NCBI GenBank assembly: GCA_040757115.1 | Contig: JBFLYA010000003.1 | Location: 1-58,260, forward strand | Direction: 5' to 3' | Source of the DNA: a bacterium | Lineage (GTDB): Bacteria > UBA9089 > CG2-30-40-21 > SBAY01 | Length of the DNA: 58,260 nucleotides | Shown here: positions 1-58,260 of the stretch, in pieces | Position numbering within the stretch: position 1 is the first letter of the stretch | How the letters are laid out: every line of letters starts with the position of its first letter | Program-made: the position numbers and the translations under genes | The notes under the pieces: generated by a model | The model's database searches: none | Told to the model about the DNA's origin: nothing | The model's input: the letters and a program-made list of their open reading frames with translations, nothing else

Positions 1-127
1 ACCCTGCGTTGCAGTTGACGGCGGGGGACTGTGCCGTGGTCAGAGTTTTGTGGTCTCTCAAAGTTTTATCTTGCTATCAAACTTTTGTGGTAATTCTCCC
101 CGCCGCACCTGAACTTTATCGTTAGCT
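1..127 (+). mobile_element. Integron attC site (left end cut by window edge)
   Basis: Imperfect palindrome (gcagttgacggcggggga ... tccccgccgcacctgaac) ending in core site GTTAGCT at 121-127. Same layout as the complete site at 672-802. Confidence 0.8.
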
Positions 128-159
128 AATATAAAAGAAACTCAACGGGAGGTGACAAT

Positions 160-378
160 ATGGTAATTACTATTCCATTAGATCAAATGACTACAGCAGA
201 AAAACTTCTATCAATGGAGAACATATGGGATGATCTATGCCGAAGGGCAGATGAAATCTCTTCTCCGCCCTGGCATGGGGAGGTTCTCCAGCAAAGGGAA
301 GAAAAAGTAAAGAAAGGGGTAGAGGAATTTACTGATTGGGAGAATGCCAAAGGGAAAATAAAAGAGTCTGTTTCATGA
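160..378 (+). CDS. Putative addiction-module antitoxin (TIGR02574-like)
   Basis: 72 aa with EKLLSMENIWDDL...SPPWHGEVLQQRE...FTDWE pattern; GGAGG RBS; ATGA overlap with the downstream toxin. Confidence 0.8.
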   Translation: MVITIPLDQMTTAEKLLSMENIWDDLCRRADEISSPPWHGEVLQQREEKVKKGVEEFTDWENAKGKIKESVS

Positions 379-677
379 AAATCAAAATTCTTGAATCGGC
401 ATCCCAGGATTTAATCGAAGGCTACTGGTTCTACGAAAAACAGCAAGAAGGTCTTGGTAGTTACTTTCTCGATACATTGTTTTCGGATATTGATTCACTA
501 CAGATTTATGCTGGCATTCATCCCATATATTTTGAACGATATTATCGTTCACTATCTAAACGTTTTCCCTTTGCTATTTATTATCGTATTGAACAAAGAA
601 CAGTACTGGTATATGCAGTGCTTGATTGTCGTCGAAATCCAGCATGGATAAAAGACAGATTAAAATTAAGAATCTAA
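375..677 (+). CDS. Type II toxin, RelE/ParE family
   Basis: ATG at 375. ASQDLIEGYWFYEKQ...GLGSYFLD...RFPFAIYY...VYAVLDCRRNP is typical ParE-like sequence; the stop codon lies inside the attC R'' box. Confidence 0.85.
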   Translation: MKIKILESASQDLIEGYWFYEKQQEGLGSYFLDTLFSDIDSLQIYAGIHPIYFERYYRSLSKRFPFAIYYRIEQRTVLVYAVLDCRRNPAWIKDRLKLRI

Positions 678-802
678 CCAGTCGTTGCAGCGGACGGCGG
701 GGAGCTAACTGCTTTTCAAAAGTTTGTGGTTTATCAAAGTTTTGTCTTGCTTATAAAGTTTGGTGGCGATTCTCCCCGCCGCCGCTGAACTCAGTGTTAG
801 AT
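672..802 (+). mobile_element. Integron attC site (131 bp)
   Basis: R'' ATCTAAC (672-678) is exactly complementary to R' GTTAGAT (796-802); internal arms gcagcggacggcggggag / ctccccgccgccgctgaac. Confidence 0.88.
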
Positions 803-849
803 GTAATCAAAATGCGTCATGGCGTAGAATTGCAAGGGAGGTAGATAAT

Positions 850-1060
850 ATGAAGACTTTTCCAGCGGTTGTTGAAAAGTGTCGTGAATCTGGTTTATAC
901 ATTGGCTATGTGCCAGGCTTCCCAGGTGCTTACACACAAAGCAGAAACACTGGATGAATTACAAAGAAACCTTCGCGAAGTTATTGAAATGCTGTTTGAG
1001 GACGGTGAGCCAGTAATTGAAACCAAATTTATCGGTACACAAATGGTGGCGGTTGCCTAA
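850..1060 (+). pseudogene. hicB: HicB-family antitoxin, +1 frameshift
   Basis: MKTFPAVVEKCRESGLYIGYVPGFPGAYTQ joins AETLDELQRNLREVIEML in another frame if one A is removed at ~938-940. Confidence 0.8.
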
Positions 1061-1194
1061 TGAGCAAGTATCCCATTCTTAAACCTCATGAAGTAGTATC
1101 GCTCTTGGAAACCATTGGCTTTGTGGAAGTGCGTCAAAGAGAAGAGGTTCGCATAAGCAGTATCGACATCCAGAGGGGCGGACTACAACCGTTC
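1060..1194 (+). pseudogene. hicA: HicA-family toxin, frameshifted and truncated
   Basis: MSKYPILKPHEVVSLLETIGFVEVRQR continues as GSHKQYRHPEGRTTTV after removing a tandem 5-bp duplication (AAGAG AAGAG); cut off by a repeat at ~1195. Confidence 0.8.
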
Positions 1195-1196
1195 TT

Positions 1197-1245
1197 CTCT
1201 GCAAACTCTTGCGTCTCTGCGGTAAATTACCATCTGAACAGTTAC
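1197..1245. repeat. Dispersed repeat ending CTGAACRGTTAC (GxxExxY-associated type)
   Basis: gcgtctctgcggtaaattaccatctgaacagttac; related copies at ~23771-23811, 49494-49533, 51636-51674 and inverted at 48992-49018. Confidence 0.75.
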
Positions 1246-1282
1246 CGGATTCTATAATACAAGGGAAGAAATGAACATGCAG

Positions 1283-1385
1283 AAATATTTCAATACTCAT
1301 AAGATTCAAGCAGTAGAGAGAGGCAGGTCTAAAATAAAAACCTGCCTCTCCCAACAATAAAGGGGTGAGAAAAAGGATATATTTT
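1283..1385. repeat. ~100 bp repeat with 11-bp stem hairpin (copy 1 of 3)
   Basis: Nearly identical to 16771-16873 and similar to 36690-36796; stem GAGAGGCAGGT/ACCTGCCTCTC. Confidence 0.9.
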
Positions 1386-1756
1386 CCACCTGTGCAATTA
1401 GAAATAAAGGGATAATATTTTGGGGACGCTGTCCCCAAACCCCTGCTGGGGGATTGCAATCCTAAAGTCCCCCTTTATACTGTTTGCCATAGAAGCTTAT
1501 TTGGGTTATTCTATAAGGTAGTATTGAGGGATACCTCCTAATCATTCTCTTCTGGGGGATTTTACCCCCCAGAAGAGAATGATTAAAAAGCATTCTTTCA
1601 GTATAACCTTGCAGGAATAATCAACTAAGCCTGTAGAGCAGATAGTGTATAGGGGGTTTGGGGGATGGGGCATCCCCATTGGGAAAGGGAGTTTCTCCAA
1701 TGGGGTCTGGGCAAAGCCCCAGAGCATCTTCCTTAATTTTCTACCTGCACCGGTCG
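1386..1756. mobile_element. MITE-like element with GC-rich hairpins
   Basis: Terminal inverted repeats ccacctgtgcaattagaaa / tttctacctgcaccggtcg (15/19), same family as the element at 9283-9529. Confidence 0.6.
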
Positions 1757-1792
1757 AAGATTTTGGTAAAATATTCCCATAATGAGCAAAAG

Positions 1793-1910
1793 TTAATCAG
1801 ACTCATCTGTTCTGTTTTAATATCGATGCAGGTAAGAATCTTATTGTCCTTTAGACGGGACACCATAAGAACAAAAGTTGCTATTGTTGGTCTAACGCAA
1901 GATATTTCAT
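1793..1910 (-). pseudogene. IS110-family transposase N-terminal remnant
   Basis: With frameshifts reads MKYLALDQ-SNFCSYGV-RLKDNKILTCIDIKTEQMSLIN; homologous (inverted) to 36244-36316. Confidence 0.55.
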
Positions 1911-2409
1911 GATGGGCTTCCTTTTATTTTAGATTTTGTTATATCAGTATAACATACCTGTCAATCTATTCAAGGGTGCCCGTCTTTACATATTATCAAT
2001 TTCCTATCAGTAGAAAAAGTGTAGTAATCGGGTTCATCACTACTACGGCACTCAAAAATGGCTTCATCCAGTATGGGTCTCTTTTAATTTTCCTATAAAA
2101 AAGAACCATAGCAACAAACGAATATGTGATAATTATAAAACCAAACACTGTTTTTATACCTATTCTCCCTGATAAAATTTTCGAGCTGGACCTCGGGAAA
2201 AGGAACACTCTTTATAACTCTTTATTATAGTATTTCTTTTAAATCATTCCTGTCTGTGTGTTAGCACGGCAGAACTGTAGTCTAATCAGCCTGTTATAGA
2301 AAGTTACCCCTCTGTCTCTTAGGTGATTCTTCTATTCTTTAAGACTTTTTGCCGCACCATCTTTATGTACAAGTTAGTAATATAACGACCTCTTTTGTCT
2401 CCGCAAAAG

Positions 2410-2646
2410 TTACCCACATGGACTGAGATAGGAAGTATTCAATATTAAACCATTGGAAGCACATATTTGTAAAAATTCTTCAATCTCCCTTTGTTCACCC
2501 CATAAATTAACCTGTCCATTAGAACTTACACTTACAGTGAGAATTCTTTTACCATACCTGCGCAAACAATGATTATGATTAAAGTTTTCACCCGATAATA
2601 TGTTTTTATCTCCTCTTTTTTGCTGAAAAGATTTCTGTTTTTCCAT
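2410..2646 (-). CDS. Small hypothetical protein ending -SPCG, last gene of the Ubl operon
   Basis: 78-aa ORF 50 bp after the vWA gene, GGAG RBS. Confidence 0.55.
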   Translation of the reverse strand: MEKQKSFQQKRGDKNILSGENFNHNHCLRRYGKRILTVSVSSNGQVNLWGEQREIEEFLQICASNGLILNTSYLSPCG

Positions 2647-2696
2647 TGTCATTCTCTCCAAAGTTAATCATCTTTCAAAAATAGGTATTTCCGAAT

Positions 2697-4535
2697 TTAC
2701 TTTGTTTGAATATCTTCATCATCCTCAAGTAAAAGCAACTCATGGTCTTCTTTGGAATAATTATCTTCTTCAGATGGTTGTTGAGATAGATTCAATTTAT
2801 CTGGAGAAGAAGGTGGCTGTTCCCATTGTGGAGGAACCCCACCTATCCCTGGTGGATATTGACCTGGTTGTTGCGGATAATTTACTCCCCCTATTGGTTG
2901 CTGAGGGGGCGGAGGCGGATAATATCCACCTGCTCCTGATGGAGGTGGATATTGACCTGGTTGTTGTGACCAACCTCTTCCTCGAGTTGGCTGTTGAGGT
3001 GATGAAGGATGGGAGCGGATTCCTTTAATACGAAGTCCAGAACCACTATCCTGTGGTGGAGCTATAGGTGGTTGTTGTGGTGATGGAGGTGGATAAGGGG
3101 GCCATGGATGAGGGCCACCGTATTGTGGTGGATACTGACCCGGTGGAGGAGGTGGATAGTAAACTGGTTGTTGAGGTGGTTGAGGTCCATAATAAGTTCC
3201 TGAAGGCGGAGGAGGTGGACTACCCCATTGAGGAGGGCCACTATATGGCGGTGGATATTGGTCTGGTGGAGGTGGATAATTCCTTACCTGTGGTGAGGTT
3301 GATATATAAGTAGGTTGACCATAGGATGGTCGTTCTCCGATTCCATCAGAAGAAGAAACTCCATGTCTTATAGGTCTCCGAACAGGAGGTGCTATGGGAG
3401 GTATTAATCGTTCTCTCAGTAAAGTATAGATATGGGGAAGAAAGTAAAAGAATATAATGATGCCTAACATAATTGTAAAAGTTATCAGTCTCTCAGGTAT
3501 AATTTCCTGATGAAGAATTTGCTTGCGTTTTTCAGGATCTTCTGGTAGTATTAAACCAGGAATATTAGAAAAATTAATCTTATAAGGGGCTGACTGTACA
3601 TTGTTACTAAGTTGGACCTTATATTCTACAGCATCAACCAATTTTTTCAATTCAAGATTAGTTTTAAAAACAAGTTGATACTCCTTAATAACCCCTAATT
3701 GTATATCTTGATAAATTTGAATAAGTCTATCGCTTGAAGGAGCATAGTAGTAATCACCATGAGACAAAAAAGCAAAATCTTTCAAGATATTCTCATCTAT
3801 ACCAGAATCATTTCTATATCGGGGATTTCCAAATCCTATAGTATAAATAGGAATATTTACCTCTTTAATCTTTTCACAAACTGGATTCACATCTGTCAAA
3901 CCTGTTTCCCCTTCTCTAACTCTAACATCATTCTTTCCATCAGTCAATAAAATAACTATCTGTCTCCCTCCTTGTGGTGATATAGATTCTAATGCTCTGA
4001 TTGTAGCAGAGTATAGGGCTGTGTTATAAGTTGTTGCTTGAAGAAATTCTATTTGGTTTTTCAGTTTTTCCTTATCAGAATAGAATACTATCCTAGAAAC
4101 TTCAGGTACATAACTATTAAAAGCCATTATTGCTACTTTATCGTAGTCCCGCATATTTTCAATAAAATGATAAGCTGATTCTTTAGCAGCATCTATTTTT
4201 CTCTTCCCTTGACCACTATCATTAGCCATACTTCCACTTGTATCTATTGCCAATACTGCAATCAATGGAGTATTACTTTCTCCGATAATAGTTATCTCCT
4301 CGGGAGTTCCTATGTTCTTACCATTTTCAAAAAGAGTAAAATCTTCTTTGACTAATTTTTCACTATAAGGCTTTTTCTCCTCATTAAGAACGGAGACATA
4401 AGCTTTCCCATGAGGACAGTTATCCATTTTCATTTGTCGCAAATGAACTGATGAGATTTCCTCAGCTAAACATCGATTAATCATCATAAAAAGCATCACC
4501 ATTAATATTAAACTAGTTTTCCTTCTCAAAAACAT
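2697..4535 (-). CDS. Single-pass membrane protein: signal peptide, vWA domain, TM helix, long Pro/Gln/Tyr-rich tail
   Basis: N-terminal hydrophobic signal; MIDAS motifs DTSGSM, NTALY, LLTDG; TM LITFTIMLGIIIFFYFL; tail with repeated QYPP/PPPPP. Confidence 0.88.
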   Translation of the reverse strand: MFLRRKTSLILMVMLFMMINRCLAEEISSVHLRQMKMDNCPHGKAYVSVLNEEKKPYSEKLVKEDFTLFENGKNIGTPEEITIIGESNTPLIAVLAIDTSGSMANDSGQGKRKIDAAKESAYHFIENMRDYDKVAIMAFNSYVPEVSRIVFYSDKEKLKNQIEFLQATTYNTALYSATIRALESISPQGGRQIVILLTDGKNDVRVREGETGLTDVNPVCEKIKEVNIPIYTIGFGNPRYRNDSGIDENILKDFAFLSHGDYYYAPSSDRLIQIYQDIQLGVIKEYQLVFKTNLELKKLVDAVEYKVQLSNNVQSAPYKINFSNIPGLILPEDPEKRKQILHQEIIPERLITFTIMLGIIIFFYFLPHIYTLLRERLIPPIAPPVRRPIRHGVSSSDGIGERPSYGQPTYISTSPQVRNYPPPPDQYPPPYSGPPQWGSPPPPPSGTYYGPQPPQQPVYYPPPPPGQYPPQYGGPHPWPPYPPPSPQQPPIAPPQDSGSGLRIKGIRSHPSSPQQPTRGRGWSQQPGQYPPPSGAGGYYPPPPPQQPIGGVNYPQQPGQYPPGIGGVPPQWEQPPSSPDKLNLSQQPSEEDNYSKEDHELLLLEDDEDIQTK

Positions 4536-4541
4536 CTTTCT

Positions 4542-5489
4542 TCACCTCCTAATTTGTTCTCTTGGAGGAAGATTTGAAGAATCACCTGACGAACTTCTTA
4601 CTTTCAGAAATCTAAAGCAGCTACTGCCCAAACAAATAAGGTCTCCATGTTGAAGCTGTTGCTTTCTATCAATTTTATGACCATTTACATAAGTTTCCTC
4701 TCCTTGATTTGGTAGCTCATAAGGTGAGATAAAAAACTGTCTTCCTTCCCAAGAGATTGTTGCATGAAGGGAATCAATAAGTTCATCTCCGACTATTTGA
4801 ATGTTAGCCTTTGAGGAAAATCTACCTGGGTCTCCACTACCAATAATATTTCGAGCGTCACGGTAGAGAGACTTTTTATATTGCTCGCCATACTTTGATG
4901 ATTTATTCCCTTCTACCCCTTGCAAATAAGCATCTGACCCCAAGATACAAGCAAAACTTACTCCTGAAGCAATAGATGCTCCCAGAATAGTAATTCCCCA
5001 TGCCATAGAGACAGTTGGACCAAATATGGTACCCAGAAAGTGATGTATAAAACCTCCTATCAATCCTCCAATAGCTCCACCCAGAAGTCCATTAAGTGCC
5101 CGCCGCATTGACCTCCATCTTATCGCCTCTGCTATACTTACTAAAACACCTAAGGTGGACCATCCAAACATTCTTCCAAAATATGGAATTGTATCTTTGG
5201 TTGCTTCATACAGATAGAAAAATACTACTCCACCTAAACTACCACCAATGATTCCAGTTAACGCTCCCAATAGGAAATCACCAAGACAGGTAGTAATACC
5301 TGAATCCATAATTCTTTCAAGGGCACAAACAAAAGAACCAATGAATATTCCTACCAGACAACCCACAGCAACAGCGGTAATTAGTGGAGAAAATGAAAGG
5401 TCAACTATCCAACACGAGGTAAACCAGCCCAAGAGTCCTGCCAGACAACCTGTAACTCCAAAATAGTATATACTTCTAAAAAAAGTCAT
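4542..5489 (-). CDS. Multi-TM (GxxxG-rich) protein with C-terminal FHA-like domain
   Basis: About six Gly-rich hydrophobic helices, then IIGS...SLHATISW...TYVNG...LQHGDLICLG. Confidence 0.8.
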   Translation of the reverse strand: MTFFRSIYYFGVTGCLAGLLGWFTSCWIVDLSFSPLITAVAVGCLVGIFIGSFVCALERIMDSGITTCLGDFLLGALTGIIGGSLGGVVFFYLYEATKDTIPYFGRMFGWSTLGVLVSIAEAIRWRSMRRALNGLLGGAIGGLIGGFIHHFLGTIFGPTVSMAWGITILGASIASGVSFACILGSDAYLQGVEGNKSSKYGEQYKKSLYRDARNIIGSGDPGRFSSKANIQIVGDELIDSLHATISWEGRQFFISPYELPNQGEETYVNGHKIDRKQQLQHGDLICLGSSCFRFLKVRSSSGDSSNLPPREQIRR

Positions 5490-5492
5490 CTT

Positions 5493-7499
5493 TTATACAC
5501 CTCTTATTTGTGCTTCTAATTCCCTTATTTTTTGTCTTAAGGGAGCATTAGTCTTTGTTCTTTTGACTTCTTCTATAATTTCACTCAACCATTGAGGCAT
5601 TGTAAGAGGAAGCATACTGTAAAAATTAGTTGCCTCAAGAGCCAAAAGCGATTGATAATCATAGATAAGGGGGTCATGATTTGGTTTAAAATCAGCAATA
5701 GCATTTTTCAAATGGTCTATATTTACCTTTTTGGTCTTTGCATATTCAGCCGCGCGTCTTACAATGACCTCAATAGCGGAACCAGTCAAACCTTCTGTCT
5801 CAACGGTTACAAAATCAAAGTCAATACCATCATCATATTCTATTTTTACCTTCTTTTCCATCACTTCAAAGATACTCTTTCTATCCTCCTTATCTGGGGG
5901 TAAAAGGGGTATAACCTTATCAAATCGACGAAGCATAGCCTGGTCCAGAACATCTGGTCGATTAGTTGCGGCTACCCAAATTATCTTACCTCGATTAGAA
6001 TTATCCGACATAAATGTTAATATCTTAGCAAAAATACGCTGGCTTACTCCACTATCTCGACTATCTGTCATCCGAGAACCAAAAGCTTGATCAACTTCAT
6101 CTACAAATACTACTACTGGTGACAGTGCTAGTAAAATATCAAATACCTTAGAAAGATTCCGTTCACTTTCTCCTACCCACATACTGCGTATGTCCTTCAT
6201 TTTCACTAAGTTCATCGTTGCCTCTTTAGCCAGTGCTTCTGCCAGAATAGTTTTACCAGTCCCTGGAGGACCAACTAACAAAATTCCCTTAGGAAGTAAT
6301 TCTACTATGTCTAAAAGGATATTATCGTCTTTTATCTCTTTTTTTTGCTCAAAATATCGTTTTATATCAGCCACTTTCTCCTCAAGAAATTTCTTCACAT
6401 GGTCCAAACCACCTATCGAGTCAAAGCCATGTTTTGGCTCCATCACTTCTAACAAGTTATTACTTTCTGCTTCAATAATTTCCTTCTTCTTCTCTTTCAC
6501 TAAATCATAACTTACATTAATTCCCAGAGCTTTAGCAGAGTTAAAAAGATAATCTAAATCTTTAAGGTTAAACCCTGCGGTTATTTCAGCCAGTCCTTCC
6601 AATGTAGTCCCTTCTTCTAATTTTATTTTAGGCTTAATTTCTTCTAATGCCTTCACAACCTCTTCTAAAGTGGGAATATCTTCACCTGGCACCTTTTCCT
6701 TCTCTGATGTTGAAACTTCTTCTGAAGAGGGAGAACTTTTTTCTTCTGGCATATTTTTCTTTTCAGAGGAAAGAAATCTTAGAAATGCCAATCGTGTTTT
6801 TGCATCTGGTCGATCTATTTTAATAGCCTTACAGCCATAATGAGAATAGATGTCTGGATGGACTGCACCAAGATTTGGAGTTACTAATAGAACTATGTTA
6901 CCAGTATCCTGTCTAATCTTATAGTTCGAAGCCCACCGCTGTAATGTCTCAATCAAGATAATAGCATCTTTATCTTGAGTCCCTGCAGGCAGCAATTTAT
7001 CTACATATTCGATAACGATGGCAGTGCGATGTTCCTTTTGTAACAGAAGATGTTCAAAATTAGGAAAGACTTTCTTAGGGTCTCTGAATGTTTCATCCTG
7101 GGATTGCCTAGCTTGCCTCCCAAATCCTTCAACAACTTTGCGTGACTCTGTTGAAAGGTTTTTTAGTCTTTCTTCATCAGATTTTTCTGGTTCTTCTTCC
7201 TCACCAGCACCAAAAATAGGTAGAGCAAATCGTTTAAGTATGTCTTTTTTTGGCACTAAACCCTCTGGATAGGTAATTCCAGCTGACTGGCAATAGAATA
7301 AGATAATATCATACTTTAATGCCAGTCGCATGGTTAAAAATTCACGCAAGGATAATTTACCTTTTCCTGGCACATAGATAAAATCATTCACATTAAAGTA
7401 GAGAAGAAACATATGAGAGGCATTAGCATTATAGACATTATTAAGTTCTTCCAGCCAGGCAGGAGATTCCCAATTCTCTATAATATTAGTTTCTGACAT
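5493..7499 (-). CDS. AAA+ ATPase, classical clade (Cdc48/Ycf46-like, degenerate N-terminal module plus intact C-terminal module)
   Basis: FDSIGGLD, Walker A GPPGTGKT, pore loop MWVGESE, Walker B VFVDEVD, SRH AATNRPDVLDQAMLRRFD. Confidence 0.92.
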   Translation of the reverse strand: MSETNIIENWESPAWLEELNNVYNANASHMFLLYFNVNDFIYVPGKGKLSLREFLTMRLALKYDIILFYCQSAGITYPEGLVPKKDILKRFALPIFGAGEEEEPEKSDEERLKNLSTESRKVVEGFGRQARQSQDETFRDPKKVFPNFEHLLLQKEHRTAIVIEYVDKLLPAGTQDKDAIILIETLQRWASNYKIRQDTGNIVLLVTPNLGAVHPDIYSHYGCKAIKIDRPDAKTRLAFLRFLSSEKKNMPEEKSSPSSEEVSTSEKEKVPGEDIPTLEEVVKALEEIKPKIKLEEGTTLEGLAEITAGFNLKDLDYLFNSAKALGINVSYDLVKEKKKEIIEAESNNLLEVMEPKHGFDSIGGLDHVKKFLEEKVADIKRYFEQKKEIKDDNILLDIVELLPKGILLVGPPGTGKTILAEALAKEATMNLVKMKDIRSMWVGESERNLSKVFDILLALSPVVVFVDEVDQAFGSRMTDSRDSGVSQRIFAKILTFMSDNSNRGKIIWVAATNRPDVLDQAMLRRFDKVIPLLPPDKEDRKSIFEVMEKKVKIEYDDGIDFDFVTVETEGLTGSAIEVIVRRAAEYAKTKKVNIDHLKNAIADFKPNHDPLIYDYQSLLALEATNFYSMLPLTMPQWLSEIIEEVKRTKTNAPLRQKIRELEAQIRGV

Positions 7500-7502
7500 T
7501 AA

Positions 7503-9239
7503 TTAACTCCTTTCTTTTTCTTGAGGACTAATTTGTTTAACCATAGAGGTAGGAATAGTTTCTTCTAAAAGTTCTACAAAATGTGGGGAGATACAAACTT
7601 CACCTTGGGTATCTACCTCTACAATCCCTTTACCCTCAATCGAAAAAGTTTTGATAACCTTATTTTTACCAATAGTTTCTATTTCTATCTTATCATAGCC
7701 CATTTGGTGGAGTGATAGTAATATTCTATCTACTACTATATCTTGCAAAGTTCGCTCATCTTGAATAAGTTGTGGAATTGTTCCTGTTCCTTCTTTTACG
7801 CCAGTTACCTTATAATTTAAGTATATGCCTCGATTTTTTAACTCATCAAAAAAATGCTGTAACTCGGGTAGACAGGTAGCCTGACCTGCCTCATCGGATT
7901 TAAACCCATCGAGGTCATACAAAATTTCTCCCTCCGCGGAAACATTGACCCTAAAAATTTTCTCTCCTTTTATAGCTTTGTAATATATTCGCTCTTTTAT
8001 TTCAGACTTTTCAATTTCTGTATATTTCATTATTTGAAATACCTCTTCTATCTTTTGACTAATATGTGCCTGAAGATTTTGATTGAGGGTATTAATTGCC
8101 TTTTCTTTAATCTGATTAAATTTCTCCTGAGCATATTTTGCCTGGGACAGAGCATCATCTAATCTACCAGTGCGAAACATCTCTTGAGCTTCAGCTAAAG
8201 TCTGTTTTGCTTCCTCAAAGTTGTCTTTCAAAGTAAGTCTAACAATCTCTCTAACAGATTGAAGTGACTCTTCTTCACTCTTTTCTAACATTTCTATAAT
8301 AATCTCAGCATCTTCTACAGCTTTATCAAAATCTATTTGAATCTGGTTTGTTCTTTTTTCCCAGGTTTCTTTTTCTATCCTCAACCTATTACTTAAGTTA
8401 GACAAATGTTTAGTTATATCTTCCATGTGCTGCCAAACTATCGTGTAATTCTGGTCTTTCCAATTAGTGGTTATATCTCTAATCTCATCTTCTATTCTGC
8501 TAATCTCCTGTTGATTATTAGAAGGAAAAGAACCTGCAATTGTCTCTGTTTCTAATAAATCCAACTCCGCTTTCATTATCATTTCATGAATTTTCTCTGT
8601 CTGCTGATAGTGCTGTTCCTGAAGAACATAAGCTTTCTTCATTGTCTCTTGAAGCACACTTAAGGCTTCTTCTGCAAGACTATAAGAAGATGGAAATTCT
8701 CCTCTCTCTAAATTCTCTTTTCCTCGCTGTTCAATATTAACTATCCTATCTATTGCCTCTTTTTCTACAAATGGCAATCTCTGAACTTTTTCTAACATAA
8801 AATCCACTTCTTGCCAATTCATTGAAATTATTTGTTTAGCTGTTCTTTCCTCAGCCTCCTGGCCTAAAAATTTCAATTCTTCCCTAAATTGCTTTTCTTG
8901 CTGGAGATATTTCTGTCTTCTTTGTTCAATCTCCTGTTGCTCTTTAATAGCCTGTTTATGAGTCTGAAATCGTAATTTTTTATCTTTTCCTCGCTCTTTT
9001 TTGATAACTTCTGCTTTTTTCTGATGTTCTTTAATTAATTTAGTAACTCTCTGTTTTTCTTTCTCAAGCATCTTTTTTACTTTTTCTCTTCGTTTCTGAG
9101 CTATCTCTTGAGCGGTGTTATTAACTACTTCATATAACTTACAACCACAAAAAACCAATCCTTTGGCACCATAATAAACTCCGCTTACTGCTGCCCCTAA
9201 ACAAATTCCTATTACATCTGCTCCCCCTGCACTACTCAT
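7503..9239 (-). CDS. Long coiled-coil protein with C-terminal DUF2997-like segment
   Basis: E/K/Q-rich helical body; FRVNVSAEGEILYDLDGF...TCLPELQHFFDELKNRGI near the C-terminus; AAGGAG RBS; 3 bp from the ATPase start. Confidence 0.7.
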   Translation of the reverse strand: MSSAGGADVIGICLGAAVSGVYYGAKGLVFCGCKLYEVVNNTAQEIAQKRREKVKKMLEKEKQRVTKLIKEHQKKAEVIKKERGKDKKLRFQTHKQAIKEQQEIEQRRQKYLQQEKQFREELKFLGQEAEERTAKQIISMNWQEVDFMLEKVQRLPFVEKEAIDRIVNIEQRGKENLERGEFPSSYSLAEEALSVLQETMKKAYVLQEQHYQQTEKIHEMIMKAELDLLETETIAGSFPSNNQQEISRIEDEIRDITTNWKDQNYTIVWQHMEDITKHLSNLSNRLRIEKETWEKRTNQIQIDFDKAVEDAEIIIEMLEKSEEESLQSVREIVRLTLKDNFEEAKQTLAEAQEMFRTGRLDDALSQAKYAQEKFNQIKEKAINTLNQNLQAHISQKIEEVFQIMKYTEIEKSEIKERIYYKAIKGEKIFRVNVSAEGEILYDLDGFKSDEAGQATCLPELQHFFDELKNRGIYLNYKVTGVKEGTGTIPQLIQDERTLQDIVVDRILLSLHQMGYDKIEIETIGKNKVIKTFSIEGKGIVEVDTQGEVCISPHFVELLEETIPTSMVKQISPQEKERS

Positions 9240-9282
9240 TGGTATTCTCCTTTAAACTACATCTTGATTATTCAACAAATTT

Positions 9283-9529
9283 CGACCTGTGCGGTTAGGT
9301 TCAAATAAAATGCAAGAAGCAGATATTCAATGCTACAAACAGGTCGCTCCTACGGAGCTACAAACATATTGCTTTTGCGGAATGCTACAAACAGATTGCT
9401 CCTACGGAGCTTTATTTATATTAGCTCCAGAGGAGCGGTCTGTTTGTAGAAAGATTATATCCTTACAACATAATTAGCTCCAGAGGAGCGACCTGTGTAT
9501 TCTTTTTCTCACCCTAACCGCACAGGTGG
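9283..9529. mobile_element. 247-bp MITE carrying four REP-like palindromes
   Basis: TIRs CGACCTGTGCGGTTAGG / CCTAACCGCACAGGTGG; 8-bp target duplication ACAAATTT (9275-9282, 9530-9537); internal gctcctacggagc / gctccagaggagc hairpins. Confidence 0.88.
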
Positions 9530-9536
9530 ACAAATT

Positions 9537-10127
9537 TTATAAAGCTCCTTTTGTTGCCTCTTGAGAAATCCTCATCCTGTTCTTCAAATTTTTAACTTCA
9601 TCATTTAAGTCTTTGATTTGCTTTTTCAAGTTTTCATTTTCTGTCTTCAGTTTGTTACACTCATCTACAAGTTCATTATTGACCTTCTGTAAACTCTCCT
9701 TATCTGCATTCACTTTCTTAAGTATTTCTTCTATTTCTTTTACCTTATCTGCTTTCTGGTGATTTTGTTCTTCACTTTGTTGAAGTTTTTGAGATAAGAT
9801 TTCATTCTCCTTTGCTTTTTGAGAGATTAAACCTTCCTTTTCTTTTAATCTCCGCTGAACTTCATTAAGTTCAAATTGAAGGCTATTTATTTCTTGCCTA
9901 TGTTGTGTCTGTAGTATAGTAATCTGACTATTTAAAGAACGATTTTGAGTAGTTAGATTTTTTATTTCAGCCTTATAGCGTTCTATTTCAGTATGTAATT
10001 GTCGAATCTCTTTTTCCTGTCCTCCTAATAAGAGCGATGGGGTCCTACTCATATTAGAAACAGGAGTTGGTTTTCTTTTTCTTCGTACCCGTATATCTTT
10101 TATTTTCACACTCGAACTATTTTGCAT
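9537..10127 (-). CDS. Coiled-coil protein
   Basis: 196 aa; basic N-terminus followed by continuous heptad-like sequence; GGAG RBS. Confidence 0.75.
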   Translation of the reverse strand: MQNSSSVKIKDIRVRRKRKPTPVSNMSRTPSLLLGGQEKEIRQLHTEIERYKAEIKNLTTQNRSLNSQITILQTQHRQEINSLQFELNEVQRRLKEKEGLISQKAKENEILSQKLQQSEEQNHQKADKVKEIEEILKKVNADKESLQKVNNELVDECNKLKTENENLKKQIKDLNDEVKNLKNRMRISQEATKGAL

Positions 10128-10170
10128 GTGATTATCTCCATTAAATAGAACGGCATCGTTCCACCCACAT

Positions 10171-10305
10171 TTATCCTCCTATGAAATTATCCAATTTGGT
10201 GATTGTAACCTTAGCTACCTCACTCCACTTACCCTTTCTCTCATTATAGTCAATAGCTCTAATTCTATACTCAAGGATTTTCGTCAATCTGTTACCTCTG
10301 CCCAT
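10171..10305 (-). pseudogene. 44-codon ORF paralogous to the last FN3-like strands of the JAB protein, ending -FIGG
   Basis: MGRGNRLTKILEYRIRAIDYNERKGKWSEVAKVTITKLDNFIGG; 10201-10282 is a diverged direct repeat of 10571-10652. Confidence 0.5.
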
Positions 10306-10315
10306 TCTGCCCTAC

Positions 10316-12208
10316 TCATTTGTTTTCTTCTTTCAAACCTTCATTTCTCCTTACCCCCTCTTCACCACTATCGACATTCTGTAACGACTGGTCTTCCTTA
10401 TTTACATCTGATGGATTAGACATTTCTTCTTTTTTTACACTTGGTTGAAGTGGTTGTTGAGGTGAACCCTCATCCTTTTTTACGGTTGGACCTTTTTTTT
10501 TATCTTCCTTTTCTCTCTTTCTTGTGTTTGTATTCCAATTATTTTGCTGGCCCTTCTTTCTTTCTTCTTGGATTGTAACCTTAACCACCTTACTCCACTC
10601 CCCCTTTTCATCATTACAGCCAATAGTTCTAATTTTATACATAAGGTTTTTCTTTTGTTTTGGTGACCACTCATCGCTATATTCTTTTGAATTCCACGAA
10701 TATATATCTTTTAGTTTTTTAAAATCCTCCTCTCCCACTTTTACCTGAATTTCATAATATTTAACGGAACTATCTAAATTATCATTCCATTTCAAAATCA
10801 CAATTTTGCCATCTTTTTCCAGCTCAGCGTTGAATCCCGTAGGTGCTTCTAGTTTAGGTGGTATTGGTTCCTGTGGTATTGGTGACGAAAACTCTTTCGT
10901 ATAAGATTTATCATTTTGTAACTTGAGTGTTAAAGTATATTTGTAGTCTTTTCCCGGTAAGACATCTGTATCTTTATACTGCCCATTAATTATCTCTTGA
11001 TGACTAAGGGTTAGTGATTTATCATGCTCATTAGATGATGTTCTCTTTAAAATTCCGTCTTTGATTTCTTTTTCATCTACTCCTTTCAACTCCCATTTTA
11101 CAACTAATCCATCTTTAGATAGTTCGGGGCGCAATATATCAAATATATCATTAGAGACTGGATTACTTAGATTATCCTTTTTTTCTTGAGGGAATTCAAC
11201 AGGCCGTTCACTAGGGATTTCAACAGGTTGGAACATAAGGAAGATAAGGTAGATAAAGATGACAGCCATTACAATCATTCCACACCAAAGGATTATTTCC
11301 ATCACATCCTGGAAAGTAATTTCCTCCAGAGATTCAATAAGCTCACCCCAAATTTTTTTAATTGGATTAGGTTTTTTAGGACGGTATTGAGGTTCAGTTT
11401 TCTCATTAGATTGCCGATTTTGTCCTTTTGTAGGAATATTATTAACTCTGCGAGTTGAATAGTTATCCATGCAAGGGGAATAGTCATCCAGATAAAATTC
11501 AGCTCTACATTCTGAGTCTAACCTATCATTTTCCCAGATAAAGTATCCTGCTGTCTTCTTTTTAGGTTGAATAACCAAAGCTACATGCCAGGGCTGCATA
11601 AAATTGGTTTTCGCTAACTCTCGGTCAGGAGGAGAGAGTGAGATATCGTGACTTGGATGACTATGATACCAACCCACTTGTTTAAGATGTGAATACTTCT
11701 CTTGTTGTAGGTTTTTTACCCTATTTTTTTCTTGAGGGGTAAAGACAAAGTGGTCGTATCTGGCATTGTCATACTTCATAGGAATGGCTTCCTCAATATG
11801 AACCATATATGTTTCTCTTCCCATTTTCTTTACTGGAGGAGGCACATACCCTAACAAAATTCCTCCTGTTTCATTAGGAATTTTTTCTTGAGATTGAAAA
11901 AAGATTTTTTTGTAGACCCTCTTCACACAAAAAATTTCTACTGGAGAATTGGATACCTGCCAGGGAATCGTCTCGCCACTTATCTCTGTCTCCTTACTAT
12001 TTCGTATCCCTTTTATTCGTAGATTAGTAACATTTTGGTTCTCTTTCTCTTTACCCAATTCTTTTTCTTTCTCAGGGGGAGGTGACATAGCTGATTGAGA
12101 AGATACTTGACTCTGTCTGGGAATAGAAGGTTGTATAGATCCTATTTTATGTTCCCACTGTTCTAATCTTCTTTGTAACCAATTTTCTTCCTTTTCCTTC
12201 AAGTCCAT
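10316..12208 (-). CDS. JAB/MPN+ (Mov34) metallopeptidase with TM helix and C-terminal FN3-like domains
   Basis: NETGGILLG and JAMM motif GWYHSHPSHDISLSPPD (HxH-x7-S-x2-D); TM ILWCGMIVMAVIFIYLIFLMF; YKDTDVLPGKDYKY and APTGF...VILKW...YKIRT...GEWS. Confidence 0.88.
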   Translation of the reverse strand: MDLKEKEENWLQRRLEQWEHKIGSIQPSIPRQSQVSSQSAMSPPPEKEKELGKEKENQNVTNLRIKGIRNSKETEISGETIPWQVSNSPVEIFCVKRVYKKIFFQSQEKIPNETGGILLGYVPPPVKKMGRETYMVHIEEAIPMKYDNARYDHFVFTPQEKNRVKNLQQEKYSHLKQVGWYHSHPSHDISLSPPDRELAKTNFMQPWHVALVIQPKKKTAGYFIWENDRLDSECRAEFYLDDYSPCMDNYSTRRVNNIPTKGQNRQSNEKTEPQYRPKKPNPIKKIWGELIESLEEITFQDVMEIILWCGMIVMAVIFIYLIFLMFQPVEIPSERPVEFPQEKKDNLSNPVSNDIFDILRPELSKDGLVVKWELKGVDEKEIKDGILKRTSSNEHDKSLTLSHQEIINGQYKDTDVLPGKDYKYTLTLKLQNDKSYTKEFSSPIPQEPIPPKLEAPTGFNAELEKDGKIVILKWNDNLDSSVKYYEIQVKVGEEDFKKLKDIYSWNSKEYSDEWSPKQKKNLMYKIRTIGCNDEKGEWSKVVKVTIQEERKKGQQNNWNTNTRKREKEDKKKGPTVKKDEGSPQQPLQPSVKKEEMSNPSDVNKEDQSLQNVDSGEEGVRRNEGLKEENK

Positions 12209-12218
12209 ACTTCACCTC

Positions 12219-13079
12219 TTATATTTCAAGACTTTGCTTTTTAGTAGATTTCTCTGATGAATCCTTGTGCAATACTATTTTGACCCTTTTCTCTCCTAGT
12301 TTTAAAGGAAGTGTCAGCCCTACTCTACTTAAAGGAAAGAAGTCAGGATGTTTCTCTTTATAAGCCAAATACCATTCTTTGGCTTTAAGATTCATCCTCG
12401 GGTGGTCATCATCGAGGTTTACAGACCAATATTGTATCAATTTACAACACTGGACACAGGCATAAATCAAGTTACTGTCCAGTGGATACCATTCGAAGAA
12501 TAAGCATACATCCCTTTTCTTATCCATATTGGCATTAGGATGAAAAATATCGGTTACCGCGATTACAACTGGTCGAAGAATAGGATAATCTCGTGACAAT
12601 GTTAATCTAAGAATATGTTCATCTTCCTTTATTATTGGTTCTTTCTTATCGTCTAATCCACTAATTCCCTTTATCTTCATCAAAATAATTTCAATCTCTC
12701 CTGGAGATAGCCCCTTCACTCTTAGATGTTCAGGATTAGCCGTTGCTAACCGTAATAATCCAGCCCGGTCTTCTTGAACCCGGTTCGTGTTCTCATAGGC
12801 AGCTACTTCTGATGGGTCATATACTGAAATAACACTTCCTGGTGGGACACCCATGTTTGACAAACTATTATCAAGAAAGAGCTCCTCTTGATTCCAGAAA
12901 ACAGAGTACTGAACCTCTTGTCCCTTTTCATCATAGAGACGGATAGGATATTCTGTTCCTTGAGAGGTTCTGATAAGGTCTCTCAAGACATCTATCAAAG
13001 ATGTCTCATCATCCACTTCTACACTATACTCCTGCTGACCTTTTGGTGTAGTTACTACAAAAATAAAATTATTAATCAT
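12219..13079 (-). CDS. Ubiquitin-like (beta-grasp) domain fused to E2/UBC domain
   Basis: aa 1-94 YSVEVDDETSLIDVL...LDNSLSNMGVPPGSVISV; E2 motifs DYP..RP, IFHPN(180-182), Cys192, W and MNLKAKEWY. Confidence 0.85.
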   Translation of the reverse strand: MINNFIFVVTTPKGQQEYSVEVDDETSLIDVLRDLIRTSQGTEYPIRLYDEKGQEVQYSVFWNQEELFLDNSLSNMGVPPGSVISVYDPSEVAAYENTNRVQEDRAGLLRLATANPEHLRVKGLSPGEIEIILMKIKGISGLDDKKEPIIKEDEHILRLTLSRDYPILRPVVIAVTDIFHPNANMDKKRDVCLFFEWYPLDSNLIYACVQCCKLIQYWSVNLDDDHPRMNLKAKEWYLAYKEKHPDFFPLSRVGLTLPLKLGEKRVKIVLHKDSSEKSTKKQSLEI

Positions 13080-13110
13080 TAGTGATACACCTCCTTCAGA
13101 AGATTAGACT

Positions 13111-14226
13111 TTAACTTGACTTTTGAACGGAATAAGCAGGAAAATCCTCTTCAATCTTCCCCATTTCTCTCATTAAGAAGATTATCAAGATACCATTTGT
13201 TGGCTCCAAATCCAGAAGAGTTTCCGTTTTCTTTATGCTGAGTTTTCTTTCTGCTATTCTCTTTATCAAAGCGGGATTAATTGGTAATACGCAGTAGTTA
13301 TTGCCCACCTCTTTTATTTCAGGGATAAAAACTGGTAATAAATCTACTATTGATACATCTGCTGGCAGCCGTCCTGAATATAGTTTCAACTGAGCAAACA
13401 GAAATGAAACAGCAAATACTGTAACGATAGGTCGAAGAACTAATTCTTCACAAGGAAAGATATTCTGTTCGTAGAGTCGCTTTTCGTTGTCTATCCAAAT
13501 TCTTTTCTCTGGATGAACTAACCGATAATCTGTTATTCGAGATGCCTCTCCCTTATTCCATACTTCATTTGTTAATCTTAGGAAGTCAGGATGGTTAAAT
13601 ATTTGACTTACGGGCTGAAGACAATCTACATCAATCTCCACTCCTCCTTTTTCTCCAAATGTAGTTATCTTCATTTTAATAGACATAGGGTATGCAGTAA
13701 TACTCTCCCCTTCTTCTAAAACAAATGGAGTAGGGTCTTGTGCTTGAAGTAATTGTTTTCTACCCTTAACTAAAATGAAATTATTCCACTTAACATCTTG
13801 TTGTAGATATTGATACAGAGAATAGATAGGATACCTTCCATCCGTAGGGAAATATAATGAAAATTTTTCCCCCTGCCTATCTTTGCTAGTCCAATTAAGG
13901 ATCTCAACTACATCAGGGCTTTTAATCAATAGAAGATTTTCATGATGTCCCCTTAATTGTTCAAGAGAGAGTTTTAGATTTTTAACAATACCCCAGGAAT
14001 TACGGTTGGGAGAAAAAACAGCTACATTAGTTTGCGCTTCTCTCCACTTAATTTCAGCTAAAAGTTGTGTTTTTATGTCTTTCAAAGAGGTATTTGATGG
14101 AAACCCTCTTCTTTGTCTAAAAAGTGATGGTTGACCTTGCAACAACTCAATCCACTGGCACAGTTTATCTTCTTGTATTATCTTCCAATTACCTTCATAG
14201 GTGTATATATTAGGGAATAAATTCAT
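13111..14226 (-). CDS. Probable tandem ubiquitin-like (beta-grasp) repeat protein
   Basis: Up to four ~80-aa units: FPSNTSLKDIK..LSLEQL; FPTD..LEEGESITAYP; IDVDCLQPVSQI..RLYEQNIFPCEELVL; LPADVSIVDLL..TETLLDL. AGGAGG RBS. Confidence 0.55.
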   Translation of the reverse strand: MNLFPNIYTYEGNWKIIQEDKLCQWIELLQGQPSLFRQRRGFPSNTSLKDIKTQLLAEIKWREAQTNVAVFSPNRNSWGIVKNLKLSLEQLRGHHENLLLIKSPDVVEILNWTSKDRQGEKFSLYFPTDGRYPIYSLYQYLQQDVKWNNFILVKGRKQLLQAQDPTPFVLEEGESITAYPMSIKMKITTFGEKGGVEIDVDCLQPVSQIFNHPDFLRLTNEVWNKGEASRITDYRLVHPEKRIWIDNEKRLYEQNIFPCEELVLRPIVTVFAVSFLFAQLKLYSGRLPADVSIVDLLPVFIPEIKEVGNNYCVLPINPALIKRIAERKLSIKKTETLLDLEPTNGILIIFLMREMGKIEEDFPAYSVQKSS

Positions 14227-14250
14227 TTCTTATACCTCCTCTTCTTTCCT

Positions 14251-14922
14251 TTAACTCTTCGTCTTTTTATAACTTCTGAGATTAATTTTGCACTCAGGAT
14301 TGAGGCATCTCCAGCGATTAGGTACTCCCCAACAATCTATACATAAGATAGTATCACAGTTAGGGCACTTTCTTAAGTCCAAGCTCTGTCCATCGCTTCC
14401 ACTATTTCTTCGACAGAGTGGACATATATAGTTAGGTATCAATAGAGTATTACCAAGTGCCTCTGGTATAGGTTCAAATTGAGTAGATGGAATAGCTGTT
14501 CTGACTACTTTATCTTTTTTACCATACGCTGGGAAAAATATAATCGTGAGCACCCCTATTATTACTCCTACCGCACTTGCTATTAAAATCAGAGAATGCT
14601 CATCAATGAATTTGTTTAATTCTACTTGAGAGATTTGTAGAATCAAATAAAAGAACAATAGAAAATTTCCTATTCCACAACCTATACCTTGCACTAGAAC
14701 AGTTAGAAGTCTCCACCTTTGAACCGACCTCAGTAGAAGAGCAATAACACATCCTACTACAAATTGGAGAATACCAAATACTATCCATGGAACCTTCACC
14801 CAAAAGAGTATCCCTCCTAATATTGCACCAAATAAGCTTATCACTCCTGAAACACCAAAATTTCTAATCTTATCCATATTCTGTTTTAATCTTCTCATGA
14901 ACAGATTTTTTCTCCTTTTCAT
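14251..14922 (-). CDS. Multi-TM membrane protein with C-terminal RING-like zinc finger (putative E3)
   Basis: About four TM helices, then C-x2-C-x15-C-x2-C-x4-C-x2-CW-x7-C-x4-C (aa 167-211); ATGA overlap with the E1 stop. Confidence 0.75.
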   Translation of the reverse strand: MKRRKNLFMRRLKQNMDKIRNFGVSGVISLFGAILGGILFWVKVPWIVFGILQFVVGCVIALLLRSVQRWRLLTVLVQGIGCGIGNFLLFFYLILQISQVELNKFIDEHSLILIASAVGVIIGVLTIIFFPAYGKKDKVVRTAIPSTQFEPIPEALGNTLLIPNYICPLCRRNSGSDGQSLDLRKCPNCDTILCIDCWGVPNRWRCLNPECKINLRSYKKTKS

Positions 14923-16187
14923 TCAAAATTCATAACCTCCATTTCATCACCAGTCAATTCATAGAATTTACTTATACTTTTCTTTCCATCATCTATTACT
15001 GCCTCTAAGATATCCAGTTGACGCAGTCCTCCTTGTGTTAAGGTCAAATTAAGGAAATCAACATTTTCATCTAACTCACTCACAGACTTAGCTATTTCTT
15101 GAGGTGTCCCACAATGAGAGCAACTTTGATGCTCTATAAATACATACGGGGATTGATAAACCTTCTCAGTCTTTTTGCAATTAGGACAGGAGGCAGAGAT
15201 TACCAAATCATACCAAAGACTAATTCTTGCCTTCTTACCCAAATCCTTTTTAACTTTTTCAAGTAACTCGCCAATAGTGGTAGAATTAGAGTTAAACTCT
15301 TTAACCTCAATTATATCTTTTTCTGGGATAGGGGAACGAATTTGATGAATAAGACACTTTGGGTTACGGCGACGAGTAAATACTTCCATTTTATGGTCTT
15401 GTGTATCTATGTGAATAATCTTATTCAATAATGGTGTTATTTCTTCATTATTCATTAAAATTTTAAGTCCTTCTTGTACCTGAAGAGCACCAATAAGAGA
15501 AGCCATCATAGGTGTAGAAGGGACAAATCCTCTTTTTTCAGATTCTCTCTCAATTTCAGCGCAGATAACCCCTCTGCCTGTTCCTTTTTCCAGAATCTCC
15601 TTTACCATCTCTGATGATAGAGAACAAGCATAACAAGCTCCTGCAGGAACATCAAAAACTGTTACTGCTCCCCGTAAGACATTAACATCATTTAACCCGG
15701 CATCAATCCATGGTTTTTTAACCCGGATACAGGCATCGTTTAAAATAATACGGGGCAGGCGGCTGTCAAAATCACAAAAAATAAGGTCCATTCTACGCAA
15801 TACTCCTAAACCAAGTGAAGCAATATTCCCATGAAAAGTAGCTACTTTAACATCAGGATTAACTTCCTTTATTTGCTCAGCTACTACCTCTACTTTAGAA
15901 CGGCCAATATCTCTTTGGCGAAACATTATAGACCTGGTTAAATTAGAGAGCTCTATAATTTCCTTATCAACAAGTAAAATCTTACCACAGCCAATAAGAG
16001 CTAAGTTTTTAGCCACTTCATTGCCAATGGCTCCTACTCCACCTATCAGAGCCGTACTATTCTTAACCACACCTTGTTTCCACCCGTGGATAGTTTCTAA
16101 TCTAGAATATCTTTCTTTATCCTCATCCTCTTTATCTTTTTTACTGATAGAAATTTGCTTTTTGAGTGTTTTGGGTATTATATCCAT
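14919..16187 (-). CDS. ThiF/MoeB-family E1-like adenylyltransferase with C-terminal zinc-ribbon extension
   Basis: RYSR, GGVGAIGNEVAKNLAL, ELSNLTR, GRSK, CYAC, putative catalytic Cys in VICAE, PKCLIH, CPNC/CSHC. Start placed at ATG 16187 (GAGG RBS, downstream of the promoter). Confidence 0.93.
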   Translation of the reverse strand: MDIIPKTLKKQISISKKDKEDEDKERYSRLETIHGWKQGVVKNSTALIGGVGAIGNEVAKNLALIGCGKILLVDKEIIELSNLTRSIMFRQRDIGRSKVEVVAEQIKEVNPDVKVATFHGNIASLGLGVLRRMDLIFCDFDSRLPRIILNDACIRVKKPWIDAGLNDVNVLRGAVTVFDVPAGACYACSLSSEMVKEILEKGTGRGVICAEIERESEKRGFVPSTPMMASLIGALQVQEGLKILMNNEEITPLLNKIIHIDTQDHKMEVFTRRRNPKCLIHQIRSPIPEKDIIEVKEFNSNSTTIGELLEKVKKDLGKKARISLWYDLVISASCPNCKKTEKVYQSPYVFIEHQSCSHCGTPQEIAKSVSELDENVDFLNLTLTQGGLRQLDILEAVIDDGKKSISKFYELTGDEMEVMNFE

Positions 16188-16207
16188 TTGTGCCTCATTA
16201 TGAAAAT

Positions 16208-16236
16208 ATTTTACCACAAATTTTGTCCTTTGTCAA
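16208..16236 (-). promoter_or_regulatory. Sigma-70 promoter of the Ubl operon
   Basis: TTGACA-17 bp-TAAAAT with extended -10 TG, 20 bp upstream of the E1 ATG. Confidence 0.8.
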
Positions 16237-16538
16237 CAAAAAATTCGGCTTTTTAAATCCAAAAATTAGTATCGAAAATCTGCTCGATTAGGACAAAATC
16301 ATAAAAATGGACATTGCCAATAGTGATTTTGGACACACTTATCCCACGGAAGGTAATTGAAAGGTCATAAAAGAAAGAACTAAAAAGCAGGTGAGAACTA
16401 CGACGGGTATCATCTTCCATGCCAGGAACCATTATAAAACCATCTCTTAGCCCCTGGCATATTCTTCAGGGCTTCCTCAATATCTTCTTTTTTGGGTGGT
16501 ATCTGAAAATAACGCTAATAGTGAAATTTATGCAGATT

Positions 16539-16735
16539 TGGTGTAAAAAAGAGGATAAGGAGATAAGGGCGATATGGAGATAAGATAATAGAAATAGATT
16601 GAAATTTATAGAAATAGGTAGAAATTGATTGTGGAAAACAACAAATTTCCATAAATTTCTATTAGTTTCTACTAATTTCAATTTTTTTAATAATATCTCC
16701 CTATCTCCTTAATCTCCACATCTCCTTTTCGGACA
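16539..16735. repeat. Long imperfect palindromic repeat element
   Basis: Purine-rich arm (gataaggagataagggcgatatggagat...gaaattt) mirrored by a pyrimidine-rich arm (aaatttc...atctccctatctccttaatctcc); related element at 49688-49810. Confidence 0.6.
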
Positions 16736-16805
16736 CTATTTCAACCTTTATGCTAGATTAAGACACCACCAAATATTTCAATACTCATAAGATTCAAGCA
16801 GTAGA

Positions 16806-16838
16806 GAGAGGCAGGTCTAAAATAAAAACCTGCCTCTC
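16806..16838 (-). terminator. Hairpin downstream of the surface-protein gene copy (terminator or stability element)
   Basis: 11-bp perfect stem ~35 bp after the stop codon; no clear U-tract. Confidence 0.5.
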
Positions 16839-16872
16839 CCAACAATAAAGGGGTGAGAAAAAGGACATATTT

Positions 16873-19800
16873 TTATTCCCAGAATCTACCTGTTAGTCTT
16901 AGGTAAAATCCGCTGGCTGAATAACTATCATCAAGTATCTCACCATCTTTGTATTCGATGAGGTTATATCCTAAGACAAATTTAAAGTGGCTGTTAAATC
17001 CAAAACCTAACTCTAAGATAGGATTTAGCTTATAGTCATTGGTCAAATGTTGATGTAGAATTCTATACCCGCCGGTTATATCCAACCTTTCGTTAATATT
17101 ATAAGTTAATCTACCCATTATAAGGTCAATATGAGAAATAATATCCTCTACCTCTATCCTCCTCATCGCATACTTTCCCAAAAGGCTCCATTTATTAGTT
17201 GGAACATAGATAGATTCTAAGGAAGCAATAGCACTTTTATTACTAAACTCATATTTACTCAATAAATTGAATTTATTAGTCTGAGGAGGTCTGTAGGCTA
17301 ATGCAAGTAACAGCTTTGATTCGCAAGAATCAGTTTCTGTCCCGCTATCCTCTTTTTTACTCTTCTCATAGGTATATTTCAAGTAGGTTGTTAATCCGTT
17401 AAGGAATTTCTGTTTTAAGTCTGCAATTAGTAATGCGGTGGAATCATTAACATTTCCCTCTCTGGAGTAAGAATATTTTAGAGAAGAGGTTAAGTCATTA
17501 TTAATTTTTTGGTTAAGTTCAACTTCTCCTGAAATAGTCTCCTCTTTATCCAATTCTTTCCTAATTTCGTTTTTAGCTGACAATTTTGTTTTATCAGTTG
17601 GTGTAAAGTTCACCCCAAATGAATTAGTGGTGGAATCAGTTATCTTCCCTGCACCAATCTCTTTTTCTGCATTATTTGCCGCGGAAATGACTATCTTTGG
17701 ATGTGGTGAATAATCTATTCCAATAGTAGTAGCTATGGATTTGGTCTTCGTCCCTTCGATGTAGTCAGCCTTCCAACCAAGTGCACAGGAGGTATTTAGC
17801 GATACCAATTCAAATAGCTTAGTTATTGCTCCTATGGTAAGGTGATGTTCTCTAAGAAGATGTTTGCCATGTGCCATTTTATTAGTTAAATCATATTGGA
17901 TAGAAGGTGATACCATATCATATTCTGATGTTAATTTGAGGCTAATGTCATGAGTTATCGTATCTAAATCACGATTAATAAAATTATCAGAATCTGTAAG
18001 GCTGTATTTTAATCCAAAATCATGCCTACCTATTGAACCTCTATCTCCTAAAGTAAACATCTGTTTACGGCTCTTGTGAATTTGGTTACTCACCTTATTT
18101 TCTTCTTGAAAATTTGCAAAGAATGTAGAATTATCAAGCTCCTGTTTAAACCCCAGTCCAAATATATCAGTTTTTGTCTTATTTTTCTTGGGCTCATTAG
18201 TAGTTATCTTCTTTTGAACATATAAGGCTTTATCAGTCATTAGCTTGTAATCAACTCGTGAGCCGTATTCTCGGATATCCTTTTGAGTAGTAAGATTAGT
18301 GATGTCATAAAACTCTGGTCCATACTGGTTAAAATCGTCTCTTTCTTTATCAGCAGTAGCCTCAATTTTATTAGAGAAGTTAGCTCCAATTTGATGATAA
18401 AAGGTCTTAACCTTGCATCTATCGTTTGAGTGAGAAGATAAGGTTTCTATAAAAGAGGCAGAGTTGTTAACTTTTGGATTTAATAGTTCTAAGTCTCCAT
18501 CGGTCTGGGCATATTCACCCTTAATAGTAAATTCTTTGCAGGGATTAAAAGAACTATCTAACCCATAAAGGTGGTAGTCAGTTGGAGACTGTTCCTCTTT
18601 GATATAAGTTGTACCTACTTCTAAGCTCTTATGTGGTTTTGTTACTCCACGAAACCCATAAATGGCATGTTTGTAATCTGCACCTATGGGAATATATTCA
18701 TAAATCACTACAATATAATATCTGATTCCTCCACTTTCGATTAAAGGGACAGGCTCTTCAAATATCAACCTTCCTGTATCATAATCCAGGGAATAGTCCT
18801 TATCTTTTTCTTTCTCTATAGTGGCAAAAACTTGTAAGTTTTTCTCATCCCGGGTTTGGATTTTAATCTTTTCACTTCCATCCACAATTGGGCAATGTGT
18901 AAGATAGTAAGGGCCACAAATTCCCCTCCCAGGTATATCATCCCGAGCACTAACTTGTCTTGTAGAGGCACCAAATACAGTAATCCTGGAATTGGCGATA
19001 TGTTTTTCTATCTTTGCTCCGGTAAGACTTCTATGATATGTTGATAATTTATTTTCTCCTAATGCGGTTGAATAATCGCCATAAAGAAGCTCTAAATCCT
19101 TAGATTGTAATTTTAGAAAGATAGGGTCAGAAGATGGAGTGTTATTAACGACTTTACTATCATCACCATAGATTGGATAGTAATCATCTGGATTAGCCGG
19201 AGAGGATAATTTATCCTTGCGAGTTTTCTTAGTATCAAGTGAAGTAGTAAGTTGATATTTATCTTTTAACTTAGTTTTTAAGTAAAAGGCTAAGCATCCT
19301 TTATATCTTGCACTATTTCCATACTTTTTACGAAATGCCTTTATATTTCCAGTGACCGTATCTTCTTCCATTTCAAGCTCTGCTAATCCAATAAAAACAG
19401 GCTTATCTGTGTAAGTAGCAGAGTATCTTTTATCCGCTGCCCTTAAGATACCAAAGTCTAACTTTGCCATTCCATGAGGAGAAAGATCAATAAATTGTGG
19501 CTTAGTAGTACTTAAAGAATACTCATCAGATAAGGTATTTATGTCAATCATTAGCAGGTGACGACCTGGTTTAACCGCTGGAATTGAGTATCTACCTTCA
19601 TCATCAGTAATTACACTCATCCCATTTTCCATAAGGATGCTTACATTACCAATTCCCGCCTCTCTATCTTGCTGTATCCCATCACCATTAGTATCCTCAT
19701 ATACCTTGCCAATTATAATCCCATGCTCTCTAAATACTCCATCTTTAATCCTGACTATTGCAAATACATTAGTTACTACTTTCTCCCCTTTTTCAGCAGT

Positions 19801-20252
19801 GCCCGATACCTCTGCTAAGTTCTTTTGGTCACCAGATTCAGCATCAATCCCAACTAACACCTTGTAAGTTAGTATCTTTTCTTCATTAATTGGGAAATCG
19901 CCAATCTCCCAGGTAAAAGGATTTTTACCTATCGGGTCTTTAAAGCAGTCAGAATTTAACCTACTTGTCCCTTTGATATACTTAAAATTATATGGGAATT
20001 TATCTACTATTTTAACCTGATTTATCTTCCCATAGCCAATATTCTTAACCTTGATGGTATAAGTTATTATATCACCAATCTGAGCGGTTTTATCACTTGC
20101 CGTTTTAATAACCAATAAAGAGGTATTGTGGTCAAGATAGATATCCTTTGTAAGTGTCTGTCCTGAAATCAAATGGAAGGTAGTAGAGGTCTTTGGATAA
20201 TAATAGTCTGCCCTAACTGTAAGATAGTAATATCCTGCGGCTAAATTACTAA
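16873..20252 (-). pseudogene. 5'-truncated duplicate of the large surface/outer-membrane protein gene at 36959-41254
   Basis: Colinear with 36959-40338 at constant offset 20086; homology stops at 20252; lacks the signal peptide and about the first 305 codons; frame otherwise open. Confidence 0.88.
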
Positions 20253-20259
20253 CCTGGGT

Positions 20260-20644
20260 GAGAGCGTTGCAAATGTCTTTTAGTTATGGTGCGGGTTTGG
20301 GGTGAGTTTTGAGTGATAAAAGATGCCAAAGCGATAAAAAAGAGATAATTTGCTTAGTTGACATCAAAAAGAGGAGGTGTTATATAGTTGTAAGTTCAAA
20401 AAAGAGAAAGCTTTTGTGTTTTCTGGTAATGTATCTATTTTTGCAACAACCAGGTAGCGGAAAGGCTCCACTGGAAGTAATTATGCCCCAGGTTAAAGAT
20501 ATGCCCTTTTATCGACTGGTTAATGACCCTCTGGGTTGTCTTTTGGGACTCCAAAATGTCAAGAGAAACAAAAAGATGGCAAGAAATGAGGTAAAGCAAT
20601 GCCTGGGACCATAGATATAGCCTTAAGTCCTACGCAACGCTCTC
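20260..20644. mobile_element. 385-bp element with perfect 11-bp terminal inverted repeats
   Basis: GAGAGCGTTGC (20260-20270) / GCAACGCTCTC (20634-20644); no target duplication; sits at the rearrangement junction. Confidence 0.6.
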
Positions 20645-20660
20645 TTTGGATTTTTTTCAA

Positions 20661-20776
20661 AAGAGCCGAATTTTTTGTTGACAAAGGATAAAATTTGTGG
20701 TAAAATATCTTCACAATGGGCACAAATGGATATAATACCCAAAACACTCAAAAAGCAATTTCCTATCAGTAAATGA
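20661..20776 (+). promoter_or_regulatory. Inverted copy of the E1 promoter and first codons
   Basis: Reverse complement of ~16140-16253 with few differences; TTGACA 20678-20683, TAAAAT 20701-20706; mini-ORF MDIIPKTLKKQFPISK* at 20726-20776. Confidence 0.92.
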
Positions 20777-20805
20777 GTAGTAAATTATTGTTCTGGAGAT
20801 AATTA

Positions 20806-22014
20806 ATGAATCAAGAAACGATTTTTATACAGTTTTTACATGATAAAGCACGTAATAGCATTATTTTAAATAATGGATTTTCGAATGTTTATAATGAATG
20901 TAAAAATGCGGGAGATTTTTTTTGGAGTAAACATTACTCTGAAATTTCAGCAATGGAAAAGAATTGTTTACCGATTAAGAATGGTAAAGCATATATTAGC
21001 GCCTTTTATTATGATCATTTAATGCAGTCCTATATATGGGCCAGACAATATCCTGATATTCGGTTTATAGCAGGAGGACCGGCAGTTCGGTATGCTAATT
21101 TTACCAGTCAAAATTTACCTTACAATTTAACCTTATCAAAAGGATTAGCAGAAAAAGTGATTTTTTTAAAGGACAAACCGAACAAAACTTGGGATATAGA
21201 TATACCGGTAAATTTAATCAAAGGGAAGAATATCATTCGTTTTGCATATAATATTGATCGTCGTTGCTATTGGGGAAAATGTATTTTTTGCGATGGATAT
21301 AACAAAGATTGGGAATCGCCTTTAAATAATAATATCGATAATCTCAAAATTCCTAAATTAAACGGAAATATTAATAAAATCGTCCGTCTTAACATACCAT
21401 CAATTACACCAAAATTTTTAAAAAATGAAGTTCCAAAATTACCCCGGCGTAATGATGTGATCTTTGATTTTTTTATCCGTGCAGGAAAGGAGATTTTACC
21501 GGTGATTACTCAAGTGCTTGAAGATTGCGCTAATGGCATCGGTCCTGCACCGGAGCAATTTCGCTTTGTGATCGGTGTAGAATTCCCTTCCGATAGAATG
21601 CTGCAATACATGGGGAAAGGAACTTCCAGGGCACTCTTATTGAAATTACTTTCTTTAGCAGAGCGATATAAGATTTCAGTTGGTATTCCATTCATTTTTG
21701 GTTGGAATAATCTAACTCTCAAAGATGTCCAAGAAGCAGTTGACTTTATAAAAAAAGTTGAACAAATGGAAGCTCTGGAAACCTTTAGTACAGGTTTTAC
21801 TTTAGAAATTCATCCTAATTCACCGGTTTTTAAACAATTTAAAACAAGCGAACTGATTCCGATCAGGCGTAAGATATTTAATAATGGGGAATGTAGAATC
21901 AAGCTCAACAAAGAGCAACAAGAACTGAATGAGGCGGTCAGAAGTTTTTATTTACATAGTAAAATCAATTCGTATTTATATGATAGCGAAATTGGTAATA
22001 TCAATTATGAATAA
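20806..22014 (+). CDS. Radical SAM protein, probably cobalamin-dependent class
   Basis: RFIAGGP (B12-domain-like), CYWGKCIFC, GVEFPSDRMLQYMGKG, FIFG. Confidence 0.75.
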   Translation: MNQETIFIQFLHDKARNSIILNNGFSNVYNECKNAGDFFWSKHYSEISAMEKNCLPIKNGKAYISAFYYDHLMQSYIWARQYPDIRFIAGGPAVRYANFTSQNLPYNLTLSKGLAEKVIFLKDKPNKTWDIDIPVNLIKGKNIIRFAYNIDRRCYWGKCIFCDGYNKDWESPLNNNIDNLKIPKLNGNINKIVRLNIPSITPKFLKNEVPKLPRRNDVIFDFFIRAGKEILPVITQVLEDCANGIGPAPEQFRFVIGVEFPSDRMLQYMGKGTSRALLLKLLSLAERYKISVGIPFIFGWNNLTLKDVQEAVDFIKKVEQMEALETFSTGFTLEIHPNSPVFKQFKTSELIPIRRKIFNNGECRIKLNKEQQELNEAVRSFYLHSKINSYLYDSEIGNINYE

Positions 22015-22050
22015 TTTTATATATTTGATTTTTTTATATAAGGAGAATCC

Positions 22051-22547
22051 ATGCATACCGGCAGAATAATAAAACTCGGTGATGATATAGACACCGATAT
22101 TATTATTTCAGGGAAGTATATGGTTTTTAAAACCGTCGACGAAATGGCCAAATATGCATTTTCGATATTCCGACCAGAAATTCCTTCTATAATTAAACCT
22201 GGTGATATTTTTATATGTGGTAAAATTTCGGGTGTGGGTCATCACGTGAACAAGATTCTGAGATTTTTCATTCATTAGGAGTATATTGTATTATTGCTAA
22301 ATCCTTTTCCCGTTTATTTTATCGGAATTCGATAAATAATGGATTATTAGTGATTGAAAATTTAGAGTTATATGCTGAAGTTAATGTGGGTGAAAAATTA
22401 ATAATTGATTTGCCAAACTGTAAAATAATTACGGAAACGCTAAAAGAATTTCAATTTGTAAAAATCCCTGAAAAAATATTGCAAATGATACAAAATGGTG
22501 GTCTGGTGAATTTTTATAAGAGATACAATCAGGCAGGCATTCATTAG
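22051..22547 (+). pseudogene. LeuD/HacB-like small subunit, -1 frameshift
   Basis: GDDIDTDII...; adding one A at 22222-22225 restores GKNFGCGSSREQ...AKSFSRLFYRNSINNG...GGLV. Confidence 0.85.
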
Positions 22548-22636
22548 ATTCTTCTTACTAAAAAATTTCGACCTGTGAAAGAGGAATATTTTGATCGTGG
22601 TTAGTATAAGAAGGGGGATAAGGGGATAAAGGGGAT

Positions 22637-23312
22637 ATGGAGATATCAAAAGAATATCAAGAAAATTTACTTAATGAGATAATAATTCAATGTATTATTA
22701 AGGTACACCAGACACTGGGTCCAGGTTTTCTGGAAAGTATTTACCGCAGGGCAATGGTAATTGAACTTATAAAACAGGGATTGAGAGTTGAGACAGAGAA
22801 AGAAATACTAATCTACTACGAAGGAGAAGAAATTGGGAAACACAATTTAAAACTTATAGGAATTGATATTTCGGATGAAGCTATTCATATTGCCCGAACT
22901 TCCTATCCGCATATTGAATTTTTAGCAGGAAATATTCTGGAGTTACCGTTTGGACAAAATTACTTTGATATTGTTTTTGGCAATTTTATTTTGCATTTAT
23001 TTTCATATGAATTAAGACATAAAATGCTTGAAGAATGCCATCGTGTTTTAAAACAGGATGGTATTGCAATATTAAGTGTAGCTTCGGTACATGATCCGGA
23101 TTACGGTATTGGCAGAGAGGTTGAAAAAAAATTACTTCGTTAATTCACGAGGAGTTACCAAGTTTTATTATTCAAAAGCAGCAGTATATGATGAATTTAA
23201 ACTGTTTAAATTGATTGATATTATGGATATTGAAGAGCATCATGAACATGATTTCCCTCATTCGCATAAAAGCTTTTTAATAATTGCTCAAAGAGAAGGT
23301 GTTAAAATATGA
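22637..23312 (+). pseudogene. Chimera: GxxExxY protein N-terminus fused to the C-terminal part of a class I methyltransferase (further frameshift in A-run at ~23124-23131)
   Basis: VHQTLGPGFLESIY...IGKH, then IGIDIS...LPF...FDIV...HRVLKQDG; the tail resembles the methyltransferase at 27477. Confidence 0.8.
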
Positions 23313-23454
23313 CAATAACGATGAAATTCTCACAAAATTAAAGCCCCTGAACGAGTAGACAAAAAAACCACTATCATGTATTGTTTTTGATGAAGAAAAA
23401 CGATTTAATCTCTCCAATAAAGAAGAAAAAAGAATCTTTTAGGTGAAGAGAAAT

Positions 23455-23675
23455 TAAATGCGTTGGCTGAGAACTTGGGAATAACCCAGTCGGCCGTGTT
23501 TCAACACTTAAGGGTTTTGGAAGCATCTGGGTTTGTAAAAGATGAGCGAAAGGGTTACTGGATTTATTACACCTTAAATCGTAAAGTATTAGAAAAGTGC
23601 CGACAGAGATTGAATAGAATATGTACCTGTGGTTGTTTAAACCCATTCTATTTTATCCGTGTCAATCTGTGTTAA
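23455..23675 (+). pseudogene. ArsR/SmtB-family regulator, N-terminally truncated
   Basis: NALAENLGITQSAVFQHLRVLEASGFVKDERKGYWIYYTL...CTCGC; first helices missing. Confidence 0.75.
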
Positions 23676-23690
23676 TCAGTGGCTGAACAG

Positions 23691-23759
23691 TTACTTTGAT
23701 GTCCTATGTATTCCCATGATGGCATCAATAATCTTTTCTGTGATGTGATTTATTTCCAT
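23691..23759 (-). pseudogene. GxxExxY protein N-terminal fragment
   Basis: MEINHITEKIIDAIMGIHRTSK*, lying between two CTGAACAGTTAC repeat ends. Confidence 0.6.
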
Positions 23760-23821
23760 GTCTTCTCTGTTCCTCTGCGTCTCTGCGGTGAATTACTATC
23801 TGAACAGTTACAAAAAAATCC

Positions 23822-23850
23822 TTGACTTTTACGAATAGTTATGCTAATCT
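23822..23850 (+). promoter_or_regulatory. Putative sigma-70 promoter
   Basis: TTGACT-17 bp-TAATCT with extended TG, upstream of ATG 23883. Confidence 0.55.
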
Positions 23851-23882
23851 TATTTAAACATTACATAAGGGAAAAAATAAGT

Positions 23883-25127
23883 ATGGGACTGACAATTGTA
23901 GAAAAAATTATTGCTAAAGCAGTTCATAAAGAAAGAGTAACTCCTGGAGAGATTGTTTCTGTGATTCCTGATCTTATTATGAGTAATGATGCTACAGCTC
24001 ATATTACCATTGATATCTTTAAGAAAAGAATGAATGGAGAAAAAGTAAAAGAGTCTTCAAAGGTTATTTTTGTAATTGACCATAATGTTCCTTCTAATTC
24101 TATTGATACTGCTATGGTTCATAAAAAGATGAGAGACTTTGCCAAAGAACAAGATATACTTATATACGATGGAGAAGGAATTTGTCATCAGCTACTTATT
24201 GAAAATCATATATTACCTAATCAATTTATTGTAGCTGCTGATTCCCACACTTGTAGTTATGGGGCATTAGGCGCCTTTGGAACAGGAATTGGTTCTACTG
24301 ATAACGCAGCAGTATGGAAGAGTGGGGATATTTGGATTAAGGTTCCCTCAACAATCAAGTTTGAGATTAACGGTCCATTACCAAACGGCGTTTATGCAAA
24401 AGATGTTATATTAAAAATAATATCAGATATAGGTGTAGATGGAGCTACCTATAAATGTATGGAATTTGGTGGCTCTACGATAGAAAACTTATCTGTAGAT
24501 TCAAGAATTACCTTATGTAATATGGCGGTAGAAGCAGGGGCTAAGACTGGTATTATAGCTGGCGATCAAAGGGTGCTGTCTTATCTCAATGATAGAGGGA
24601 TAGGTAAATTAGAGATGTTCAAAAGTGACCATGATGCAGAATATGACAAAGTTTATCAATATAATGGTGGAGATTTTGAACCGGTAGTAGCATGTCCGCA
24701 TAATGTAGGAAATGTCCGCCCCTTACGAGAAATTGAGGGGTTAAAGATAGATGAAGCTTTTATTGGTTCCTGTACCAATGGGCGGTTGGAGGATCTTATA
24801 ATAGCTGGAAGAATATTAGAAGGGACTAAAATCAATTCAGGGGTAAGACTAATAGTTTCGTCTGCTTCTAATAAAGTTTTTAAGCAAGCACTTAACGAAG
24901 GGTTAATAGAGACATTTATGAAGAGTGGAGCAATAGTGATGAATCCAAATTGCTCTGCTTGTTGGGGAGCCTGTCAGGGAGTATTAGCAGATGGACAGAG
25001 GCTGATTACAAGTGGCAATCGTAACTTTAAAGGAAGGGTTGGTAGTCCCAACTCTGAAATTTACTTGGCATCTCCAGCTACTGTAGCCATATCAGCAATA
25101 AATGGCAAAATCAGCCAATATGTTTAA
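23883..25127 (+). CDS. Aconitase-family dehydratase large subunit (LeuC/HacA/DmdA-like) 1
   Basis: TIVEKI, VIDH, GICHQ, DSHT, CNMAVEAG, IGSCTNGR, CSAC, NRNFKGR, YLASP. Confidence 0.93.
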   Translation: MGLTIVEKIIAKAVHKERVTPGEIVSVIPDLIMSNDATAHITIDIFKKRMNGEKVKESSKVIFVIDHNVPSNSIDTAMVHKKMRDFAKEQDILIYDGEGICHQLLIENHILPNQFIVAADSHTCSYGALGAFGTGIGSTDNAAVWKSGDIWIKVPSTIKFEINGPLPNGVYAKDVILKIISDIGVDGATYKCMEFGGSTIENLSVDSRITLCNMAVEAGAKTGIIAGDQRVLSYLNDRGIGKLEMFKSDHDAEYDKVYQYNGGDFEPVVACPHNVGNVRPLREIEGLKIDEAFIGSCTNGRLEDLIIAGRILEGTKINSGVRLIVSSASNKVFKQALNEGLIETFMKSGAIVMNPNCSACWGACQGVLADGQRLITSGNRNFKGRVGSPNSEIYLASPATVAISAINGKISQYV

Positions 25128-25142
25128 GGAGGTAGAGTAGAC

Positions 25143-25637
25143 ATGGAAAAAATTGAAGGAAGATGTTGGGTTTTCGGAGATAATATAGATACAGATGTTA
25201 TCTTTCCCACGCAATATCTCTCATTGCCAGATATTCAGAAGGCGTGTAAATATGCCTTTGAACCTATTAGACCCGAATTTTCAAAGGAAGTGAGAGAAGG
25301 AAATATTATTGTGGCCGGGAAAAATTTTGGATGTGGCTCTTCCAGAGAACAAGCTCCTGCTGTTTTGAAAGAATCAGGGATTAAAGTAATAATAGCAAGG
25401 TCTTTTGCCAGAATATTCTATCGTAATGCCATCAATTTAGGTATACCTGTGATAGAATGTGATACTATTCAGGATGTAATTAAAGAAGGGGATACATTAG
25501 AGGTTAACATTACTGATGGAGAAATAGTTCATAAAAAGACAGGTATTCTATTTAAGGCTACAAAGATTCCATCTTTTATGATAGAGATATTTAACTGTGG
25601 GGGATTGGTAGAATATATGAAACAGAGAAATAAATAA
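25143..25637 (+). CDS. Aconitase-family dehydratase small subunit (LeuD/HacB-like)
   Basis: GDNIDTDVI, NFGCGSSREQA, SFARIFYRNAINLG. Confidence 0.93.
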   Translation: MEKIEGRCWVFGDNIDTDVIFPTQYLSLPDIQKACKYAFEPIRPEFSKEVREGNIIVAGKNFGCGSSREQAPAVLKESGIKVIIARSFARIFYRNAINLGIPVIECDTIQDVIKEGDTLEVNITDGEIVHKKTGILFKATKIPSFMIEIFNCGGLVEYMKQRNK

Positions 25638-25645
25638 ACCCGGAG

Positions 25646-26899
25646 ATGAAGATGAATATAATTCAGAAAATATTGGCTAAAAAAACCCAGTTAGATAAAA
25701 TTGAACCAGGGCAATTGATAAATATGTCTATAGATATGGCGATGGTTCATGATTACTTTGCCCATTTTTGTATAGATAAATTTTATGAAATGGGGTTTTC
25801 ATCAGTCGGGAATCCTAATAAAGTTGTCTTTGTAATGGATCATGAAGTTCCTTCAGCCTCAATTGAAGAATCTGAAAATAATCGAAGGATGTATGAATTT
25901 GCAACAAAACAAGGGATAAAGAGAATACATTTCTCGGATGGTGTATCTCATCAAATTATCCATGAGTTAGGTTATATCTCACCGGGAGATATAGTAGTAG
26001 GTACTGATTCCCATACAACCACATATGGTGCCTTAGGCATATTTTCGACAGGTATTGGATATACAGAAATGGCCGCAGTCTTTGGTACTGGACAACTTTG
26101 GTTTCGGGTTCCTTCCAGCCTCAAATTCATAATTAATGGCACATTATCTAAAGGGGTTTATGCAAAAGATGTTATCTTAAAGATAATAGGAGATATAGGA
26201 GTAGATGGGGCTACCTACAAAACTATGGAATTTTCAGGTTCTACAATAAGAGATTTCTCGGTAAGTTCAAGACTTACATTATGCAACATGGTTGTAGAAG
26301 CAGGGGCTAAAAATGGCATTATTGAAGTAGATGAAAAGACTATCGAGTATCTAAAGGATAAAAGAGAGAAAAGAATTGAAATAGTGAAAAGTGATTCTGA
26401 TGTAGATTATGAAAGAATTTATCAATATAATGCTGAGGAGTTTGAACCGGTAGTAGCCTGTCCGCATAGTGTAGATAATGTAAAATCTGTAAAAAAAGTT
26501 GAAGGATTAAAAATAGATGCAGCATTTATTGGTTCCTGCACAAATGGTCGCCTGGAAGATTTAAGGATAGCTGCAAATATATTAAAAGGGAATAAAGTTT
26601 CGAAATACACAAGATTAATAGTAACTCCTGCTTCTCGAAGTATTTATCTTGAATCTATAAGAGAAGGTATTATTGATGTGCTATTAGATGCAGGAGCGAT
26701 AATTACTCATCCATCCTGTAGTTTATGTGCTGGTGCAAAATGTGGTGGTATCCTTGGAGATAGAGAACGGGTAATAAGTACCAGTAATAGGAATTTTATA
26801 GCCCGCATGGGAAGTAAAGATTCTGAAGTTTACCTTACTTCTCCAGCCACGGTTGCAATGTCAGCTATAAGTGGAAGAATTACATCACCAAGTACATAG
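25646..26899 (+). CDS. Aconitase-family dehydratase large subunit 2
   Basis: VMDH, DSHT, IGSCTNGR, CSLC, SNRNF, YLTSP. Confidence 0.93.
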   Translation: MKMNIIQKILAKKTQLDKIEPGQLINMSIDMAMVHDYFAHFCIDKFYEMGFSSVGNPNKVVFVMDHEVPSASIEESENNRRMYEFATKQGIKRIHFSDGVSHQIIHELGYISPGDIVVGTDSHTTTYGALGIFSTGIGYTEMAAVFGTGQLWFRVPSSLKFIINGTLSKGVYAKDVILKIIGDIGVDGATYKTMEFSGSTIRDFSVSSRLTLCNMVVEAGAKNGIIEVDEKTIEYLKDKREKRIEIVKSDSDVDYERIYQYNAEEFEPVVACPHSVDNVKSVKKVEGLKIDAAFIGSCTNGRLEDLRIAANILKGNKVSKYTRLIVTPASRSIYLESIREGIIDVLLDAGAIITHPSCSLCAGAKCGGILGDRERVISTSNRNFIARMGSKDSEVYLTSPATVAMSAISGRITSPST

Positions 26900-26960
26900 T
26901 AATTTTTTATCATATCTTTCCTACTCTAAAAAAATCCCTTGACTATTATTTATTGTGATT

Positions 26961-27309
26961 TTATGCTTTGTCGATATATTCGAAAAACTCTTTGATTAGA
27001 TTGAGAATATACTTTAATTCTTTGATATTCTTTTCTTTAAGCAAATAAATAATTTCATGAATCATTAACTCTTTTTCTGGTAATTCGTTTCTCTCCTTAG
27101 TTACTTCCAAAAGATACGCAGGAGTAACCCCTAATGCCTGGCTAACCCTTTGCAAACTATCCAGAGATAGATTTCTTTCTCCCCTTTCTACTGAGCCAAT
27201 ACTTCTCCAATCCAACTCTGCTTTTTCATCCAAGTCCTCTTGAGTAAGTCCTAATTGTGTTCTTAATTGTCTAACTCTGTTCCCCAGAACACGTTTTTAA
27301 TTTTAACAT
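26961..27309 (-). pseudogene. Xre-family HTH regulator with +1 frameshift after codon 5
   Basis: ATG at 27309 with AGGGG RBS; removing one A gives MLKLKRVLGNRVRQLRTQLGLTQEDLDEKAELDWRSIGSVERGERNLSL. Confidence 0.75.
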
Positions 27310-27416
27310 GTTATACCCCTTGATGAAAGTAAAAAACCTTTCCTCATTTTTACTTTGCTAATAATATACAACAAATTATTAAGGATAAATTACAGGAAAT
27401 ATATACAAAAAAATAC

Positions 27417-27445
27417 TTGACAAAATACTGCTTTAACTGTATACT
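27417..27445 (+). promoter_or_regulatory. Sigma-70 promoter
   Basis: TTGACA-17 bp-TATACT, followed by GAGGAG RBS of 27477; divergent from the Xre gene. Confidence 0.75.
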
Positions 27446-27476
27446 TGTAAAAAGTTGATTTTGAGAGGAGAAAAAA

Positions 27477-28136
27477 GTGGATATGCAAGGAAGAGACTAC
27501 TGGAATAAAAGATTTGAGGATGAAGAAAAGATTTGGGGAGAAACACCTTCAATTTCAGCGACTTATGCTGCAAAAATATTTAAAGAGAATGAAGCAAGGA
27601 CAATTCTTGTACCCGGCTGTGGTTATGGAAGAAATAGCCTCTTTTTGGCAAAAGAAGGATTTACCGTTACGGCGTTTGATTTCTCTTCAGTAGCATTAAA
27701 AACTGCAAGAGAAATTGCTACAAATATGCACATAGATAATGTTGAATATTATGAAGGGAATGCTTTAGATGAAAAGGGATATAAAGGAGTTTATGAAGGT
27801 ATCTATGTTTCTAATTTACTACATCTCTTTTTAAAAGATGATAGGGAAATACTGCTGAGAAATCTTGAAAAAGTCCTTTGCAGGAGAGGGATTATATCTC
27901 TAAATGTATTCTCACCTGAGGATAGCTCTTATGGAGAAGGAGAACTTGTAGAGGAAAATACTTATTACTCGAATGATGGACATTTCACCCACTATTTTAC
28001 CCAAGACTCACTTATGAAAGATTTTCTCAATTTCGAACTATTATCATGTGAAAAAATCAGAGAATTTGAAAATCACGGAGAAAAAAAAGAACATTCCCAT
28101 AATTTTTTATTTGCTGCATTTAGAAAATTAAACTAA
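27477..28136 (+). CDS. Class I SAM-dependent methyltransferase
   Basis: YWNKRF, ILVPGCGYGRN, VTAFDFS. Confidence 0.88.
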   Translation: MDMQGRDYWNKRFEDEEKIWGETPSISATYAAKIFKENEARTILVPGCGYGRNSLFLAKEGFTVTAFDFSSVALKTAREIATNMHIDNVEYYEGNALDEKGYKGVYEGIYVSNLLHLFLKDDREILLRNLEKVLCRRGIISLNVFSPEDSSYGEGELVEENTYYSNDGHFTHYFTQDSLMKDFLNFELLSCEKIREFENHGEKKEHSHNFLFAAFRKLN

Positions 28137-28162
28137 CATATAAAAAGAGGAGGTAGTTTAAA

Positions 28163-29251
28163 ATGTTAAGTAAAGAGAAAGGTTTTGTTCTTCAGGGATT
28201 GGACCATTTTTCAAAACAAGAAATTAAAGAGTTTTGGGAAGGATGGGAGCCTAAAAATGATAAGCCAAAAATTTTAGGTGTTGGATTAAGTTGTACCTTC
28301 AGATGTAATCTTAAGTGTGTATACTGCTATGCAGGAGATAAGGAACCACTTCCAGACGAATTGACATTAGAGGAACAAAAATCTATTATAACACAAGCTA
28401 AAAAATTAGGGGCAGAGACAGTAATAATTTGTGGAGATGCAGAGCCCTTAATGGATAAAAATCTTCTTGGAATAGTAGAACATGGGTATAGGAATGAAAT
28501 AACTTGTGTGGTTGTCTCCAATGGAATTTCACTTGGTGATGATAAATTGGCTATGAATATTCATGGGATGAAGAGTAAAGAAGTAGCTTCTACTCTTTAT
28601 AACCTTGGTTCTTCCTTGGTAATAAAAATGGAGTCCATTACTTCAGAATTGTACAATCAGATTGTAGGAGTGAAAGATGCATACCGTAAATTTATGCAGG
28701 CAGTAAATAATATAATGGAAGTAGGGTTTGGAAACGGTATAGAAAGAGAGAGTGATATTTTAACCAGAGTGTGTTTTAGTTCGGTAGTAATGGTAAACAA
28801 TATAGATGAATTGCCTGCCATGAAAGAATTTGCTAATCAAAGAAATGCTCAATATATATGCAAGTTACCGTCGTTGGTTGGACGAGCATTAGAGAACTTG
28901 GAAATGATGTTTCCAGTAAGCCGCTATGAAGAAATCAGGAGACACCTAAGCAAATTTACTGCAAAAAGAGAAACCTTGATGGTAGATACCCCTCGGTGTA
29001 TGGCTTGGCATTATGGACCGGTTATAGATATAAGAGGAGAAATAAGAGAGTGTTATACTTCTCCTTGCAATCATCAAAATAGAATAGGAAATATTAGGGA
29101 AAAATCTCTTGAGGAGTTATTAAAGAGGCGAAATACAATTTATGACATAACAATTAATGACTTTTGTCCTGTCAAAACGCGAATAAATAGGGAACTTGAA
29201 GCTAAAGGATTACATAGGATTTGGGATGTTGAATCTAAGGATCGTCTTTAA
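28163..29251 (+). CDS. Radical SAM protein with SPASM/twitch-like C-terminus
   Basis: CNLKCVYC, GDAEPL, SNG, then C...GEIREC...IGNIREKSL. Confidence 0.88.
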   Translation: MLSKEKGFVLQGLDHFSKQEIKEFWEGWEPKNDKPKILGVGLSCTFRCNLKCVYCYAGDKEPLPDELTLEEQKSIITQAKKLGAETVIICGDAEPLMDKNLLGIVEHGYRNEITCVVVSNGISLGDDKLAMNIHGMKSKEVASTLYNLGSSLVIKMESITSELYNQIVGVKDAYRKFMQAVNNIMEVGFGNGIERESDILTRVCFSSVVMVNNIDELPAMKEFANQRNAQYICKLPSLVGRALENLEMMFPVSRYEEIRRHLSKFTAKRETLMVDTPRCMAWHYGPVIDIRGEIRECYTSPCNHQNRIGNIREKSLEELLKRRNTIYDITINDFCPVKTRINRELEAKGLHRIWDVESKDRL

Positions 29252-29292
29252 TGAAGGTGATTATTTACCTCTAAAGGGAGTAAATTAAAAAG

Positions 29293-29958
29293 ATGAAAAA
29301 GGTTGGATTGTTATTATCAGGTTGTGGTGTTTTGGATGGCACAGAAATACATGAAACTGTTATAACTATATTAGCCTTACAAAGTAGAGAGTGTGTGGAG
29401 GTGAAATTTTTGGCTCCTAATATAGAACAATCTGTAGTTATGAACCATAGAAATAACAATCCATTACTCCAAGAACGAAGAAATGTTCTTATCGAATCAG
29501 CGAGAATTGCAAGAGGAGATATAAAAGATATGAAGGAACTAAACATTAAAGAAATTGATGGATTAATCATTCCGGGAGGAGCAGGAGTTATATTAAATCT
29601 TTGCACATTTGCTAATGATGGAATTAAGTGTAGAGTTAATCCAGATGTAGAAGGTTTAATTGTTCAATGTCTTGAGGCAAAAAAGCCAATAGGAGTACTT
29701 TGTATCGCCCCAGTTTTAATAGCAAAGATCCTTTCTCAAAATAATAAAAGGGCGAATTTAACAATTGGAAAAGACCCCAAAATAGCAGAGGCGATTAAAA
29801 AATTAGGTTCAACCCATATTCTTTGCGAGACAACTGATATTGTGTTTGATAAAGAAAATAATATTCTTTCTACACCCGCGTATATGTTAGGAAAGGATAT
29901 TCATGAGGTTTCCAAAGGAATTACAAAGCTCATCAATAAACTTTTAGAATTATTATAG
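29293..29958 (+). CDS. elbB: ElbB-like glyoxalase (DJ-1/PfpI family)
   Basis: LLSGCGVLDGTEIHE, RNVLIESARIARG, IIPGG, LCIAP, STPAYM. Confidence 0.88.
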   Translation: MKKVGLLLSGCGVLDGTEIHETVITILALQSRECVEVKFLAPNIEQSVVMNHRNNNPLLQERRNVLIESARIARGDIKDMKELNIKEIDGLIIPGGAGVILNLCTFANDGIKCRVNPDVEGLIVQCLEAKKPIGVLCIAPVLIAKILSQNNKRANLTIGKDPKIAEAIKKLGSTHILCETTDIVFDKENNILSTPAYMLGKDIHEVSKGITKLINKLLELL

Positions 29959-29969
29959 AGGATGAAAAA

Positions 29970-30599
29970 ATGGATACAATTATAGTTGAAAGATCATTTC
30001 ACTCTTTAGAAAAGATTATAGATGTTTTAGAAAGGGGAGGGGTAGTTATTCTTCCTTCTGAAAATGTCTATGGTTTTGCTGTTAAGGCCTTGTCCAAAGA
30101 GGCAGTAGATAGAGTATATGAACTTAAAGGGAGAGAGAAAAATAAACCTTTAGTATATTTTACATCTAAAAGAAAAGCAGAAGAATATGGTATCATAGAC
30201 GATAATGCAAAGAAAATAATAGACTTGTGGCCTGAAGGAGTAGGGATTATCGTTCCTAAAAAGGATAATGTACCTTCCTATGTAACTGCTGGTAAAGACT
30301 CAATTATGCTGGTTTGCGTAGATGAGTTTTTAGAATCATTAGCCGATAAAGCGAGTTTTCCAATTGCTGGAACTTCTGCAAACAAATCTGGTGAAAAAGA
30401 GAATATCAAATTTGATTCAGTGGACAAGATGTTTAATGGAAGGGTTTCGATGATAGTAAAAGGTGGTAAATGTAAAAGAGGACAGAGTGGTACTATCATT
30501 AATTTATCTGTAAAACCACCTACAGTACTTAGAGAAGGTCCATTTTCTACAGAGCGAATTAGAGAATTAATACCAAATATACTTGTAAGCCTTTTATAA
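29970..30599 (+). CDS. Sua5/YrdC-family (threonylcarbamoyl-AMP synthase-like) protein
   Basis: VILPSENVYG, LKGR...KPL, TSANKSG, GTII, LREG; divergent at PTET and in the middle. Confidence 0.82.
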   Translation: MDTIIVERSFHSLEKIIDVLERGGVVILPSENVYGFAVKALSKEAVDRVYELKGREKNKPLVYFTSKRKAEEYGIIDDNAKKIIDLWPEGVGIIVPKKDNVPSYVTAGKDSIMLVCVDEFLESLADKASFPIAGTSANKSGEKENIKFDSVDKMFNGRVSMIVKGGKCKRGQSGTIINLSVKPPTVLREGPFSTERIRELIPNILVSLL

Positions 30600-30632
30600 A
30601 CAGTAATCTTAATGAAAAATAAGGGTGGTAAC

Positions 30633-31364
30633 ATGTTACTTAATAATAGAAAAAATGCAAGGTTGTTTTGTTTTTTTATTTGTTTGATTATCTTTACATT
30701 TATATATCCGTTATTAAGCATAGGGGAAAATCTACCACCTAAGAATATTCATAATGTTAGGCTACAATTTCGAAAAGATATTAATGGCAATAGAATTAAT
30801 AATGAAAATAATTTTCAGGTAACTTATTTTTCAAATCTATCCCATAATTTTTTTCTCTTTGCAAATACAGAGGTTATCTATGAAGGAACAGAATATTATT
30901 CGTCCAATTCTGAGTTAAATATAAGCAGACCATTTTCCCCTTATTCTGAGTGGGGAAAAAGCCTTAGCTGGATAACTCGCCTCCAAATGGAAACTCATAA
31001 ACGCCTCTTACTAAGTTTTGGAACTCAATGGTATATTACAGATATACCATTTTTTATCAATGCCGCTAAAAAATATAAAGTAAAAGTATTTTTGCAAGTT
31101 TTCCCAATTAAATCTCATAATGAAGAAGGTACGGTTGATGTTTATCTTTATTATCAATTACCTTTGAGAGATCAGTTTGCCTACATACGGGGATATGGTC
31201 GCTATTTTTCTAAAAATAAAGAGGGTGACGATTATAAATTACTCGTCCATGATATTATCTTTCCTATTAACAATACTTGGGATGTTTATGGGAGATATTC
31301 TTATTATAATAGATTGAGAAATAATGGAGTAGGGTTGGGAATCCGATATTTATTGAGGTTTTAA
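30633..31364 (+). CDS. Hypothetical exported protein, probable outer-membrane beta-barrel
   Basis: Signal-like N-terminus; aromatic alternating strands; C-terminal GLGIRYLLRF. Confidence 0.6.
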   Translation: MLLNNRKNARLFCFFICLIIFTFIYPLLSIGENLPPKNIHNVRLQFRKDINGNRINNENNFQVTYFSNLSHNFFLFANTEVIYEGTEYYSSNSELNISRPFSPYSEWGKSLSWITRLQMETHKRLLLSFGTQWYITDIPFFINAAKKYKVKVFLQVFPIKSHNEEGTVDVYLYYQLPLRDQFAYIRGYGRYFSKNKEGDDYKLLVHDIIFPINNTWDVYGRYSYYNRLRNNGVGLGIRYLLRF

Positions 31365-31401
31365 GAAAATATCTTGCTAATATTAGAGGAGTGTTAGGAG
31401 T

Positions 31402-32565
31402 ATGATAAATCCGTTCTGGCTTTTATTATTTTTAACAGTAGTAATTAATATGGGTGTTGGTCTTATTATCCCTGTTATGCCAATATTTTTAAAAGAATTC
31501 GGGTTCTCAACAGGACATTTGTCTGTTGCCTTTTTTGCCTTGGTTTTTGCACGTTTTATAGCACAAAATGTTGGAGGACGATTAATATTGAAATTTGGAT
31601 ATTATAAGGTGTTAGGTATTTCTTTCTGCCTTTATGTAATAACGATGGGGTTATATCCTTTTGTTTTTACAAAGGACATCTTTATCTGTTTTCGGTTTTT
31701 AGAAGGAATATTTGAAGGATTTGCTGTAGTCTGCTTAACAGACTTATCAATTGAGCTCTCGAATAATAAAGACCGTGCTAAAAAGATGGGATATTTTAGT
31801 GCTGCCTTTGGGCTTGGATTCATTTTGGGTCCCAGTATAGGAGGTCTAATGTTTCAGGGTTACGGAAAGTACGGTATGTTTTGGTCAGCAGGCTTATTAG
31901 GTGCTATTGGCTTAATCGGTCTACTTATCGCCCATAAGGCTTTAAATTTAAAACATGAAGAAAAAACGACTTCAAGAAATTTCTTTGTGAATTTCAATAA
32001 AGAATCACTTTCATTGTTGCCATTTTATGGACCATATATCCTTAGAAGGGTATTATTCTTTTCGTTGCAATTACTTTTACCTTTATATCTTCATGAATAT
32101 TTCCATGTATCTCCTGGAAAGGTAGGTATCTATTTTTCTATCTCTGCTATTTTAACTACCGCATTAATGCCTTTTACAGGTCGTGTAGCGGATATCTTTT
32201 CTTGCAAAAAAATTATCATTATGTGTTTATTAATCATGGGAGGTTCAATAGCCTCTTTTGGATTTATGCCTAAACAGTCCTTCTTTCTCACAGTATTTAT
32301 TTTAGAAACCCTTGCATTTGCTTTTATGTTGCCTACGGGTATGAAAATCTTTGGAGATGTAATTTCTTCTAATTCTAACAGAGGGCAAATATTGGGATTC
32401 TTTGGAAGTCTGACGGATATTTGTACTATTATAATACCGTTTATAATACTTCCTCTTTATGACATAATGGCTAAATTACCCTGGATATTCTTAGGAGGAC
32501 TATGTGTTTTGGCAAGTATCCCGTTTTGGAAAGTCCCAGTTTTAAATTATGCTAATAATAATTAA
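31402..32565 (+). CDS. MFS transporter (drug/metabolite efflux type)
   Basis: About 12 TM helices; RFLEG, GLGFILGPSIGG (motif C), GRVADIFS. Confidence 0.9.
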   Translation: MINPFWLLLFLTVVINMGVGLIIPVMPIFLKEFGFSTGHLSVAFFALVFARFIAQNVGGRLILKFGYYKVLGISFCLYVITMGLYPFVFTKDIFICFRFLEGIFEGFAVVCLTDLSIELSNNKDRAKKMGYFSAAFGLGFILGPSIGGLMFQGYGKYGMFWSAGLLGAIGLIGLLIAHKALNLKHEEKTTSRNFFVNFNKESLSLLPFYGPYILRRVLFFSLQLLLPLYLHEYFHVSPGKVGIYFSISAILTTALMPFTGRVADIFSCKKIIIMCLLIMGGSIASFGFMPKQSFFLTVFILETLAFAFMLPTGMKIFGDVISSNSNRGQILGFFGSLTDICTIIIPFIILPLYDIMAKLPWIFLGGLCVLASIPFWKVPVLNYANNN

Positions 32566-32584
32566 GTTGATGGAGAAAAAGAAG

Positions 32585-33517
32585 ATGGAAAGAACAATAA
32601 AAAATGTGAATTTCCTTCTGGGTTGCTTTATTTTGATCACCATTTTTTTAGGTTGTTCAAATATGTCTGAAAGAAAACCCCTTGGTTCAAAATCAAATCC
32701 CATAAAATTTTATTTTACTCCATCTGGAGATGCTGAGAATATTTCACAAAATTCTATAGAGTTTGTTAAATTCTTAGAGGAGGAAACAGGATATTTTTTT
32801 AAAACCGCAGTCCCTATAAGTTATATTGCTGTAGTAGAAGCTTTCGGTACAAAAAAATGTGATATTGCCATTATTAATAGTTTTGGTTATTTGTTAGCAC
32901 ATCAACGATATGGGGTGGAAGCTTTATTAAGAATTATAAGATATGGAGAAAGTGTTTACCGTGGCCAAATTATTGCTCATGTAAATAGTGGAATTAATAA
33001 AATCAAAGATATTCATGGTAAAAAGTTTGCTTTCGTGGACCCATCTTCAACTTCTGGATACCTCTTGCCCTTAAAAATATTTAAGGAAAATCATATTCAA
33101 CCTAAGGAGACAGTATTCGCAATGAAACATGATAATGTTGTAACCATGATTTACCAGCGGCAAGTAGATGCCGGCGCTACTTTTTATAGCCCACCAACTA
33201 AAAATGGGAAGATTCGAGATGCCAGGGCACGAGTTATGACTCAATTCCCAGATGTGGCTGAAAAGATAAAAATTATTAAGATTACAGACCCTATCTCAAA
33301 TGATCCTATAGCCTTCCGAAGGGATTTACCAGAGAATATGAAACACAAGATTATCAAAGCAATATTAAAATTCATGGAAACAGAAACAGGTAAAAAAACT
33401 CTTTATAACATTTACTCAGTCGATGGTTTTATTCCAACCACAGATAAAGATTATGAAAGTCTTCGTAATTTATTAGACACTATTGGAAAGGGTGCGGAGG
33501 AATTTATTGAAAAATGA
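32585..33517 (+). CDS. phnD: Phosphate/phosphite/phosphonate ABC transporter substrate-binding lipoprotein
   Basis: Lipobox FLGC; YIAVVEA, FAFVDPSSTSGYLLP, HDNV, DKDYESLR. Confidence 0.88.
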   Translation: MERTIKNVNFLLGCFILITIFLGCSNMSERKPLGSKSNPIKFYFTPSGDAENISQNSIEFVKFLEEETGYFFKTAVPISYIAVVEAFGTKKCDIAIINSFGYLLAHQRYGVEALLRIIRYGESVYRGQIIAHVNSGINKIKDIHGKKFAFVDPSSTSGYLLPLKIFKENHIQPKETVFAMKHDNVVTMIYQRQVDAGATFYSPPTKNGKIRDARARVMTQFPDVAEKIKIIKITDPISNDPIAFRRDLPENMKHKIIKAILKFMETETGKKTLYNIYSVDGFIPTTDKDYESLRNLLDTIGKGAEEFIEK

Positions 33518-34265
33518 TAATATTTTAAAAGTAATAGATTTGCATAAAACTTATTCAAATGGAATACACGCACTTAAAGGAATAAGTTTTGAGGTAAAAA
33601 AAGGTGAATTCTTAGCTATTATAGGATTGAGTGGTTCAGGAAAATCTACACTTCTTAGATGTTTAAATCGAATTCATGAACCGACAGAAGGCAAAATTAT
33701 CTTTGATGACAAAGAGATTACTCAATTTAAAGGACAAGCACTTCGTAAGGTGCGGAGAGAGATGGGGATGATTTTTCAAGACTTCAATCTTATTGAAAGA
33801 TATTCTGTCATGACTAATGTTTTAATGGGCTATCTTGGATTTACCCAATCTTTCAAGAGTATTTTAGGAATGTGGACACCAGAAGTAAAAAAAAGAGTAA
33901 TTGAAAAATTAAAAATATTTGGTCTTGATGATAAAATTAACGATAGAGTAGATTCTCTCAGTGGAGGACAACAGCAACGAGTAGCGATAGCAAGAGCACT
34001 TATGCAAGAACCAAAGTTACTCTTAGCTGATGAACCAGTTGCCAGTTTAGACCCTGCTACATCTATCAATATTTTAGAATATATAGGAAAAATTAATAGG
34101 GAATACGGTATAACTGTTATTTGTAATATCCATTCTTTGGATCTCGTAAAATCTTATGCTTCCCGAATGATTGCTCTTAGAAAAGGTAGAATTATCTTTG
34201 AAGGGCAATCACCATTAGAAGTTGATAAGAAATGGTTTGAGGCAATTTATGGAGATAGTGGTTAA
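33507..34265 (+). CDS. phnC: Phosphonate ABC transporter ATP-binding protein
   Basis: GLSGSGKST, LSGGQQQRVAIARAL, LADEPVASLDP; TTG start with GGAGG RBS. Confidence 0.9.
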   Translation: MKNDNILKVIDLHKTYSNGIHALKGISFEVKKGEFLAIIGLSGSGKSTLLRCLNRIHEPTEGKIIFDDKEITQFKGQALRKVRREMGMIFQDFNLIERYSVMTNVLMGYLGFTQSFKSILGMWTPEVKKRVIEKLKIFGLDDKINDRVDSLSGGQQQRVAIARALMQEPKLLLADEPVASLDPATSINILEYIGKINREYGITVICNIHSLDLVKSYASRMIALRKGRIIFEGQSPLEVDKKWFEAIYGDSG

Positions 34266-34272
34266 AATTTAG

Positions 34273-35319
34273 ATGGTCAACGACAACACAGGAACAAAAA
34301 AATTAAAAAAAGAATATCTTAAAGCATTCCTTCTGGACTTTTTTTTGGTAACATATGGTATAATAATCAGTTATAGAATAATTTATATTAAACTAATAAA
34401 AGGGGTTCGGTTTCCCTCATTTCCAGAGGAGAATATAGTCTATTGTTGTGCTATTGGTATCTTATTAGCAGTGATGTGGTCTTTGACAAAGAATTCGTTA
34501 GGCAATAAGATTTGTGGTCTTATAAAAAATGGACAACAAGGAATATTTAGAAATTCTTGGAAATTTTTTGCCGGGTTTCTTATCATTTTAACATTTATTG
34601 CAGGGTGGGAGATTACTCAAATTTCGGTTTCTGATTTATTTAATTTTGATGGACTTCAAGGAGCTAAAAGGATCTTCCATGCACTTTTTCAACCTAATAC
34701 ATCCATCTTTGATCAAGTATTATTTGCAATAATTGAGACAATTTATATAGCCTTAATGTCAACATGTTTTGCCATCCCCATTGCTTTCATCTTAAGTTTT
34801 TTGGGTGCAAGGAACTTGATGAAGCAAAATAAGGTTACTTTCACTATCTATTGTCTAGTGCGAATTGTACTCAATTTTTGTCGTTCGATTGAACCTCTTA
34901 TTTGGGCAATTATATTCTCAGTCTGGGTGGGAATTGGACCTTTTGCTGGTATGCTTGCCCTTATGCTTCATTCTATTACTGCACTTGGAAAACTTTATTC
35001 TGAACAAATAGAAAGTGTTAGTGAAAGACTTATTGAAGCTATCACAGCCACAGGCGCTTCGTTTATACAAGTTATATGGTTTGCAGTTGTCCCTCAAATT
35101 ATTTTACCATTTTTATCATTTACTATCTACCGATGGGATATCAATGTAAGAATGGCAACTATCATTGGATTTGTGGGAGGAGGAGGTATTGGGACCTTAC
35201 TTATTCAGTATCAGGGACTGGCTAAATGGAATGAAGTGGGATTAATCATCATTATGATTGCAATTGTTGTATGGATATTGGATTATATTAGTGCAAAAAT
35301 TCGTGAGGCTATATATTAA
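34273..35319 (+). CDS. phnE: Phosphonate ABC transporter permease
   Basis: GPFAGMLAL, GKLYSEQIE, YRWDINVRMATIIGFVGGGGIG. Confidence 0.9.
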   Translation: MVNDNTGTKKLKKEYLKAFLLDFFLVTYGIIISYRIIYIKLIKGVRFPSFPEENIVYCCAIGILLAVMWSLTKNSLGNKICGLIKNGQQGIFRNSWKFFAGFLIILTFIAGWEITQISVSDLFNFDGLQGAKRIFHALFQPNTSIFDQVLFAIIETIYIALMSTCFAIPIAFILSFLGARNLMKQNKVTFTIYCLVRIVLNFCRSIEPLIWAIIFSVWVGIGPFAGMLALMLHSITALGKLYSEQIESVSERLIEAITATGASFIQVIWFAVVPQIILPFLSFTIYRWDINVRMATIIGFVGGGGIGTLLIQYQGLAKWNEVGLIIIMIAIVVWILDYISAKIREAIY

Positions 35320-35356
35320 AATATTTCAGAAAGATAATCAAGGGTAATTTTTTATC

Positions 35357-35385
35357 TTGACTTTCAAGTAACATTAGTGTATCTT
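35357..35385 (+). promoter_or_regulatory. Putative sigma-70 promoter
   Basis: TTGACT-17 bp-TATCTT upstream of ATG 35419. Confidence 0.5.
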
Positions 35386-35418
35386 AATAGAAGCATGAAT
35401 GTTAAAAGGAGAAAGGAT

Positions 35419-36192
35419 ATGTCAAACACAACTAAGGAGGCAGTTAAATCCCAATTCTCTAAACAAGCAGAGTTTTACTCAAGAAGTACCTCTCATTCTG
35501 AAGGGGAATCTTTAGAATTAATGGTAACGTGGGCTGAGCCAAAAACTACAGATATTGTTCTTGACATAGCTACAGGGACAGGTTTTACTGCTTTTGCCTT
35601 TAGTCCTCATGTCACAAAAGTAGTAGCTACTGATATGACTCAAGCGATGCTTGAGCAAGCAGAGAAACTCTCAAAAGAAAGGAATCTTTCAAATATTGAA
35701 TTTAAACTTGCAGAAGCAGAATCTCTTCCTTTTGGTGATAACGAATTTGATATTGTCACCTGTCGAATTGCACCTCATCACTTCTCTTCGATTGAAAAAT
35801 TCTTATCTGAAGCCAAAAGAGTAGTAAAATCTACTGGTCGAATATTAATCGCAGATACTACCTGTCCTGAAAACCTTCAAGTAGCAAAATGGCAAAATGA
35901 GGTTGAGAAACTTAGAGACCCCTCTCATGTTTATAATTACTCACTTTCAAGTTGGAATGAAATGATTGGAAAAAGTGAATTAAAGTTGGAAAAATCTACT
36001 ATAATTTTGTCTCCAATAATGTCTTTCTCAGATTGGGTAGAAAGATCAGGAAGTAATAAAAATGTCATTTTGGAACTTCGCAAGAAATTTTTAGAAGCCC
36101 CTTCTAATGTGAAGGAAATCTTTGGAATTAAAGAGGAAAATGGAGAAATCTTTTTCTACTGGAAAATAATAGTATTAAAAGCAATTAAGTAA
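35419..36192 (+). CDS. Class I SAM-dependent methyltransferase (UbiE/YcgJ-like)
   Basis: VLDIATGTG, AESLPFGDNEFDIVTCRIAPHHF, LRDPSHV. Confidence 0.9.
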   Translation: MSNTTKEAVKSQFSKQAEFYSRSTSHSEGESLELMVTWAEPKTTDIVLDIATGTGFTAFAFSPHVTKVVATDMTQAMLEQAEKLSKERNLSNIEFKLAEAESLPFGDNEFDIVTCRIAPHHFSSIEKFLSEAKRVVKSTGRILIADTTCPENLQVAKWQNEVEKLRDPSHVYNYSLSSWNEMIGKSELKLEKSTIILSPIMSFSDWVERSGSNKNVILELRKKFLEAPSNVKEIFGIKEENGEIFFYWKIIVLKAIK

Positions 36193-36243
36193 TTAAAGGT
36201 GAATGCGCTCTTGCCTGATAGGAATTTGATAATATGTAAAGAA

Positions 36244-36437
36244 GGTGTCCCGTCTATAGGACAATAAGATTCTTACCTGCATCGATATTGAAACAAGACA
36301 GATGGATCTGATTAATGCTATCCAAAGTGTTTCCGGGACGAAAACACTCGTAGTAGAAGAATCACCTTTAGCCCATTGGATAAGGAGAATCTTAAAACCT
36401 TATGTGAACAAACTTATTGTCGCAGAACCAAACTGAT
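36244..36437 (+). pseudogene. IS110-family transposase fragment
   Basis: DNKILTCIDIETRQMDLINAIQSVSGTKTLVVEESPLAHWIRRILKPYVNKLIVAEPN*; overlaps in homology with 1793-1864. Confidence 0.55.
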
Positions 36438-36796
36438 GAAGGTATTCGAGGAGAGTCTCACAAAAAGTATGGCCATTAAATGCCCAGAATTTGATTAGTC
36501 CTCCTTGTAAAATATACCCAAAATTAGATTAGCCCTGGAGGCTCAGATAGATGCATGGTATTTCTCATCTAATAAATATCAGTTGCGATTTTGAGAATTT
36601 TTAAAAAAGTATCTATGAGGTTTATTGCTAATCCCCATATCTCCTTTTCGGACACTATTTCAACCTTTATGCTAGATTAAGACACCACCAAATATTTCAA
36701 TAGTCATAAGATTCAAGCAGTGGGATTAGAAGAGGCAGGTCTAACATAAAAACCTGCCTCTCCCAACAATAAAGGGGTGAGAAAAAGGACATATTT

Positions 36797-36952
36797 GGGG
36801 GGACGGTTCACTTTTGTTTGAAATCTTGCGGTTAAAAGATGGAGTTGAAATTGGAAATTAGAAATTAGAAATTGGAGAGCGAACTGAAGACCTAATTTCC
36901 AATTTCCAATTTCTGCAAGAAATCATAGGAAACGATAAAATGAACCGTCCCC
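36797..36952. mobile_element. 156-bp MITE (filled site; empty in the duplicate at ~16867)
   Basis: TIR GGGGACGGTTCA(c)TTTT / AAAATGAACCGTCCCC flanked by ATATTT on both sides; internal GAAATTR heptamer palindrome. Confidence 0.88.
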
Positions 36953-36958
36953 ATATTT

Positions 36959-39900
36959 TTATTGCCAAAACCGCCCTGTTAGCCTTAGATAAACTCCTCT
37001 GGCTGAATAACTATCATCAGGTATCTCACCATCTTTGTATTCGATGAGGTTATATCCTAAGACAAATTTAAAGCGGCTGTTAAATCCAAAACCTAACTCT
37101 ACGATAGGATTTAGCTTATAGTCATTTGTCAAATGTTGATGTAGAATTCTATATCCGCCGGTTATATCAAACCTTTCGTTAATATTATAAGTTAATCTAC
37201 CCATTATAAGGTCAATATGAGAAATAATATCCTCTACCTCTATCCTCCTCATTGCATACTTTCCAAATAGACTCCATTTATTAGTAGGAACATAGATAGA
37301 TTCTAAGGAAGCAATAGCACTTTTATTACTAAACTCATATTTACTCAATAAATTGAATTTATTACTCTGAGTAGGTCTGTAGGCTAATGCAAGTAATAGC
37401 TTTGATTCACAAGAACCAGTCTGTGTACCTCTATCCTCTTTTTTATTCTTCTCATAGGTATATTTCAAGTAGGTTGTTAATCCGTTGTGGAATTTCTGTT
37501 TTAGGTCTGCAATTAGTAATGCGGTAGAATCATTAACACTTCCCTCTTTTGAGTAAGAATATTTTAGAGAAGAGGTTAAGTCATTATTAATTTTTTGGTT
37601 AAGTTCAACATCTCCTGAAATAGTCTCCTCTTTATCCAATTCTTTCCTAATTTCGTTTTTAGCTGACAATTTTGTTTTATCAGTTGGTGTAAAATTTACC
37701 CCAAATGAGTTAGTAGTGGAATCAGTTATCTTCCCTGCACCAATCTTTTTTTCTGCATTATTTGCAGCCGAAATGACTATCTTTGGATGTGGTGAATAAT
37801 CTATTCCAATGGTAGTAGCAATGGATTTGGTCTTCGTCCCTTCGATGTAGTCAGCCTTCCAACCAAGTGCACAGGAGGTATTTAGCGATACCGATTCAAA
37901 TAGCTTAGTTATTGCTCCTATGGTAAGGTGATGTTCTCTAAGAAGATGTTTGCCATGTGCCATTTTATTAGTTAAATCATATTGGATAGAAGGTGATATC
38001 ATATCATATTCTGATGTTAATTTGAGGCTAATGTCATGAGTTATCGTATCTAAATCACGATTAATAAAATTATCAGAATCTGTAAGGCTGTATTTTAATC
38101 CAAAATCATGCCTACCTATTGAACCTCTATCTCCTAAAGTAAACATCTGTTTACGGCTCTTGTGAATTTGGTTACTCACCTTATTTTCTTCTTGAAAATT
38201 TGCAAAGAATGTAGAATTATCAAGCTCCTGTTTAAACCCCAGTCCAAATATATCAGTTTTTGTCTTATTTTTCTTGGGCTCATTAGTAGTTATCTTCTTT
38301 TGAACATATAAGGCTTTATCAGTCATTAGCTTGTAATCAACTCGTGAGCCGTATTCTCGGATATCCTTTTGAGTAGTAAGATTAGTGATGTCATAAAACT
38401 CTGGTCCATACTGGTTAAAATCGTCTCTTTCTTTATCAGCAGTAGCCTCAATTTTATTAGAGAAGTTAGCTCCAATTTGATGATAAAAGGTCTTAACCTT
38501 GCATCTATCGTTTGAGTGAGAAGATAAGGTTTCTATAAAAGAGGCAGAGTTGTTAACTTTTGGATTTAATAGTTCTAAGTCTCCATCGGTCTGGGCATAT
38601 TCACCCTTAATAGTAAATTCTTTGCAGGGATTAAAAGAACTATCTAACCCATAAAGGTGGTAGTCAGTTGGAGACTGTTCCTCTTTGATATAAGTTGTAC
38701 CTACTTCTAAGCTCTTATGTGGTTTTGTTACTCCACGAAACCCATAAATGGCATGTTTGTAATCTGCACCTATGGGAATATATTCATAAATCACTACAAT
38801 ATAATATCTGATTCCTCCACTTTCGATTAAAGGGACAGGCTCTTCAAATATCAACCTTCCTGTATCATAATCCAGGGAATAGTCCTTATCTTTTTCTTTC
38901 TCTATAGTGGCAAAAACTTGTAAGTTTTTCTCATCCCGGGTTTGGATTTTAATCTTTTCACTTCCATCCACAATTGGGCAATGTGTAAGATAGTAAGGGC
39001 CACAAATTCCCCTCCCAGGTATATCATCCCGAGCACTAACTTGTCTTGTAGAGGCACCAAATACAGTAATCCTGGAATTGGCGATATGTTTTTCTATCTT
39101 TGCTCCGGTAAGACTTCTATGATATGTTGATAATTTATTTTCTCCTAATGCGGTTGAATAATCGCCATAAAGAAGCTCTAAATCCTTAGATTGTAATTTT
39201 AGAAAGATAGGGTCAGAAGATGGAGTGTTATTAACGACTTTACTATCATCACCATAGATTGGATAGTAATCATCTGGATTAGCCGGAGAGGATAATTTAT
39301 CCTTGCGAGTTTTCTTAGTATCAAGTGAAGTAGTAAGTTGATATTTATCTTTTAACTTAGTTTTTAAGTAAAAGGCTAAGCATCCTTTATATCTTGCACT
39401 ATTTCCATACTTTTTACGAAATGCCTTTATATTTCCAGTGACCGTATCTTCTTCCATTTCAAGCTCTGCTAATCCAATAAAAACAGGCTTATCTGTGTAA
39501 GTAGCAGAGTATCTTTTATCCGCTGCCCTTAAGATACCAAAGTCTAACTTTGCCATTCCATGAGGAGAAAGATCAATAAATTGTGGCTTAGTAGTACTTA
39601 AAGAATACTCATCAGATAAGGTATTTATGTCAATCATTAGCAGGTGACGACCTGGTTTAACCGCTGGAATTGAGTATCTACCTTCATCATCAGTAATTAC
39701 ACTCATCCCATTTTCCATAAGGATGCTTACATTACCAATTCCCGCCTCTCTATCTTGCTGTATCCCATCACCATTAGTATCCTCATATACCTTGCCAATT
39801 ATAATCCCATGCTCTCTAAATACTCCATCTTTAATCCTGACTATTGCAAATACATTAGTTACTACTTTCTCCCCTTTTTCAGCAGTGCCCGATACCTCTG

Positions 39901-41254
39901 CTAAGTTCTTTTGGTCACCAGATTCAGCATCAATCCCAACTAACACCTTGTAAGTTAGTATCTTTTCTTCATTAATTGGGAAATCGCCAATCTCCCAGGT
40001 AAAAGGATTTTTACCTATCGGGTCTTTAAAGCAGTCAGAATTTAACCTACTTGTCCCTTTGATATACTTAAAATTATATGGGAATTTATCTACTATTTTA
40101 ACCTGATTTATCTTCCCATAGCCAATATTCTTAACCTTGATGGTATAAGTTATTATATCACCAATCTGAGCGGTTTTATCACTTGCCGTTTTAATAACCA
40201 ATAAAGATGTATTGTGGTCAAGATAGATATCCTTTGTAAGTGTCTGTCCTGAAATCAAATGGAAGGTAGTAGAGGTCTTTGGATAATAATAGTCTGCCCT
40301 GGCGGTAAGATAGTAATATCCTGCGGCTAAATTACTAAAGCTATAATCACCTGTAGCATTTGATGTTGTCGAACCAACGAAATTGCCAGATGCTTCATAG
40401 ATAGAAACTACTGCATTAGCTATCACGGCACTATTCCCTGCGTCTTTTATCTTTCCCTGAATAGTACCTGTCCCGGTTGTAGTATTTGTATCTACAGTGA
40501 TTATTCCTGAGCCAATGGTAATAGAATTAATATCTTGAATCAAGTATTTATATTCATTATCAGATACAACAGTTCCAGAGCCATTTGTCCCATCCCAATT
40601 AACTGATAGTGCTCCAGAGGTTTGAGTAGCATTATTAAGTAAGGTTTTTATTACTGCATCTTCAATATCACGGATTGTCACTGTAATGGTATTATTAGAA
40701 TCGAGGTAATAATAGATAGTCGTAATATCATTTATCCCATCGCCATCTGGTGAGAATGGATTTGGCTGGACGAATGAACTCTCAAGGAAACCTGCGGTAA
40801 CACTGTAAGTAATAGTCCCATGATAATCGCCAGGGTAATCTGTCCAGTTAACTTGTAACTTATAGTCATAATCAAGGACACTACCTGCTGATGTAGTAGT
40901 ACCTCCTGAGGCTATTGTGCTTGATGTAGTGCTAAAGGAAGTCCAAACTGGATTTATAGAAGAATGGTCTGCCCATTGTAATTGACTTATAGAAATGGTT
41001 TTTGTAGCACCACTGGTTTTTATTAAATCGCCAGTAGCCTGGGCGGATAAACTCCAGTTCCCACCAGTAGAGACAACTACAATCTGCGTAGCATAAGGAA
41101 TTATACTTGATGAGTCTTTTGGACCAACATCACCAAAATTTACATTATTGCCTGAAGAGGTGATGGTGAGAATATATCCTGAAGTCTTACTTACATTCAC
41201 CAAAACACAAAATAAAATAACTATGAAAATCATTAGTTTATTAACCTTTTCCAT
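36959..41254 (-). CDS. Large exported protein: pilin-like domain, FlgD-Ig, carboxypeptidase-regulatory-like, DUF11, SdrD-B-like and C-terminal beta-barrel-like region
   Basis: Signal peptide; VNFGDV...PGDYHGTITYSV; PNPFSPDGDG...VNWDG; GTIQGKI...GDYSF; KTASDKTAQIGDIITYTIKVKN; GKVYEDTNGDG; amphipathic strands ending YLRLTGRFWQ. Confidence 0.82.
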   Translation of the reverse strand: MEKVNKLMIFIVILFCVLVNVSKTSGYILTITSSGNNVNFGDVGPKDSSSIIPYATQIVVVSTGGNWSLSAQATGDLIKTSGATKTISISQLQWADHSSINPVWTSFSTTSSTIASGGTTTSAGSVLDYDYKLQVNWTDYPGDYHGTITYSVTAGFLESSFVQPNPFSPDGDGINDITTIYYYLDSNNTITVTIRDIEDAVIKTLLNNATQTSGALSVNWDGTNGSGTVVSDNEYKYLIQDINSITIGSGIITVDTNTTTGTGTIQGKIKDAGNSAVIANAVVSIYEASGNFVGSTTSNATGDYSFSNLAAGYYYLTARADYYYPKTSTTFHLISGQTLTKDIYLDHNTSLLVIKTASDKTAQIGDIITYTIKVKNIGYGKINQVKIVDKFPYNFKYIKGTSRLNSDCFKDPIGKNPFTWEIGDFPINEEKILTYKVLVGIDAESGDQKNLAEVSGTAEKGEKVVTNVFAIVRIKDGVFREHGIIIGKVYEDTNGDGIQQDREAGIGNVSILMENGMSVITDDEGRYSIPAVKPGRHLLMIDINTLSDEYSLSTTKPQFIDLSPHGMAKLDFGILRAADKRYSATYTDKPVFIGLAELEMEEDTVTGNIKAFRKKYGNSARYKGCLAFYLKTKLKDKYQLTTSLDTKKTRKDKLSSPANPDDYYPIYGDDSKVVNNTPSSDPIFLKLQSKDLELLYGDYSTALGENKLSTYHRSLTGAKIEKHIANSRITVFGASTRQVSARDDIPGRGICGPYYLTHCPIVDGSEKIKIQTRDEKNLQVFATIEKEKDKDYSLDYDTGRLIFEEPVPLIESGGIRYYIVVIYEYIPIGADYKHAIYGFRGVTKPHKSLEVGTTYIKEEQSPTDYHLYGLDSSFNPCKEFTIKGEYAQTDGDLELLNPKVNNSASFIETLSSHSNDRCKVKTFYHQIGANFSNKIEATADKERDDFNQYGPEFYDITNLTTQKDIREYGSRVDYKLMTDKALYVQKKITTNEPKKNKTKTDIFGLGFKQELDNSTFFANFQEENKVSNQIHKSRKQMFTLGDRGSIGRHDFGLKYSLTDSDNFINRDLDTITHDISLKLTSEYDMISPSIQYDLTNKMAHGKHLLREHHLTIGAITKLFESVSLNTSCALGWKADYIEGTKTKSIATTIGIDYSPHPKIVISAANNAEKKIGAGKITDSTTNSFGVNFTPTDKTKLSAKNEIRKELDKEETISGDVELNQKINNDLTSSLKYSYSKEGSVNDSTALLIADLKQKFHNGLTTYLKYTYEKNKKEDRGTQTGSCESKLLLALAYRPTQSNKFNLLSKYEFSNKSAIASLESIYVPTNKWSLFGKYAMRRIEVEDIISHIDLIMGRLTYNINERFDITGGYRILHQHLTNDYKLNPIVELGFGFNSRFKFVLGYNLIEYKDGEIPDDSYSARGVYLRLTGRFWQ

Positions 41255-41301
41255 TTCTATCACATCCTTGTTGGGTAACTGGGTAATTAACATTCAATCA
41301 G

Positions 41302-42837
41302 TTACCTTATTACCCGAAATGAAACTTCTTGAGTAATTACCTCTTTACCTCCAATAATTAATGTTACTATTGAAAGATATTCTCCTGGCAAAAGTTTTAA
41401 TTCAGAGCTTTTACCTAAATTTTGTATCATCTCTGGTTCTAACTCTACTCGGGCAATAGGTATCTCACCTACAACATTTCTCTGGCTATCTATTATTTCA
41501 ATCATTCCCTCTACATAAATGGGAATCTTACATGTATTTTTAAATACTAATTCTGGAATAATTGGTTTGTTAGCTTGAGTAGTGGGAATATTAAACTTAA
41601 GTATCTTGCCTTCTTGAGATAGAACCTTTTTAATTACACAAAAATTCTGAGTTGCTACCTCTCTTTTGCCATCATATTCAACGCTTGCATAAGCGGTATA
41701 ACTGCCAATTGGTAGTCCTTCTTTTAACACTGCCTTTAGTTCTTTACTACTTCCTGCTGGAATAGTCTCTTTTTCGAAAAGTGTAGTTGCCATTATTTCA
41801 CCTTCTCTATTCTTAATGATTATTTCTCCAGTAGTTGTAAGATTGACATTTCCAGCATTAAACACGAACAAGGCAAAATAAATTGGTTTATTCCAAACAG
41901 CAATTGGAATAGTAAAAGAAATTATCTCAAGTTTTATTATTCCGATCTCATTTGGTCTGACTACCATAAATGGGGTGAGTAGTTCCACAGGTTCTCCATC
42001 TTCAATTTTAATATTAGATTCTGCTGTATATGTACCAACTGCTAAGTCTTTTAGTCTAAAGGGGAGTGTTATTTGATGTGAGTAATTAGGTAGGACAACT
42101 TCAGGTCTAATCTCCAGTTTAGCAATCTTCAATCCAAATGGATTTTTAATAGTTACATTTCCATGTAGTCTAAGATGTATATTACCTGTATTAACAAATC
42201 TTAGAAGGATAATAATAGGTTGCCCTGGTTTATCTTGTAGGAAACTAATATCACTAATCTTTCCTTTTCTTTTTAATTCTCCAGGAAATGTAAATGCCAA
42301 AATAACCGCACTCTTTACAGATTTATTATTTATAGGAGTAGTTTCAAAGACGATAGCTGTATAAAATCCACCTGTTATTTCTTCTGGTGTACGGAACTCT
42401 ACCTTAACTATTTTAGATTCTTTAGCATCAAGTATAAAATTAGATGGATTAACATCAATCAGTTTAGTCTCCCCCCATGGTTTGGTTATGAATAAATGAC
42501 TACCATCTAATTCCTGGCCTAATTGAGTAGGATAGACCTGAATCTGCTGAGAAAGATTAATAAGACTATAAACTCTAATAGGAAATGAATAACTCTTCCC
42601 ATAGATAGTTTTTTCGAGCATGAATGGGTCAAGTTTGATAGTTCTGGAGGCAAATTCTTGTTTTGTAGGTTGAAAGAGTCTTTCTGCAACCCTAAGAAAG
42701 ACCTCCTGAGTAGCACTTACCCCCTCGGCTATGGTAGGTTTTATAACAAGTAATAGTCCCAATATGAGGATTATAATAGGACTTTTTAGTCCTTGTTTGG
42801 ATACAATTGTATTGTTCTTCAATTTTATAATATCCAT
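41302..42837 (-). CDS. Exported multi-Ig protein, pilus-chaperone/DUF916-like (paralog of 42923-44377)
   Basis: Signal sequence; PSNFIL...GGFYTAIVF; repeated F.NTGN.....G.I.I and GxYTA units. Confidence 0.65.
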   Translation of the reverse strand: MDIIKLKNNTIVSKQGLKSPIIILILGLLLVIKPTIAEGVSATQEVFLRVAERLFQPTKQEFASRTIKLDPFMLEKTIYGKSYSFPIRVYSLINLSQQIQVYPTQLGQELDGSHLFITKPWGETKLIDVNPSNFILDAKESKIVKVEFRTPEEITGGFYTAIVFETTPINNKSVKSAVILAFTFPGELKRKGKISDISFLQDKPGQPIIILLRFVNTGNIHLRLHGNVTIKNPFGLKIAKLEIRPEVVLPNYSHQITLPFRLKDLAVGTYTAESNIKIEDGEPVELLTPFMVVRPNEIGIIKLEIISFTIPIAVWNKPIYFALFVFNAGNVNLTTTGEIIIKNREGEIMATTLFEKETIPAGSSKELKAVLKEGLPIGSYTAYASVEYDGKREVATQNFCVIKKVLSQEGKILKFNIPTTQANKPIIPELVFKNTCKIPIYVEGMIEIIDSQRNVVGEIPIARVELEPEMIQNLGKSSELKLLPGEYLSIVTLIIGGKEVITQEVSFRVIR

Positions 42838-42857
42838 TATTTCTCACCCCTATTTTG

Positions 42858-42940
42858 TGGTGGTAATTGGTTAAATGGTAACTGGTTAAATGGTAATTGG
42901 TTAAATGGTTACCAATCACCAGTTACCAATTACCAGTTAC
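42858..42940. repeat. Short tandem 7/8-mer repeats forming a palindrome (GGTAAYT / ARTTACC)
   Basis: ggtaattggttaaat repeated, then accagttaccaatt repeated; similar arrays at 44396-44451 and 45433-45490. Confidence 0.75.
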
Positions 42941-44377
42941 CAAGAATGGACTTGTTTTTGTAATCATCTTTCCATCTCCAAATATCAAAGTAGCTACTGC
43001 CTTGTATAATCCTGCAGGTAACTCTCCTTGCCAGCTTGCTCCTAACCTCTGGGTCATATCTATTTCTATCGTCTTTCTATCAATAGTTATTTGCCCAACA
43101 GTCATTCCTTGACTATTTTCCAACTCAATCATTCCCTCTACCTGGAGTGGAACATTCCCGGTATTTCTAAATAGTAATTTAGGAAGAATTAATACATTTC
43201 CAGCATTGACTTTTGGTATAGTAAGTTCAATTATTTCCCCTGCCTGGATTATCTCCTTTTCAATTACATTAATGTTAGTTGTTGCAGTTACTATTTTTTC
43301 ATCTGAATACTTAATCTTTACTGTAGCAGTATAGGTACCAATTGGCAATCCTTTAGATAGAACAGTTGTTACTTCCTTACTCCCATGCGCTATCACTTCA
43401 TTTATTTTTATTGGTACTCTTTCTATTATTTCATTTTCAAAGTCTTTCACTTCTATTTCCCCACCAATAGATAGGTTAACATTTCCACTATTGTGAAAGA
43501 GTAACTTAAAGCATAGTGGTTTATGTTGGACAACCTTTATTTGCTCGAAGGAAGCTATTTCTCCTTTTAGTATAGCAATCTCATTAGTATTAATGACCTC
43601 GAAGGTCTTTTTAGCTATTAATGACTTGCCTGCAAATGTTATATTAGACTCGGCAGTATATATTCCAACTTGTAGGTTTTCTGGTTTCCATTTAGCTATT
43701 AATTGGCGGGAGTAGGAGGGGAGTATCTTCGCTGGTTTTATAAATACCTTGTCTATTTTCTCTCCAGCCTGGTTTCTAATGACCACATATCCCTCTGGTC
43801 GTAAGTAGATATTACCTGTATTGTGAAAAGTTGATAGGATATAGATTTCTTCTCCCTGTTTGTTTTGTATTATATCAACTGATGTAATGGCAGCTTCTTT
43901 GATTGATTCTCCAGGAAGTGTTAATAGGGTTATCGCGCCTACCCGAGGGAGAGAGGCAACATGTCCCTCTCCAGAAGGTGTCAGAGGTCGCGCCTCAACA
44001 TATATTATTCCATAAAGTCCACCGCCACTATCCTTTGGTATTTGAATCTCTGCCTCTACTATACTTGATTGACCACCTGCTAACTTAATTTTAGCCGGAT
44101 TAAATTTAATCCATCTGACTAATGAAAATGGTGCATCAATATCATCTAAGGATATAGCCTCACCATCTAATTTTTGACCTAAACTGCTTGCGTATACAAA
44201 ATACTCCAATGTTTCAGGTCCAGGATTTTCAATAGTAAGTGGGATGATATGGTCATCTTCAGATACACTTCTATCAATACTGGCAGGTGTAAGAGAGATA
44301 CCAAAGGCACTTATCTCGCTTTGCCAGCCCAACAATAACAATAATAGTATTAACGCTATTCCATATTTAAACTTCAT
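42923..44377 (-). CDS. Exported multi-Ig protein, pilus-chaperone/DUF916-like
   Basis: Signal peptide; GISLTPA, WIKFNPAKIKL, GGLYGIIYV; three FxNxGN...GxYxA repeats; GGAGG RBS. Confidence 0.7.
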   Translation of the reverse strand: MKFKYGIALILLLLLLGWQSEISAFGISLTPASIDRSVSEDDHIIPLTIENPGPETLEYFVYASSLGQKLDGEAISLDDIDAPFSLVRWIKFNPAKIKLAGGQSSIVEAEIQIPKDSGGGLYGIIYVEARPLTPSGEGHVASLPRVGAITLLTLPGESIKEAAITSVDIIQNKQGEEIYILSTFHNTGNIYLRPEGYVVIRNQAGEKIDKVFIKPAKILPSYSRQLIAKWKPENLQVGIYTAESNITFAGKSLIAKKTFEVINTNEIAILKGEIASFEQIKVVQHKPLCFKLLFHNSGNVNLSIGGEIEVKDFENEIIERVPIKINEVIAHGSKEVTTVLSKGLPIGTYTATVKIKYSDEKIVTATTNINVIEKEIIQAGEIIELTIPKVNAGNVLILPKLLFRNTGNVPLQVEGMIELENSQGMTVGQITIDRKTIEIDMTQRLGASWQGELPAGLYKAVATLIFGDGKMITKTSPFLVTGNW

Positions 44378-44460
44378 TTTCCTCTACCTCCTTTATGGTA
44401 ATTGGGTAATTGGGTAATTAGGTATCCAGTTACCTAATTACCTAATTACCCACTACTACT

Positions 44461-44642
44461 CTTATCTTTACCCATAAGTTTTACTGGACAATGTTACATT
44501 CATTCACAATTCGCAATTCACCATTCACAATTCACAATTTCTTCCCTAAATCTCCTTAAAATGGTGAATGGTGAATTGTCAATTGTGAATTGTGAATTAT
44601 CACTCTTCACGGTGTCCAGTAAAAATTGTGGGACATGATTAG
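44461..44642. mobile_element. 182-bp MITE
   Basis: 30-bp TIRs (24/30) ending TTTTACTGGACA; 9-bp target duplication ACTACTACT (44452-44460, 44643-44651); internal TTCACAA/TTGTGAA heptamer palindrome. Confidence 0.85.
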
Positions 44643-44652
44643 ACTACTACTC

Positions 44653-44688
44653 TGGGCGTACAGATGTTAACCAGAATCTGTACGCCCA
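44653..44688 (-). terminator. 13-bp stem hairpin after the pilin-like gene
   Basis: TGGGCGTACAGAT / ATCTGTACGCCCA; no U-tract, so possibly an mRNA stability element. Confidence 0.6.
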
Positions 44689-44722
44689 ATGAGTTTGTGA
44701 TACAACTAACATACACCTCCTT

Positions 44723-45262
44723 TTACTCTAATGCATTTTGATAGACAGAGAAAGTGAGTACGCAGTGATGGGTTCTACCAGAGGGAAGTGCCTCGTCAGC
44801 ATAGTCAATTTGTTGCGAGTAGTCAATATAGGTTACGGTTGCCGCATTTCCGGTGTGTTCTAAATCTGAACACCCTTGTACAACAGCCTCAGTCGTCCCA
44901 ATAGTTGTAAGCACAGCCTGAGCAGTTTCTTTAGCCTTGAGCGCATACTGTAATGTTCTGGTCGTATCTGTAGCATAAGCCGCTGATGCAGTAATATACT
45001 CCTGCATAGTGGCCTTATCGCTCTTAGCCTTAATGTTGTAATCAACATTTGATTGAACAGACACCCCTTGAGCATCGTTCTTTTCGGTAGTACCAATTGG
45101 TAAAGCACCCATGTCATAACTGGCGCCTGTCAATGACATTACCAGAGTAGGAACGATTGTTGCATCAACAGTTGATGTACTGGAACCCTGAGTCGCTCCA
45201 TAGGCTATGTTAGCTATCACAAAACTTAATCCTATTGCTAATCCTATTGCTATCCGTTTCAT
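44723..45262 (-). CDS. Putative major pilin / WxL- or SCPU-like subunit
   Basis: 179 aa, signal peptide, Thr/Ala-rich; VDATIVPTLVMSL, YDMGAL, VSVQSNVDYNI, SGRTHHCVLTFSV; strong RBS. Confidence 0.6.
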   Translation of the reverse strand: MKRIAIGLAIGLSFVIANIAYGATQGSSTSTVDATIVPTLVMSLTGASYDMGALPIGTTEKNDAQGVSVQSNVDYNIKAKSDKATMQEYITASAAYATDTTRTLQYALKAKETAQAVLTTIGTTEAVVQGCSDLEHTGNAATVTYIDYSQQIDYADEALPSGRTHHCVLTFSVYQNALE

Positions 45263-46014
45263 CTTTTATCACCTCCTTTGTTCTTAGAATAGTTAGCTTG
45301 ACTACGAAAAGCAAGCTAACGAATGTGGGATTTAGGAGTTAAGAAGAAGTGAGGATTTTTATTAAAAAATTATATCCTCATCTCTAACTCCTAAATCCAT
45401 TTTTTTAAAAAATTTAACACCTCCTTTTTTTTTGGTAATTGGTAACTGGTGAATGGTAATTAGTTACCAGTTACCATTTAACCGATTACTTACTTTATAA
45501 TTTCGTGAAGCCCTATTAAGATTTTTTATGCCCTATTTAATACTCACCATTATCATATTAAGTATTACTAAAAACATTGTTAACCTTAATAACCAAATTG
45601 CTAACCATGTGCTCATTTCTTTATTATCTCCCTTGGTATATAATTGAGCGAATTTTTTCATATTGCTCAATACCACCATCTACTATTTCTCTAAATCTCC
45701 TGGCATAGTTATCAATCCAGACAAATGGATCTAAGCCAGATTCTTGAATAAGTCTAATCTGAAATGTATTTGCTTGATAAGTACTCATTGTTATCATCTC
45801 CTGATTTATTTAGTTTCTTTGATTTAAGAGATTCAACTAATTTTGTTTTATCTGTAGATGACTCTACTACTCTCTCCGCGTCATATTCTACATAATCAAT
45901 GTAATAACATTTTCGTGGGATGCCATTAATCTTTTTTATTTTAATATTCAGGTTTATCATACAAAGCTTATCCATTTTAATCATCCCCTTTTGTAACAAA
46001 TATCAGGTCTCAAA

Positions 46015-46548
46015 TTATAAAGGTATTCTCATTCTCTCATTCTTCTGTGTTAATGCCTCTTTTACATTTTGTATTAGTTCATTTAAGTCAATTGGTTTAA
46101 TCATAAATGTATAGATATTTCCGAGTGCAATTTCTGGGTCTTGTTTAAATCCTCTGTATGCGGTGGAAATAATCACTGTCAAATTTTTATCTTCATTTCT
46201 TATTCGTTTAAGGAGTTCCAGTCCATTTATATCTGGCATCTTTATGTCTAAAACTACTAAGTCTGGTCGATAATTTCTAATACACTCTAAAGCCTTTTTA
46301 CCTGTCTCTGCGGAGTAAACTACATATCCTTCTCGATATAATGTTTCCATAAATGCCATACAAATATTATGCTCATCTTCAACTACTAATACTCGCTCGA
46401 CTGACTTTGTTCCACCATTTAAATTTAATGATTGAACATTAGGGAACTCAGGCATTGTAGTTCCTGGAGGTAATTTTTGCCATACCTCAGAATGTAAATA
46501 TTCATCATAATGATTTTCATATAAAGTACCATTAATTTGCGTTATCAT
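46015..46548 (-). CDS. Stand-alone response regulator receiver with N-terminal extension
   Basis: VLVVEDE, LDIKMP, STAY, KP. Confidence 0.88.
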   Translation of the reverse strand: MITQINGTLYENHYDEYLHSEVWQKLPPGTTMPEFPNVQSLNLNGGTKSVERVLVVEDEHNICMAFMETLYREGYVVYSAETGKKALECIRNYRPDLVVLDIKMPDINGLELLKRIRNEDKNLTVIISTAYRGFKQDPEIALGNIYTFMIKPIDLNELIQNVKEALTQKNERMRIPL

Positions 46549-46562
46549 TTTAATCCACCTCC

Positions 46563-46955
46563 TTAATATAAATTACCCCAAACTTTTGGATTCATTCTTT
46601 CTCCTAATATCTCTGTTACCTTTGCCCTTAACACTTCAATATCAATTGGTTTAGTCATAAAAGCTGATATCTTACCTAATGTTATCTCTGGATCTTTTTC
46701 TAAGCCTTTGTATGCACTAATTATTATTATTGGTAATTCCTGATTCACTGTTCGTATCTTCTTTAATACTTCTAACCCATTTATACCCGGCATCTTTATA
46801 TCCATGATAAGTAAATCGGGCTGATACTCTTCAAATTTTTGTAAAATTTGCTTACCATTTTCTACTTCTAAGATTTCAAAGTCTTCACGATTAATGGTTT
46901 CTATTAATGCCCGTCTGATGAGTTTATTATCATCTCCAATTAATATCCTTTTCAT
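46563..46955 (-). CDS. Stand-alone response regulator receiver
   Basis: ILIGDD, MDIKMP, ISAY, KP. Confidence 0.9.
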   Translation of the reverse strand: MKRILIGDDNKLIRRALIETINREDFEILEVENGKQILQKFEEYQPDLLIMDIKMPGINGLEVLKKIRTVNQELPIIIISAYKGLEKDPEITLGKISAFMTKPIDIEVLRAKVTEILGERMNPKVWGNLY

Positions 46956-47332
46956 TTTATCTTCACCTCCTTTACCTCTTTTAACATCTCATTTACTTTA
47001 TTTTTCAACACATTCAGGTCTATTGGTTTGACCATAAGGGTAACTATGTTTCCCATCGCTACCTCAGGATCTTTGGCTAACTCTTTATATGCTGTAACTA
47101 TCATTACGGGTACCGAATACTGTTCTGTCCTTATCCTCTTCAACAGCTCTATTCCATCTATCTTTGGCATTTTTAAATCCAGAATTAGCAGATGAGGTTT
47201 ATATATCTTAAGGTTTTCTAATGCCCTTGCCCCATCTTCTACTGTAAATGTTAGGTATCCTTCCTGATATAATGTTTCAAGTAGTGCTCTTCTAAAATGA
47301 CTATCATCTTCTGCAACTAAAATCCGTTTCAT
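46952..47332 (-). CDS. Stand-alone response regulator receiver
   Basis: ILVAEDD, LDLKMP, VTAY, KP. Confidence 0.9.
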   Translation of the reverse strand: MKRILVAEDDSHFRRALLETLYQEGYLTFTVEDGARALENLKIYKPHLLILDLKMPKIDGIELLKRIRTEQYSVPVMIVTAYKELAKDPEVAMGNIVTLMVKPIDLNVLKNKVNEMLKEVKEVKIK

Positions 47333-47376
47333 TTTTACCTACCTCCTATCTATTTTTTACTTTCCATTAATGTAAG

Positions 47377-47394
47377 AAGCAAAAAGCATGCCAA
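47377..47394 (-). promoter_or_regulatory. Sigma-54 (-24/-12) promoter
   Basis: TTGGCATGCTTTTTGCTT (GG-N10-GC) 44 bp upstream of the first receiver gene, next to a sigma-54 activator gene. Confidence 0.8.
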
Positions 47395-47652
47395 AGTTTA
47401 AAAGAGAATAAGAATTTTTTCTTAACTAATTGACTTAACATAGGTTAGTAAGTAGGAAGGTTAATTATTTTGTAGTGGTATCAGATGGATTATTGAGGAA
47501 ATTGATACCTAGAGAGTTATTGATATAAATTAAAAATAATCTCTAAGTTATTTATTTATAGGTATTAACAAACTGGGGATTATTTTCCTCACTTTAATGT
47601 GAAAGTAGAAGGAAGAAGGCGAGAAAAAGGTTGGGGTTAAAAGTGGGGTTTG

Positions 47653-48966
47653 TTACAAGCCATATTCTTTTATTTTCTTCTGTAGGGTTTTACGGTCTAC
47701 TCCAATGGCTTTGGCGGCTTTTGTCCGATTACCGCCAACTTCCTGTAGGACTTTAATCAACAATTCCCGCTCAAGTTGTGCCTTTGCTTGATATACTGAC
47801 TCTTTAAATGATAGATTCTTCTCTTTTGCCTTAATTATATTATTTGGAATATCCTCAATATCTATTTTATCACCTTTAGCCAACACTACCATTCTTTCAA
47901 CTACATTCTCAAGTTCTCGAATATTTCCAAACCAATCATATGAAGTCAATAATTCTTGTGCCTCTTTTGTAATCCCAAGTATATTTTTATTAGTCCGAAG
48001 ATTAAATATCTTTAAAAAATGCTCTAATAAAATAGGAATGTCATCCTTTCTTTCTCGCAAAGGAGGTAAAAATATTGGGACAACATTTAGTCGATAGAAC
48101 AATTCTTCTCTATATTTTCCTTCTTTAACCGCCTTTTCTAAATCACGATTAGTAGCGGCAATAACCTTGACATCTACTTTGATAGTTTTAGTGCCTCCAA
48201 CTCGTTCAAACTCCCTTTCTTGCAACACACGCAGTAACTTAATCTGCATAGGTATATCCATCTCTCCCACCTCATCTAAAAATATAGTTCCTGTATTAGC
48301 CAGTTCAAATCTACCCAGTCGTTGGTTTATTGCCCCTGTAAATGCACCCTTTTCATGTCCAAATAATTCACTCTCTAATAGATTTTCTGGTAATGCCACA
48401 CAATTAACTGGTATAAAAGGTTTATCTTGCCGCAGACTTAATCGATGTATTGCCTTTGCCACTAACTCTTTACCTGTCCCGGTCTCGCCTCTAATCAGAA
48501 CAGTAGTATCGGTTTTAGCTACCTGGTTAATTAATTCATGTATCTCTTTTATCTTTTGACTTTTGCCAATAATCTCGTCAAACTTTGCCTCTTTTTTTAT
48601 TTCTTTATGTAGTTGAAGTGCCTTTGAAACAACTATGGTTATCTCATCTAATTCAAAAGGTTTGGTGATATAATCATAAGCCCCTTGTTTCATTGCCTCA
48701 ATTGCTGTCTTAAGAGTTCCAAAGGCAGTAATCATAATCACAATTACATCCGGGGAGATTTTCTTAGCCCTTTTTAAAAGCTCTAATCCGTCCATCTGAG
48801 GCATCTTTAAATCAGTAATTATTAATGAGAACTCCTGTATTGGTTTATTTAGTGCCTCTTGCCCATTCTTAGCAGTAGTTACTAAGTAACTCTCTTTAGT
48901 AAGAATAGTAACTAATGCATTGCGAATTTTTTCCTCATCGTCTACTACTAAAATCTTCTTCTTCAT
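47653..48966 (-). CDS. NtrC/AtoC-family sigma-54-dependent response regulator
   Basis: Receiver domain; GETGTGKE, GAFTGA, FLDEVGE; C-terminal Fis-type HTH. Confidence 0.95.
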   Translation of the reverse strand: MKKKILVVDDEEKIRNALVTILTKESYLVTTAKNGQEALNKPIQEFSLIITDLKMPQMDGLELLKRAKKISPDVIVIMITAFGTLKTAIEAMKQGAYDYITKPFELDEITIVVSKALQLHKEIKKEAKFDEIIGKSQKIKEIHELINQVAKTDTTVLIRGETGTGKELVAKAIHRLSLRQDKPFIPVNCVALPENLLESELFGHEKGAFTGAINQRLGRFELANTGTIFLDEVGEMDIPMQIKLLRVLQEREFERVGGTKTIKVDVKVIAATNRDLEKAVKEGKYREELFYRLNVVPIFLPPLRERKDDIPILLEHFLKIFNLRTNKNILGITKEAQELLTSYDWFGNIRELENVVERMVVLAKGDKIDIEDIPNNIIKAKEKNLSFKESVYQAKAQLERELLIKVLQEVGGNRTKAAKAIGVDRKTLQKKIKEYGL

Positions 48967-48991
48967 CCTGGATTATCCTTAAAAAATTATA

Positions 48992-49533
48992 GTAACCGTT
49001 CACCGCAGAGACGCAGAGAAGAAAATTAGAATCTATTCACCAGAAACAGAAATTTCTTTTTTTGTGCATTTCGGGTCTTCTGGAGTTTCGTTAATTTAAG
49101 GAGCCATTGAGGCTATCTGAATCCCTATCAATCTGTTTATTTTGCTCAAAGATGGCAAAATTAGGCTCAAAAGCCTGATGATTTTTTTGCAACTTATCCT
49201 TTGAAGTTGAGTTGATAAAAAATGTTTTACCTATTTTCTTCCCTTTGTGTCCTTTGCGTTACTACTTTGTGCCCTTTGCGATTTATCCTTTTTTAACCGC
49301 AAAGAACGCAAAGAAATCGACCGCAAAGAACGCAAAGATTAAAGGAGAAAGGAATCATAGAAAATTCACGAAACTCCAGGTCTTTCGTTGTTTATTAATC
49401 TTTTAATACTTACTTTCGACTAACTGTTTTTAAGCCTTTTTAAACACCGAAAAACGCGATAAACACGAAAAAAAGATATTTTCCTCTCTGTTTCTCTGCG
49501 TCTCTGCAGTAAAGGATTACCTGAACGGTTACA
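48992..49533. mobile_element. Composite repeat element with a nested 300-bp MITE
   Basis: Outer ends GTAACCGTTCA / TGAACGGTTAC; inner element 49080-49379 has TIR CTGGAGTTTCGT and 5-bp duplication GTCTT; related ends at ~52977-53083. Confidence 0.75.
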
Positions 49534-49593
49534 GTTTTTAAGCATAGTTGTAGGAGAACTAGGATTGGTTCAACTTCAATCCCGCGAACGGTA

Positions 49594-49878
49594 TAGTGTA
49601 GCGTTCTCTAAATACATATAATAGTTATTAACGAAAATTTCCGACCTGTACGGTTAGCAGTTCGAGAATTATCCGCAAGCGTTAGTTGGTGTAAGAAAAG
49701 GAGATAGAGAGATAGGGGAATAAGGAGATTACTACTGCCTCAGCAAGTAAATTTTCTTGATATTTTTCCATCTCCATATCCTTTATCTCCTTATCCCCCT
49801 TTCTTACACTTTTGATATATAGCCTGAACGGTTACAAAAACTTTATATTGTTATATCTACTTAGAGAACGCTACACTA
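49594..49878. mobile_element. MITE with 27-bp TIRs beginning with TA
   Basis: TAGTGTAGCGTTCTCTAAATACATATA versus the reverse complement of 49852-49878 (25/27); contains fragments of other repeat families. Confidence 0.8.
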
Positions 49879-50050
49879 GTACCGTGTTAGCTAAGTTCTT
49901 TCACAGTTTAAGGGATCTATCATTACAAAATGTGTTCCCTTCCCTTTCTCCATCATTAGAAAAAAGTGTGAGAAAATTTACTTAACATGGCAATAGGATG
50001 CTAATTGCTTATATGTCTTTGACCATACCTCTATCTTTTGCTTATTAAAT

Positions 50051-50325
50051 TTGCTCCAGAGGAGCAATCTGTTTGTAGAAAAAAATGTCCTCCCATAACA
50101 TAAAGCTCCATAGGAGCGACCTAAATTATTCAATCCATTCAAACAAATATCTTTCATCGTATTCAATTTTAAATTTTTTCAAAAACTCATTTTTTGTTCA
50201 CGGGCTTGAACAATACCTGTAATGTATTTCTGCCATTCTTCCCTATGTTGTTTGCGAATGAGATGTTATCTGCCTTTTACAGCAAATACAATTTGAATAT
50301 AAATTTGAGAATAGGTGTTTGCCAT
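50051..50325 (-). pseudogene. tnpA: IS200/IS605-family TnpA remnant with adjacent REP-like hairpins
   Basis: MANTYSQIYIQIVFAVKGR*HLIRKQHREEWQKYITGIV, internal deletion, then EFLKKFKIEYDERYLFEWIE* (50126-50325); gctccagaggagc hairpins at 50051-50122. Confidence 0.8.
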
Positions 50326-50852
50326 TTTTCAGAAAGCAAAAAATGGCTTTAAGATGGTTACTTGGGCTGTTTATTCAGCTTCACCGAGAATTTCTGTGGT
50401 TGCAAAAAAAATATTGACAATATGATTATTTTAGTATAAACTATGGTTTAGAGAAGTCAGAAGATAGATAAAAATTGGTAACTAATTACCATTCACGTAA
50501 GTGTTCAGGGGGAAATGAAGGGAAAATGGAAAAAACTGGGGAAAGGGGTAAATAGGGCTTCACAAAATTAAATAAAGAGATTAGCATGGTAGAGGCGTTC
50601 TGTTTGTAGAATGTATGAGGCAGACAAAGAAGAAATGTAAGCGTTCAGCGGTCAGCCATCAGTTGTCAACATTTAGCCACCCTGCTTTCGAGGTTTGCTA
50701 CAGGTATTTCGAAACTTTAGAGGAGTTGTTTTTGGCTACATATCCAGGTTGCTTTCTTCTTGTTAGTCGGGATCCAACAAATGGCAAACCAAAGGTGCAA
50801 TTTGATAGCGCCAGTAGAAATTATGTGATTAAAGGGTTGGAAAAAGATAAAA

Positions 50853-51551
50853 ATGAGAAAAAGGTTGTATCTAAAAAAATCGGACAGAAAGAATATAATA
50901 TCGTTTATAGCTGTTAGTTTATGTTGGCTTTATACAGGTTGTGCGGGGATACCAATAACCCCAATAGAAAATAATGAGCAAGAGATAAAATATGAGCGAT
51001 TAGGAGAACATATCATCAAGGCACATATAGATGGATATGCTAAAGATGACCTAATTATTTGTGTCCCATCTTATAATTCTAATCGTGGCAAAATTTATAT
51101 ATTTTATGGAAGAAATCTTGAGTCCAAAGGTTGTATAACATCTCCTCTCTGGGCTGATGCTACTATCGAAGGAGAAAATGAACAAGAGAGGATAGGTGAG
51201 TTTGTATTCACAGGTGACCTAAATGGAGATAAAATGGATGACTTAATTATTGGTGTCCCTTCTGCTAATTTCAATAAAGGCAAAATCTGTATATTTTATG
51301 GCGGGAATATTACTGGAAACAAGTCACTTTATTTTGCAGATACGGTTATTGAAGGTCTAAAAGAAGAGGATAGAGTAGGTGAAAATGTTACCATAGCCAA
51401 TCATCATAAGGAAAGTGACAATAATAAGAATGATTTGATAATAAGTGTACCTACTGCTGATGCTAATAAAGGTAAGATTTATATCTTTTATGGAGGAAGT
51501 ATCCCCCGATTTACAACCTCTGTATCCTCTGCTAATCTTACGATTCAATAG
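50853..51551 (+). CDS. FG-GAP/integrin-alpha repeat lipoprotein
   Basis: Lipobox-like YTGC; three DDLII.VP....GKI.IFYG repeats; GDLNGDKMDDL. Confidence 0.82.
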   Translation: MRKRLYLKKSDRKNIISFIAVSLCWLYTGCAGIPITPIENNEQEIKYERLGEHIIKAHIDGYAKDDLIICVPSYNSNRGKIYIFYGRNLESKGCITSPLWADATIEGENEQERIGEFVFTGDLNGDKMDDLIIGVPSANFNKGKICIFYGGNITGNKSLYFADTVIEGLKEEDRVGENVTIANHHKESDNNKNDLIISVPTADANKGKIYIFYGGSIPRFTTSVSSANLTIQ

Positions 51552-51670
51552 GGGAAAAGTGGAATTATAGTTATCGGTTATCAGTTATAGCATTATTACC
51601 GATTACCTGATTACCACACCACTTTCTCTCTCTTCCTGTGCGTCTCTGTGGTAAAGGACTATCTGAACGG

Positions 51671-51994
51671 TTACGGAAAAATAATCCTTCCAATCTTTAT
51701 AAGTATTTCAATCTCTTGATTTGATTTATCTTTAATTATCTCAAATAACTCCTCACTTTTTACTTCTATATTTTTAACCATTCCTTCATCTACTAAAAGA
51801 GATGCTAATGGTATTTTGAAAAAGGTAGCAATTTTAGATAATGTGTCTAATGAAGGACTGCGTAATCCTCTTTCAAGCAATCCTATATAACTATTATGTA
51901 AATTAAGTTGTTCTGCCAATTCATCCTGAGTCAGGTCATGTTCTAACCTTAACTTACGAATTCTTCTTCCAACAAGTTTATTAATTGATTCCAT
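51671..51994 (-). CDS. Xre-family HTH transcriptional regulator
   Basis: VGRRIRKLRLEHDLTQDELAEQLNLHNSYIGLLERGLRSPSL. Confidence 0.9.
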   Translation of the reverse strand: MESINKLVGRRIRKLRLEHDLTQDELAEQLNLHNSYIGLLERGLRSPSLDTLSKIATFFKIPLASLLVDEGMVKNIEVKSEELFEIIKDKSNQEIEILIKIGRIIFP

Positions 51995-52063
51995 AATTCC
52001 CTCCTGGTTTCAATAGTTTATCTTAAATTTAAAAAAAAGTTAAGAGACTGATAGAATTTTTTC

Positions 52064-52092
52064 TTGACTTTTAGAATTGTTTGTGGTATAAT
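52064..52092 (+). promoter_or_regulatory. Sigma-70 promoter divergent from the Xre gene
   Basis: TTGACT-17 bp-TATAAT with extended TG. Confidence 0.7.
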
Positions 52093-52286
52093 AAAATATA
52101 AAGGTCGATCTACTTTTGCCTAGAGGGAATGAATCTCTTAACTATCTTTATTCCTCAATCCAAAAGTAGAAAAAGATATCTCTTTCCTGACTACCATGCT
52201 GAATAAGAGAGATAAACTTTCTTGTATAGCAAAAAGTTATTGACAGGGAAAGAGAAAAAGATTAAAATGAAAGGAAGTGAAAAAAA

Positions 52287-52742
52287 ATGAAATCCTATCG
52301 CTCAATTACAGTGTTAGCAGGGTTAGTATGTATCATTATTTTCTCTACAGGATGTGGGGAGAAAAAGAAGCCTGATTTTGCTGCTATACAACTTACTTGT
52401 TCTACAGATTTCCCTAAGATTAACGAAAACGTTACTACTTACTTAAGAGTGGAAAATGTAGGAAAGGCTGGGGGACATGGACAGGTAGCAATATACGTAA
52501 TAGACAGGACGGATGGTAGCTATTTACTGAAGGTTGAAAAAAACGTGAACCTGAACAGTGGAGAACAAACGAGATTAGAAGGAACATGGCATGCTACACA
52601 CCCATGTTCAGTTTACGTAGAGGGTAAGGCTCAAGCGAATGATGATGCGAATCCTAACAATGGTAAAATAGTGAAGACCTACGATATTGGCTGCATGTCT
52701 TCGCCTGTTGTTTTTCATTTCTCACACCCCTATCTCCGCTAG
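52287..52742 (+). CDS. Lipoprotein with CARDB/Ig-like domain
   Basis: Lipobox STGC; PDF, LRVENVG, LNSGEQ...W, DANPNN. Confidence 0.7.
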   Translation: MKSYRSITVLAGLVCIIIFSTGCGEKKKPDFAAIQLTCSTDFPKINENVTTYLRVENVGKAGGHGQVAIYVIDRTDGSYLLKVEKNVNLNSGEQTRLEGTWHATHPCSVYVEGKAQANDDANPNNGKIVKTYDIGCMSSPVVFHFSHPYLR

Positions 52743-53242
52743 GAGGGATTGTTCCGTATGAGGGAGAGCTATTCACAATAGCGAATCCACCAGGAAATCA
52801 TCCCAATCCAAATCCACTTATAGGATGATGGTGTGGACTACGGTAAGTAAATGATATCAAAACAGAAATGGAGAAGAAAAGGAGAGAGGAAGAATTATAT
52901 TTTTATTTTTCCTCTCTCTTAATATTAGAGAACAAGAAAGAAAAAAGGGATGTATTAATTAATAAATTTTATCTGCTGGAGTTTCGTCAATTTATTTAAT
53001 AAAACCACATTTCGTCCTTTTCGTGCTTTCGTAGTTCTATTTTGATAAATGAGCAACTAATCTATTATAAATTCACGAAACTATACGGAAATGGAAATAA
53101 TGAAAAAGATAAAAGATAGTCTTTATTTTTGAATGGTGAGATAAAATACACTTATGCTCCTATCTCAAAATGGAATGACATAGATGTAGGCGGGATAACT
53201 GTCGTTGGTGGAATTAATTATTTATTTTAAGTGCGAGGGCAA

Positions 53243-54913
53243 ATGAAAAGGATAGTAATCTATGGGGGACTTATCTTATTTAGTTATATCTCCAGAGGAT
53301 ATACTGCACCAATTAACCTATATAATCTGGAATATAGAATTGATAAGGAATTTGATAATCAACTGGAACTGAAACCGTTACAGTTTGAAGAGAAAAGATT
53401 CTTTTTAAATATTCAACCTCTACAATCTAACCTCTGGAATGTAAAAATGGATTTTAAAGAGGGATTAGGAGACAAAATAAATGGTGAGATTTATGGTAAT
53501 TTAGATTCAAAGGGGCATATCTTAGAGGCTGAAGCAAAGTTGAAGATACAAAGGGAAAAGTTTACCTTATCTACCGCATTAGCTCATTTTAATCAAACTC
53601 CCATAATGAAAGAATCTCTATTTGGCAAAGTGAGTTTTATCTTTCTGCCTTCTTCAATGTTTGGCTTTATAAATCAGGAAGGTAAAATAAACATAGGTTG
53701 GTTTCACCTACCTTCTTTATATTCAAGATATACTTTTGGCAAAGATGGAACAGATTTGTTTGGAGTTGGCAGTATGTGGCGTTTCTATACCAGACCTTAT
53801 GAGATTACTCCTGATTTTTTATTCAAAACGGAATTAAAATTAGCTCCGCACTTATTCAGTGAACTACCAGGTAAAGATTATGATGAGAACATGCTATATG
53901 CTTTTTCTGATTTTCCCCTCTCTTATAGTCTAAATCTCAGCAAAAAATTCTCCCAAAAGTGTAAGGTAGAAATGGACTATCAAGGTGAGACGGATCTATC
54001 CTTCAGTCCATGGAGAGAAATCCCTTTAAGTCATGGAGTAATAAGCAAAATAGATTTAAAACCTACTGATGCTCTGCTTTTTCAATTATCAGCATCATAC
54101 CCTTTTGAAGTTAAAAAAATTTCTTATTTTAATTCAAATGCTTCGTTTATGTCTAAAGAAATATTAGGGAATTTAGAATTTAAAGAAAGAAATGGGTGGA
54201 ATTTCAAAGTGCTTTCAGATTATGATTACGAAAAAAATTGGTTTGAAGAGACAACATTTTCTATTTCCAAAAGATTTAATTCCTTAGATGGTGGAATATA
54301 TTATACCAATGAGAGACAATCCTCCCAGCATACAATTGGAATTTATCTTAGCACCAGTGGGAAAACCGGTTATTCCAGGTATAATCTTACCAGATACGAA
54401 GAATTTCCACCAAAGGTCTTACCTGTGTATCAACAGGAAAATATGCAATGGTTGAAAGGTAAAAGTTTTGAGGAAACAGTAGCGGCATTAGATACTCCAG
54501 AAAAGATTAGTTCATATATGGGTCAGTTCTTCAGCTATTATTCTGAGGGCAGAATTATTCCTCAAACTCCCAGAGAGACCTTTGAGAAAAAAAGGGGAGA
54601 TTGTGATGACCAGGCAAGATTTGCCAGTTATGTTTTAACTCAGCATGGTTATGAGGCTTATGTGTTTTGCTATGCTGGACGTAGAGTCGGACATGGCATT
54701 TCTGTTTATAAAGACTATAATGGAAAATGGAATGGTATCGAATATGGCGATATCTTTTATGCTCAAGCAGATAATCCTGAAGAACTTATCACTAAAATAG
54801 AGCCGGCGATGATTAGATATGTACTTTTTAAACCAGATGATAACTACGAAGTAAAGTCATACCTTCAAAGTCAAACCTTTGAAAGAATCATTAATTGGTT
54901 CTGGTCAGAGTAA
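53243..54913 (+). CDS. Exported protein: beta-strand-rich region plus C-terminal transglutaminase-like domain
   Basis: Signal peptide; QTPRETFEKKRGDCDDQA...GHGISVY...GKW. Confidence 0.7.
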   Translation: MKRIVIYGGLILFSYISRGYTAPINLYNLEYRIDKEFDNQLELKPLQFEEKRFFLNIQPLQSNLWNVKMDFKEGLGDKINGEIYGNLDSKGHILEAEAKLKIQREKFTLSTALAHFNQTPIMKESLFGKVSFIFLPSSMFGFINQEGKINIGWFHLPSLYSRYTFGKDGTDLFGVGSMWRFYTRPYEITPDFLFKTELKLAPHLFSELPGKDYDENMLYAFSDFPLSYSLNLSKKFSQKCKVEMDYQGETDLSFSPWREIPLSHGVISKIDLKPTDALLFQLSASYPFEVKKISYFNSNASFMSKEILGNLEFKERNGWNFKVLSDYDYEKNWFEETTFSISKRFNSLDGGIYYTNERQSSQHTIGIYLSTSGKTGYSRYNLTRYEEFPPKVLPVYQQENMQWLKGKSFEETVAALDTPEKISSYMGQFFSYYSEGRIIPQTPRETFEKKRGDCDDQARFASYVLTQHGYEAYVFCYAGRRVGHGISVYKDYNGKWNGIEYGDIFYAQADNPEELITKIEPAMIRYVLFKPDDNYEVKSYLQSQTFERIINWFWSE

Positions 54914-54919
54914 AAGATA

Positions 54920-56368
54920 ATGGTTAAAATTCAGGTTGTTTTAATTGTTGTAATGATTTTGATGTTCTGGCAAAAATTAGTTTTTGCCTCAGAAAATAAA
55001 AATTCTTCTACCTTAACTCTTAGCCTGAAAGACGCCATCTCTACTGCCTTACTTAATAATCAGACAATCCTTAATGATGCTAAAAGTAACTTGAAACTGG
55101 CATCTCGAAATTTAATCGCTATTCATAAACTTTATCAGCCTAAAATTAGTTTAGATATCAGCAGTCAAAGAACAACAAATGAAACAGAACTTACCTCAAC
55201 CAGACAGGATAAATATTCTACTTCATTAAACTCTACCTGGTCAAAGGTTATCTTTACCTCAGGGGTTTTAACTCTATCAGAAGGATACAATTTAAGTGAG
55301 GATAAAAACTCATCACAAAAATTCTCAACTAATCCCTATGTTTCTATAGGATTAAACCAACCACTAAGTGAAGGTGGAAAACTGCAACAAAGATTATCTC
55401 TTATAAATGCTGATGAAAATCTCAAATTAGAAAAAATGAAATATGCCTTAATAGAGGAGCAACTTACACTAAATGTTATTTGTAATTATTATCAACTCAT
55501 TAGAGCCAATCTATTGGTTAAACAAGCAGAAGAACAAGTAGCATTGTCGAAACAACTATTAAAATGGACAGAAGCAAGGTTAAAAGTAGGTCAGATTGCA
55601 GAATTAGATGTGATGAATGCTAAGGTACAATTAGCTAATGATGAAGATTTCTTAGTTCAATCTTATGAACAACGCCAAACACTACAGAGAAGTTTTCTAA
55701 GATTACTCGGATTATCTGAAGATTTGAAACTTGAACTAAGTGATGAAATAGAGGTCAAGATTTTAAATGAAAAGGTTGAGGAAAGTATTAATGCGGCGAT
55801 TGAAAATAGATTAGAGATAAAAATGGCTAAAATAAGTATTGAACAATCTAAAAGAAATATTCCTATTGCCAGAAGTACTAATAAACCTACCTTAACTATA
55901 TCAGGAAATTATAGTTGGACAAACGAATCAGAGGAATTGGAAGAAGCAATAAAAGAGCTACCTCAAAGAAATTGGCTTATCCAGACTAAATTATCATTTC
56001 CGTTTTTTGATTCAGGTTCAACTAAAAATCAGGTAAAGATAGCTGAAATAAATTACCAGAAAACTTTGAATGCCTTTGAGCAGTTAAAAAAGGATATAAT
56101 TGAAGAAATAACCCAAATACATTGGAATCTTAACAAGAATCAAAGAAGACTTGAGGTCTTAGAAGTAAATCTAAAGATTGCTCAGGATGCCAGACGGATA
56201 AGCCAATTAAAATACGAGATGGGTTTGCTTACTATTCGTGAGGTATTACAATCACAAATTACCTATTCTAATGTAAAAATTTCAATTGATGATGCCAAAA
56301 TAGATTACCTCATTAATCAAGCAAAATTATCTAAGGCAATAGGAAAACTAAAAAATGAATATCTTTAA
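54920..56368 (+). CDS. TolC-family outer membrane protein
   Basis: LSLKDAISTALLNN, LSFPFFDSG, YEMGLLT, LSKAIG. Confidence 0.9.
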   Translation: MVKIQVVLIVVMILMFWQKLVFASENKNSSTLTLSLKDAISTALLNNQTILNDAKSNLKLASRNLIAIHKLYQPKISLDISSQRTTNETELTSTRQDKYSTSLNSTWSKVIFTSGVLTLSEGYNLSEDKNSSQKFSTNPYVSIGLNQPLSEGGKLQQRLSLINADENLKLEKMKYALIEEQLTLNVICNYYQLIRANLLVKQAEEQVALSKQLLKWTEARLKVGQIAELDVMNAKVQLANDEDFLVQSYEQRQTLQRSFLRLLGLSEDLKLELSDEIEVKILNEKVEESINAAIENRLEIKMAKISIEQSKRNIPIARSTNKPTLTISGNYSWTNESEELEEAIKELPQRNWLIQTKLSFPFFDSGSTKNQVKIAEINYQKTLNAFEQLKKDIIEEITQIHWNLNKNQRRLEVLEVNLKIAQDARRISQLKYEMGLLTIREVLQSQITYSNVKISIDDAKIDYLINQAKLSKAIGKLKNEYL

Positions 56369-57533
56369 TTTGTTATTAAAATTAGTAAATTTGTTAATAA
56401 TAATTATTGTTATTCTTATTGGATATAAGTGGTGGAACCACTATGGACAGCAGACTTTCTTTCCTAATAACAGTGAGACTAAAGAGATAAAAGTAGCATC
56501 TGCAAAAAGAGGCAAGATAAAATATCAAATAGTTGCTTCTGGGAAGGTAAGCTCAGATAAGATAAAAAAGATACAAACTAAAACATCAGGAATTGTAAAA
56601 TTACTATCTTGTAAAGAAGGTGATAAGGTAAAAGCAGGAGATGTGCTTTGTATAATTAAAAGTCCAACTATCTTTGGAAATAGTAAAGAAATAGAAAAGG
56701 CATTATTTCATAAAAGAGTTAAAGTATTAGAAAACTATCTCCGTAAAACCTATAATAACAAATTAGAAGCATTAGAATCAGCCCAGATAAATTATCACTC
56801 TACCTTAGAAAAATATAGCCAATTAAAATTACTCTATCAGGAGAAGGCTATATCCAAACAAGAGCTCACAGAATCTGAAATAGCCTTTAAAAGAGCCGAA
56901 TTTCAATATCATTCAGCTAAGTTTGCATTTGAGCAAGAATTAGAACTATCAAGGGTTATAGCACCAGGTAGTGGAACTATTATATTAAATCGTGTAACAG
57001 AAGGTACAGAAGTAGAGACAGGAAGTGAGTTGTTTTTATTAGCAGATATGTCTTCTCTTATAGCTAAGGTAGTTGTAGATGAGGCTGATATAGAGAAGGT
57101 AAAAATTGGGCAGAAAGTAGAGATTAGTGGAGAGAGTTTTGCACCACTTATGTTATCTGGTGTAGTTGAGAAGATAGGTGCTTATGCTTATCAATCGGAA
57201 CGAGGTTTTCCAGGTATAGAAGTGATTTGTAGGATTAATCTTAATAAAGAAGTTGCTAAATTGCTTATATTAGAATCCTCTTGTATCGCTAAGATAATTA
57301 TTGAAGAAAAAGAAAATGCACTCTGCATTCCCTCAATTGCCCTTTTAGCGAATGAAAAAGAAACTCAAGTATTTGTAGTTGATAATTCACAGGTCCATTT
57401 AAAAAAAGTAAAGATTGGAATAATTACTCAAGATTTAGTAGAAATAACTGATGGATTAAAGGAAGGAGAGAAAGTAGTTACCATCGGGAGTTTAGACCTA
57501 CAACCTGGCGATTATGTAAAGATTAAAAAATGA
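56355..57533 (+). CDS. Efflux periplasmic adaptor (MacA-like MFP)
   Basis: N-terminal TM; KEGDKVKAGDVL, VIAPGSG, VDEADIEKVKIGQ, GLKEGEKVV. Confidence 0.9.
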   Translation: MNIFNLLLKLVNLLIIIIVILIGYKWWNHYGQQTFFPNNSETKEIKVASAKRGKIKYQIVASGKVSSDKIKKIQTKTSGIVKLLSCKEGDKVKAGDVLCIIKSPTIFGNSKEIEKALFHKRVKVLENYLRKTYNNKLEALESAQINYHSTLEKYSQLKLLYQEKAISKQELTESEIAFKRAEFQYHSAKFAFEQELELSRVIAPGSGTIILNRVTEGTEVETGSELFLLADMSSLIAKVVVDEADIEKVKIGQKVEISGESFAPLMLSGVVEKIGAYAYQSERGFPGIEVICRINLNKEVAKLLILESSCIAKIIIEEKENALCIPSIALLANEKETQVFVVDNSQVHLKKVKIGIITQDLVEITDGLKEGEKVVTIGSLDLQPGDYVKIKK

Positions 57534-58120
57534 GCTTAATAGATACAATAGAAACAGCTATTACTAATCTCAAAATTAATAAATTTCGTTCCTTTTTAAC
57601 TATATTAGGGGTAGTAATAGGTATATCGGCAATTATAATTATTTGTGCCTTAGGTGAAGGGAATCGGATTAATGTATTAAAAGAGATGGAGAAAATTGGA
57701 GCTGATTTATTATGGATAAATATAGATTCTCTAAATACGAATTCGCCTTCTATCGTTATAGGTTTTGAAGAAGAAGATTTAAAAGCTATTTTACAATTGT
57801 GCTCTAAAATCAGAGCAGTCTCTTTTGAAGAAAGCCTACATTCAGTTCCGTTTAAATATTTAAACCGAAAAACCTACTTTACCTTAAAAGGGATAAATGC
57901 TTCTTATCAAAAAATCCATCGACTTAAACTTCTCAAAGGAAGATTTATCTCTAATATAGATGAAAAAATAAAGGCAAGGATATGTATTTTAGAAGACTCA
58001 AGACATACAAAGGAAATATTCGGAATGTCTAATCCTGTTGGTAAAGAGGTATTAATCAATCAACAACCTTTCAGAATAGTTGGTGTAGTAGCATATAACC
58101 TGAAATCGGCAAGTAGTTGA
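57530..58120 (+). pseudogene. MacB/FtsX-family ABC permease, C-terminally truncated
   Basis: RSFLTILGVVIGISAII, GRFI, FRIVGV, then an early stop in unrelated purine-rich sequence; the C-terminal TM domain is absent. Confidence 0.75.
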
Positions 58121-58260
58121 GTAAAAAGGGGGGAGGGGGGAGTGGGGTAAAAAAGAAGGCTATTTTGACAAATTGGGGAGAGAATTAAGGAAAAGATGAA
58201 GGGAATTAGATAACAGATAGGATTAAGATGGGAGGGAGTCATAATTTGGGCACAATACGA

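Follow-up and report, generated by a model that had tools for sequence, protein, structure and literature searches.

Prokaryotic operons that join a ubiquitin-like protein (Ubl) with genes for E1, E2, membrane-anchored RING-type E3 and JAB proteins were reportedly predicted by comparative genomics by Burroughs, Iyer and Aravind in 2011. Compact operons of the Caldiarchaeum type encode an E1, a small RING protein, a free ubiquitin, an E2 and an Rpn11-like JAB (PMC5654768, PMC3082918). The available text of PMC11601596 describes type I Bub operons in which a Ubl-E2 fusion (BubAB) is cleaved, and a chemistry of oxyester intermediates with a serine protease. In the "FtsH ternary systems" of Kaur, Burroughs, Iyer and Aravind (2020; PMC7159879), as far as the available part of that paper describes them, an E1, a RING-type E3, a Ubl-E2 fusion and a JAB are joined to a vWA protein and a double-AAA ATPase whose first AAA domain is inactive. 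The same text predicts release of the Ubl by JAB and names Burroughs et al. 2011 as the source of the tri-ligase core.

Here we describe an operon of this kind in a bacterial genome of the GTDB lineage UBA9089; CG2-30-40-21; SBAY01. The window, that is the whole stretch of DNA analysed, comprises 58,260 nucleotides of contig JBFLYA010000003.1. The region is a real eleven-gene operon for a ubiquitin-like tagging system, with the ligase, the de-tagging enzyme and two partner proteins in the membrane.

Results

Organization of the operon

The ORF listing shows 11 co-oriented ORFs on the minus strand, running from 16217 to 2410 (Table 1). In transcription order the gaps between them are -4 (an ATGA overlap), 24, 31, 10, 188, 297, 3, 3, 6 and 35 nt. 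The promoter-like site in front of g1 lies downstream of a hairpin that trails the preceding gene, and starts exactly where an earlier, sequence-only reading of this DNA had placed the end of the region. The total number of promoter-like sites shows no excess over chance (50 versus 46 +/- 6.3 in shuffled sequences); the site in front of g1 is the top-scoring one. The g1 ORF was listed as 14919-16217, beginning at GTG 16217; in view of the promoter position, its true start is probably ATG 16187, which stands behind a GAGG. The last ORF, g11, matched no family and no Ubl profile, and may not be a gene.

The sequence-only reading had proposed one promoter followed by about 11 co-oriented, often tightly coupled genes, with four TM proteins among their products and a membrane-anchored ligase, deconjugase and receptor-like protein. 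This picture held. Hydropathy gives four TM helices in g2, one in g5 (at residues ~308-326), three over threshold (about six by eye) in g9, and a signal/TM segment plus one helix in g10, which predicts membrane anchoring for the candidate ligase, the JAB and both the FHA and the vWA protein. Pfam matches and motifs likewise recovered every enzyme class that had been named.

Table 1. Features of the operon, in the direction of transcription
Feature	Coordinates	Strand	Description	Basis
Promoter	16208..16236	-	sigma-70-like promoter	TTGACA-17-TAAAAT, extended -10 TG; 11/12, best match in the region
g1	14919..16187	-	E1, ThiF/MoeB-type adenylating enzyme	ThiF 4.8e-46
g2	14251..14922	-	four-TM protein with C-terminal eight-Cys RING-like finger, candidate membrane E3	hydropathy, finger profiles
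g3	13111..14226	-	371-aa protein, family unassigned, possible multi-beta-grasp (poly-Ubl) modifier	ends ...REMG plus 15-residue tail
g4	12219..13079	-	Ubl-E2 fusion	residues 1-90 beta-grasp; V-A-A-Y junction; then UBC with HPN180-182, Cys192
g5	10316..12208	-	JAMM/JAB metallopeptidase (cytoplasmic), one TM helix, beta-rich ectodomain, charged tail	Prok-JAB 8.2e-8
g6	9537..10127	-	196-aa coiled-coil protein	matches of coiled-coil type only
Repeat	9285..9535	.	MITE-like nested palindrome between g6 and g7	repeat, folding, inverted repeat
g7	7503..9239	-	578-aa protein, mostly coiled coil, C-terminal alpha/beta region, family unassigned	no Pfam match
g8	5493..7499	-	AAA+ ATPase	AAA 2.5e-35
g9	4542..5489	-	polytopic glycine-rich TM protein with C-terminal FHA domain	FHA 3e-9; TM by hydropathy
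g10	2697..4535	-	signal/TM, extracytoplasmic vWA with MIDAS, TM helix, Pro-rich cytoplasmic tail	VWA 1.5e-16
g11	2410..2661	-	83-aa ORF, TTG start, ends ...SPCG	ORF call

The predicted conjugation and deconjugation enzymes

The loop Cys209 of g1 (numbered from ATG 16187) is kept in all five aligned E1s, and the protein ends in a CxxC...CxxC arrangement. The g2 protein has a positively charged N-terminus and a finger of the spacing C-x2-C-x15-C-x2-C-x4-C-x2-CW-x8-C-x4-C. We found this finger to be homologous to those of proteins encoded between E1 and Ubl-E2 in three Acidobacteriota loci (L017-L019), which by eye also carry hydrophobic N-terminal stretches. It matches Prok-RING_1 at E 0.019, under the Pfam cut-off (15.3 versus 29.1 bits). 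Prok-RING_2 is matched by 6 of 10 aligned finger modules (best 5.3e-4), and a profile built from the modules gives marginal matches to PDB RING domains (E 0.0047-0.1). The homology and these weak matches support the assignment of the Cys cluster as RING-like. In the g5 translation the HxHx7Sx2D motif is visible, and the DxSxS motif of the g10 MIDAS is intact.

For g4, the expected UBC fold was confirmed together with that of its Ubl half. The AF2 model has a pLDDT of 86, the PDB matches listed by Foldseek (best 1.5e-6) are E2s or complexes that contain one, and VIA-align gave Z 12.6 for residues 91-245 against E2 and Z 11.9 for residues 1-90 against Ubl. HPN and Cys192 are invariant in 21/21 aligned relatives. 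The Ubl profile matches the free Ubl, ending in VVAG, of a compact operon in the same genome (5e-7), and in Acidobacteriota the g4-type Ubl often has its own gene immediately ahead of E2, with a product that ends in ...NG or ...VAG plus 1-4 residues. By these sequence relationships the N-terminal Ubl is of the modifier type of its family. At the first small position of the junction g4 has Ala (V-A-A), whereas Gly stands there in 17 of the 21 relatives; the nearest relatives of g4 (P0003, P0009, P0012) read V-A-S or V-A-A. Since the split Ubls end in Gly, the Ala suggests that the fused Ubl may remain uncleaved or unactivated in this genome.

The Ubl domains that the sequence-only reading had seen were thus supported in g4, but not as a poly-Ubl in g3, which matched neither Pfam nor the Ubl profile, retrieved only itself in a homologue search, and gave an unusable single-sequence AF2 model (pLDDT 35.6). 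Its nearest ESM-Atlas clusters are tandem-Ubl proteins, weak leads with scores of 0.84-0.86 and TM 0.3-0.39.

A conserved core and genes confined to this copy

Six genes, encoding E1, TM-RING, Ubl-E2, JAB, TM-FHA and vWA, recur jointly in Acidobacteriota loci, and a metagenome contig carries parts of the set; the core is therefore a conserved module. Across nine related loci, g9 and g10 have matches in all nine, the finger motif occurs in seven, g5 has matches in four (L015-L018) and g1 in three (tblastn for g5 and g9). Locus L018 shows the order PP2C, E1, TM-RING, Ubl-E2, JAB, TM-FHA, vWA, and L016 has a Ser/Thr kinase and a PP2C in addition. In the Blastocatellia loci, TM-RING and vWA stand with a Ubl-TM-FHA fusion, and the DNA fetched around them holds neither E1 nor E2 nor JAB, indicating that the membrane trio can exist without the conjugation enzymes.

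Co-occurrence in other genomes, for which the earlier reading had suggested a search, was found for the six core genes but not for the AAA+ "motor" g8 or for g3, g6, g7 and g11, which have counterparts in none of the nine loci. That they belong to one functional system is accordingly suggested by where they stand in the operon of just one genome. In g8, the active domain of classical AAA type (~343-600) has as its best solved relative the D2 domain of VAT/Cdc48/p97 (VAT 5.3e-68). The N-terminal 345 residues of g8, common to 13 other proteins, are probably a degenerate AAA domain, as an hhalign comparison of the two halves suggests (E 8.8e-4, probability 23%); no Cdc48 N-domain was detected by Pfam search. 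PspA and a TonB_C protein, both unrelated, are encoded next to g8 relatives in two Acidobacteriota genomes, and no ubiquitin genes lie close by. Among 25 genomes of the phylum, g7 is present in this one alone, and its Atlas search returned no informative match.

The 297-nt gap between g6 and g7 is filled by the MITE-like palindrome, which has a perfect 14-nt terminal inverted repeat, an MFE of -116.6 kcal/mol (z -11.8) and copies of ~90% identity on contigs C61, C213, C8, C378 and C2. So stable a repeat could uncouple the distal genes.

Comparison with described systems

Judged by domains and motifs, the operon core fits the E1/E2/RING/JAB class of prokaryotic operons from Burroughs et al. 2011: its E1 is separate, its E2 is of eukaryote type and has HPN and Cys, its RING-like finger is TM-borne and weakly matches Prok-RING_1 (PF14446) and Prok-RING_2 (PF14445), and a JAB lies in the same operon. 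The gene order recurs in the Acidobacteriota loci. In contrast to that class, the window adds the AAA+ ATPase, two coiled-coil proteins and the possible poly-Ubl, and has Ala at the Ubl junction.

A second relationship links the operon to the FtsH ternary systems, namely to their Ubl tri-ligase part, as described in the available text of PMC7159879. Both have a Ubl-E2 fusion, E1, RING E3, JAB, a vWA protein, several alpha-helical proteins and an AAA+ protein with two classical AAA domains, of which the first seems inactive and the second is active. Unlike the systems in that text, our operon lacks MoxR, caspase or other effector genes and peptide-processing genes by Pfam search; its vWA is extracytoplasmic and membrane-anchored, its RING, JAB and FHA proteins are integral to the membrane, and the two g8 relatives elsewhere do not adjoin vWA or MoxR genes. 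Since a comparable operon is described there, novelty is lower than the earlier reading had hoped. Features peculiar to this copy are the genes for the AAA+ and coiled-coil proteins, the poly-Ubl candidate of 371 aa, the 83-aa ORF, the Ala junction and the MITE-like insertion.

The compact Caldiarchaeum-type operon of the host genome (G000:C414:4625-8208) has the same enzyme families, with identities of 35% to g1 (E1), 31% to g4 (E2) and 31% to g5 (JAB). It differs in being soluble, with a 70-aa RING, a free 89-aa Ubl, an E2 of another clade, and no FHA, vWA or AAA+ genes. The E1, E2, JAB and Ubl logic, with peptidase processing of a Ubl precursor, is shared by Bil, Bub and CBASS Cap2/Cap3; the PADLOC E1-E2 and JAB models match the operon at the domain level only. 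Unlike Bub as described in the available text, the E2 Cys is invariant here and the peptidase is a JAMM enzyme. As a working analogy only, the operon also resembles eukaryotic ERAD in its polytopic membrane RING-like protein, cytosolic E2, JAMM deubiquitinase and D2-like AAA+ ATPase; however, g8 lacks a detected Cdc48 N-domain, ERAD lacks FHA and vWA partners, and the AAA+ link occurs in one genome only.

Discussion

We favour, with a probability of about 60%, a Ubl-conjugation cascade that would work on the inner membrane, from its cytoplasmic side. The JAB g5 would free the modifier C-terminus, either by cutting g4 between V-A-A and Tyr or by trimming the 15-residue tail of g3 after Gly356. 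The E1 g1, whose domains and residues are in place, would adenylate the modifier, hold it on the loop Cys and hand it to Cys192 of the E2. As E3, the four-TM RING-like g2 would steer conjugation to membrane-proximal targets, perhaps to the vWA and FHA proteins on their cytoplasmic side or to clients bound to them. The periplasmic vWA of g10 and the ectodomain of g5 may sense an envelope signal, while the cytoplasmic FHA of g9 may read a phospho-threonine mark, which in relatives an operon-encoded Ser/Thr kinase and PP2C phosphatase would be available to set and erase. In this genome only, g8 with g6 and g7 would unfold, extract or disassemble the tagged membrane complex.

A different function is possible, if rather unlikely: the operon could have branched off from the "FtsH ternary systems with Ubl tri-ligase" as a membrane-bound form poor in effectors. 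It would then be an anti-phage or abortive conflict system, with Ubl tagging and the AAA+ ATPase governing how a membrane complex assembles upon infection. Its spread is patchy, the fused Ubl-E2 being present in only this one of 25 phylum genomes, absent from the same-genus genome and found in 28/401 sampled Acidobacteriota, and the E2 falls in a clade apart from the phylum's compact-operon E2s (SH-aLRT 96, quick tree, 78 rows). The parts shared with the published system, as far as its available text goes, and a PADLOC match to an IetA-type AAA (2.3e-33) point the same way. Yet the PADLOC matches are all generic (E1-E2, JAB, AAA) with no system-specific model among them, Pfam search found no effector genes such as MoxR or caspase, the vWA is extracytoplasmic rather than MoxR-coupled, and the operon is surrounded by genes for surface proteins and metabolism instead of a defence island.

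We consider it improbable that the operon serves to regulate an envelope machine of the type VI secretion class, to which Ubl tagging would add one more layer. The logic of vWA, FHA, kinase and phosphatase is likened to the threonine-phosphorylation pathway; next to L017 lie ImpE, FHA-DUF4123 and a VasE match that is weak and below threshold (E 6.8e-4), L019 adjoins TssC, and the kinase or PP2C genes of L018 and L016 are operon-linked. Against this, the window holds no secretion genes, a VipB/TssC match is absent from the 99.9% complete genome, and Pfam search found no kinase or phosphatase in the operon, the host's kinases lying outside it. We are just as doubtful that the cascade is degenerate, with proteins forming a non-covalent scaffold, nothing conjugated, and the g4 Ubl a permanent, uncleaved N-terminal domain because Ala stands for Gly. 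The junctions of g4 and its nearest relatives and the enzyme-free Blastocatellia loci would fit this, but the catalytic residues are all retained (E1 Cys, E2 HPN and Cys, JAMM motif), and g3, with a Gly ahead of its short tail, offers an alternative candidate modifier.

For the conjugation cascade at the inner membrane that we prefer, an ERAD-like reading is plausible by analogy, and the biological role may lie in envelope signalling or quality control, or else in conflict and defence.

A predicted membrane-associated Ubl-conjugation operon

Eleven co-oriented ORFs (here denoted g1 to g11) run along the minus strand from 16217 down to 2410, with spacings, in order of transcription, of -4 (an ATGA overlap), 24, 31, 10, 188, 297, 3, 3, 6 and 35 nt. 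Together with the enzyme classes found in them, this layout bears out the operon proposed by the sequence-only reading of the stretch, with the exception of the poly-Ubl label given to g3. Given the sigma-70-like promoter site, the likeliest E1 start is ATG 16187, which has GAGG upstream, and not GTG 16217; taken together, promoter-like sites show no enrichment, numbering 50 against 46 +/- 6.3 in shuffles. An Rfam scan of window positions 1-20500 found nothing, and no RNA datasets carrying the operon DNA were listed, the sole listed match being one DNA run.

Features of the operon, its flanks and comparable loci
Feature	Location	Strand	Details
DUF11 surface protein	16873-20172		gene preceding the operon; 1099 aa; hairpin at its end
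Sigma-70-like site	16236-16208	minus	TTGACA-17-TAAAAT, with TG; 11/12; top score in the whole region
g1, E1	14919-16187/16217	minus	
g2, TM-RING	14251-14922	minus	
g3	13111-14226	minus	371 aa
g4, Ubl-E2	12219-13079	minus	
g5, JAB	10316-12208	minus	
g6, coiled coil	9537-10127	minus	
Nested palindrome	9285-9535		251 nt; between g6 and g7; MFE -116.6 kcal/mol, z -11.8
g7	7503-9239	minus	578 aa
g8, AAA+	5493-7499	minus	
g9, TM-FHA	4542-5489	minus	
g10, vWA	2697-4535	minus	
g11	2410-2661	minus	83 aa; TTG start
Direct repeats	7-115, 683-791		76-nt unit, 80% identity; 20-nt unit, 90%; both at 676-nt spacing
Second surface-type protein	36959-41293		1444 aa
Compact soluble operon	G000:C414:4625-8208, partly in L014		E1 391 aa, 70-aa RING-like protein, 89-aa Ubl ending VVAG, E2 169 aa, JAB 218 aa
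Metagenome contig	L016		TM-FHA, PP2C, 875-aa unknown, Ser/Thr kinase, Ubl-E2, long JAB protein, FHA-vWA
Acidobacteriota locus	L018		PP2C, E1, TM-RING, Ubl-E2, JAB, TM-FHA, vWA
Acidobacteriota locus	L017		same core as L018, adjoining T6SS-type genes
Acidobacteriota locus	L019		vWA and TM-FHA divergent from E1, TM-RING, Ubl-E2
T6SS-type genes	L017:8751-15086, L019:3197-4609		weak VasE-like match, ImpE, FHA-DUF4123, TssC
Blastocatellia loci	L020:9144-12705; likewise L021, L022, L023		TM protein with two RING-like modules, 423-aa Ubl/TM-FHA fusion, vWA
g8 relatives	L041:8845-13505, L040:9034-11893		beside a TonB_C-domain protein and PspA/IM30, or an unknown 356-aa protein

The palindrome between g6 and g7 is bordered by a perfect 14-nt inverted repeat and recurs in copies ~90% identical on five or more other contigs of the genome (C61, C213, C8, C378, C2); together the copies form a MITE-like repeat family. 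Past the operon end, an apparently non-coding 2.4 kb holds the direct repeats, and two large DUF11/CarboxypepD_reg surface-type proteins flank the region.

The product of g1 is a ThiF-type E1 (Pfam ThiF, 4.8e-46). Its loop cysteine, Cys209 when numbered from ATG 16187, is conserved in 5/5 aligned E1s (g1 and four relatives), and in the same alignment g1 also keeps a CYxC motif and a C-terminal CxxC...CxxC. g5 is a JAMM peptidase (Prok-JAB 8.2e-8, JAB 1.1e-5) with the HxHx7Sx2D motif in its translation, one TM helix after the JAMM part and then a beta-rich C-terminal half. The glycine-rich, polytopic g9 ends in an FHA domain (3e-9), and g10 consists of a signal/TM segment, a vWA domain (1.5e-16) with DxSxS, a second TM helix and a proline-rich tail. 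In all, four operon proteins are predicted to be membrane-anchored, in agreement with the earlier claim. Both g6 and g7 are largely coiled coil; g7 gave no informative match in the ESM-Atlas, and g11 matched no family.

The Ubl-E2 fusion and its junction

Searching a representative library of 1.84 billion proteins with g4 returned 120 relatives at E <= 1e-3 and 21 at E <= 1e-10, of which ~20 are full-length (260-330 aa, roughly 30% identity). The HPN, Cys192 and N..A..W motif are invariant in 21/21 aligned relatives. An AF2 model built on this 21-sequence alignment reached pLDDT 86, with a low-confidence linker at 93-96, and all matches listed by Foldseek against the PDB were E2 enzymes or E2-containing complexes (best 1.5e-6). 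When the model was run through VIA-align against 48,161 chains, residues 91-245 resembled E2s (Z 12.6, rmsd 3.2 A over 137 residues) and residues 1-90 ubiquitin-like proteins (Z 11.9, rmsd 1.4 A over 75 residues), with further matches of the latter to SUMO, ISG15 and the bacterial Ubl 8tyz_B (Z 10.2). AF2, Foldseek and VIA-align thus all place a UBC fold in g4, one of the points whose failure would have refuted the sequence-only reading.

Ubl and E2 are encoded by separate genes lying side by side in several Acidobacteriota genomes (L031, L034, L035, L036, L037, L038). The split Ubls end in ...LNG, ...ING, ...TNG, ...VAGN, ...VAG-KLNR or ...VAG-SFQC, so that some stop exactly at Gly and others carry 1-4 residues beyond VAG. 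The family Ubl profile also matches the genome's own free Ubl (VVAG) at 5e-7. The split genes and this profile match suggest that the E2-fused domain is the family's modifier and that the junction is its processing site; Ubl release by a JAB enzyme at such a junction has been predicted (PMC7159879). The first small position of the junction is Gly in 17/21 relatives. The window has E-V-A-A-Y, and its three nearest relatives (P0003, P0009 and P0012) likewise have Ala there, in V-A-S or V-A-A.

Two readings of this junction may be offered. One is that the window subclade activates Ala or Ser at the C-terminus, an unusual choice; the other is that the fused Ubl is permanent in the window and a different protein is conjugated. 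If the Ubl is permanent, g3, located between the RING and E2 genes and ending in ...ILIIFLMREMG plus 15 residues, is the obvious candidate for the conjugated protein. Its nearest ESM-Atlas clusters are tandem-Ubl proteins, at lead-level scores only. The 5.8-billion-protein index held no homologue besides g3 itself, hhalign against the Ubl-E2 alignment gave a probability of 0.33%, and the Ubl HMM matched neither g3 nor g11. Pairwise comparison of four guessed g3 segments revealed no convincing repeats (best z 3.2), and the single-sequence AF2 model had pLDDT 35.6. The profile, hhalign, repeat and AF2 checks therefore lend no support to the poly-Ubl label.

A RING-like finger in the membrane protein g2

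The translation of g2 has four hydrophobic helices followed by eight Cys. It was its own only match in the 5.8-billion-protein index, and no word-sharing homologue was found there for its finger. At three Acidobacteriota loci, the gene between E1 and Ubl-E2 carries 1-2 copies of the g2 Cys pattern behind an N-terminal part that is hydrophobic as judged by eye in the translations. An alignment of ten finger modules showed seven Cys and a Trp to be invariant and the eighth Cys nearly so. Against the PDB, RING domains top the list for the finger profile (Arkadia at 0.0047, then COP1, NOT4, TRIM56, TFIIH p44, EL5 and RNF123), with E-values of 0.0047-0.1 that are all marginal. In Pfam, Prok-RING_2 was matched by 6/10 modules (best 5.3e-4) and Prok-RING_1 by 2/10; the g2 module itself scored E 0.019 and 15.3 bits against Prok-RING_1, below the 29.1-bit cut-off. 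On these comparisons, we tentatively place the g2 finger among the prokaryotic RING families, as a divergent form. Complex prediction with the E2 UBC, the g2 finger and two Zn scored 0.02 against a mark of 0.32, which counts neither way.

The AAA+ ATPase g8

A single Pfam AAA match (2.5e-35) marks one active classical AAA domain in g8; among solved structures, the D2 domains of VAT, Cdc48 and p97 come closest to it (5.3e-68). The first 345 residues are common to 13 other proteins of 559-704 aa. Comparing the N-half with the AAA half by hhalign gave a weak match (E 8.8e-4, probability 23%) in which segments resembling Walker B, sensor 1 and the lid fall in register, and these first 345 residues are probably a degenerate first AAA domain. 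Unlike Cdc48, p97 and VAT, which combine an N-domain with two active AAA domains, g8 matches the D2-like domain only: no Pfam match to a CDC48 N-domain was found, and the CDC48 model scored 155.8 against a cut-off of 802.65. In two Acidobacteriota genomes, relatives of g8 lie in unrelated neighbourhoods with no Ub-like genes nearby. The ATPase is tied to the tagging system by its position in the operon, where the very stable palindrome separates g6 from g7.

Relatives and distribution

E1, TM-RING, Ubl-E2, JAB, TM-FHA and vWA genes occur together at the Acidobacteriota loci L017 and L018, so the co-occurrence expected by the sequence-only reading holds for these six. It does not extend to g3, g6, g7, g8 and g11, each of which tblastn found at 0/9 related loci; g9 and g10 were each found at 9/9, g5 at 4/9, and g1 and g4 at 3/9. 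Alignment A4, not tblastn of g4, led to L018 and L019. No JAB was matched within the L019 DNA examined, and the DNA fetched for the four Blastocatellia loci held no E1, E2 or JAB. The metagenome locus L015 is a shorter copy of L016. Context was seen for two subgroups of the family, reached by narrower alignments; the nearest relatives P0003, P0009 and P0012 lie outside that sample, in Logan, NCBI and JGI records on short contigs except for the 40.6-kb Logan contig of P0003. T6SS-type genes adjoin the operon at L017 and L019. T6SS regulation was rejected for the genome holding the window (G000), to which the link seen near these two relatives cannot apply because no TssC was found in it at 99.9% completeness.

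Within the phylum, represented by 25 genomes in the collection, 13 have an E2 match, with the fused form in G000 only; a standalone E2 is present in 11 other genomes and at a second locus of G000. In the remaining one, G004, the E2 match is interrupted by five stop codons. The second locus of G000 is a compact soluble operon, and the 11 other genomes carry counterparts of its E2. Among sampled Acidobacteriota, 28/401 genomes have an E2 match at E <= 1e-8. A quick maximum-likelihood tree was drawn from 78 E2 domains: the phylum supplied 12 and other loci 11, and the remaining 55 are the members of P0002-P0061 whose HPN was detected. In this tree the window E2 groups with Ubl-E2 fusions and Acidobacteriota membrane-system E2s, and the compact-operon E2s lie across a branch of SH-aLRT 96; the row for L016, with its very long branch, probably represents a wrong ORF. 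A recent duplication of the compact operon was rejected as the origin of the window copy, since the proteins of the two are 31-35% identical and their E2s fall in different clades.

Comparison with known systems

Burroughs and colleagues reportedly described, in 2011, a class of prokaryotic Ubl-conjugation operons with E1, E2, RING and JAB components. The ThiF E1 with a catalytic-type Cys, the UBC E2 with HPN and Cys, and the JAMM peptidase of that class are all present in the window, and its conserved neighbourhood is seen for the six-gene core. For the RING finger of the class, g2 offers eight conserved Cys and a Trp with a sub-cut-off Pfam score; for its Ubl with C-terminal Gly, the window has a beta-grasp Ubl with a V-A-A junction, and the Gly of g3 precedes a 15-residue tail. 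The core is of a known, predicted kind. Particular to the window copy are the linked Cdc48-D2-like, probably double-AAA ATPase, the coiled-coil partners, the possible poly-Ubl and the non-Gly junction.

The FtsH ternary system with a Ubl tri-ligase (Kaur et al. 2020, PMC7159879) pairs a MoxR AAA+ with a vWA protein. It also includes a protein in which an inactive classical AAA domain precedes a second one, an EAD1 adaptor on the Ubl, and a caspase-like or other effector. In the window, neither the upstream gene nor any of the 11 ORFs is a separate MoxR-type gene, and the Ubl, which begins at residue 1, leaves no room for an N-terminal domain and so would carry no EAD1. Bub operons, according to PMC11601596, use oxyester (Ser) chemistry and a serine-protease deconjugase, whereas the window E2 Cys is invariant and its peptidase is JAMM. 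In the literature searched, with most subscription journals outside its scope, no experimental work on a membrane-anchored version was found, and a full-text search combining bacterial Ubl, RING, FHA, vWA and TM yielded only two papers, both on comparative genomics.

Possible function at the membrane

The analysis establishes an enzyme set with its catalytic residues, the predicted anchoring of four proteins and a conserved six-gene core. From these parts a route can be sketched in which JAB would process the modifier, E1 and then E2 would form thioesters with it, and the membrane RING would steer conjugation to the inner face of the membrane. The vWA protein might sense outside and the FHA domain read phospho-threonine inside; kinase and phosphatase are encoded in the operon in L016 and a PP2C in L018, and G000 has six Pkinase matches elsewhere in the genome. 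Finally, the AAA+ ATPase could remodel or extract tagged proteins. Taken to its fullest, the scheme is a bacterial form of ubiquitin-dependent extraction from the membrane: envelope-signalling proteins would receive a Ubl (possibly a poly-Ubl, activated through an unusual non-Gly or tail-processed C-terminus) from the polytopic RING E3, and the Cdc48-D2-like ATPase would pull them out, controlled by a vWA domain that senses in the periplasm and an FHA domain that reads phosphorylation. Such a pathway would resemble ERAD and would have arisen independently of eukaryotes. We consider this unlikely as a whole, at a probability of roughly 0.15. The parts and the membrane anchoring named in the sequence-only reading stand; its ERAD analogy is speculative.

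A mobile conflict system, argued for operons of this type in PMC3417536, would agree with the patchy distribution, but no effector, defence-specific model or defence neighbours were found at the operon, nor did Pfam find an effector peptidase in it.

Bacterial three-tier systems of E1, E2 and RING E3 are the nearest prokaryotic relatives of eukaryotic ubiquitination. This operon is a compact, complete test case that brings together a candidate membrane RING, a JAMM enzyme and a Ubl-E2 fusion for which the split relatives show the processing site; in this copy only, a Cdc48-like ATPase is physically linked to them. Should that ATPase act on membrane proteins that carry the tag, the coupling of a tag to an unfoldase at membranes would not have been invented by eukaryotes; otherwise the locus adds another member to a class already predicted.

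Follow-up and report, generated by a model that had tools for sequence, protein, structure and literature searches.

A short strand motif in which basic and hydrophobic residues alternate recurs, conserved in position and pattern, at the ends of the E1, E2, and JAB peptidase and in the tail of the von Willebrand factor A (vWA) protein of a family of membrane-associated bacterial ubiquitin-like (Ubl) operons. The heptapeptide LRIKGIR, present in two unrelated proteins of one such operon, is probably a local form of this motif, whose core is [RK]-[IV]-[RK]-hydrophobic. We propose that the motif may be a docking peptide, akin to a SUMO-interacting motif (SIM), for one common acidic partner, most likely a Ubl; we judge the chances of this proposal to be evenly balanced.

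Gene content of the operon

The window (the whole 58,260-nucleotide stretch of bacterial DNA that was analyzed) contains an operon with the following genes.

2697-4535, minus strand: vWA protein, 612 aa (Pfam VWA, 1.5e-16)
4542-5489, minus strand: multipass membrane protein with a C-terminal FHA domain (Pfam FHA, 3e-09)
5493-7499, minus strand: AAA+ ATPase with a 395-residue N-terminal region (Pfam AAA, 2.5e-35)
7503-9239, minus strand: 578-aa Lys/Glu/Gln-rich, coiled-coil-like protein (no Pfam family)
9537-10127, minus strand: 196-aa coiled-coil protein with an N-terminal VKIKDIR
10316-12208, minus strand: JAB/JAMM peptidase, 630 aa (Pfam Prok-JAB and JAB, above cutoffs)
12219-13079, minus strand: E2 with an acidic N-terminal Ubl-like region and a basic tail (related Ubl-E2 proteins by BLAST)
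13111-14226, minus strand: 371-aa protein, interpreted from its sequence as a series of beta-grasp units; C terminus ...REMG plus 15 residues
14251-14922, minus strand: membrane protein ending in a Cys-rich, RING-like zinc ribbon (Cys pattern, hydropathy)
14919-16217, minus strand: E1, ThiF family (Pfam ThiF, 4.8e-46, above cutoff)

By hydropathy and composition, the vWA protein comprises a signal-peptide-like N terminus, the vWA domain, a transmembrane (TM) segment at about residues 345 to 373, and a 232-residue Pro-rich tail. The JAB protein is a JAMM peptidase with Glu113, HSHP at 182, and then Ser and Asp, followed by a TM segment (about residues 299 to 332) and a C-terminal extracytoplasmic region. 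Its E113, H182, H184, S192, and D195 are invariant across 77 sequences, and Foldseek matched its AlphaFold2 (AF2) model to Rpn11/AMSH (top matches 5u4p_B and 6fnn_A, E ~1e-8). The AAA+ protein has one active AAA domain (residues 406 to 530), and homologs of its N-terminal region occur in loci without E1, E2, JAB, or vWA genes.

Assignment of the remaining components drew on weaker similarities. The E2, whose residues 1 to 95 carry a net charge of -11, scored 17.5 bits (0.0033) against Pfam UQ_con, under the 27-bit cutoff; BLAST matched it to related E2 proteins at E values of 1e-7 to 1e-16, one of which has UQ_con at 7.6e-11. The RING-like protein had no Pfam match; by BLAST it weakly resembled (E = 0.069) the Prok-RING_1 part of its counterpart at the related locus L094. 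The 371-aa protein had no Pfam match, was not found among 40 related genomes, and was weakly similar to a related YukD-like Ubl (E = 0.07).

Two copies of LRIKGIR in unrelated proteins

The first-pass annotation had reported LRIKGIR in the vWA tail and the JAB N terminus, and both copies were confirmed.

3015-3035, minus strand: LRIKGIR copy 1, vWA protein (612 aa) residues 501 to 507, within the Pro-rich tail that follows the TM helix
12002-12022, minus strand: LRIKGIR copy 2, JAB protein (630 aa) residues 63 to 69, some 50 residues ahead of catalytic Glu113

The codons are those originally listed: 15 of the 21 bases are identical, and all six mismatches fall at third codon positions. Around the two copies the flanks share 18/45 and 6/45 bases and no residues (0/15 on either side). 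The same motif class in relatives at 22 to 36% identity (see below) bears out the earlier claim that the sequence is conserved as peptide in unrelated proteins. The surroundings of both copies show no predicted or evident fold; AF2 pLDDT is below 50 across JAB residues 22 to 73, which hold one of them. The vWA copy, about 130 residues beyond the TM segment, contains the sole Lys within residues 381 to 579 and supplies three of the nine I/L/V/M/F residues of region 420 to 580. In the 4.3-Mb genome, the exact 7-mer occurs at these two sites only.

A strand motif conserved across related operons

Our searches returned no orthologous operon; the relatives found are distant. At 11 metagenomic loci there is an operon of the order E1-RING-Ubl·E2-Ubl-JAB-FHA-vWA with 22 to 36% identity to ours, and Pfam identified ThiF, Prok-RING_1, YukD plus UQ_con, YukD, JAB, FHA, and VWA at one of them (L094). 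BLAST identities between our operon and these were 31 to 36% for E1, 25 to 30% for E2, 28 to 33% for JAB, 25 to 29% for vWA, and 24 to 31% over nearly the full length for FHA (residues 8 to 298 of our protein). Homologs of E1, E2, JAB, TM-FHA, and vWA thus occur together, which by sequence places our operon with the L094-type family. It differs from that family in having three extra genes (two helical proteins and the AAA+ ATPase) and a swapped Ubl/E2 order.

The regular expression [RK][IV][RK][hydrophobic] was fixed after the vWA tails and JAB N termini had been viewed and was then run on the other proteins; it matched the last 45 residues of 8/8 E1, 7/7 E2, and 9/11 vWA proteins of the related operons, versus 24/410 control open reading frames (ORFs). 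None of 2,000 tail shuffles reached the observed counts (12, 10, and 10 matches, against means of 0.80, 0.76, and 1.03). Position is conserved as well as pattern. In the relatives' E2 proteins ERVK[LIV] is kept in register directly after the UBC fold, and in their vWA proteins the motif lies about 10 to 40 residues past the TM segment. Related E1 tails hold up to two matches, or three or four strand-like repeats by eye; our E1 lacks the long C-terminal tail seen in these proteins.

At the N terminus of the related JAB proteins, the strict expression matched in 3/9. MAFFT placed our JAB copy on an N-terminal element of the JAB family, with Ile in 90/126 sequences, F, L, or I in 105/126, Gly in 84/126, and R, K, E, N, I, or T at the middle position. 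This element lies about 56 residues upstream of the catalytic Glu in 48/126 homologs, and a JAB paralog on contig C414 has a similar strand at equal spacing by count. The local alignment of the JAB HMM begins at N70, just past the motif and not on it.

The copies in our own operon depart from the relatives' consensus. Both retain the R-I-K core with Gly as the fourth residue, and G or D stands in our copies where relatives carry a hydrophobic residue. They fail both the strict expression and a matrix derived from 36 different motif instances among the relatives: none of the four sites first proposed scored above 9, a value exceeded by 170 sites in the proteome. Nor did MAFFT place our vWA copy on the relatives' GR[IV][KR]. 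In other subfamilies, the E2 C-terminal end and the JAB N-terminal end are alike within an operon by eye, and they are acidic or mixed.

Other strands in the operon

Besides LRIKGIR, four further segments were considered.

10089-10109, minus strand: VKIKDIR, coiled-coil protein (196 aa) residues 7 to 13, with RVRRKRK next
12270-12287, minus strand: RVKIVL, E2 residues 265 to 270, C-terminal tail
16143-16160: KQISIS, E1 residues 20 to 25, N terminus
6618-6635, minus strand: KPKIKL, AAA+ protein residues 289 to 294, acidic/Lys-rich linker

The start of the 196-aa protein, and with it VKIKDIR, is supported by GGAG 8 nucleotides upstream of the ATG. The first-pass annotation had counted the E2 segment as a related strand, and its alignment onto ERVK[LIV] of seven related E2 proteins upholds this. 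For KQISIS, a resemblance to the N terminus of an E1 paralog on contig C414 was found, without a tie to the same motif class. KPKIKL, a possible further copy, is the sole site in the operon above 9 by the relatives' matrix, at rank 146 of the 170 in the proteome.

Charge complementarity and a possible docking role

Free Ubls carry net charges of -5 to -10 and E2-fused Ubl regions of -3 to -11, and the motif-bearing tails carry +3 to +16. Across 20 operons, Ubl charge and E2-tail charge were inversely correlated (Spearman -0.68 for the last 12 residues, -0.79 for the last 30), a correlation drawn from few independent clades, with 11 of the 20 operons being of the basic-tail type. The polyUbl units of our own operon are near neutral (-2, -2, and +1).

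The motif appears SIM-like in having a short hydrophobic strand core, a location in disordered sequence, and a charge complementary to that of the Ubl. We suggest that, on flexible enzyme ends and the vWA receptor's cytoplasmic tail, it would allow several proteins to dock on one common acidic partner. That partner would most likely be a beta-grasp (Ubl) domain, free or E2 fused, bound most likely by beta-strand addition as SIMs are in the SUMO pathway, and docking would gather E1, E2, the JAB peptidase, and the vWA tail at the membrane. A SIM-like strand docking on Ubl or FHA domains had been suggested at first pass; its placement fits SIMs and charge complementarity favors the Ubl, and we found no specific support for FHA.

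More tentatively, and with less confidence than we give to docking itself, bacterial Ubl operons may use a SIM-like recognition code, in which multivalent strands on E1, E2, deubiquitinase, and receptor would bind one beta-grasp surface. Strand charge would coevolve with the Ubl, basic strands accompanying acidic Ubls and acidic strands near-neutral ones, and the outcome here would be a membrane signalosome coupling a periplasmic vWA sensor to Ubl conjugation and an AAA+ ATPase. Were this so, non-covalent Ubl recognition by linear motifs would predate the origin of eukaryotes.

Alternative readings

The strand may instead dock on the JAB core. Our N-terminal copy would then act in cis, and those of vWA, E2, and E1 in trans; the role would be that of a ubiquitin-tail-like pseudosubstrate or of a peptidase-recruiting tag. 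With its alternation and final Gly, LRIKG is reminiscent of the C-terminal tail of a Ubl, the distance from motif to catalytic Glu is fixed in those 48/126 homologs, and the N-terminal extension of a typical JAB family member (P0049) is modeled with confidence (pLDDT 70, 93, 87, and 83 over residues 1 to 40 in blocks of 10). Complex models of JAB 70-262 with vWA 485-524 gave ipSAE values of 0.45, 0.49, and 0.50, versus 0.00 for the best of three controls, with a partner pLDDT of 44 to 45 and at least 48% contact agreement between runs; this lends weak support to a receptor that the first-pass annotation had not named. In calibration, the mark was reached by 58/80 solved complexes and 2/110 mismatched pairs, but just 7 of the 80 solved complexes, as against both mismatches, passed with values of 0.60 or below. 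By the tool's own rating, a pass at such a score is more often wrong than right, and the score may reflect memory of solved JAMM-ubiquitin complexes. Moreover, our cis copy is undocked in the AF2 model, VKIKDIR and most of the relatives' copies have no Gly after the core, and the multiple strand-like repeats of E1 tails are hard to explain as peptidase binders. We consider docking on the JAB core unlikely, although the likeliest of these alternatives.

Membrane association without any protein receptor seems to us improbable. On this account, the tails are polybasic, partly hydrophobic segments that keep soluble E1, E2, and JAB beside the membrane proteins at the anionic inner leaflet, and the vWA tail simply follows the positive-inside rule. 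The net charge of the tails, the TM segments in the vWA, FHA, RING-like, and own JAB proteins, and the closeness of the relatives' vWA motif to the TM segment are all as it would predict. However, shuffling the tails destroys the pattern, so that composition alone is insufficient; our vWA copy lies far from the TM segment, within the Pro-rich tail; the corresponding E2 and JAB ends of other subfamilies bear acidic or mixed strands; and ERVK[LIV] keeps its register immediately behind the UBC fold.

That the two heptapeptides are exactly identical could also be a coincidence, each segment being merely part of its own protein's tail with no common function. At least one 7-mer common to different proteins arose in 1.9% (global) or 3.3% (local) of 2,000 shuffles of the 10 operon proteins, which speaks against chance, but when all 44 window ORFs were shuffled 400 times the rates were 29% and 33%. 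Genome-wide, neighbors within 15 kb share 41 isolated 7-mers in 27 gene pairs, mostly paralogs or P-loop motifs, with about five to eight that look chance-like by reading. The looser pattern [LVIM][RK][IVL]K[GDNSA][IVL]R has 11 six-frame matches in the genome, five of them in ORFs of at least 80 aa, and three of these five belong to the operon. Two more near-matches lie in the E2 (residues 119 to 125 and 134 to 140), in a part that, by reading, aligns with the UBC-domain start of a shorter paralogous E2, and the relatives' matrix does not single out the LRIKGIR copies. The 7-mer identity by itself is thus weak evidence, only marginally beyond chance, and the case for a real feature depends on the related operons. 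Since both copies are located where relatives bear the motif class, and both are islands amid otherwise unrelated, disordered sequence, we give coincidence little weight.

Least probable of all is that the motif marks an acceptor lysine or E3 degron, with Lys504 (vWA) and Lys66 (JAB) carrying the Ubl after recognition by E2 or RING: a consensus around the acceptor Lys is known for SUMO, Lys504 is alone in its region, and relatives' tails are Lys rich and often end in ...K, but this alternative, also raised at first pass, is disfavored because many relatives have Arg-only cores at the same positions of JAB, E1, and vWA, and the middle position of the JAB-family element varies widely.

Comparison with known systems

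A motif common to E1, E2, peptidase, and vWA tail provides something concrete to mutate; it suggests the vWA receptor as a likely partner or substrate and predicts that E2 and peptidase compete for one site. Should a beta-grasp domain be the receptor, SUMO-SIM recognition would have a counterpart in prokaryotes. A literature search, extending to parts of the papers concerned, found no description of such a motif.

SIMs are usually flanked by acidic residues; here the charge is reversed, with basic strands and acidic beta-grasp domains, in a bacterial, membrane-bound system. The likeness lies in a short, charge-flanked hydrophobic strand in the disordered ends of E1, proteases, and partners: the published material drawn on here places a SIM at the extreme C terminus of the E1 subunit SAE2 and others in disordered extensions of SENP proteases, where they are compatible with catalysis (PMC12687455). 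The corresponding places in our operon family are the E1 and E2 C termini, the JAB N terminus, and the receptor tail.

Among the closest described systems are the Ubl systems coupled to FtsH-type vWA ternary systems, in the section that Kaur et al. 2020 devote to them (PMC7159879). E1, JAB, and apparently Ubl-E2 and RING-type components are alike, and vWA, AAA+ ATPase, and several alpha-helical proteins likewise share one operon; that section mentions no tail motif. Our vWA protein has a signal peptide, TM segment, and Pro-rich tail rather than an N-terminal beta-propeller, and a TM-FHA protein is present here. Their complex variant has a protein with an inactive and an active FtsH-type AAA+ domain; in our AAA+ protein one active domain was identified, preceded by the 395-residue N-terminal region. 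Assignment to that variant of the vWA-MoxR ternary system is not favored by the Pfam results: no MoxR-type family appeared among the Pfam matches of the 39 window ORFs scanned (11 + 28, of 44 called), and Pfam identified no caspase-like or other effector in the window, no peptidase or effector family of this kind in the operon, and neither the EAD1-fused Ubl nor the EAD1-fused caspase-like effector, a weak negative in that EAD1 may have no Pfam model.

The Bil (BilABCD) antiviral system similarly combines E1, E2, Ubl, and a JAB protein that trims the Ubl after Gly; its BilC has the catalytic Glu at residue 33, and the portion of the report consulted describes no RING protein, vWA, FHA, or tail motif (10.1101/2023.09.26.559546). 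The Caldiarchaeum ubiquitin operon, as far as the published excerpt goes, resembles ours in its Rpn11/AMSH-like JAB core and in a Ubl precursor with a C-terminal extension after Gly, but in CsRpn11 the catalytic Glu is residue 24, which leaves no N-terminal extension (PMC6043591). In our JAB family, by contrast, some 60 residues, with the conserved N-terminal element among them, precede the Glu.

LRIKGIR in two proteins of the operon

The cluster at 2697-16217, in which every gene lies on the minus strand in tight packing, encodes an E1 (Pfam ThiF), an E2 (UQ_con, a weak match), a 630-amino-acid (aa) protein with Prok-JAB and JAB matches, and three further proteins matching AAA, FHA, and VWA. 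Pfam assigned no family to the 371-aa protein with several putative beta-grasp units (polyUbl), the 223-aa RING-like membrane protein, or the 578-aa coiled-coil-like protein. Two proteins of the cluster share a heptapeptide that the first-pass annotation had proposed as a docking motif:

3015-3035, minus strand: LRIKGIR in the vWA protein tail, residues 501 to 507
12002-12022, minus strand: LRIKGIR near the JAB protein N terminus, residues 63 to 69

Both copies are present with exactly the codons described, and the related strands VKIKDIR (coiled-coil protein), RVKIVL (E2 tail), and KQISIS (E1 N terminus) were found where that annotation had placed them. The identity lies at the peptide level, as had been argued, since all six base differences between the copies fall at third positions. 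With 15/21 bases identical and flanks that are unrelated (18/45 and 6/45 bases, 0/15 and 0/15 residues), a recently copied DNA segment was set aside.

The vWA copy sits in a 232-residue tail past the transmembrane (TM) helix that contains 66 prolines; it carries the sole Lys of residues 381 to 579, and of the nine I/L/V/M/F residues in 420 to 580 it supplies three. This tail (2697-3560, residues ∼420 to 600) is of P/Q/Y/G-rich low complexity, with repeated PPP..Y units and an acidic end, ...LLLLEDDEDIQTK, and the vWA tails of the related operons described below are only ∼30 to 45 residues long. The JAB copy falls within a stretch disordered in AlphaFold2 (pLDDT <50, residues 22 to 73), and the core downstream of it is confidently predicted as an Rpn11/AMSH-like fold. 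In the model of JAB residues 1 to 262, the motif was not docked in cis.

A small feature was also seen within the cluster:

10140-10195, minus strand, ahead of the 196-aa gene: a 9-codon open reading frame (ORF) preceded by a strong AGGAGG and ending just 5′ of the coiled-coil gene's GGAG

This arrangement may represent a leader peptide or translational coupling.

A trivial explanation for the shared heptapeptide would be chance. When the ten operon proteins were shuffled 2,000 times, different proteins shared a 7-mer in 1.9% (global) or 3.3% (local) of trials; across all 44 ORFs of the window, the search space actually read in the first pass, the value was 29 to 33% of 400 shuffles. Genome-wide, 41 isolated 7-mers (27 gene pairs) are shared between neighbors at most 15 kb apart, mostly paralogs or P-loops, with a handful chance-like by our judgment. 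The exact LRIKGIR occurs only at the two operon sites in the 4.3-Mb genome, and three of the five matches to a loose pattern in ORFs of at least 80 aa belong to this operon. A BLOSUM scan returned two near-copies in the E2 (residues 119 to 125 and 134 to 140), which were set aside as linear motifs; judged by the shorter paralogous E2, they lie in the initial strands of its UBC fold. The observation itself thus stands, but the identity of two 7-mers taken alone exceeds chance only marginally and is weak evidence.

Searches for orthologs

No close relatives were found for the three proteins searched, JAB, polyUbl, and vWA. A word-indexed search with the JAB protein returned 10 others at E ≤1e-3, all of ≤33% identity and matched over the JAB domain only (18 to 35% of the query). 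Exhaustive HMMER with JAB residues 1 to 262 gave 2,772 matches at E ≤1e-3 and none but the query itself at E ≤1e-30; among the best 150 of these 2,772, the best stretch of only one other protein (P0068) reached residues 63 to 69 while not continuing upstream. The polyUbl was found in 0/40 related genomes, one of them of the same genus, and the 57 vWA homologs (≤32% identity; first 12 tails read by eye) lacked the Pro-rich tail and the motif. Among solved structures, searched by sequence, even the best match (E = 2e-4, 45 residues) was not a close relative. With the AAA+ N-terminal region as anchor, a scan that relied on the Walker A pattern gave five full-length matches (L013 to L017), none near an E1, E2, JAB, or vWA gene.

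A related operon family

A metagenome scan seeded by a 12-row alignment of the nearest JAB domains identified 80 loci, 11 of which carry E1, E2, JAB, TM-FHA, and vWA homologs side by side. In a representative of these (L094), Pfam recognized a GntR-HTH-ThiF E1, a protein ending in Prok-RING_1, a YukD-like ubiquitin-like domain (Ubl) fused to UQ_con, a free YukD-like Ubl, JAB, FHA, and VWA. The proteins studied here are 22 to 36% identical to those of the relatives, which among themselves share 37 to 78% (vWA) and 70 to 91% (E2) identity. Unlike the relatives, the operon has a membrane-anchored JAB and RING-like protein, an AAA+ ATPase and two helical proteins inserted between JAB and FHA, a 371-aa multiunit protein as its putative Ubl, and an E1 lacking the long C-terminal tail. 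Judged by sequence, we regard it as an elaborated, distant member of this family.

Two further loci are described here in their own right:

L094, 2773-4434: E1 gene with an N-terminal GntR-type winged-helix fusion (Pfam, 1.9e-18)
Contig C414 of the same genome as the window, 4625-8208: minimal paralogous operon of E1, small Cys-rich zinc ribbon, Ubl ending in ...AG, E2, and JAB, without vWA, FHA, or AAA+

The GntR domain was read in L094 alone, the E1s of other related operons being similar in length (543 to 614 aa); the fusion hints that this E1 also regulates transcription. The N terminus of the C414 JAB is identical in a genome of the same genus (L009).

The motif class recurs at protein ends

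In the relatives, the vWA proteins have a short cytoplasmic tail past the TM helix with the pattern G-R-[IV]-[KR]-hydrophobic, often with a second copy at the extreme C terminus, and the JAB proteins start with a similar strand. The expression [RK][IV][RK][ILVFM] was fixed from the relatives' vWA and JAB proteins and then applied to other proteins.

Matches to [RK][IV][RK][ILVFM] in related operons and in control ORFs (≥150 aa); as the loci are kin (∼7 vWA clusters at 60% identity), the counts overstate independence
Protein, region: operons; controls
E1, last 45 residues: 8/8; 24/410
E2, last 45 residues: 7/7; 24/410
vWA, last 45 residues: 9/11; 24/410
JAB, first 45 residues: 3/9; 18/410

Of the two vWA misses, one is cut by the contig end and the other ends in a near-match. 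Shuffled tails gave on average 0.80, 0.76, and 1.03 matches versus the 12, 10, and 10 observed, and 0/2,000 shuffles reached the observed value; composition therefore does not explain the tail pattern. In a MAFFT alignment, the E2 tail of the window falls in register with ERVK[LIV] of the relatives, immediately past the UBC fold, and RVKIVL is accordingly a conserved feature. The alternative that the motif Lys is a conjugation site is disfavored, because cores with Arg only are frequent in the relatives' JAB, E1, and vWA proteins and argue against a required acceptor lysine.

Some results weigh against the docking reading. By a matrix built from 36 distinct instances in the relatives, none of the four sites proposed in the first pass scored above 9, and 170 proteome sites scored higher; within the operon, only KPKIKL of the AAA+ linker exceeded 9. 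At position four, the window's copies carry Gly or Asp, and MAFFT did not align its vWA copy on that of the relatives.

The JAB copy can be placed in a wider family. Among 126 homologs whose JAB domain is N-terminal, a short element close to the N terminus contains Ile in 90 sequences, F/L/I in 105, and Gly in 84, and 48/126 have hydrophobic-x-hydrophobic-Gly ∼56 residues before the catalytic Glu. MAFFT placed the window's L-R-I-(K)-G on this element; in local alignment to a hidden Markov model of the family N terminus, the window's JAB aligned from residue 70, with the motif just outside. A comparable strand with the same spacing to the downstream Pro (by hand count) is present in the C414 paralog and in JABs of related genomes. 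For a typical member (P0049), AlphaFold2 gave the N-terminal extension pLDDT values of 70, 93, 87, and 83 over residues 1 to 40; given this confidence, the extension in that family is predicted to pack on the core. The window's JAB copy is thus read as an old JAB-family element. In the descriptions consulted, CsRpn11 (catalytic Glu24) and BilC (catalytic Glu33) have no such N-terminal extension.

Candidate receptors

Because the motif class is kept at corresponding protein ends throughout a distant operon family, a docking function is likely. The Ubl is the favored candidate receptor. Charge, correlation, paired ends, and placement were used to infer candidate partners. Free Ubls of operons with basic tails have net charges of −5 to −10, the Ubl region of the E2 in those operons −3 to −8, and the window's E2 N-terminal region −11, against +3 to +16 for the tails. 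Over 20 operons, Ubl and E2-tail charge correlated with a Spearman coefficient of −0.68 (last 12 residues) or −0.79 (last 30), in a sample where 11/20 are of one clade type and independent clades are few. In short-E2 operons, the E2 C-terminal end and the JAB N-terminal end of the same operon look alike by eye, with strands that are acidic (L136, L146), mixed (L108, C414), or basic (L120), which suggests that both ends address one covarying site. Placement on protein ends mirrors that in the SUMO pathway, for which passages of a published account (PMC12687455) locate SUMO-interacting motifs at the extreme C terminus of SAE2 and in SENP extensions.

Against the Ubl, the units of the window's polyUbl are near neutral. 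Together with the one complex model run, this makes the JAB core the chief alternative receptor: JAB residues 70 to 262 with vWA residues 485 to 524 scored 0.45, 0.49, and 0.50 versus 0.00 for three controls, which was rated weak support (partner pLDDT 44 to 45; at least 48% of contacts shared between runs). The tool's calibration implies that scores of this size are wrong in most cases unless the pairing was already probable, and the model may have memorized JAMM-ubiquitin complexes. FHA was rejected as receptor: the motif lacks Thr, FHA homologs also occur in L114, L136, L155, and L170, which are loci without the basic motif, and 3/15 loci lacking an E1 tail combine a long E2 with absence of the motif.

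Described systems and other features of the genome

Of described systems, the nearest is that of Kaur et al. (PMC7159879), who report a complete set for Ubl conjugation (E1, RING-type E3, Ubl-E2 fusion, and JAB) alongside FtsH-type vWA ternary systems, accompanied by helical proteins plus a second AAA+; by Pfam, the window differs in having no MoxR and no effector. Their passages on Ubl-coupled systems mention no tail motif, and our literature searches on bacterial Ubl operons found no description of one in the portions of text retrieved.

Elsewhere in the window and genome, the following were observed:

16873-20172 and 36959-41293, both minus strand: large DUF11/SdrD-B-like surface proteins of 1,099 and 1,444 aa
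23841-25127 and 25646-26899: large-subunit genes of the aconitase family (∼4e-98 each) with a small-subunit gene between them
Contig C1 of the same genome, 1-85076, minus strand: a giant gene, with one stop-free frame of 28,358 codons across the whole 85-kb contig

The aconitase-family pair is tandemly duplicated and belongs to a housekeeping cluster. The two surface proteins have ∼1,000 identical 7-mers in common, indicating that one arose recently by partial duplication of the other.

Follow-up and report, generated by a model that had tools for sequence, protein, structure and literature searches.

Related conjugation operons and the gene set of the locus

The core of the membrane-linked prokaryotic operons that combine E1, TM-RING, Ubl-E2, Ubl and JAB genes is reportedly to be credited to Burroughs, Iyer and Aravind, in 2011. 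According to Kaur et al. (2020; PMC7159879), vWA-MoxR FtsH ternary systems carry Ubl-E2, RING, E1 and JAB components. A pairing of FHA and vWA proteins is documented in Sulfolobus acidocaldarius, where ArnA, the FHA protein, binds the C-terminal end of ArnB, the vWA protein (PMC6509490).

The window analysed here, a stretch of 58,260 nucleotides, contains a ten-gene operon encoding E1, a transmembrane (TM) zinc-finger protein, a tandem-ubiquitin-like (Ubl) protein, a Ubl-E2 fusion, a TM-JAB protein, two coiled-coil proteins, an AAA+ ATPase, a 4TM-FHA protein and a vWA protein. The vWA gene (ORF 2697-4535, encoding the 612-residue protein P0001) is the last of the ten. Coordinates are those of the window, and all features located below are on the reverse strand.

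The E1 protein was recognised by Pfam (ThiF, 157 bits) and the JAB protein contains an HxH-x7-S-x2-D motif. The E2 domain was assigned from an HPN-x-C motif and conserved columns, its Pfam score of only 17.5 bits being below the cut-off, and the Ubl by alignment to the Ubls of loci L011-L016, described below. The tandem-Ubl protein is a probable assignment and a weak lead. One classic AAA domain was found in the AAA+ protein at residues 406-530, with Cdc48, PAN and FtsH as the nearest profiles, alongside approximately 300 N-terminal residues. The TM zinc-finger protein (P0009), a candidate E3, is hydrophobic in segments across residues 21-135, contains eight cysteines in a C-x2-C pattern, and was matched by no Pfam RING model. 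PADLOC returned domain-level matches only (JAB, E1-E2 and AAA+), leaving six of the ten operon proteins without a match, and all NCBIfam matches fell below the curated cut-off. Neither collection thus placed the operon proteins in a named family or defence system. Word-based homologue searches found distant JAB-TM proteins with P0006 and nothing with P0007. A metagenome scan with the AAA+ alignment, in which one of the two patterns was a generic Walker A, gave generic AAA+ loci among the matches listed. Among the sequencing runs listed, one DNA run, which may be the source sample, and no RNA run carries the sequence.

The best sequence matches were obtained in operons of the type represented by seven Anaerolineae-type loci, L202-L208 (vWA 1e-29, FHA 5e-27, JAB 2e-22 and E2 6e-16). 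These operons share with the one described here the gene set, the position of E1 as first gene and of TM-FHA and then vWA as the last, the Ubl-E2 fusion, and FHA and vWA genes that are separate and adjacent. The present operon differs from them in its additional tandem-Ubl-like protein, two coiled-coil proteins and AAA+ ATPase, and in the membrane anchoring of its JAB protein. Its E1 is without the extension that in those operons bears the basic box discussed below, and its vWA tail is 240 residues long, compared with approximately 40-60. In a second arrangement, seen in Sericytochromatia/Tanganyikabacteria-type MAGs (L011-L016), a fused 4TM-FHA-TM-vWA-TM gene lies beside AAA+, E1, Ubl, E2 and JAB genes. 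These loci have in common with the present one the AAA+ protein (38-40% identity), the MIDAS, a juxtamembrane segment, and a small and a large coiled-coil protein in the same order past the JAB gene, but FHA and vWA form one polypeptide with a tail of 35-100 residues. The fused type is rare, being found in 8 of 401 genomes sampled from the Sericytochromatia/Tanganyikabacteria-type phylum.

The FtsH ternary systems resemble this operon in their Ubl-E2 fusion, E1, JAB and vWA proteins, in a RING-type E3 for which P0009 is the candidate here, in an FtsH/Cdc48-type AAA+ protein with an N-terminal domain, which in the ternary systems is an inactive copy, and in system-specific alpha-helical proteins. 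They differ in having MoxR, beta-propeller, EAD1 and caspase effector components, none of which was found among the window proteins, and the vWA protein here is membrane-anchored, predicted to be periplasmic, and paired with FHA. The ArnA-ArnB pair likewise joins an FHA protein to a vWA-plus-beta-sandwich protein. However, ArnAB is cytoplasmic and kinase-driven, whereas here the vWA protein is predicted to be exported, the window holds no kinase, and the FHA domain is without the usual phosphate-binding residues; the locus is not of the ArnA/ArnB type.

The vWA protein and its FHA partner

From its N-terminus, P0001 consists of a signal peptide followed by a beta-sandwich, then a vWA domain whose MIDAS is intact, a single TM helix and finally a disordered tail of 240 residues. 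The vWA domain with its MIDAS, the single TM helix, the tail with its motifs and the acidic end, all listed in the initial annotation, were each found where it had placed them. The signal peptide or signal anchor (residues 1-24, 4464..4535) was assigned from a hydrophobic window at residues 9-27 and a modelled helix at residues 2-23, and its counterpart in the alignment with the fused orthologues is the TM helix past the FHA domain. The beta-sandwich strands at residues 27-83 (4287..4457), taken from AlphaFold2 secondary structure and pLDDT, are completed by strands at residues 286-320, past the vWA domain.

The vWA domain, predicted to be periplasmic, occupies residues 91-283 (3687..4265). 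It matched PF00092 over residues 94-274 with 61.5 bits against a cut-off of 23.8 (Pfam). The MIDAS is formed by a DxSxS motif (4230-4244) together with T172 and D199; all five residues, D98, S100, S102, T172 and D199, are invariant with respect to six orthologues in a seven-row alignment, and nearly invariant in 34 rows. AlphaFold2 gave pLDDT values above 90 for most of residues 30-290, and Foldseek matched the model to vWA chains with E-values down to 1e-13, supporting an alpha/beta Rossmann-like fold. The combination of vWA domain and sandwich resembles ITIH1 and ArnB-type chains in the Foldseek comparison, with structure 8s05 (ArnA/ArnB comparison) among the matches. A word-based homologue search with P0001 recovered vWA-domain relatives only, the best with 32% identity over 43%.

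A single TM helix lies at residues 348-377 (3405..3494), as indicated by hydropathy (344-374), by the modelled helix (348-377) and by the distribution of charge. The net charge is -1 preceding the helix and +4 following it, which places the tail inside the cell. By these sequence rules the vWA domain is predicted to be outside and the tail cytoplasmic.

The gene directly upstream (P0002, 4542..5489) encodes a polytopic membrane protein whose C-terminal domain is an atypical FHA (37.6 bits, residues 219-288; Pfam). The vWA start lies 6 nt beyond the TGA stop of this gene and in the same frame, and AGGAGG is found 9 nt upstream of that start. P0002 has hydrophobic segments at 26-62, 72-93 and 164-185 and, judged from its alignment with the fused orthologues, about four TM helices; a model of the fused protein has six long helices preceding the FHA strands. 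Canonical FHA domains carry a phosphate-binding Arg (in Gly-Arg) and a Ser; the family of P0002 has Gly-Ser and Ala or Asp at these positions. No kinase or phosphatase was detected by Pfam among the window proteins. FHA homologues of the P0002 family in an Anaerolineae MAG adjoin Ser/Thr kinases.

P0002 and P0001 align to the N-terminal and C-terminal halves, respectively, of single proteins in the six Sericytochromatia-type loci and of P0013, all of which have 4TM-FHA and vWA fused. On this alignment, P0001 represents one half, here split off, of the 4TM-FHA/vWA membrane protein that related Ubl operons encode as a fusion. The earlier suggestion that P0001 is the sensor of the system agrees with this relationship, with the predicted export of the vWA domain and with the conservation of the MIDAS. 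P0001 would be the metal-dependent ligand-binding subunit in the periplasm, and P0002 its partner in a two-protein transmembrane module, which belongs to a rare, predicted membrane-anchored system of ubiquitin-like conjugation.

Composition and conservation of the tail

The tail (residues 373-612) contains 68 Pro, 18 Tyr and 4 Trp among its 240 residues. It had been described as disordered, and AlphaFold2 bears this out, with pLDDT below 50 almost throughout residues 388-612. The tail begins with a conserved juxtamembrane segment of the ERL-x-P-x3-PP type (residues 374-390, 3366..3416), which aligns with the Sericytochromatia-type fused proteins. Two spacers rich in Pro, Gln, Tyr and Gly follow. 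Spacer 1 (residues 403-497, 3045..3329) was delimited by composition, shuffles and pLDDT below 50, is absent from all orthologues read, and contains both PPxY matches, PPPY at residue 428 (3243-3254) and PPQY at residue 469 (3120-3131). Spacer 2 (residues 508-579, 2799..3014) was delimited by composition and a DNA repeat, and contains copies of QQPGQYPP at residues 524 (2943-2966) and 555 (2850-2873), 93 nt apart. The DNA repeat noted earlier at about these places was located at 2850-2876 and 2943-2969, where the copies are 89% identical across 27 nt. The protein ends in an acidic segment with a run of four leucines (residues 586-612, 2700..2780), in which 11 of the last 27 residues are Asp or Glu; a short helix was modelled at 607-611 with low confidence.

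Shuffling of the tail sequence separated the two kinds of short motif. PPxY occurred twice against 1.43 expected (P=0.43), so that there was no enrichment, and the reservation in the initial annotation that these matches might be chance was justified: the two PPxY matches are chance. In the same shuffles YPP was found 8 times against 1.4 expected, QYPP 4 times against 0.17, GQYPP 3 times against 0.02, and QQP 7 times against 0.83. The true repeat unit of the tail is YPP/GQYPP, and not PPxY.

The P/Q/Y-rich stretch is absent from all 13 orthologous tails examined (L011-L016 and L202-L208); the tails of these relatives are approximately 35 to 100 residues long, without a proline-rich part. On the sequences compared, the proline-rich part is an insertion specific to this lineage, a spacer. 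The tail holds the joint most Pro-rich 100-residue window of the genome, and it is the sole P/Q/Y/G-type sequence among the top 25 of the 18+ windows listed. A feature search of the protein atlas with the tail gave no usable match, only matches to disordered regions (TM 0.16-0.22). No WW-type reader domain was detected by Pfam among the ten operon proteins. The description of the tail as eukaryote-like and PPxY-bearing thus fails on three counts: the frequency of PPxY, the lack of such a reader in the operon and the absence of the P/Q/Y-rich part from the orthologues. The bulk of the tail is instead a lineage-specific spacer, not an array of PPxY ligands, and probably grew through duplication of short units.

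A basic box shared by the tail and the conjugation enzymes

Between the two spacers lies the sequence LRIKGIR (residues 501-507, 3015..3035). An identical 7-mer is found at residues 63-69 of the TM-JAB protein (ORF 10316-12208), in its N-terminal extension (12002..12022). Seven places in 1.58 million residues of genome ORFs share a 7-mer with P0001; of these, the JAB copy alone belongs to the operon. The two copies differ at the third base in 6 of 7 codons and are therefore not a recent DNA duplicate. A related box, VKIKDIR (10089..10109), was found by pattern match at the N-terminus of the 196-residue coiled-coil protein (ORF 9537-10127); the N-terminal motif of this small coiled-coil family has an invariant Ile and can be aligned in two registers. 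The pattern [LVIM][RK]I[KR][GDSN]IR had four matches in 8.63 million six-frame residues, three of them in ORFs of the operon and one in a 10-residue frame. Within the genome the box is specific to this operon, and LRIKGIR in the vWA tail is non-random. A regex match, KRVKIVL (12270..12290), was obtained in the Ubl-E2 protein (ORF 12219-13079), in its C-terminal extension and at the place of the ERVK[LI] box (EKVRL in L205) of the L202-L208 Ubl-E2 C-termini. With the broad box regex, enrichment within the window was weak (7 matches against 3.0 expected, P=0.03); of these matches, two fall within the AAA+ core and another two within core strands of the E2.

Orthologous tails carry boxes of the type R-[IV]-[KR]-hydrophobic. 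As here, the vWA tail has a box in the L202-L208 operons (7 of 7), and boxes were matched there also at the C-termini of Ubl-E2 (7 of 7) and E1 (6 of 7) and in JAB (3 of 7), with none in the TM-FHA or TM zinc-finger proteins (0 of 7 each). The box regexes were shaped on L202 and L203 and then fixed, so that only L204-L208, obtained afterwards, serve as replication. In these five operons the broad regex gave 21 matches against 4.5 expected from shuffles, every one in a terminal extension; the five are related to L202 (E2 identity 69-88%) and not independent, and taken singly two of them were marginal (P=0.07). Among the fused type, a box was found only in the L016/L176 tail, was doubtful in L011 and was absent from the tails of L012-L015 (n=4). 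In a fold model of the naturally fused L016 protein the tail box remained unplaced, with pLDDT below 50. A box-like stretch preceding the JAB domain of P0199/P0200 was aligned with LRIKGIR and was judged to be chance, since it is not kept in the relative from L197, which shares 66% identity across 163 aligned residues. These comparisons indicate that the box is conserved and enriched in relatives. With regard to conservation of the tail motifs in orthologues, then, the LRIKGIR core is kept and the proline-rich part is not. The multivalency originally ascribed to the tail is weak: the tail of P0001 carries one box, and those of relatives one or two.

We propose that this single short basic box is the functional core of the tail, which would act as a flexible tether presenting a box common to the system. 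The box would be a docking motif of the vWA/FHA module, bringing the tagging enzymes together with the receptor tail at a single shared receptor within the membrane module, and shared docking would couple vWA sensing outside to Ubl conjugation or removal inside. We regard this explanation, including the role of the exported vWA domain, as on balance probable. SUMO-interacting motifs and the p97/Cdc48 adaptor motifs (SHP, VIM and VBM) similarly place one linear motif on many components of a tagging pathway that have a common partner; the box differs from them in sequence, and the likeness is one of analogy only. No description of an LRIKGIR-type motif or of such a tail was found in the parts of the literature searched.

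As receptor we tentatively put forward the atypical FHA domain of P0002, with the Ubl, the E2 and the zinc-finger protein as alternatives. The FHA domain is favoured because it has a peptide-binding fold and no box of its own, because it is without the canonical phosphate-binding residues and no kinase is present in the window, and because L210, a locus of the E1/E2/JAB subtype in which FHA and vWA queries found no gene, has termini without a box, as the sole informative locus of this kind. Binding of the ArnB C-terminus by the FHA protein ArnA (PMC6509490) points the same way. A phospho-dependent mode is conceivable in view of the kinases that adjoin FHA homologues in the Anaerolineae MAG. 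The AAA+ and large coiled-coil proteins are unlikely receptors: L202-L208 have boxes, and the stretches of L202 and L203 that were searched are without these genes. A complex prediction with AAA+, Ubl-E2 and tail residues 486-527 scored 0.02, the mark being 0.32, in a job unlike those on which the tool was calibrated and with the FHA domain absent. It is improbable that the FHA domain is a phospho-independent hub that holds the tail box at rest and exchanges it for the identical boxes at the ends of E1, Ubl-E2 and JAB when a ligand is bound at the periplasmic MIDAS. A signal from outside would then switch on ubiquitin-like tagging at the membrane, and in this lineage the AAA+ protein could extract or remodel tagged membrane proteins, as an ERAD-like circuit in a bacterium.

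Ubc9 reads the sequence psi-K-x-E, and the box could likewise be a conjugation consensus on whose lysine the E2 and the zinc-finger E3 place the Ubl, the tail being a substrate at K504 and the enzymes tagging themselves. K504 is indeed the sole lysine in the 207 tail residues 373-579, lysine is the central residue in most strict-regex matches of L202-L208 and the window, and the operon supplies a membrane E3 candidate and a Cdc48/FtsH-type AAA+ protein. However, arginine replaces this lysine in L207 (both vWA boxes), L208 (the first box), L202 (the JAB box) and L012-L015 (the small coiled-coil motif), and many boxes are the last residues of their protein, a position better suited to docking than to modification; we consider this reading unlikely. 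A cleavage site for JAB of the LRLRGG type was also considered and rejected, as the glycine of the box is not conserved and the Ubls of the family terminate in VA[GA] or TAG. If the box were instead a counterpart of the SUMO-interacting motif, adding a basic beta-strand to an acidic beta-grasp domain, its carriage by E1, E2, peptidase and target alike would be explained. The alternation of basic and hydrophobic residues would suit an extra strand, as would the acidity of the Ubl domains, and the operon encodes the probable tandem-Ubl protein mentioned above. L210, where E1, E2 and JAB genes were identified, has no terminal boxes, which may tell against this interpretation; it seems quite improbable.

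The same alternation of Lys/Arg and hydrophobic residues at protein termini, and its co-occurrence with a membrane module, might reflect amphipathic basic strands by which soluble enzymes adhere to the anionic inner membrane, with the box of the vWA tail lying back on it. The box of P0001 would be oddly sited for this purpose, 128 residues from the TM helix and between long proline-rich spacers, and the exact identity of the 7-mer in two proteins argues for a specific reader, making membrane binding very unlikely. We give least credence to the idea that the tail is a eukaryote-like array of proline-rich ligands for a WW-, SH3- or GYF-like reader, or drives condensates through its Tyr and Trp residues. 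Its composition and the strong over-representation of YPP and GQYPP are what such a function would call for; the chance level of PPxY, the lack of a reader domain in the operon by Pfam, the lack of such a tail in any orthologue examined, and a repeat spacing of 93 nt that points to simple duplication all speak against it.

Bacterial operons with E1, E2, RING-type E3 and JAB proteins have been predicted for more than a decade. A motif common to the receptor tail and the enzymes would provide a concrete handle on their common receptor and on the control of tagging by the vWA protein. The locus also shows that a proline-rich tail of 'eukaryote-like' appearance can be a spacer of recent origin surrounding a single conserved motif, a useful caution for similar finds.

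The vWA protein and its operon

The open reading frame at 2697-4535 (minus strand) encodes a 612-residue protein, P0001. Residues 94-274 form a vWA domain (Pfam, 61.5 bits against a cut-off of 23.8) with a complete MIDAS (D98, S100, S102, T172 and D199), whose residues do not vary with respect to six orthologues and vary little or not at all in a 34-row alignment. Hydropathy analysis gave a signal-like N-terminal segment (9-27) and a single TM helix (344-374). The vWA domain, intact MIDAS and one TM helix of the initial annotation all hold. A net charge of -1 ahead of the TM helix and +4 behind it predicts a periplasmic vWA domain and a cytoplasmic tail. An outer-membrane efflux protein is also encoded in the window, and the cell is therefore probably diderm. 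The AlphaFold2 model of P0001, made with the 34-row alignment, has a confident ectodomain (beta-sandwich plus vWA) and a helix at 348-377; pLDDT is below 50 over almost all of 388-612, in agreement with the disordered tail proposed earlier. The best Foldseek matches were vWA-plus-sandwich proteins: inter-alpha-inhibitor heavy chain 1, the archaeal ArnAB complex, a streptococcal minor pilin and BatB.

The operon, all on the minus strand, encodes an E1 (ThiF; 14919-16217), a membrane protein with eight C-terminal cysteines that is RING-like by pattern only (14251-14922), a 371-aa protein (13111-14226), a Ubl fused to an E2 with HPN-x-C (12219-13079), a JAB peptidase (10316-12208) that has a JAMM motif and a single TM helix, with its C-terminal part outside, coiled-coil proteins of 196 aa (9537-10127) and 578 aa (7503-9239), an AAA+ protein of the Cdc48/PAN/FtsH type (5493-7499), a 4TM protein ending in an FHA domain (P0002; 4542-5489) and P0001. 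PADLOC gave domain-level matches only, with six of the ten proteins unmatched, and every NCBIfam match fell under the curated cut-off. The 371-aa protein, encoded between the zinc-finger and Ubl-E2 genes, had no match in Pfam, PADLOC or NCBIfam; it lies near tandem ubiquitin-like proteins in the protein Atlas, at feature scores of 0.84-0.86 and TM of 0.33-0.39, which are weak leads. The TGA stop of the FHA gene is in frame with the vWA ATG, 6 nt apart (4533-4544), and AGGAGG lies 9 nt upstream of that ATG. Occasional readthrough of this stop would recreate a fused form, because the two proteins are one polypeptide in six related loci.

In gene content the operon corresponds to prokaryotic E1/E2/RING/JAB operons reportedly described by Burroughs, Iyer and Aravind in 2011. 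It has parts in common with the FtsH ternary systems of Kaur et al. (2020) but lacks their MoxR, beta-propeller, EAD1 and caspase. The gene immediately upstream of E1, which shares its strand, encodes a large protein with DUF11 and SdrD B-like domains (16873-20172, minus); a second such protein is encoded at 36959-41293 (minus). About 2 kb beyond the operon end, at 160-677 (plus), a small gene whose product has the 'Unstab_antitox' domain (PF09720) overlaps the start of a 113-aa ORF, and the two are probably a toxin-antitoxin pair.

A proline-rich tail and a shared box

The P0001 tail (373-612) contains 68 Pro, 27 Gln, 26 Gly and 18 Tyr. It shares first place for proline content among the 100-residue windows of the 4.3-Mb genome, and of the top 25 listed it alone has a P/Q/Y/G make-up. 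The PPxY motifs of the initial annotation are present (PPPY at 428, PPQY at 469), yet their number is at chance level (two against 1.43 expected from shuffles, P=0.43). Other units are not random by the same comparison: YPP occurs 8 times against 1.4, QYPP 4 against 0.17, GQYPP 3 against 0.02 and QQP 7 against 0.83. Both previously noted copies of QQPGQYPP are underlain by a DNA repeat (2850-2876 and 2943-2969, spacing 93 nt), which looks like a 31-codon duplication. Titles and abstracts returned by full-text literature searches held no description of this tail.

Within the tail, LRIKGIR occupies residues 501-507, and the JAB protein has an identical copy at its residues 63-69. The two coding sequences differ in the third base of six of the seven codons and hence do not stem from recent DNA copying. 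The small coiled-coil protein opens with VKIKDIR, and the Ubl-E2 carries a fourth element of this kind (general form R-[IV]-[KR]-hydrophobic, here called the box), KRVKIVL, in its C-terminal extension. The pattern [LVIM][RK]I[KR][GDSN]IR has four matches in the 8.63 million six-frame residues of the genome: the vWA, JAB and small coiled-coil boxes, and one in a 10-residue frame. Exact 7-mers of P0001 recur in other ORFs of at least 80 aa at seven places in 1.58 million residues, namely two in vWA paralogues, four that are chance-like, and the JAB LRIKGIR; the odds that a chance sharing hits the operon, with its 3.7 thousand residues, are about 0.01. A broad regular expression was weakly enriched in the window (7 against 3.0, P=0.03), with four of the 7 matches in folded cores.

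Relatives of the operon and of the tail

No close homologue of P0001 was found in a search of 5.8 billion proteins (best match 32% identity, vWA domain only), nor any full-length match in 40 related genomes, and the specific N-terminal part of the AAA+ protein was not found in 24 other genomes of its phylum; from these absences the operon looks acquired. AAA+ proteins that have this specific N-terminal stretch of 300 residues form a widespread family. Eighty loci reached from it were kept from genome contigs (L011-L090), of which seven carry an E1 no more than 10 kb away. Six of the seven (L011-L016, labelled Sericytochromatia, Tanganyikabacteria or 'bacterium') have, beside the AAA+ gene, a gene for one fused protein, in the order 4TM, FHA-like domain, TM, vWA, TM and short tail. 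The first half of this protein aligns with P0002 and the second with P0001, and the MIDAS and a juxtamembrane ERL-x-P-x3-PP segment are kept. As in the window, the JAB gene precedes that of the small coiled-coil protein, and the large one comes next. The fused protein was found in 8 of 401 genomes sampled from the Sericytochromatia-type phylum. In three Ktedonobacteria-type loci a gene homologous to that of the large coiled-coil protein follows the AAA+ gene; the queries used found no Ubl genes there.

An E2 search of Anaerolineae yielded L202 and L203, and a phylum search with their Ubl-E2 yielded five more complete operons (L204-L208) along with L209 and L210, which are of a shorter subtype. 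The seven operons run E1, TM zinc-finger protein, Ubl-E2, Ubl, JAB, TM-FHA and vWA, and the last two genes are unfused, like those of the window. Proteins of the L202/L203 type are the best matches to the window proteins (vWA 1e-29, FHA 5e-27, JAB 2e-22, E2 6e-16). Queries for AAA+ and coiled-coil genes found none in L202 or L203, the two loci searched. The window operon thus looks like a core of this type combined with the coiled-coil/AAA+ block of the first group.

R-[IV]-K-[LIFG] occurs three times in L202 and six in L203 against 0.2 expected (P=0.0025 and <0.0005). Two regular expressions shaped on these loci were fixed before L204-L208, kin of L202 with E2s 69-88% identical, were fetched. 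The broad one gave 3, 4, 5, 6 and 3 matches, 21 against 4.5 expected, two of the five operons being marginal singly (P=0.07). All lie in the last ~45 residues of E1, Ubl-E2 or vWA, or the first residues of JAB. Across L202-L208 the box is present in 7/7 Ubl-E2 C-termini, 6/7 E1 C-termini and 3/7 JAB proteins, with near-variants missed by the expression in four further JAB N-termini, and in 0/7 TM-FHA and 0/7 TM zinc-finger proteins. No terminal box is present in L210, the sole informative locus of the subtype in which the queries found no FHA or vWA gene; L209, a contig of 3.2 kb, is uninformative on boxes. The E1 C-termini of L202, L204 and L207 continue after the box with Arg-Gly or Arg-Gly-Gly, resembling the ubiquitin C-terminal tail; their Ubls end in Thr-Ala-Gly instead.

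Conservation of the tail is partial. The proline-rich region is missing from the L011-L016 tails (35-100 residues), and the box is found in all seven L202-L208 vWA tails (~40-60 residues, in proteins of 376-404). In the first group, a related box closes the tails of L016 and of L176, a near-identical relative; the box of L011 is doubtful, and L012-L015 have no tail box. The small coiled-coil proteins of this group do retain a motif at the N-terminus in which one Ile is invariant. It is the box that is conserved, the proline-rich part being a lineage-specific spacer. In an unrelated context, an Anaerolineae MAG (L183, L184), 4TM-FHA genes adjoin genes for SP-vWA-TM proteins whose cytoplasmic tails carry one or two zinc ribbons; Ser/Thr kinase genes are nearby, and no Ubl genes were found. 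The pair there is a kinase-linked form of this two-gene membrane module. This makes the vWA tail the variable, system-specific end of a widespread TM-FHA/vWA module. The P0001 gene is an ordinary member of this module and its expanded tail a local oddity.

A possible role for the box

Carried by the receptor tail and by enzymes that handle Ubl, the box reads as a docking motif for one common receptor. It might instead be a conjugation site with K504 as acceptor. The tail has four lysines (504, 580, 595 and 612), and K504, within LRIKGIR, is the sole one between residues 373 and 579. This alternative is weakened by the replacement of Lys by Arg in several orthologous boxes.

If the box is a docking motif, its receptor would be expected wherever boxes occur and need not bear one itself; on these terms the candidates are the TM-FHA and zinc-finger proteins and the Ubl. 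We favour the FHA domain as the candidate receptor. The FHA domain is a peptide-binding fold, and canonical members bind phosphate through an Arg and a Ser; at these positions the TM-FHA family, as read from alignments, has Gly-Ser and Ala or Asp. These atypical residues speak for the FHA choice together with the fold, the finding of no kinase gene in the window, and the precedent that the FHA domain of ArnA binds the C-terminus of the vWA protein ArnB (PMC6509490). Counting against it, FHA genes of the same family lie near kinase genes in another context. Titles and abstracts from full-text literature searches contained no description of the shared box, which is a new, testable feature of the whole Ubl system.

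Follow-up and report, generated by a model that had tools for sequence, protein, structure and literature searches.

A ten-gene operon with a membrane-spanning JAB protein

The window analysed here, a stretch of DNA of 58,260 nucleotides, carries an operon of ten genes, which encode an E1, a 4-TM RING-like protein, the protein p371, a Ubl-E2 fusion, a JAB protein, two coiled-coil proteins, a Cdc48-like AAA+ ATPase, a TM-FHA protein and a secreted vWA-TM protein. All features described in the following lie on the minus strand. The E1 (positions 14919..16217, 432 aa) belongs to the ThiF family (Pfam match at 4.8e-46). The 4-TM protein (14251..14922, 223 aa) ends in an eight-cysteine RING-like zinc domain (residues 167-212), for which a profile that we built from 56 related RING domains gave a weak match (11.4 bits, E 2e-5, two sequences searched); no Pfam match was found in this protein. 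In the case of p371 (13111..14226), an orphan for which a word-index search of 5.8 billion proteins returned solely itself, a tandem beta-grasp (poly-Ubl) structure is possible and should be taken as a lead only, with Atlas scores of 0.86 and below and TM-scores of 0.23-0.39; its AF2 model (pLDDT 35.6) was unusable. The Ubl-E2 fusion (12219..13079, 286 aa) joins a YukD-like Ubl (residues 8-86) to an E2 domain (residues ~100-257) with the HPN...C motif. It is directly followed, after a gap of 10 nt, by the gene under study here, the only JAB of the operon according to the Pfam scan.

On the other side of this gene lie the coiled-coil protein cc196 (9537..10127) and the helical/coiled-coil protein cc578 (7503..9239), whose homologues adjoin the same AAA family in two other loci (L109 and L111). 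The AAA+ ATPase (5493..7499, 668 aa) is composed of an N-domain (residues 1-345) and an active Cdc48/VAT-like AAA domain (residues 406-530), with VAT as the best PDB match (E 5e-68). The N-domain shows the consensus FLLHGNVHD in 14 relatives, and judging from sequence this stretch looks like a degenerate P-loop region. A PADLOC likeness to IetA (2.3e-33) was attributed to the common AAA domain, and this assignment was rejected. A relative of the ATPase in another locus (L108) adjoins E1-E2-JAB genes and a radical SAM gene. The operon further includes a multi-TM protein with a C-terminal FHA domain (4542..5489, 315 aa) and the vWA protein (2697..4535, 612 aa), which is built of a signal peptide, a vWA domain with intact MIDAS, a TM helix and a Pro-rich tail; the MIDAS residues D98, S100, S102, T172 and D199 are invariant. 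Promoter-like sites (51 vs 46.7 in shuffled sequence) and terminator-like sites (10 vs 9.2) were not above expectation, and Rfam gave no match in positions 1-20000.

The JAB-TM-FN3 protein itself, of 630 aa, is encoded by the complete open reading frame at 10316..12208, stop codon included. An N-terminal extension (residues 1-85, 11954..12208), with a helix at residues 3-23 and low complexity thereafter, precedes the JAB/JAMM catalytic domain (residues ~86-240, 11489..11953). A linker (residues 241-301, 11306..11488), which contains a K/R-rich stretch at residues ~277-284 and a helix immediately ahead of the membrane, leads to a single TM helix (residues 302-326, 11231..11305). Beyond it lie two FN3-like domains (residues ~350-447, 10868..11161, and residues ~454-547, 10568..10849) and a C-terminal tail of K/E/Q-rich low complexity (residues 548-630, 10319..10567). 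The first-pass annotation had described an intact JAMM motif N-terminal to a single TM helix followed by two FN3-like domains, and all of these elements were confirmed by the motif residues, Pfam, hydrophobicity, fold comparison and our own profile.

Assignment of the catalytic domain is based on matches to Prok-JAB (Pfam PF14464, residues 96-214, 32.6 bits vs a cut-off of 25) and JAB/MPN (Pfam PF01398, 25.7 bits vs a cut-off of 22.5). The sequence contains the motif H182-x-H184-x7-S192-x2-D195 with E113 upstream of it, and E113, H182, H184, S192 and D195 are all invariant in an alignment (A1) with 32 relatives. The closest solved relative of the domain by sequence is the Rpn11-like ubiquitin-processing peptidase of Caldiarchaeum (PDB 6fjv, E 7e-4). 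Defence models for JAB and E1-E2 proteins (PADLOC, NCBIfam) gave weak matches (27.5 bits; 32 bits vs a cut-off of 320). Among 11 pattern matches in viral contigs there was one weak JAB relative, thus no sign of a phage origin. The AF2 model of the whole protein, predicted from the single sequence, has a mean pLDDT of 40.7 and values below 50 across residues 24-294 including the JAB region; it is therefore usable for the TM helix and the first FN3-like domain only.

The fusion of these parts was not created by wrong joining in this assembly, because positions 9500-13100 lie, with 0 differences, on one contig of another assembly made from the probable source run (the sample is the same, so the two are not independent). 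Like p371, the JAB-TM-FN3 protein had itself as the sole match when 5.8 billion proteins were searched by word index. In the genomes of 40 relatives, matches were limited to the JAB domain, in open reading frames of ~200-300 aa, and a DNA search of 12 relatives with the region ~2100-16100 gave short repeats and otherwise no match. The protein was not found in literature searches at the level of listings and abstracts, and the terms 'fn3' and 'fibronectin' occur 0 times in Iyer 2006.

Membrane topology and the FN3-like ectodomain

The hydrophobicity profile has a single peak at residues 302-326 (25 residues, Kyte-Doolittle value of 2.85), and the AF2 model places one helix at residues 299-326 in a block with pLDDT of 87-94. 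A basic stretch on the N-terminal side of the helix had also been proposed; such a stretch does exist, but it lies 20-30 residues upstream and does not adjoin the helix. Within 15 residues there is no K or R on the N side and 1 on the C side; when 35 residues are counted, the K+R figures are 6 and 3. This weak charge bias at the helix, together with the lysine-rich C-terminal tail, could be read as a sign of the opposite orientation, with the FN3-like domains in the cytoplasm, or of a hydrophobic segment that does not span the membrane at all. We regard this reading as very improbable, as the segment is strongly hydrophobic and is modelled as one helix, and as several observations place the N-terminal part in the cytoplasm.

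Firstly, no N-terminal signal sequence was found in the protein, and an N-terminal part of ~300 aa would hardly pass through the Sec route without a signal peptide. Secondly, the genome as a whole has three copies of the motif LRIKGIR, all of them within this operon. The motif is found in the N-terminal extension of the JAB-TM-FN3 protein (residues 63-69, 12002..12022) and in the vWA protein at residues 501-507, in the tail that follows the signal peptide and TM helix; cc196 carries the motif VKIKDIR at residues 7-13. As the motif is common to the JAB extension and the post-TM vWA tail, both segments should be cytoplasmic. Thirdly, of 84 single-TM JAB relatives, 44 have more K+R on the JAB side, against 25 with more on the C side and 15 with equal counts. 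The earlier proposal of a cytoplasmic JAB domain and external FN3-like domains thus appears likely on these grounds, and an N-in, C-out topology is assumed in the following.

Fold comparison of the first FN3-like domain, using the AF2 model of residues ~350-447, gave 1oww as the best match (Z 10.7, rmsd 2.4, 89/93 residues), and FN3 entries made up most of the 50 matches displayed. Against our own bacterial fn3 profile, built from 74 bacterial repeats called fn3 by Pfam, this domain scored 2.3 bits. In the case of the second domain the profile matched residues 454-530 (26.0 bits; E 4.6e-10 with one sequence searched), and its AF2 model was without confidence. Pfam fn3 (PF00041) had no match in the whole protein, nor in the excised domains at E<=10.

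No other JAB relative was found to carry an FN3 ectodomain. With the fn3 profile, nothing significant was detected outside giant fn3 proteins among 107 JAB open reading frames of related loci and 149 representatives of the clade (best E 0.63). Similarities of the ectodomain tails of TM-JABs are marginal: the first FN3-like domain reached E 0.03 against one such tail (P0065), and the tail of the JAB protein of a distant operon (L046) reached E 0.02 against the same one. Atlas look-alikes of the L046 tail belong to Ig_J/fn3 clusters at 0.81-0.83, which is at lead level only. The tails of other TM-JABs are of diverse kinds and include coiled coils and Pro/Thr-rich linkers. As no close relative exists, residues of the ectodomain cannot be called conserved. 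A complex prediction for the vWA ectodomain (alignment A2, residues 28-345) and the FN3 ectodomain (residues 335-552) scored 0.01 vs a mark of 0.32, a value that has no bearing either way.

Relatives of the JAB protein and the Ubl-E2 junction

To describe the clade, 149 best HMMER representatives were sampled and 80 genomic loci with JAB relatives were fetched. The JAMM motif is present in 138/149 representatives, and a TM helix follows the JAB domain in 90/138, with a single helix in 63/138 and a single helix plus a tail of at least 150 aa in 19 of the 138. In the 80 loci, 36/106 JAMM-bearing JAB open reading frames have a TM helix after the JAB domain. Membrane anchoring is therefore common in this clade. 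The general view of the JAB peptidases in prokaryotic Ubl systems as usually small, soluble proteins is thus only partly right and fails for this clade. A soluble JAB of ~220 aa is encoded in many of the related operons that have the same TM-FHA and vWA-TM partners. The 80 loci further include E1 in 63, E2 in 57, a YukD-Ubl in 48, RING in 44, TM-FHA in 31 and vWA in 27; the AAA+ ATPase of the present operon is absent from 80/80. The distant operon L046 is syntenic, with E1, TM-Zn, Ubl-E2, JAB-TM-tail, TM-FHA and vWA genes at 23-35% identity. Its JAB protein has a JAB-TM arrangement with a 253-aa tail and is sister to the JAB-TM-FN3 protein (support 0.90).

These comparisons bear on the possible function of the ectodomain. 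The combination of an extracytoplasmic domain, a single TM helix and a cytoplasmic enzyme is that of a receptor, and one could imagine, as the first-pass annotation proposed, a one-component signalling peptidase: a periplasmic ligand or partner would bind the FN3-like domains and alter oligomeric state or orientation across the single helix, and the activity of the cytoplasmic JAB would be turned on or off as a result. A periplasmic vWA domain with invariant MIDAS and a cytoplasmic FHA domain, both typical signalling parts, are encoded in the same operon, and the JAB-TM-tail arrangement recurs in the sister operon. On the other hand, FN3 is a generic scaffold in which no ligand site can be read from the sequence, and the tails of other TM-JABs differ from one another. 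Since related FHA/vWA operons carry soluble JABs, the ectodomain does not appear to be required for the core reaction, and an accessory role is favoured. Altogether we consider such a sensor function unlikely, and tentatively see the ectodomain as an anchor.

Regarding the substrate, the adjoining Ubl-E2 fusion is a candidate. The HPN...C region of its E2 part aligns to UBE2G1, and this part is 33% identical to the E2s of the lineage; its Pfam UQ_con score (17.5) is below the cut-off of 27. In 20/20 related Ubl-E2 fusions the Ubl ends in ...TAG at the junction, in L046 in AAG, and free Ubls also end in TAG, as would be expected for processing by a JAB. The junction in the window reads AAY and has no glycine, so this Ubl may be neither cleaved nor conjugated; a free small Ubl gene was not found in the operon. 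For the family, cleavage of the fusion by the JAB domain is plausible, as judged by the TAG and AAG junctions. The missing glycine could also indicate that the JAB acts on a non-Ubl target, such as the tails of operon proteins or a peptide, or that it serves as a scaffold with an active partner, as in MPN+/MPN- pairs; many relatives indeed have a second JAB gene or a second JAB domain. This is decidedly improbable in our view, considering that the catalytic residue set is full, that the gene is the sole JAB of the operon and lies 10 nt after the Ubl-E2 gene, and that the JAB family is tightly linked to E1, E2 and Ubl.

Our preferred explanation, which we hold with modest confidence, is therefore that the protein is a membrane-tethered, Rpn11-like JAB/JAMM zinc isopeptidase of a membrane-embedded bacterial Ubl conjugation system, which would process or remove the Ubl and whose ectodomain would mainly anchor it. 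The N-terminal extension and JAB domain would lie in the cytoplasm, the helix would cross the inner membrane, and the FN3-like domains and the charged tail would be in the periplasm. The JAB might trim Ubl precursors (the adjoining Ubl-E2 fusion and possibly p371) and so free an end for conjugation; it might also, or instead, strip Ubl from modified proteins at the membrane, presumably alongside the E1, the E2 and the putative 4-TM RING-like ligase. The helix and FN3-like domains would mainly serve to position the JAB in a complex with membrane proteins of the operon, namely the TM-FHA and the periplasmic vWA protein.

Relation to known ubiquitin-like systems

Overall, the operon resembles the prokaryotic E1-E2-RING-JAB-Ubl (YukD-type) operons (Burroughs, Iyer, Aravind 2011, Mol Biosyst), which, as far as they are summarised in PMC7159879 and PMC3417536, contain a ThiF-type E1, a UBC-type E2 with HPN...C, a treble-clef RING-like zinc domain, a YukD-like Ubl and a full-JAMM JAB. 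A canonical E1-E2-JAB-YukD-Ubl copy is in fact present in this genome and its relatives; this paralogous operon is conserved in the lineage and 31-36% identical (E1 35%, E2 part 33%, JAB part 34%). The present operon differs in its JAB, which continues into a TM helix and a pair of FN3-like domains, in its Ubl, which forms a fusion with E2 and has no glycine at its end, and in its RING-like domain, which is preceded by four TM helices. TM-FHA, secreted vWA-TM, AAA+ and coiled-coil proteins are added.

The complex variant of the FtsH-type ternary conflict systems (Kaur et al. 2020, eLife, PMC7159879) is similar in having vWA, a classical-clade AAA+ with degenerate N-terminal domain, alpha-helical proteins, a Ubl-E2 fusion, E1, a RING-type E3 and JAB, of which the degenerate N-terminal domain and the RING are putative in the present operon; in these systems the JAB was proposed to release the Ubl. 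The present operon differs in that no MoxR, no beta-propeller/ClpN on the vWA and no EAD1/caspase effector were found in its ten proteins, and in that the vWA protein is secreted and membrane-anchored and TM-FHA and TM-JAB are included. In the case of MoxR, the Pfam scan of the ten proteins gave no significant assignment; its sole trace was a bpMoxR match to the classical AAA domain at E 0.023. In the bacterial ubiquitination operons Bil and Bub (Gong et al. 2024 preprint, PMC11601603), E1 and E2 likewise occur together with a JAB/JAMM peptidase; membrane anchoring as seen here goes unmentioned there, the word 'membrane' having 0 occurrences in that text.

Membrane-embedded bacterial ubiquitin-like tagging systems of this kind are rare. 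In this operon, all non-enzymatic parts are in the membrane, with vWA and FN3-like domains probably facing outward and the FHA, RING-like and JAB domains inward, and a Cdc48-like unfoldase is added. One could extend this to a trans-envelope sensing machine based on ubiquitin-like chemistry. The vWA domain, through its MIDAS, and the FN3-like domains of the JAB protein would detect an event in the envelope, for example phage contact, damage or a partner protein. Subsequently, the balance between tagging by RING/E2 and untagging by the JAB, on lysines in the R-I-K-type tails of the system's own proteins, would shift, and the Cdc48-like AAA+ would extract or remodel the tagged membrane proteins. 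We judge this scheme improbable; if true, bacteria would have an equivalent of receptor-controlled ubiquitin signalling and of ERAD.

Eukaryotic ERAD uses a multi-TM RING ligase, an E2, Cdc48/p97 and a deubiquitinase, and bacterial E1-E2-E3-JAB systems are the nearest prokaryotic relatives of eukaryotic ubiquitination. By analogy, the operon brings together a multi-TM RING-like protein, an E2, a Cdc48/VAT-like AAA+ and a JAMM peptidase at the membrane; for the membrane parts the likeness is one of analogy, and, unlike ERAD, the operon shows no link to a proteasome. If the ectodomain matters for activity, this would be the first bacterial ubiquitin-like pathway wired to the cell exterior. If it only anchors, the protein is still a clear example of the widespread membrane tethering of JAB peptidases. 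The operon offers testable handles, as the JAB, TM and FN3 parts are separable and the Ubl-E2 junction is a defined candidate cleavage site. Finally, the short motif shared by the tails is itself a candidate docking or acceptor site.

Domain composition of the JAB-TM-FN3 protein

The minus-strand open reading frame 10316..12208 codes for a protein of 630 residues, in which the first-pass annotation had proposed an intact JAMM motif, a single transmembrane (TM) helix and two FN3-like domains. All three parts were recovered. In the case of the JAB domain, two Pfam families scored above their cut-offs, namely Prok-JAB (residues 96-214) with 32.6 bits against 25 and JAB/MPN (residues 103-195) with 25.7 bits against 22.5. 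The JAMM catalytic set is complete, comprising E113 (in ETGGILLG) and H182-x-H184-x7-S192-x2-D195, and none of the five residues varies in an alignment with 32 of the closest relatives. The best solved sequence relative of the domain is 6fjv, an Rpn11-like ubiquitin-processing peptidase (E 7e-4).

One strongly hydrophobic segment was found, at residues 302-326 (Kyte-Doolittle 2.85), and single-sequence AF2 modelled a helix at 299-326 with block pLDDT values of 87-94. The basic stretch that had been placed on the N-terminal side of this helix is present, but it lies 20-30 residues before the helix and does not adjoin it. FN3 domain 1 (residues ~350-447) was modelled by the same method as a seven-strand sandwich (block pLDDT 66-86). 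In a fold search against 48,161 solved chains this domain was closest to 1oww (Z 10.7, rmsd 2.4, 89 of 93 residues), and FN3 entries make up most of the best 50 fold matches listed. FN3 domain 2 was recognized by a profile of our own, made from 74 Pfam-assigned fn3 repeats in giant bacterial proteins, which matched residues 454-530 at 26.0 bits (E 4.6e-10, one-sequence search); the AF2 model is of low confidence there. The Pfam fn3 model matched neither FN3-like domain, even when each was searched in isolation at E<=10. Another assembly, of the probable source run and hence from the same sample rather than independent, spans 9500-13100 in one contig with zero differences, so that the three-part protein is not a joining error.

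Membrane-anchored JABs among the relatives

It had been taken as established that JABs of prokaryotic Ubl systems are usually small and soluble. For this clade the statement does not hold, because TM-bearing JABs are common in it. The JAMM motif was detected in 138 of the best 149 representatives from HMMER, 90 of which have a predicted TM after the motif; a single TM occurs in 63, and in 19 it is followed by at least 150 residues. In 80 genomic loci gathered with the JAB alignment, mostly Chloroflexota as recorded, a TM follows the JAB domain in 36 of the 106 JAMM-bearing JAB ORFs. The tails of these other TM-JABs are varied, consisting of coiled coils, Pro/Thr-rich linkers or small beta-rich parts. 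When 40 representatives were scanned with Pfam, only JAB domains were found, apart from one fusion of Prok-RING_1 to JAB (seen in representative P0078) and a few repeat matches. Among the six closest relatives listed, P0002, P0004, P0005, P0008 and P0010 carry two JAMM-bearing JAB domains and then a TM, and P0007 carries two JAB domains and no predicted TM.

Our fn3 profile matched none of the JABs of the 80 loci and the best 149 representatives (best E 0.63). No full-length relative of the JAB-TM-FN3 protein was found in a word-index search of 5.8 billion proteins, among 1.84 billion representatives with HMMER, or in 40 related genomes, where matches span residues ~80-265 only. The best non-self HMMER match (E 1.2e-26) is carried by the JAB domains. 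Judged by sequence, the FN3 pair on a JAB thus appears unique so far. The protein is absent from the portions of the literature compared, including those of Iyer 2006, Kaur 2020, Aravind 2012 and Gong 2024, and within this scope the JAB-TM-FN3x2 architecture is new; Burroughs 2011, the work likeliest to describe TM-JABs and the FHA/vWA subtype, lies outside this comparison.

The operon and its AAA module

The gene belongs to a set of ten that run head to tail on the minus strand with gaps of mostly 3-30 nt. They encode an E1 (ThiF, 4.8e-46 by Pfam), a 223-aa protein whose four TM helices are followed by a C-terminal domain with eight cysteines, a 371-aa protein (p371) to which Pfam assigns no family, a 286-aa Ubl-E2 fusion, the JAB-TM-FN3 protein, two coiled-coil proteins of 196 and 578 aa (cc196 and cc578), a 668-aa AAA+ protein (AAA domain 2.5e-35), a multi-TM protein with an FHA domain (3e-09) at its C-terminus, and a 612-aa vWA protein with a signal peptide, a vWA domain (1.5e-16), one TM and a proline-rich tail. 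Among solved structures compared by sequence, the E1 is nearer to eukaryotic UBA7/UBA1 (~2e-21) than to MoeB/ThiF (~1e-15 to 1e-16), the HPN...C site of the E2 part aligns to UBE2G1, and VAT and Cdc48 are the nearest matches of the AAA domain (5e-68). The cysteine-rich domain of the 223-aa protein matches a RING profile of related operons weakly (11.4 bits, E 2e-5, two sequences), and the MIDAS residues of the vWA domain do not vary across 27 sequences.

The system is of a known kind, namely the prokaryotic E1-E2-RING-JAB-Ubl operons, with a link to vWA/AAA conflict systems. Over the 80 loci we counted E1 in 63, E2 in 57, YukD-like Ubl in 48, RING in 44, TM-FHA in 31 and vWA in 27. A recurrent order begins with E1, RING-TM, a Ubl-E2 fusion (~285 aa) and a Ubl (88 aa), and ends with a soluble JAB (~220 aa, sometimes preceded by one of ~370 aa), TM-FHA and vWA-TM. 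Locus L046 is fully syntenic with the window core, at 57.5% G+C versus ~36%. Its E1, 4-TM zinc protein, Ubl-E2, JAB-TM-tail, TM-FHA and 634-aa vWA proteins, in that order, are 35, 23, 32, 33, 33 and 27% identical to those of the window. The L046 JAB (657 aa, one TM, 253-aa tail) is the sister of the window JAB in the JAB-domain tree (support 0.90), and its tail resembles Ig/FN3 clusters only at lead level (0.81-0.83, TM-score 0.47). The L046 vWA protein (11615-13519) ends in a region of ~80 residues with two FRVRG repeats that, by eye, looks like a beta-grasp domain. Separately, the related E1-Ubl-E2-RING-JAB-vWA cluster of L032 has, a few genes away, a reading frame (8883-12032) for a 1049-aa protein that contains roughly six FN3-like repeats.

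A compact operon with E1, (Prok-RING_1), YukD-like Ubl, E2 and one or two JABs lies beside pdxJ in the same genome (L015, 4625-8208, on another contig) and in relatives (L017, L018 and L019), and is conserved across the taxonomic family and order, the L018 copy being followed by a STAND NTPase with TPRs. Against this canonical lineage operon, identities are 35% for the window E1, 33% for its E2 part and 34% for its JAB part, and the window therefore holds a divergent second copy. Short repeats excepted, nothing matching the operon DNA (~2100-16100) was found in 12 relatives, a set that includes the same genus.

AAA, cc578, cc196 and p371 occur in none of the 80 related JAB loci. AAA and cc578 form a separate module. 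Thirteen relatives of the AAA share its N-domain, which is present in 1 of 25 phylum genomes searched, this one; in 2 of 80 metagenome loci (L109, L111) the gene after such an AAA is a cc578 homologue, and in L108 (2863-13022) the AAA adjoins a radical SAM gene and E1, E2 and JAB. FtsH-type ternary systems combine E1, a Ubl-E2 fusion, RING and JAB with vWA, helical proteins and a classical AAA+ of two domains, and the JAB is proposed to free Ubl (Kaur et al. 2020, PMC7159879). The arrangement of AAA, cc578 and, in L108, E1-E2-JAB fits this description; the MoxR, propeller and effector parts are absent from the window operon. The merging of the FHA/vWA membrane subtype with an AAA and helical-protein module is new relative to the literature portions compared.

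Several repeats were observed as well. Between cc196 and cc578, a ~265-nt repeat (9273-9539) with many copies in this genome and relatives of three genera is strongly self-complementary (RNA fold -118.6 kcal/mol, z -13.1) and looks like a MITE-type element inserted in the operon. Upstream of E1, 16495-16782 holds a second short repeat of ~190 nt (core 16541-16729); this genome and the same-genus genome contain dozens of copies that are 92-99% identical. The best promoter-like site (16208-16236, 11/12, with TG) overlaps the GTG assigned as start codon of E1, and E1 may therefore begin at an ATG ten codons downstream; overall, counts of promoter-like sites are not above chance. Finally, 16866-20000 and 36952-40086 are copies of each other with 98% identity, and the duplicated stretch takes in the greater part of a large surface protein gene of the DUF11/SdrD_B type.

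Shared motif, topology and possible role

Two proteins of the operon carry the seven-residue motif LRIKGIR, the JAB protein in its N-terminal extension (residues 63-69; 12002-12022, minus strand) and the vWA protein in the tail that follows its TM (residues 501-507; 3015-3035, minus strand), and the N-terminus of cc196 carries the variant VKIKDIR (10089-10109, minus strand). Across all 7095 stop-to-stop frames of at least 80 aa in the genome, the strict pattern [LV][RK]IK[GD]IR occurs in these three proteins only. In related loci, a looser pattern, R-[IV]-[KR]-hydrophobic-[KRTH], sits almost always in C-terminal tails. It was found in 20 of 27 vWA proteins (19 within the last 70 residues), 11 of 20 Ubl-E2 fusions, 15 of 65 E1s and 8 of 106 JABs, versus 0 of 56 RING, 0 of 31 FHA and 0 of 43 Ubl proteins and 11 of 1030 other ORFs. 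Of the 37 loci with FHA or vWA, 20 have enzymes bearing it, compared with 3 of the 43 that lack both. We read this as a putative docking or acceptor-lysine motif of the FHA/vWA-linked subtype; the shared tail motif is new within the literature portions compared.

Given its signal peptide and single TM, the vWA protein should have a cytoplasmic tail, and the motif common to this tail and the JAB extension would put the JAB side in the cytoplasm too, leaving the FN3 domains on the outside. This topology had been predicted, and it agrees with the lack of a signal peptide, the N-terminal part being 300 aa long, and with the K+R bias over 84 relatives (JAB side 44, C side 25, ties 15); the local bias of the protein alone is weak. 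With a second outward-facing module (vWA) and an inward-facing FHA in the operon, the receptor-like function originally proposed has some footing, but soluble JABs serve in related operons and FN3 is a generic scaffold, and we regard a receptor as rather improbable. Most likely, though by little more than even chances, the protein is a membrane-tethered peptidase that would process Ubl and/or remove it from targets. The JAB would work in the cytoplasm beside E1, E2 and the 4-TM RING-like ligase, with the helix and FN3 domains keeping it in a complex with other membrane parts.

Regarding possible substrates, the free Ubls of related loci have ...TAG at the C-terminus, in some cases extended by several residues, and TAG is kept at the Ubl/E2 junction in 20 of 20 related fusions (AAG in L046), as should be expected of a putative JAB-processed precursor. 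The fused Ubl of the window (residues 8-86 of Ubl-E2, a weak match of 9.6 bits) ends in AAY, without glycine, and the window operon has no separate small Ubl gene. The p371 gene is positioned roughly where a Ubl gene would be. Bil and Bub operons are described as containing multi-beta-grasp Ubls and Ubl-E2 fusions (PMC11601603). The Atlas look-alikes of p371 are, only at lead level (<=0.86, TM-scores 0.23-0.39), multi-ubiquitin proteins.
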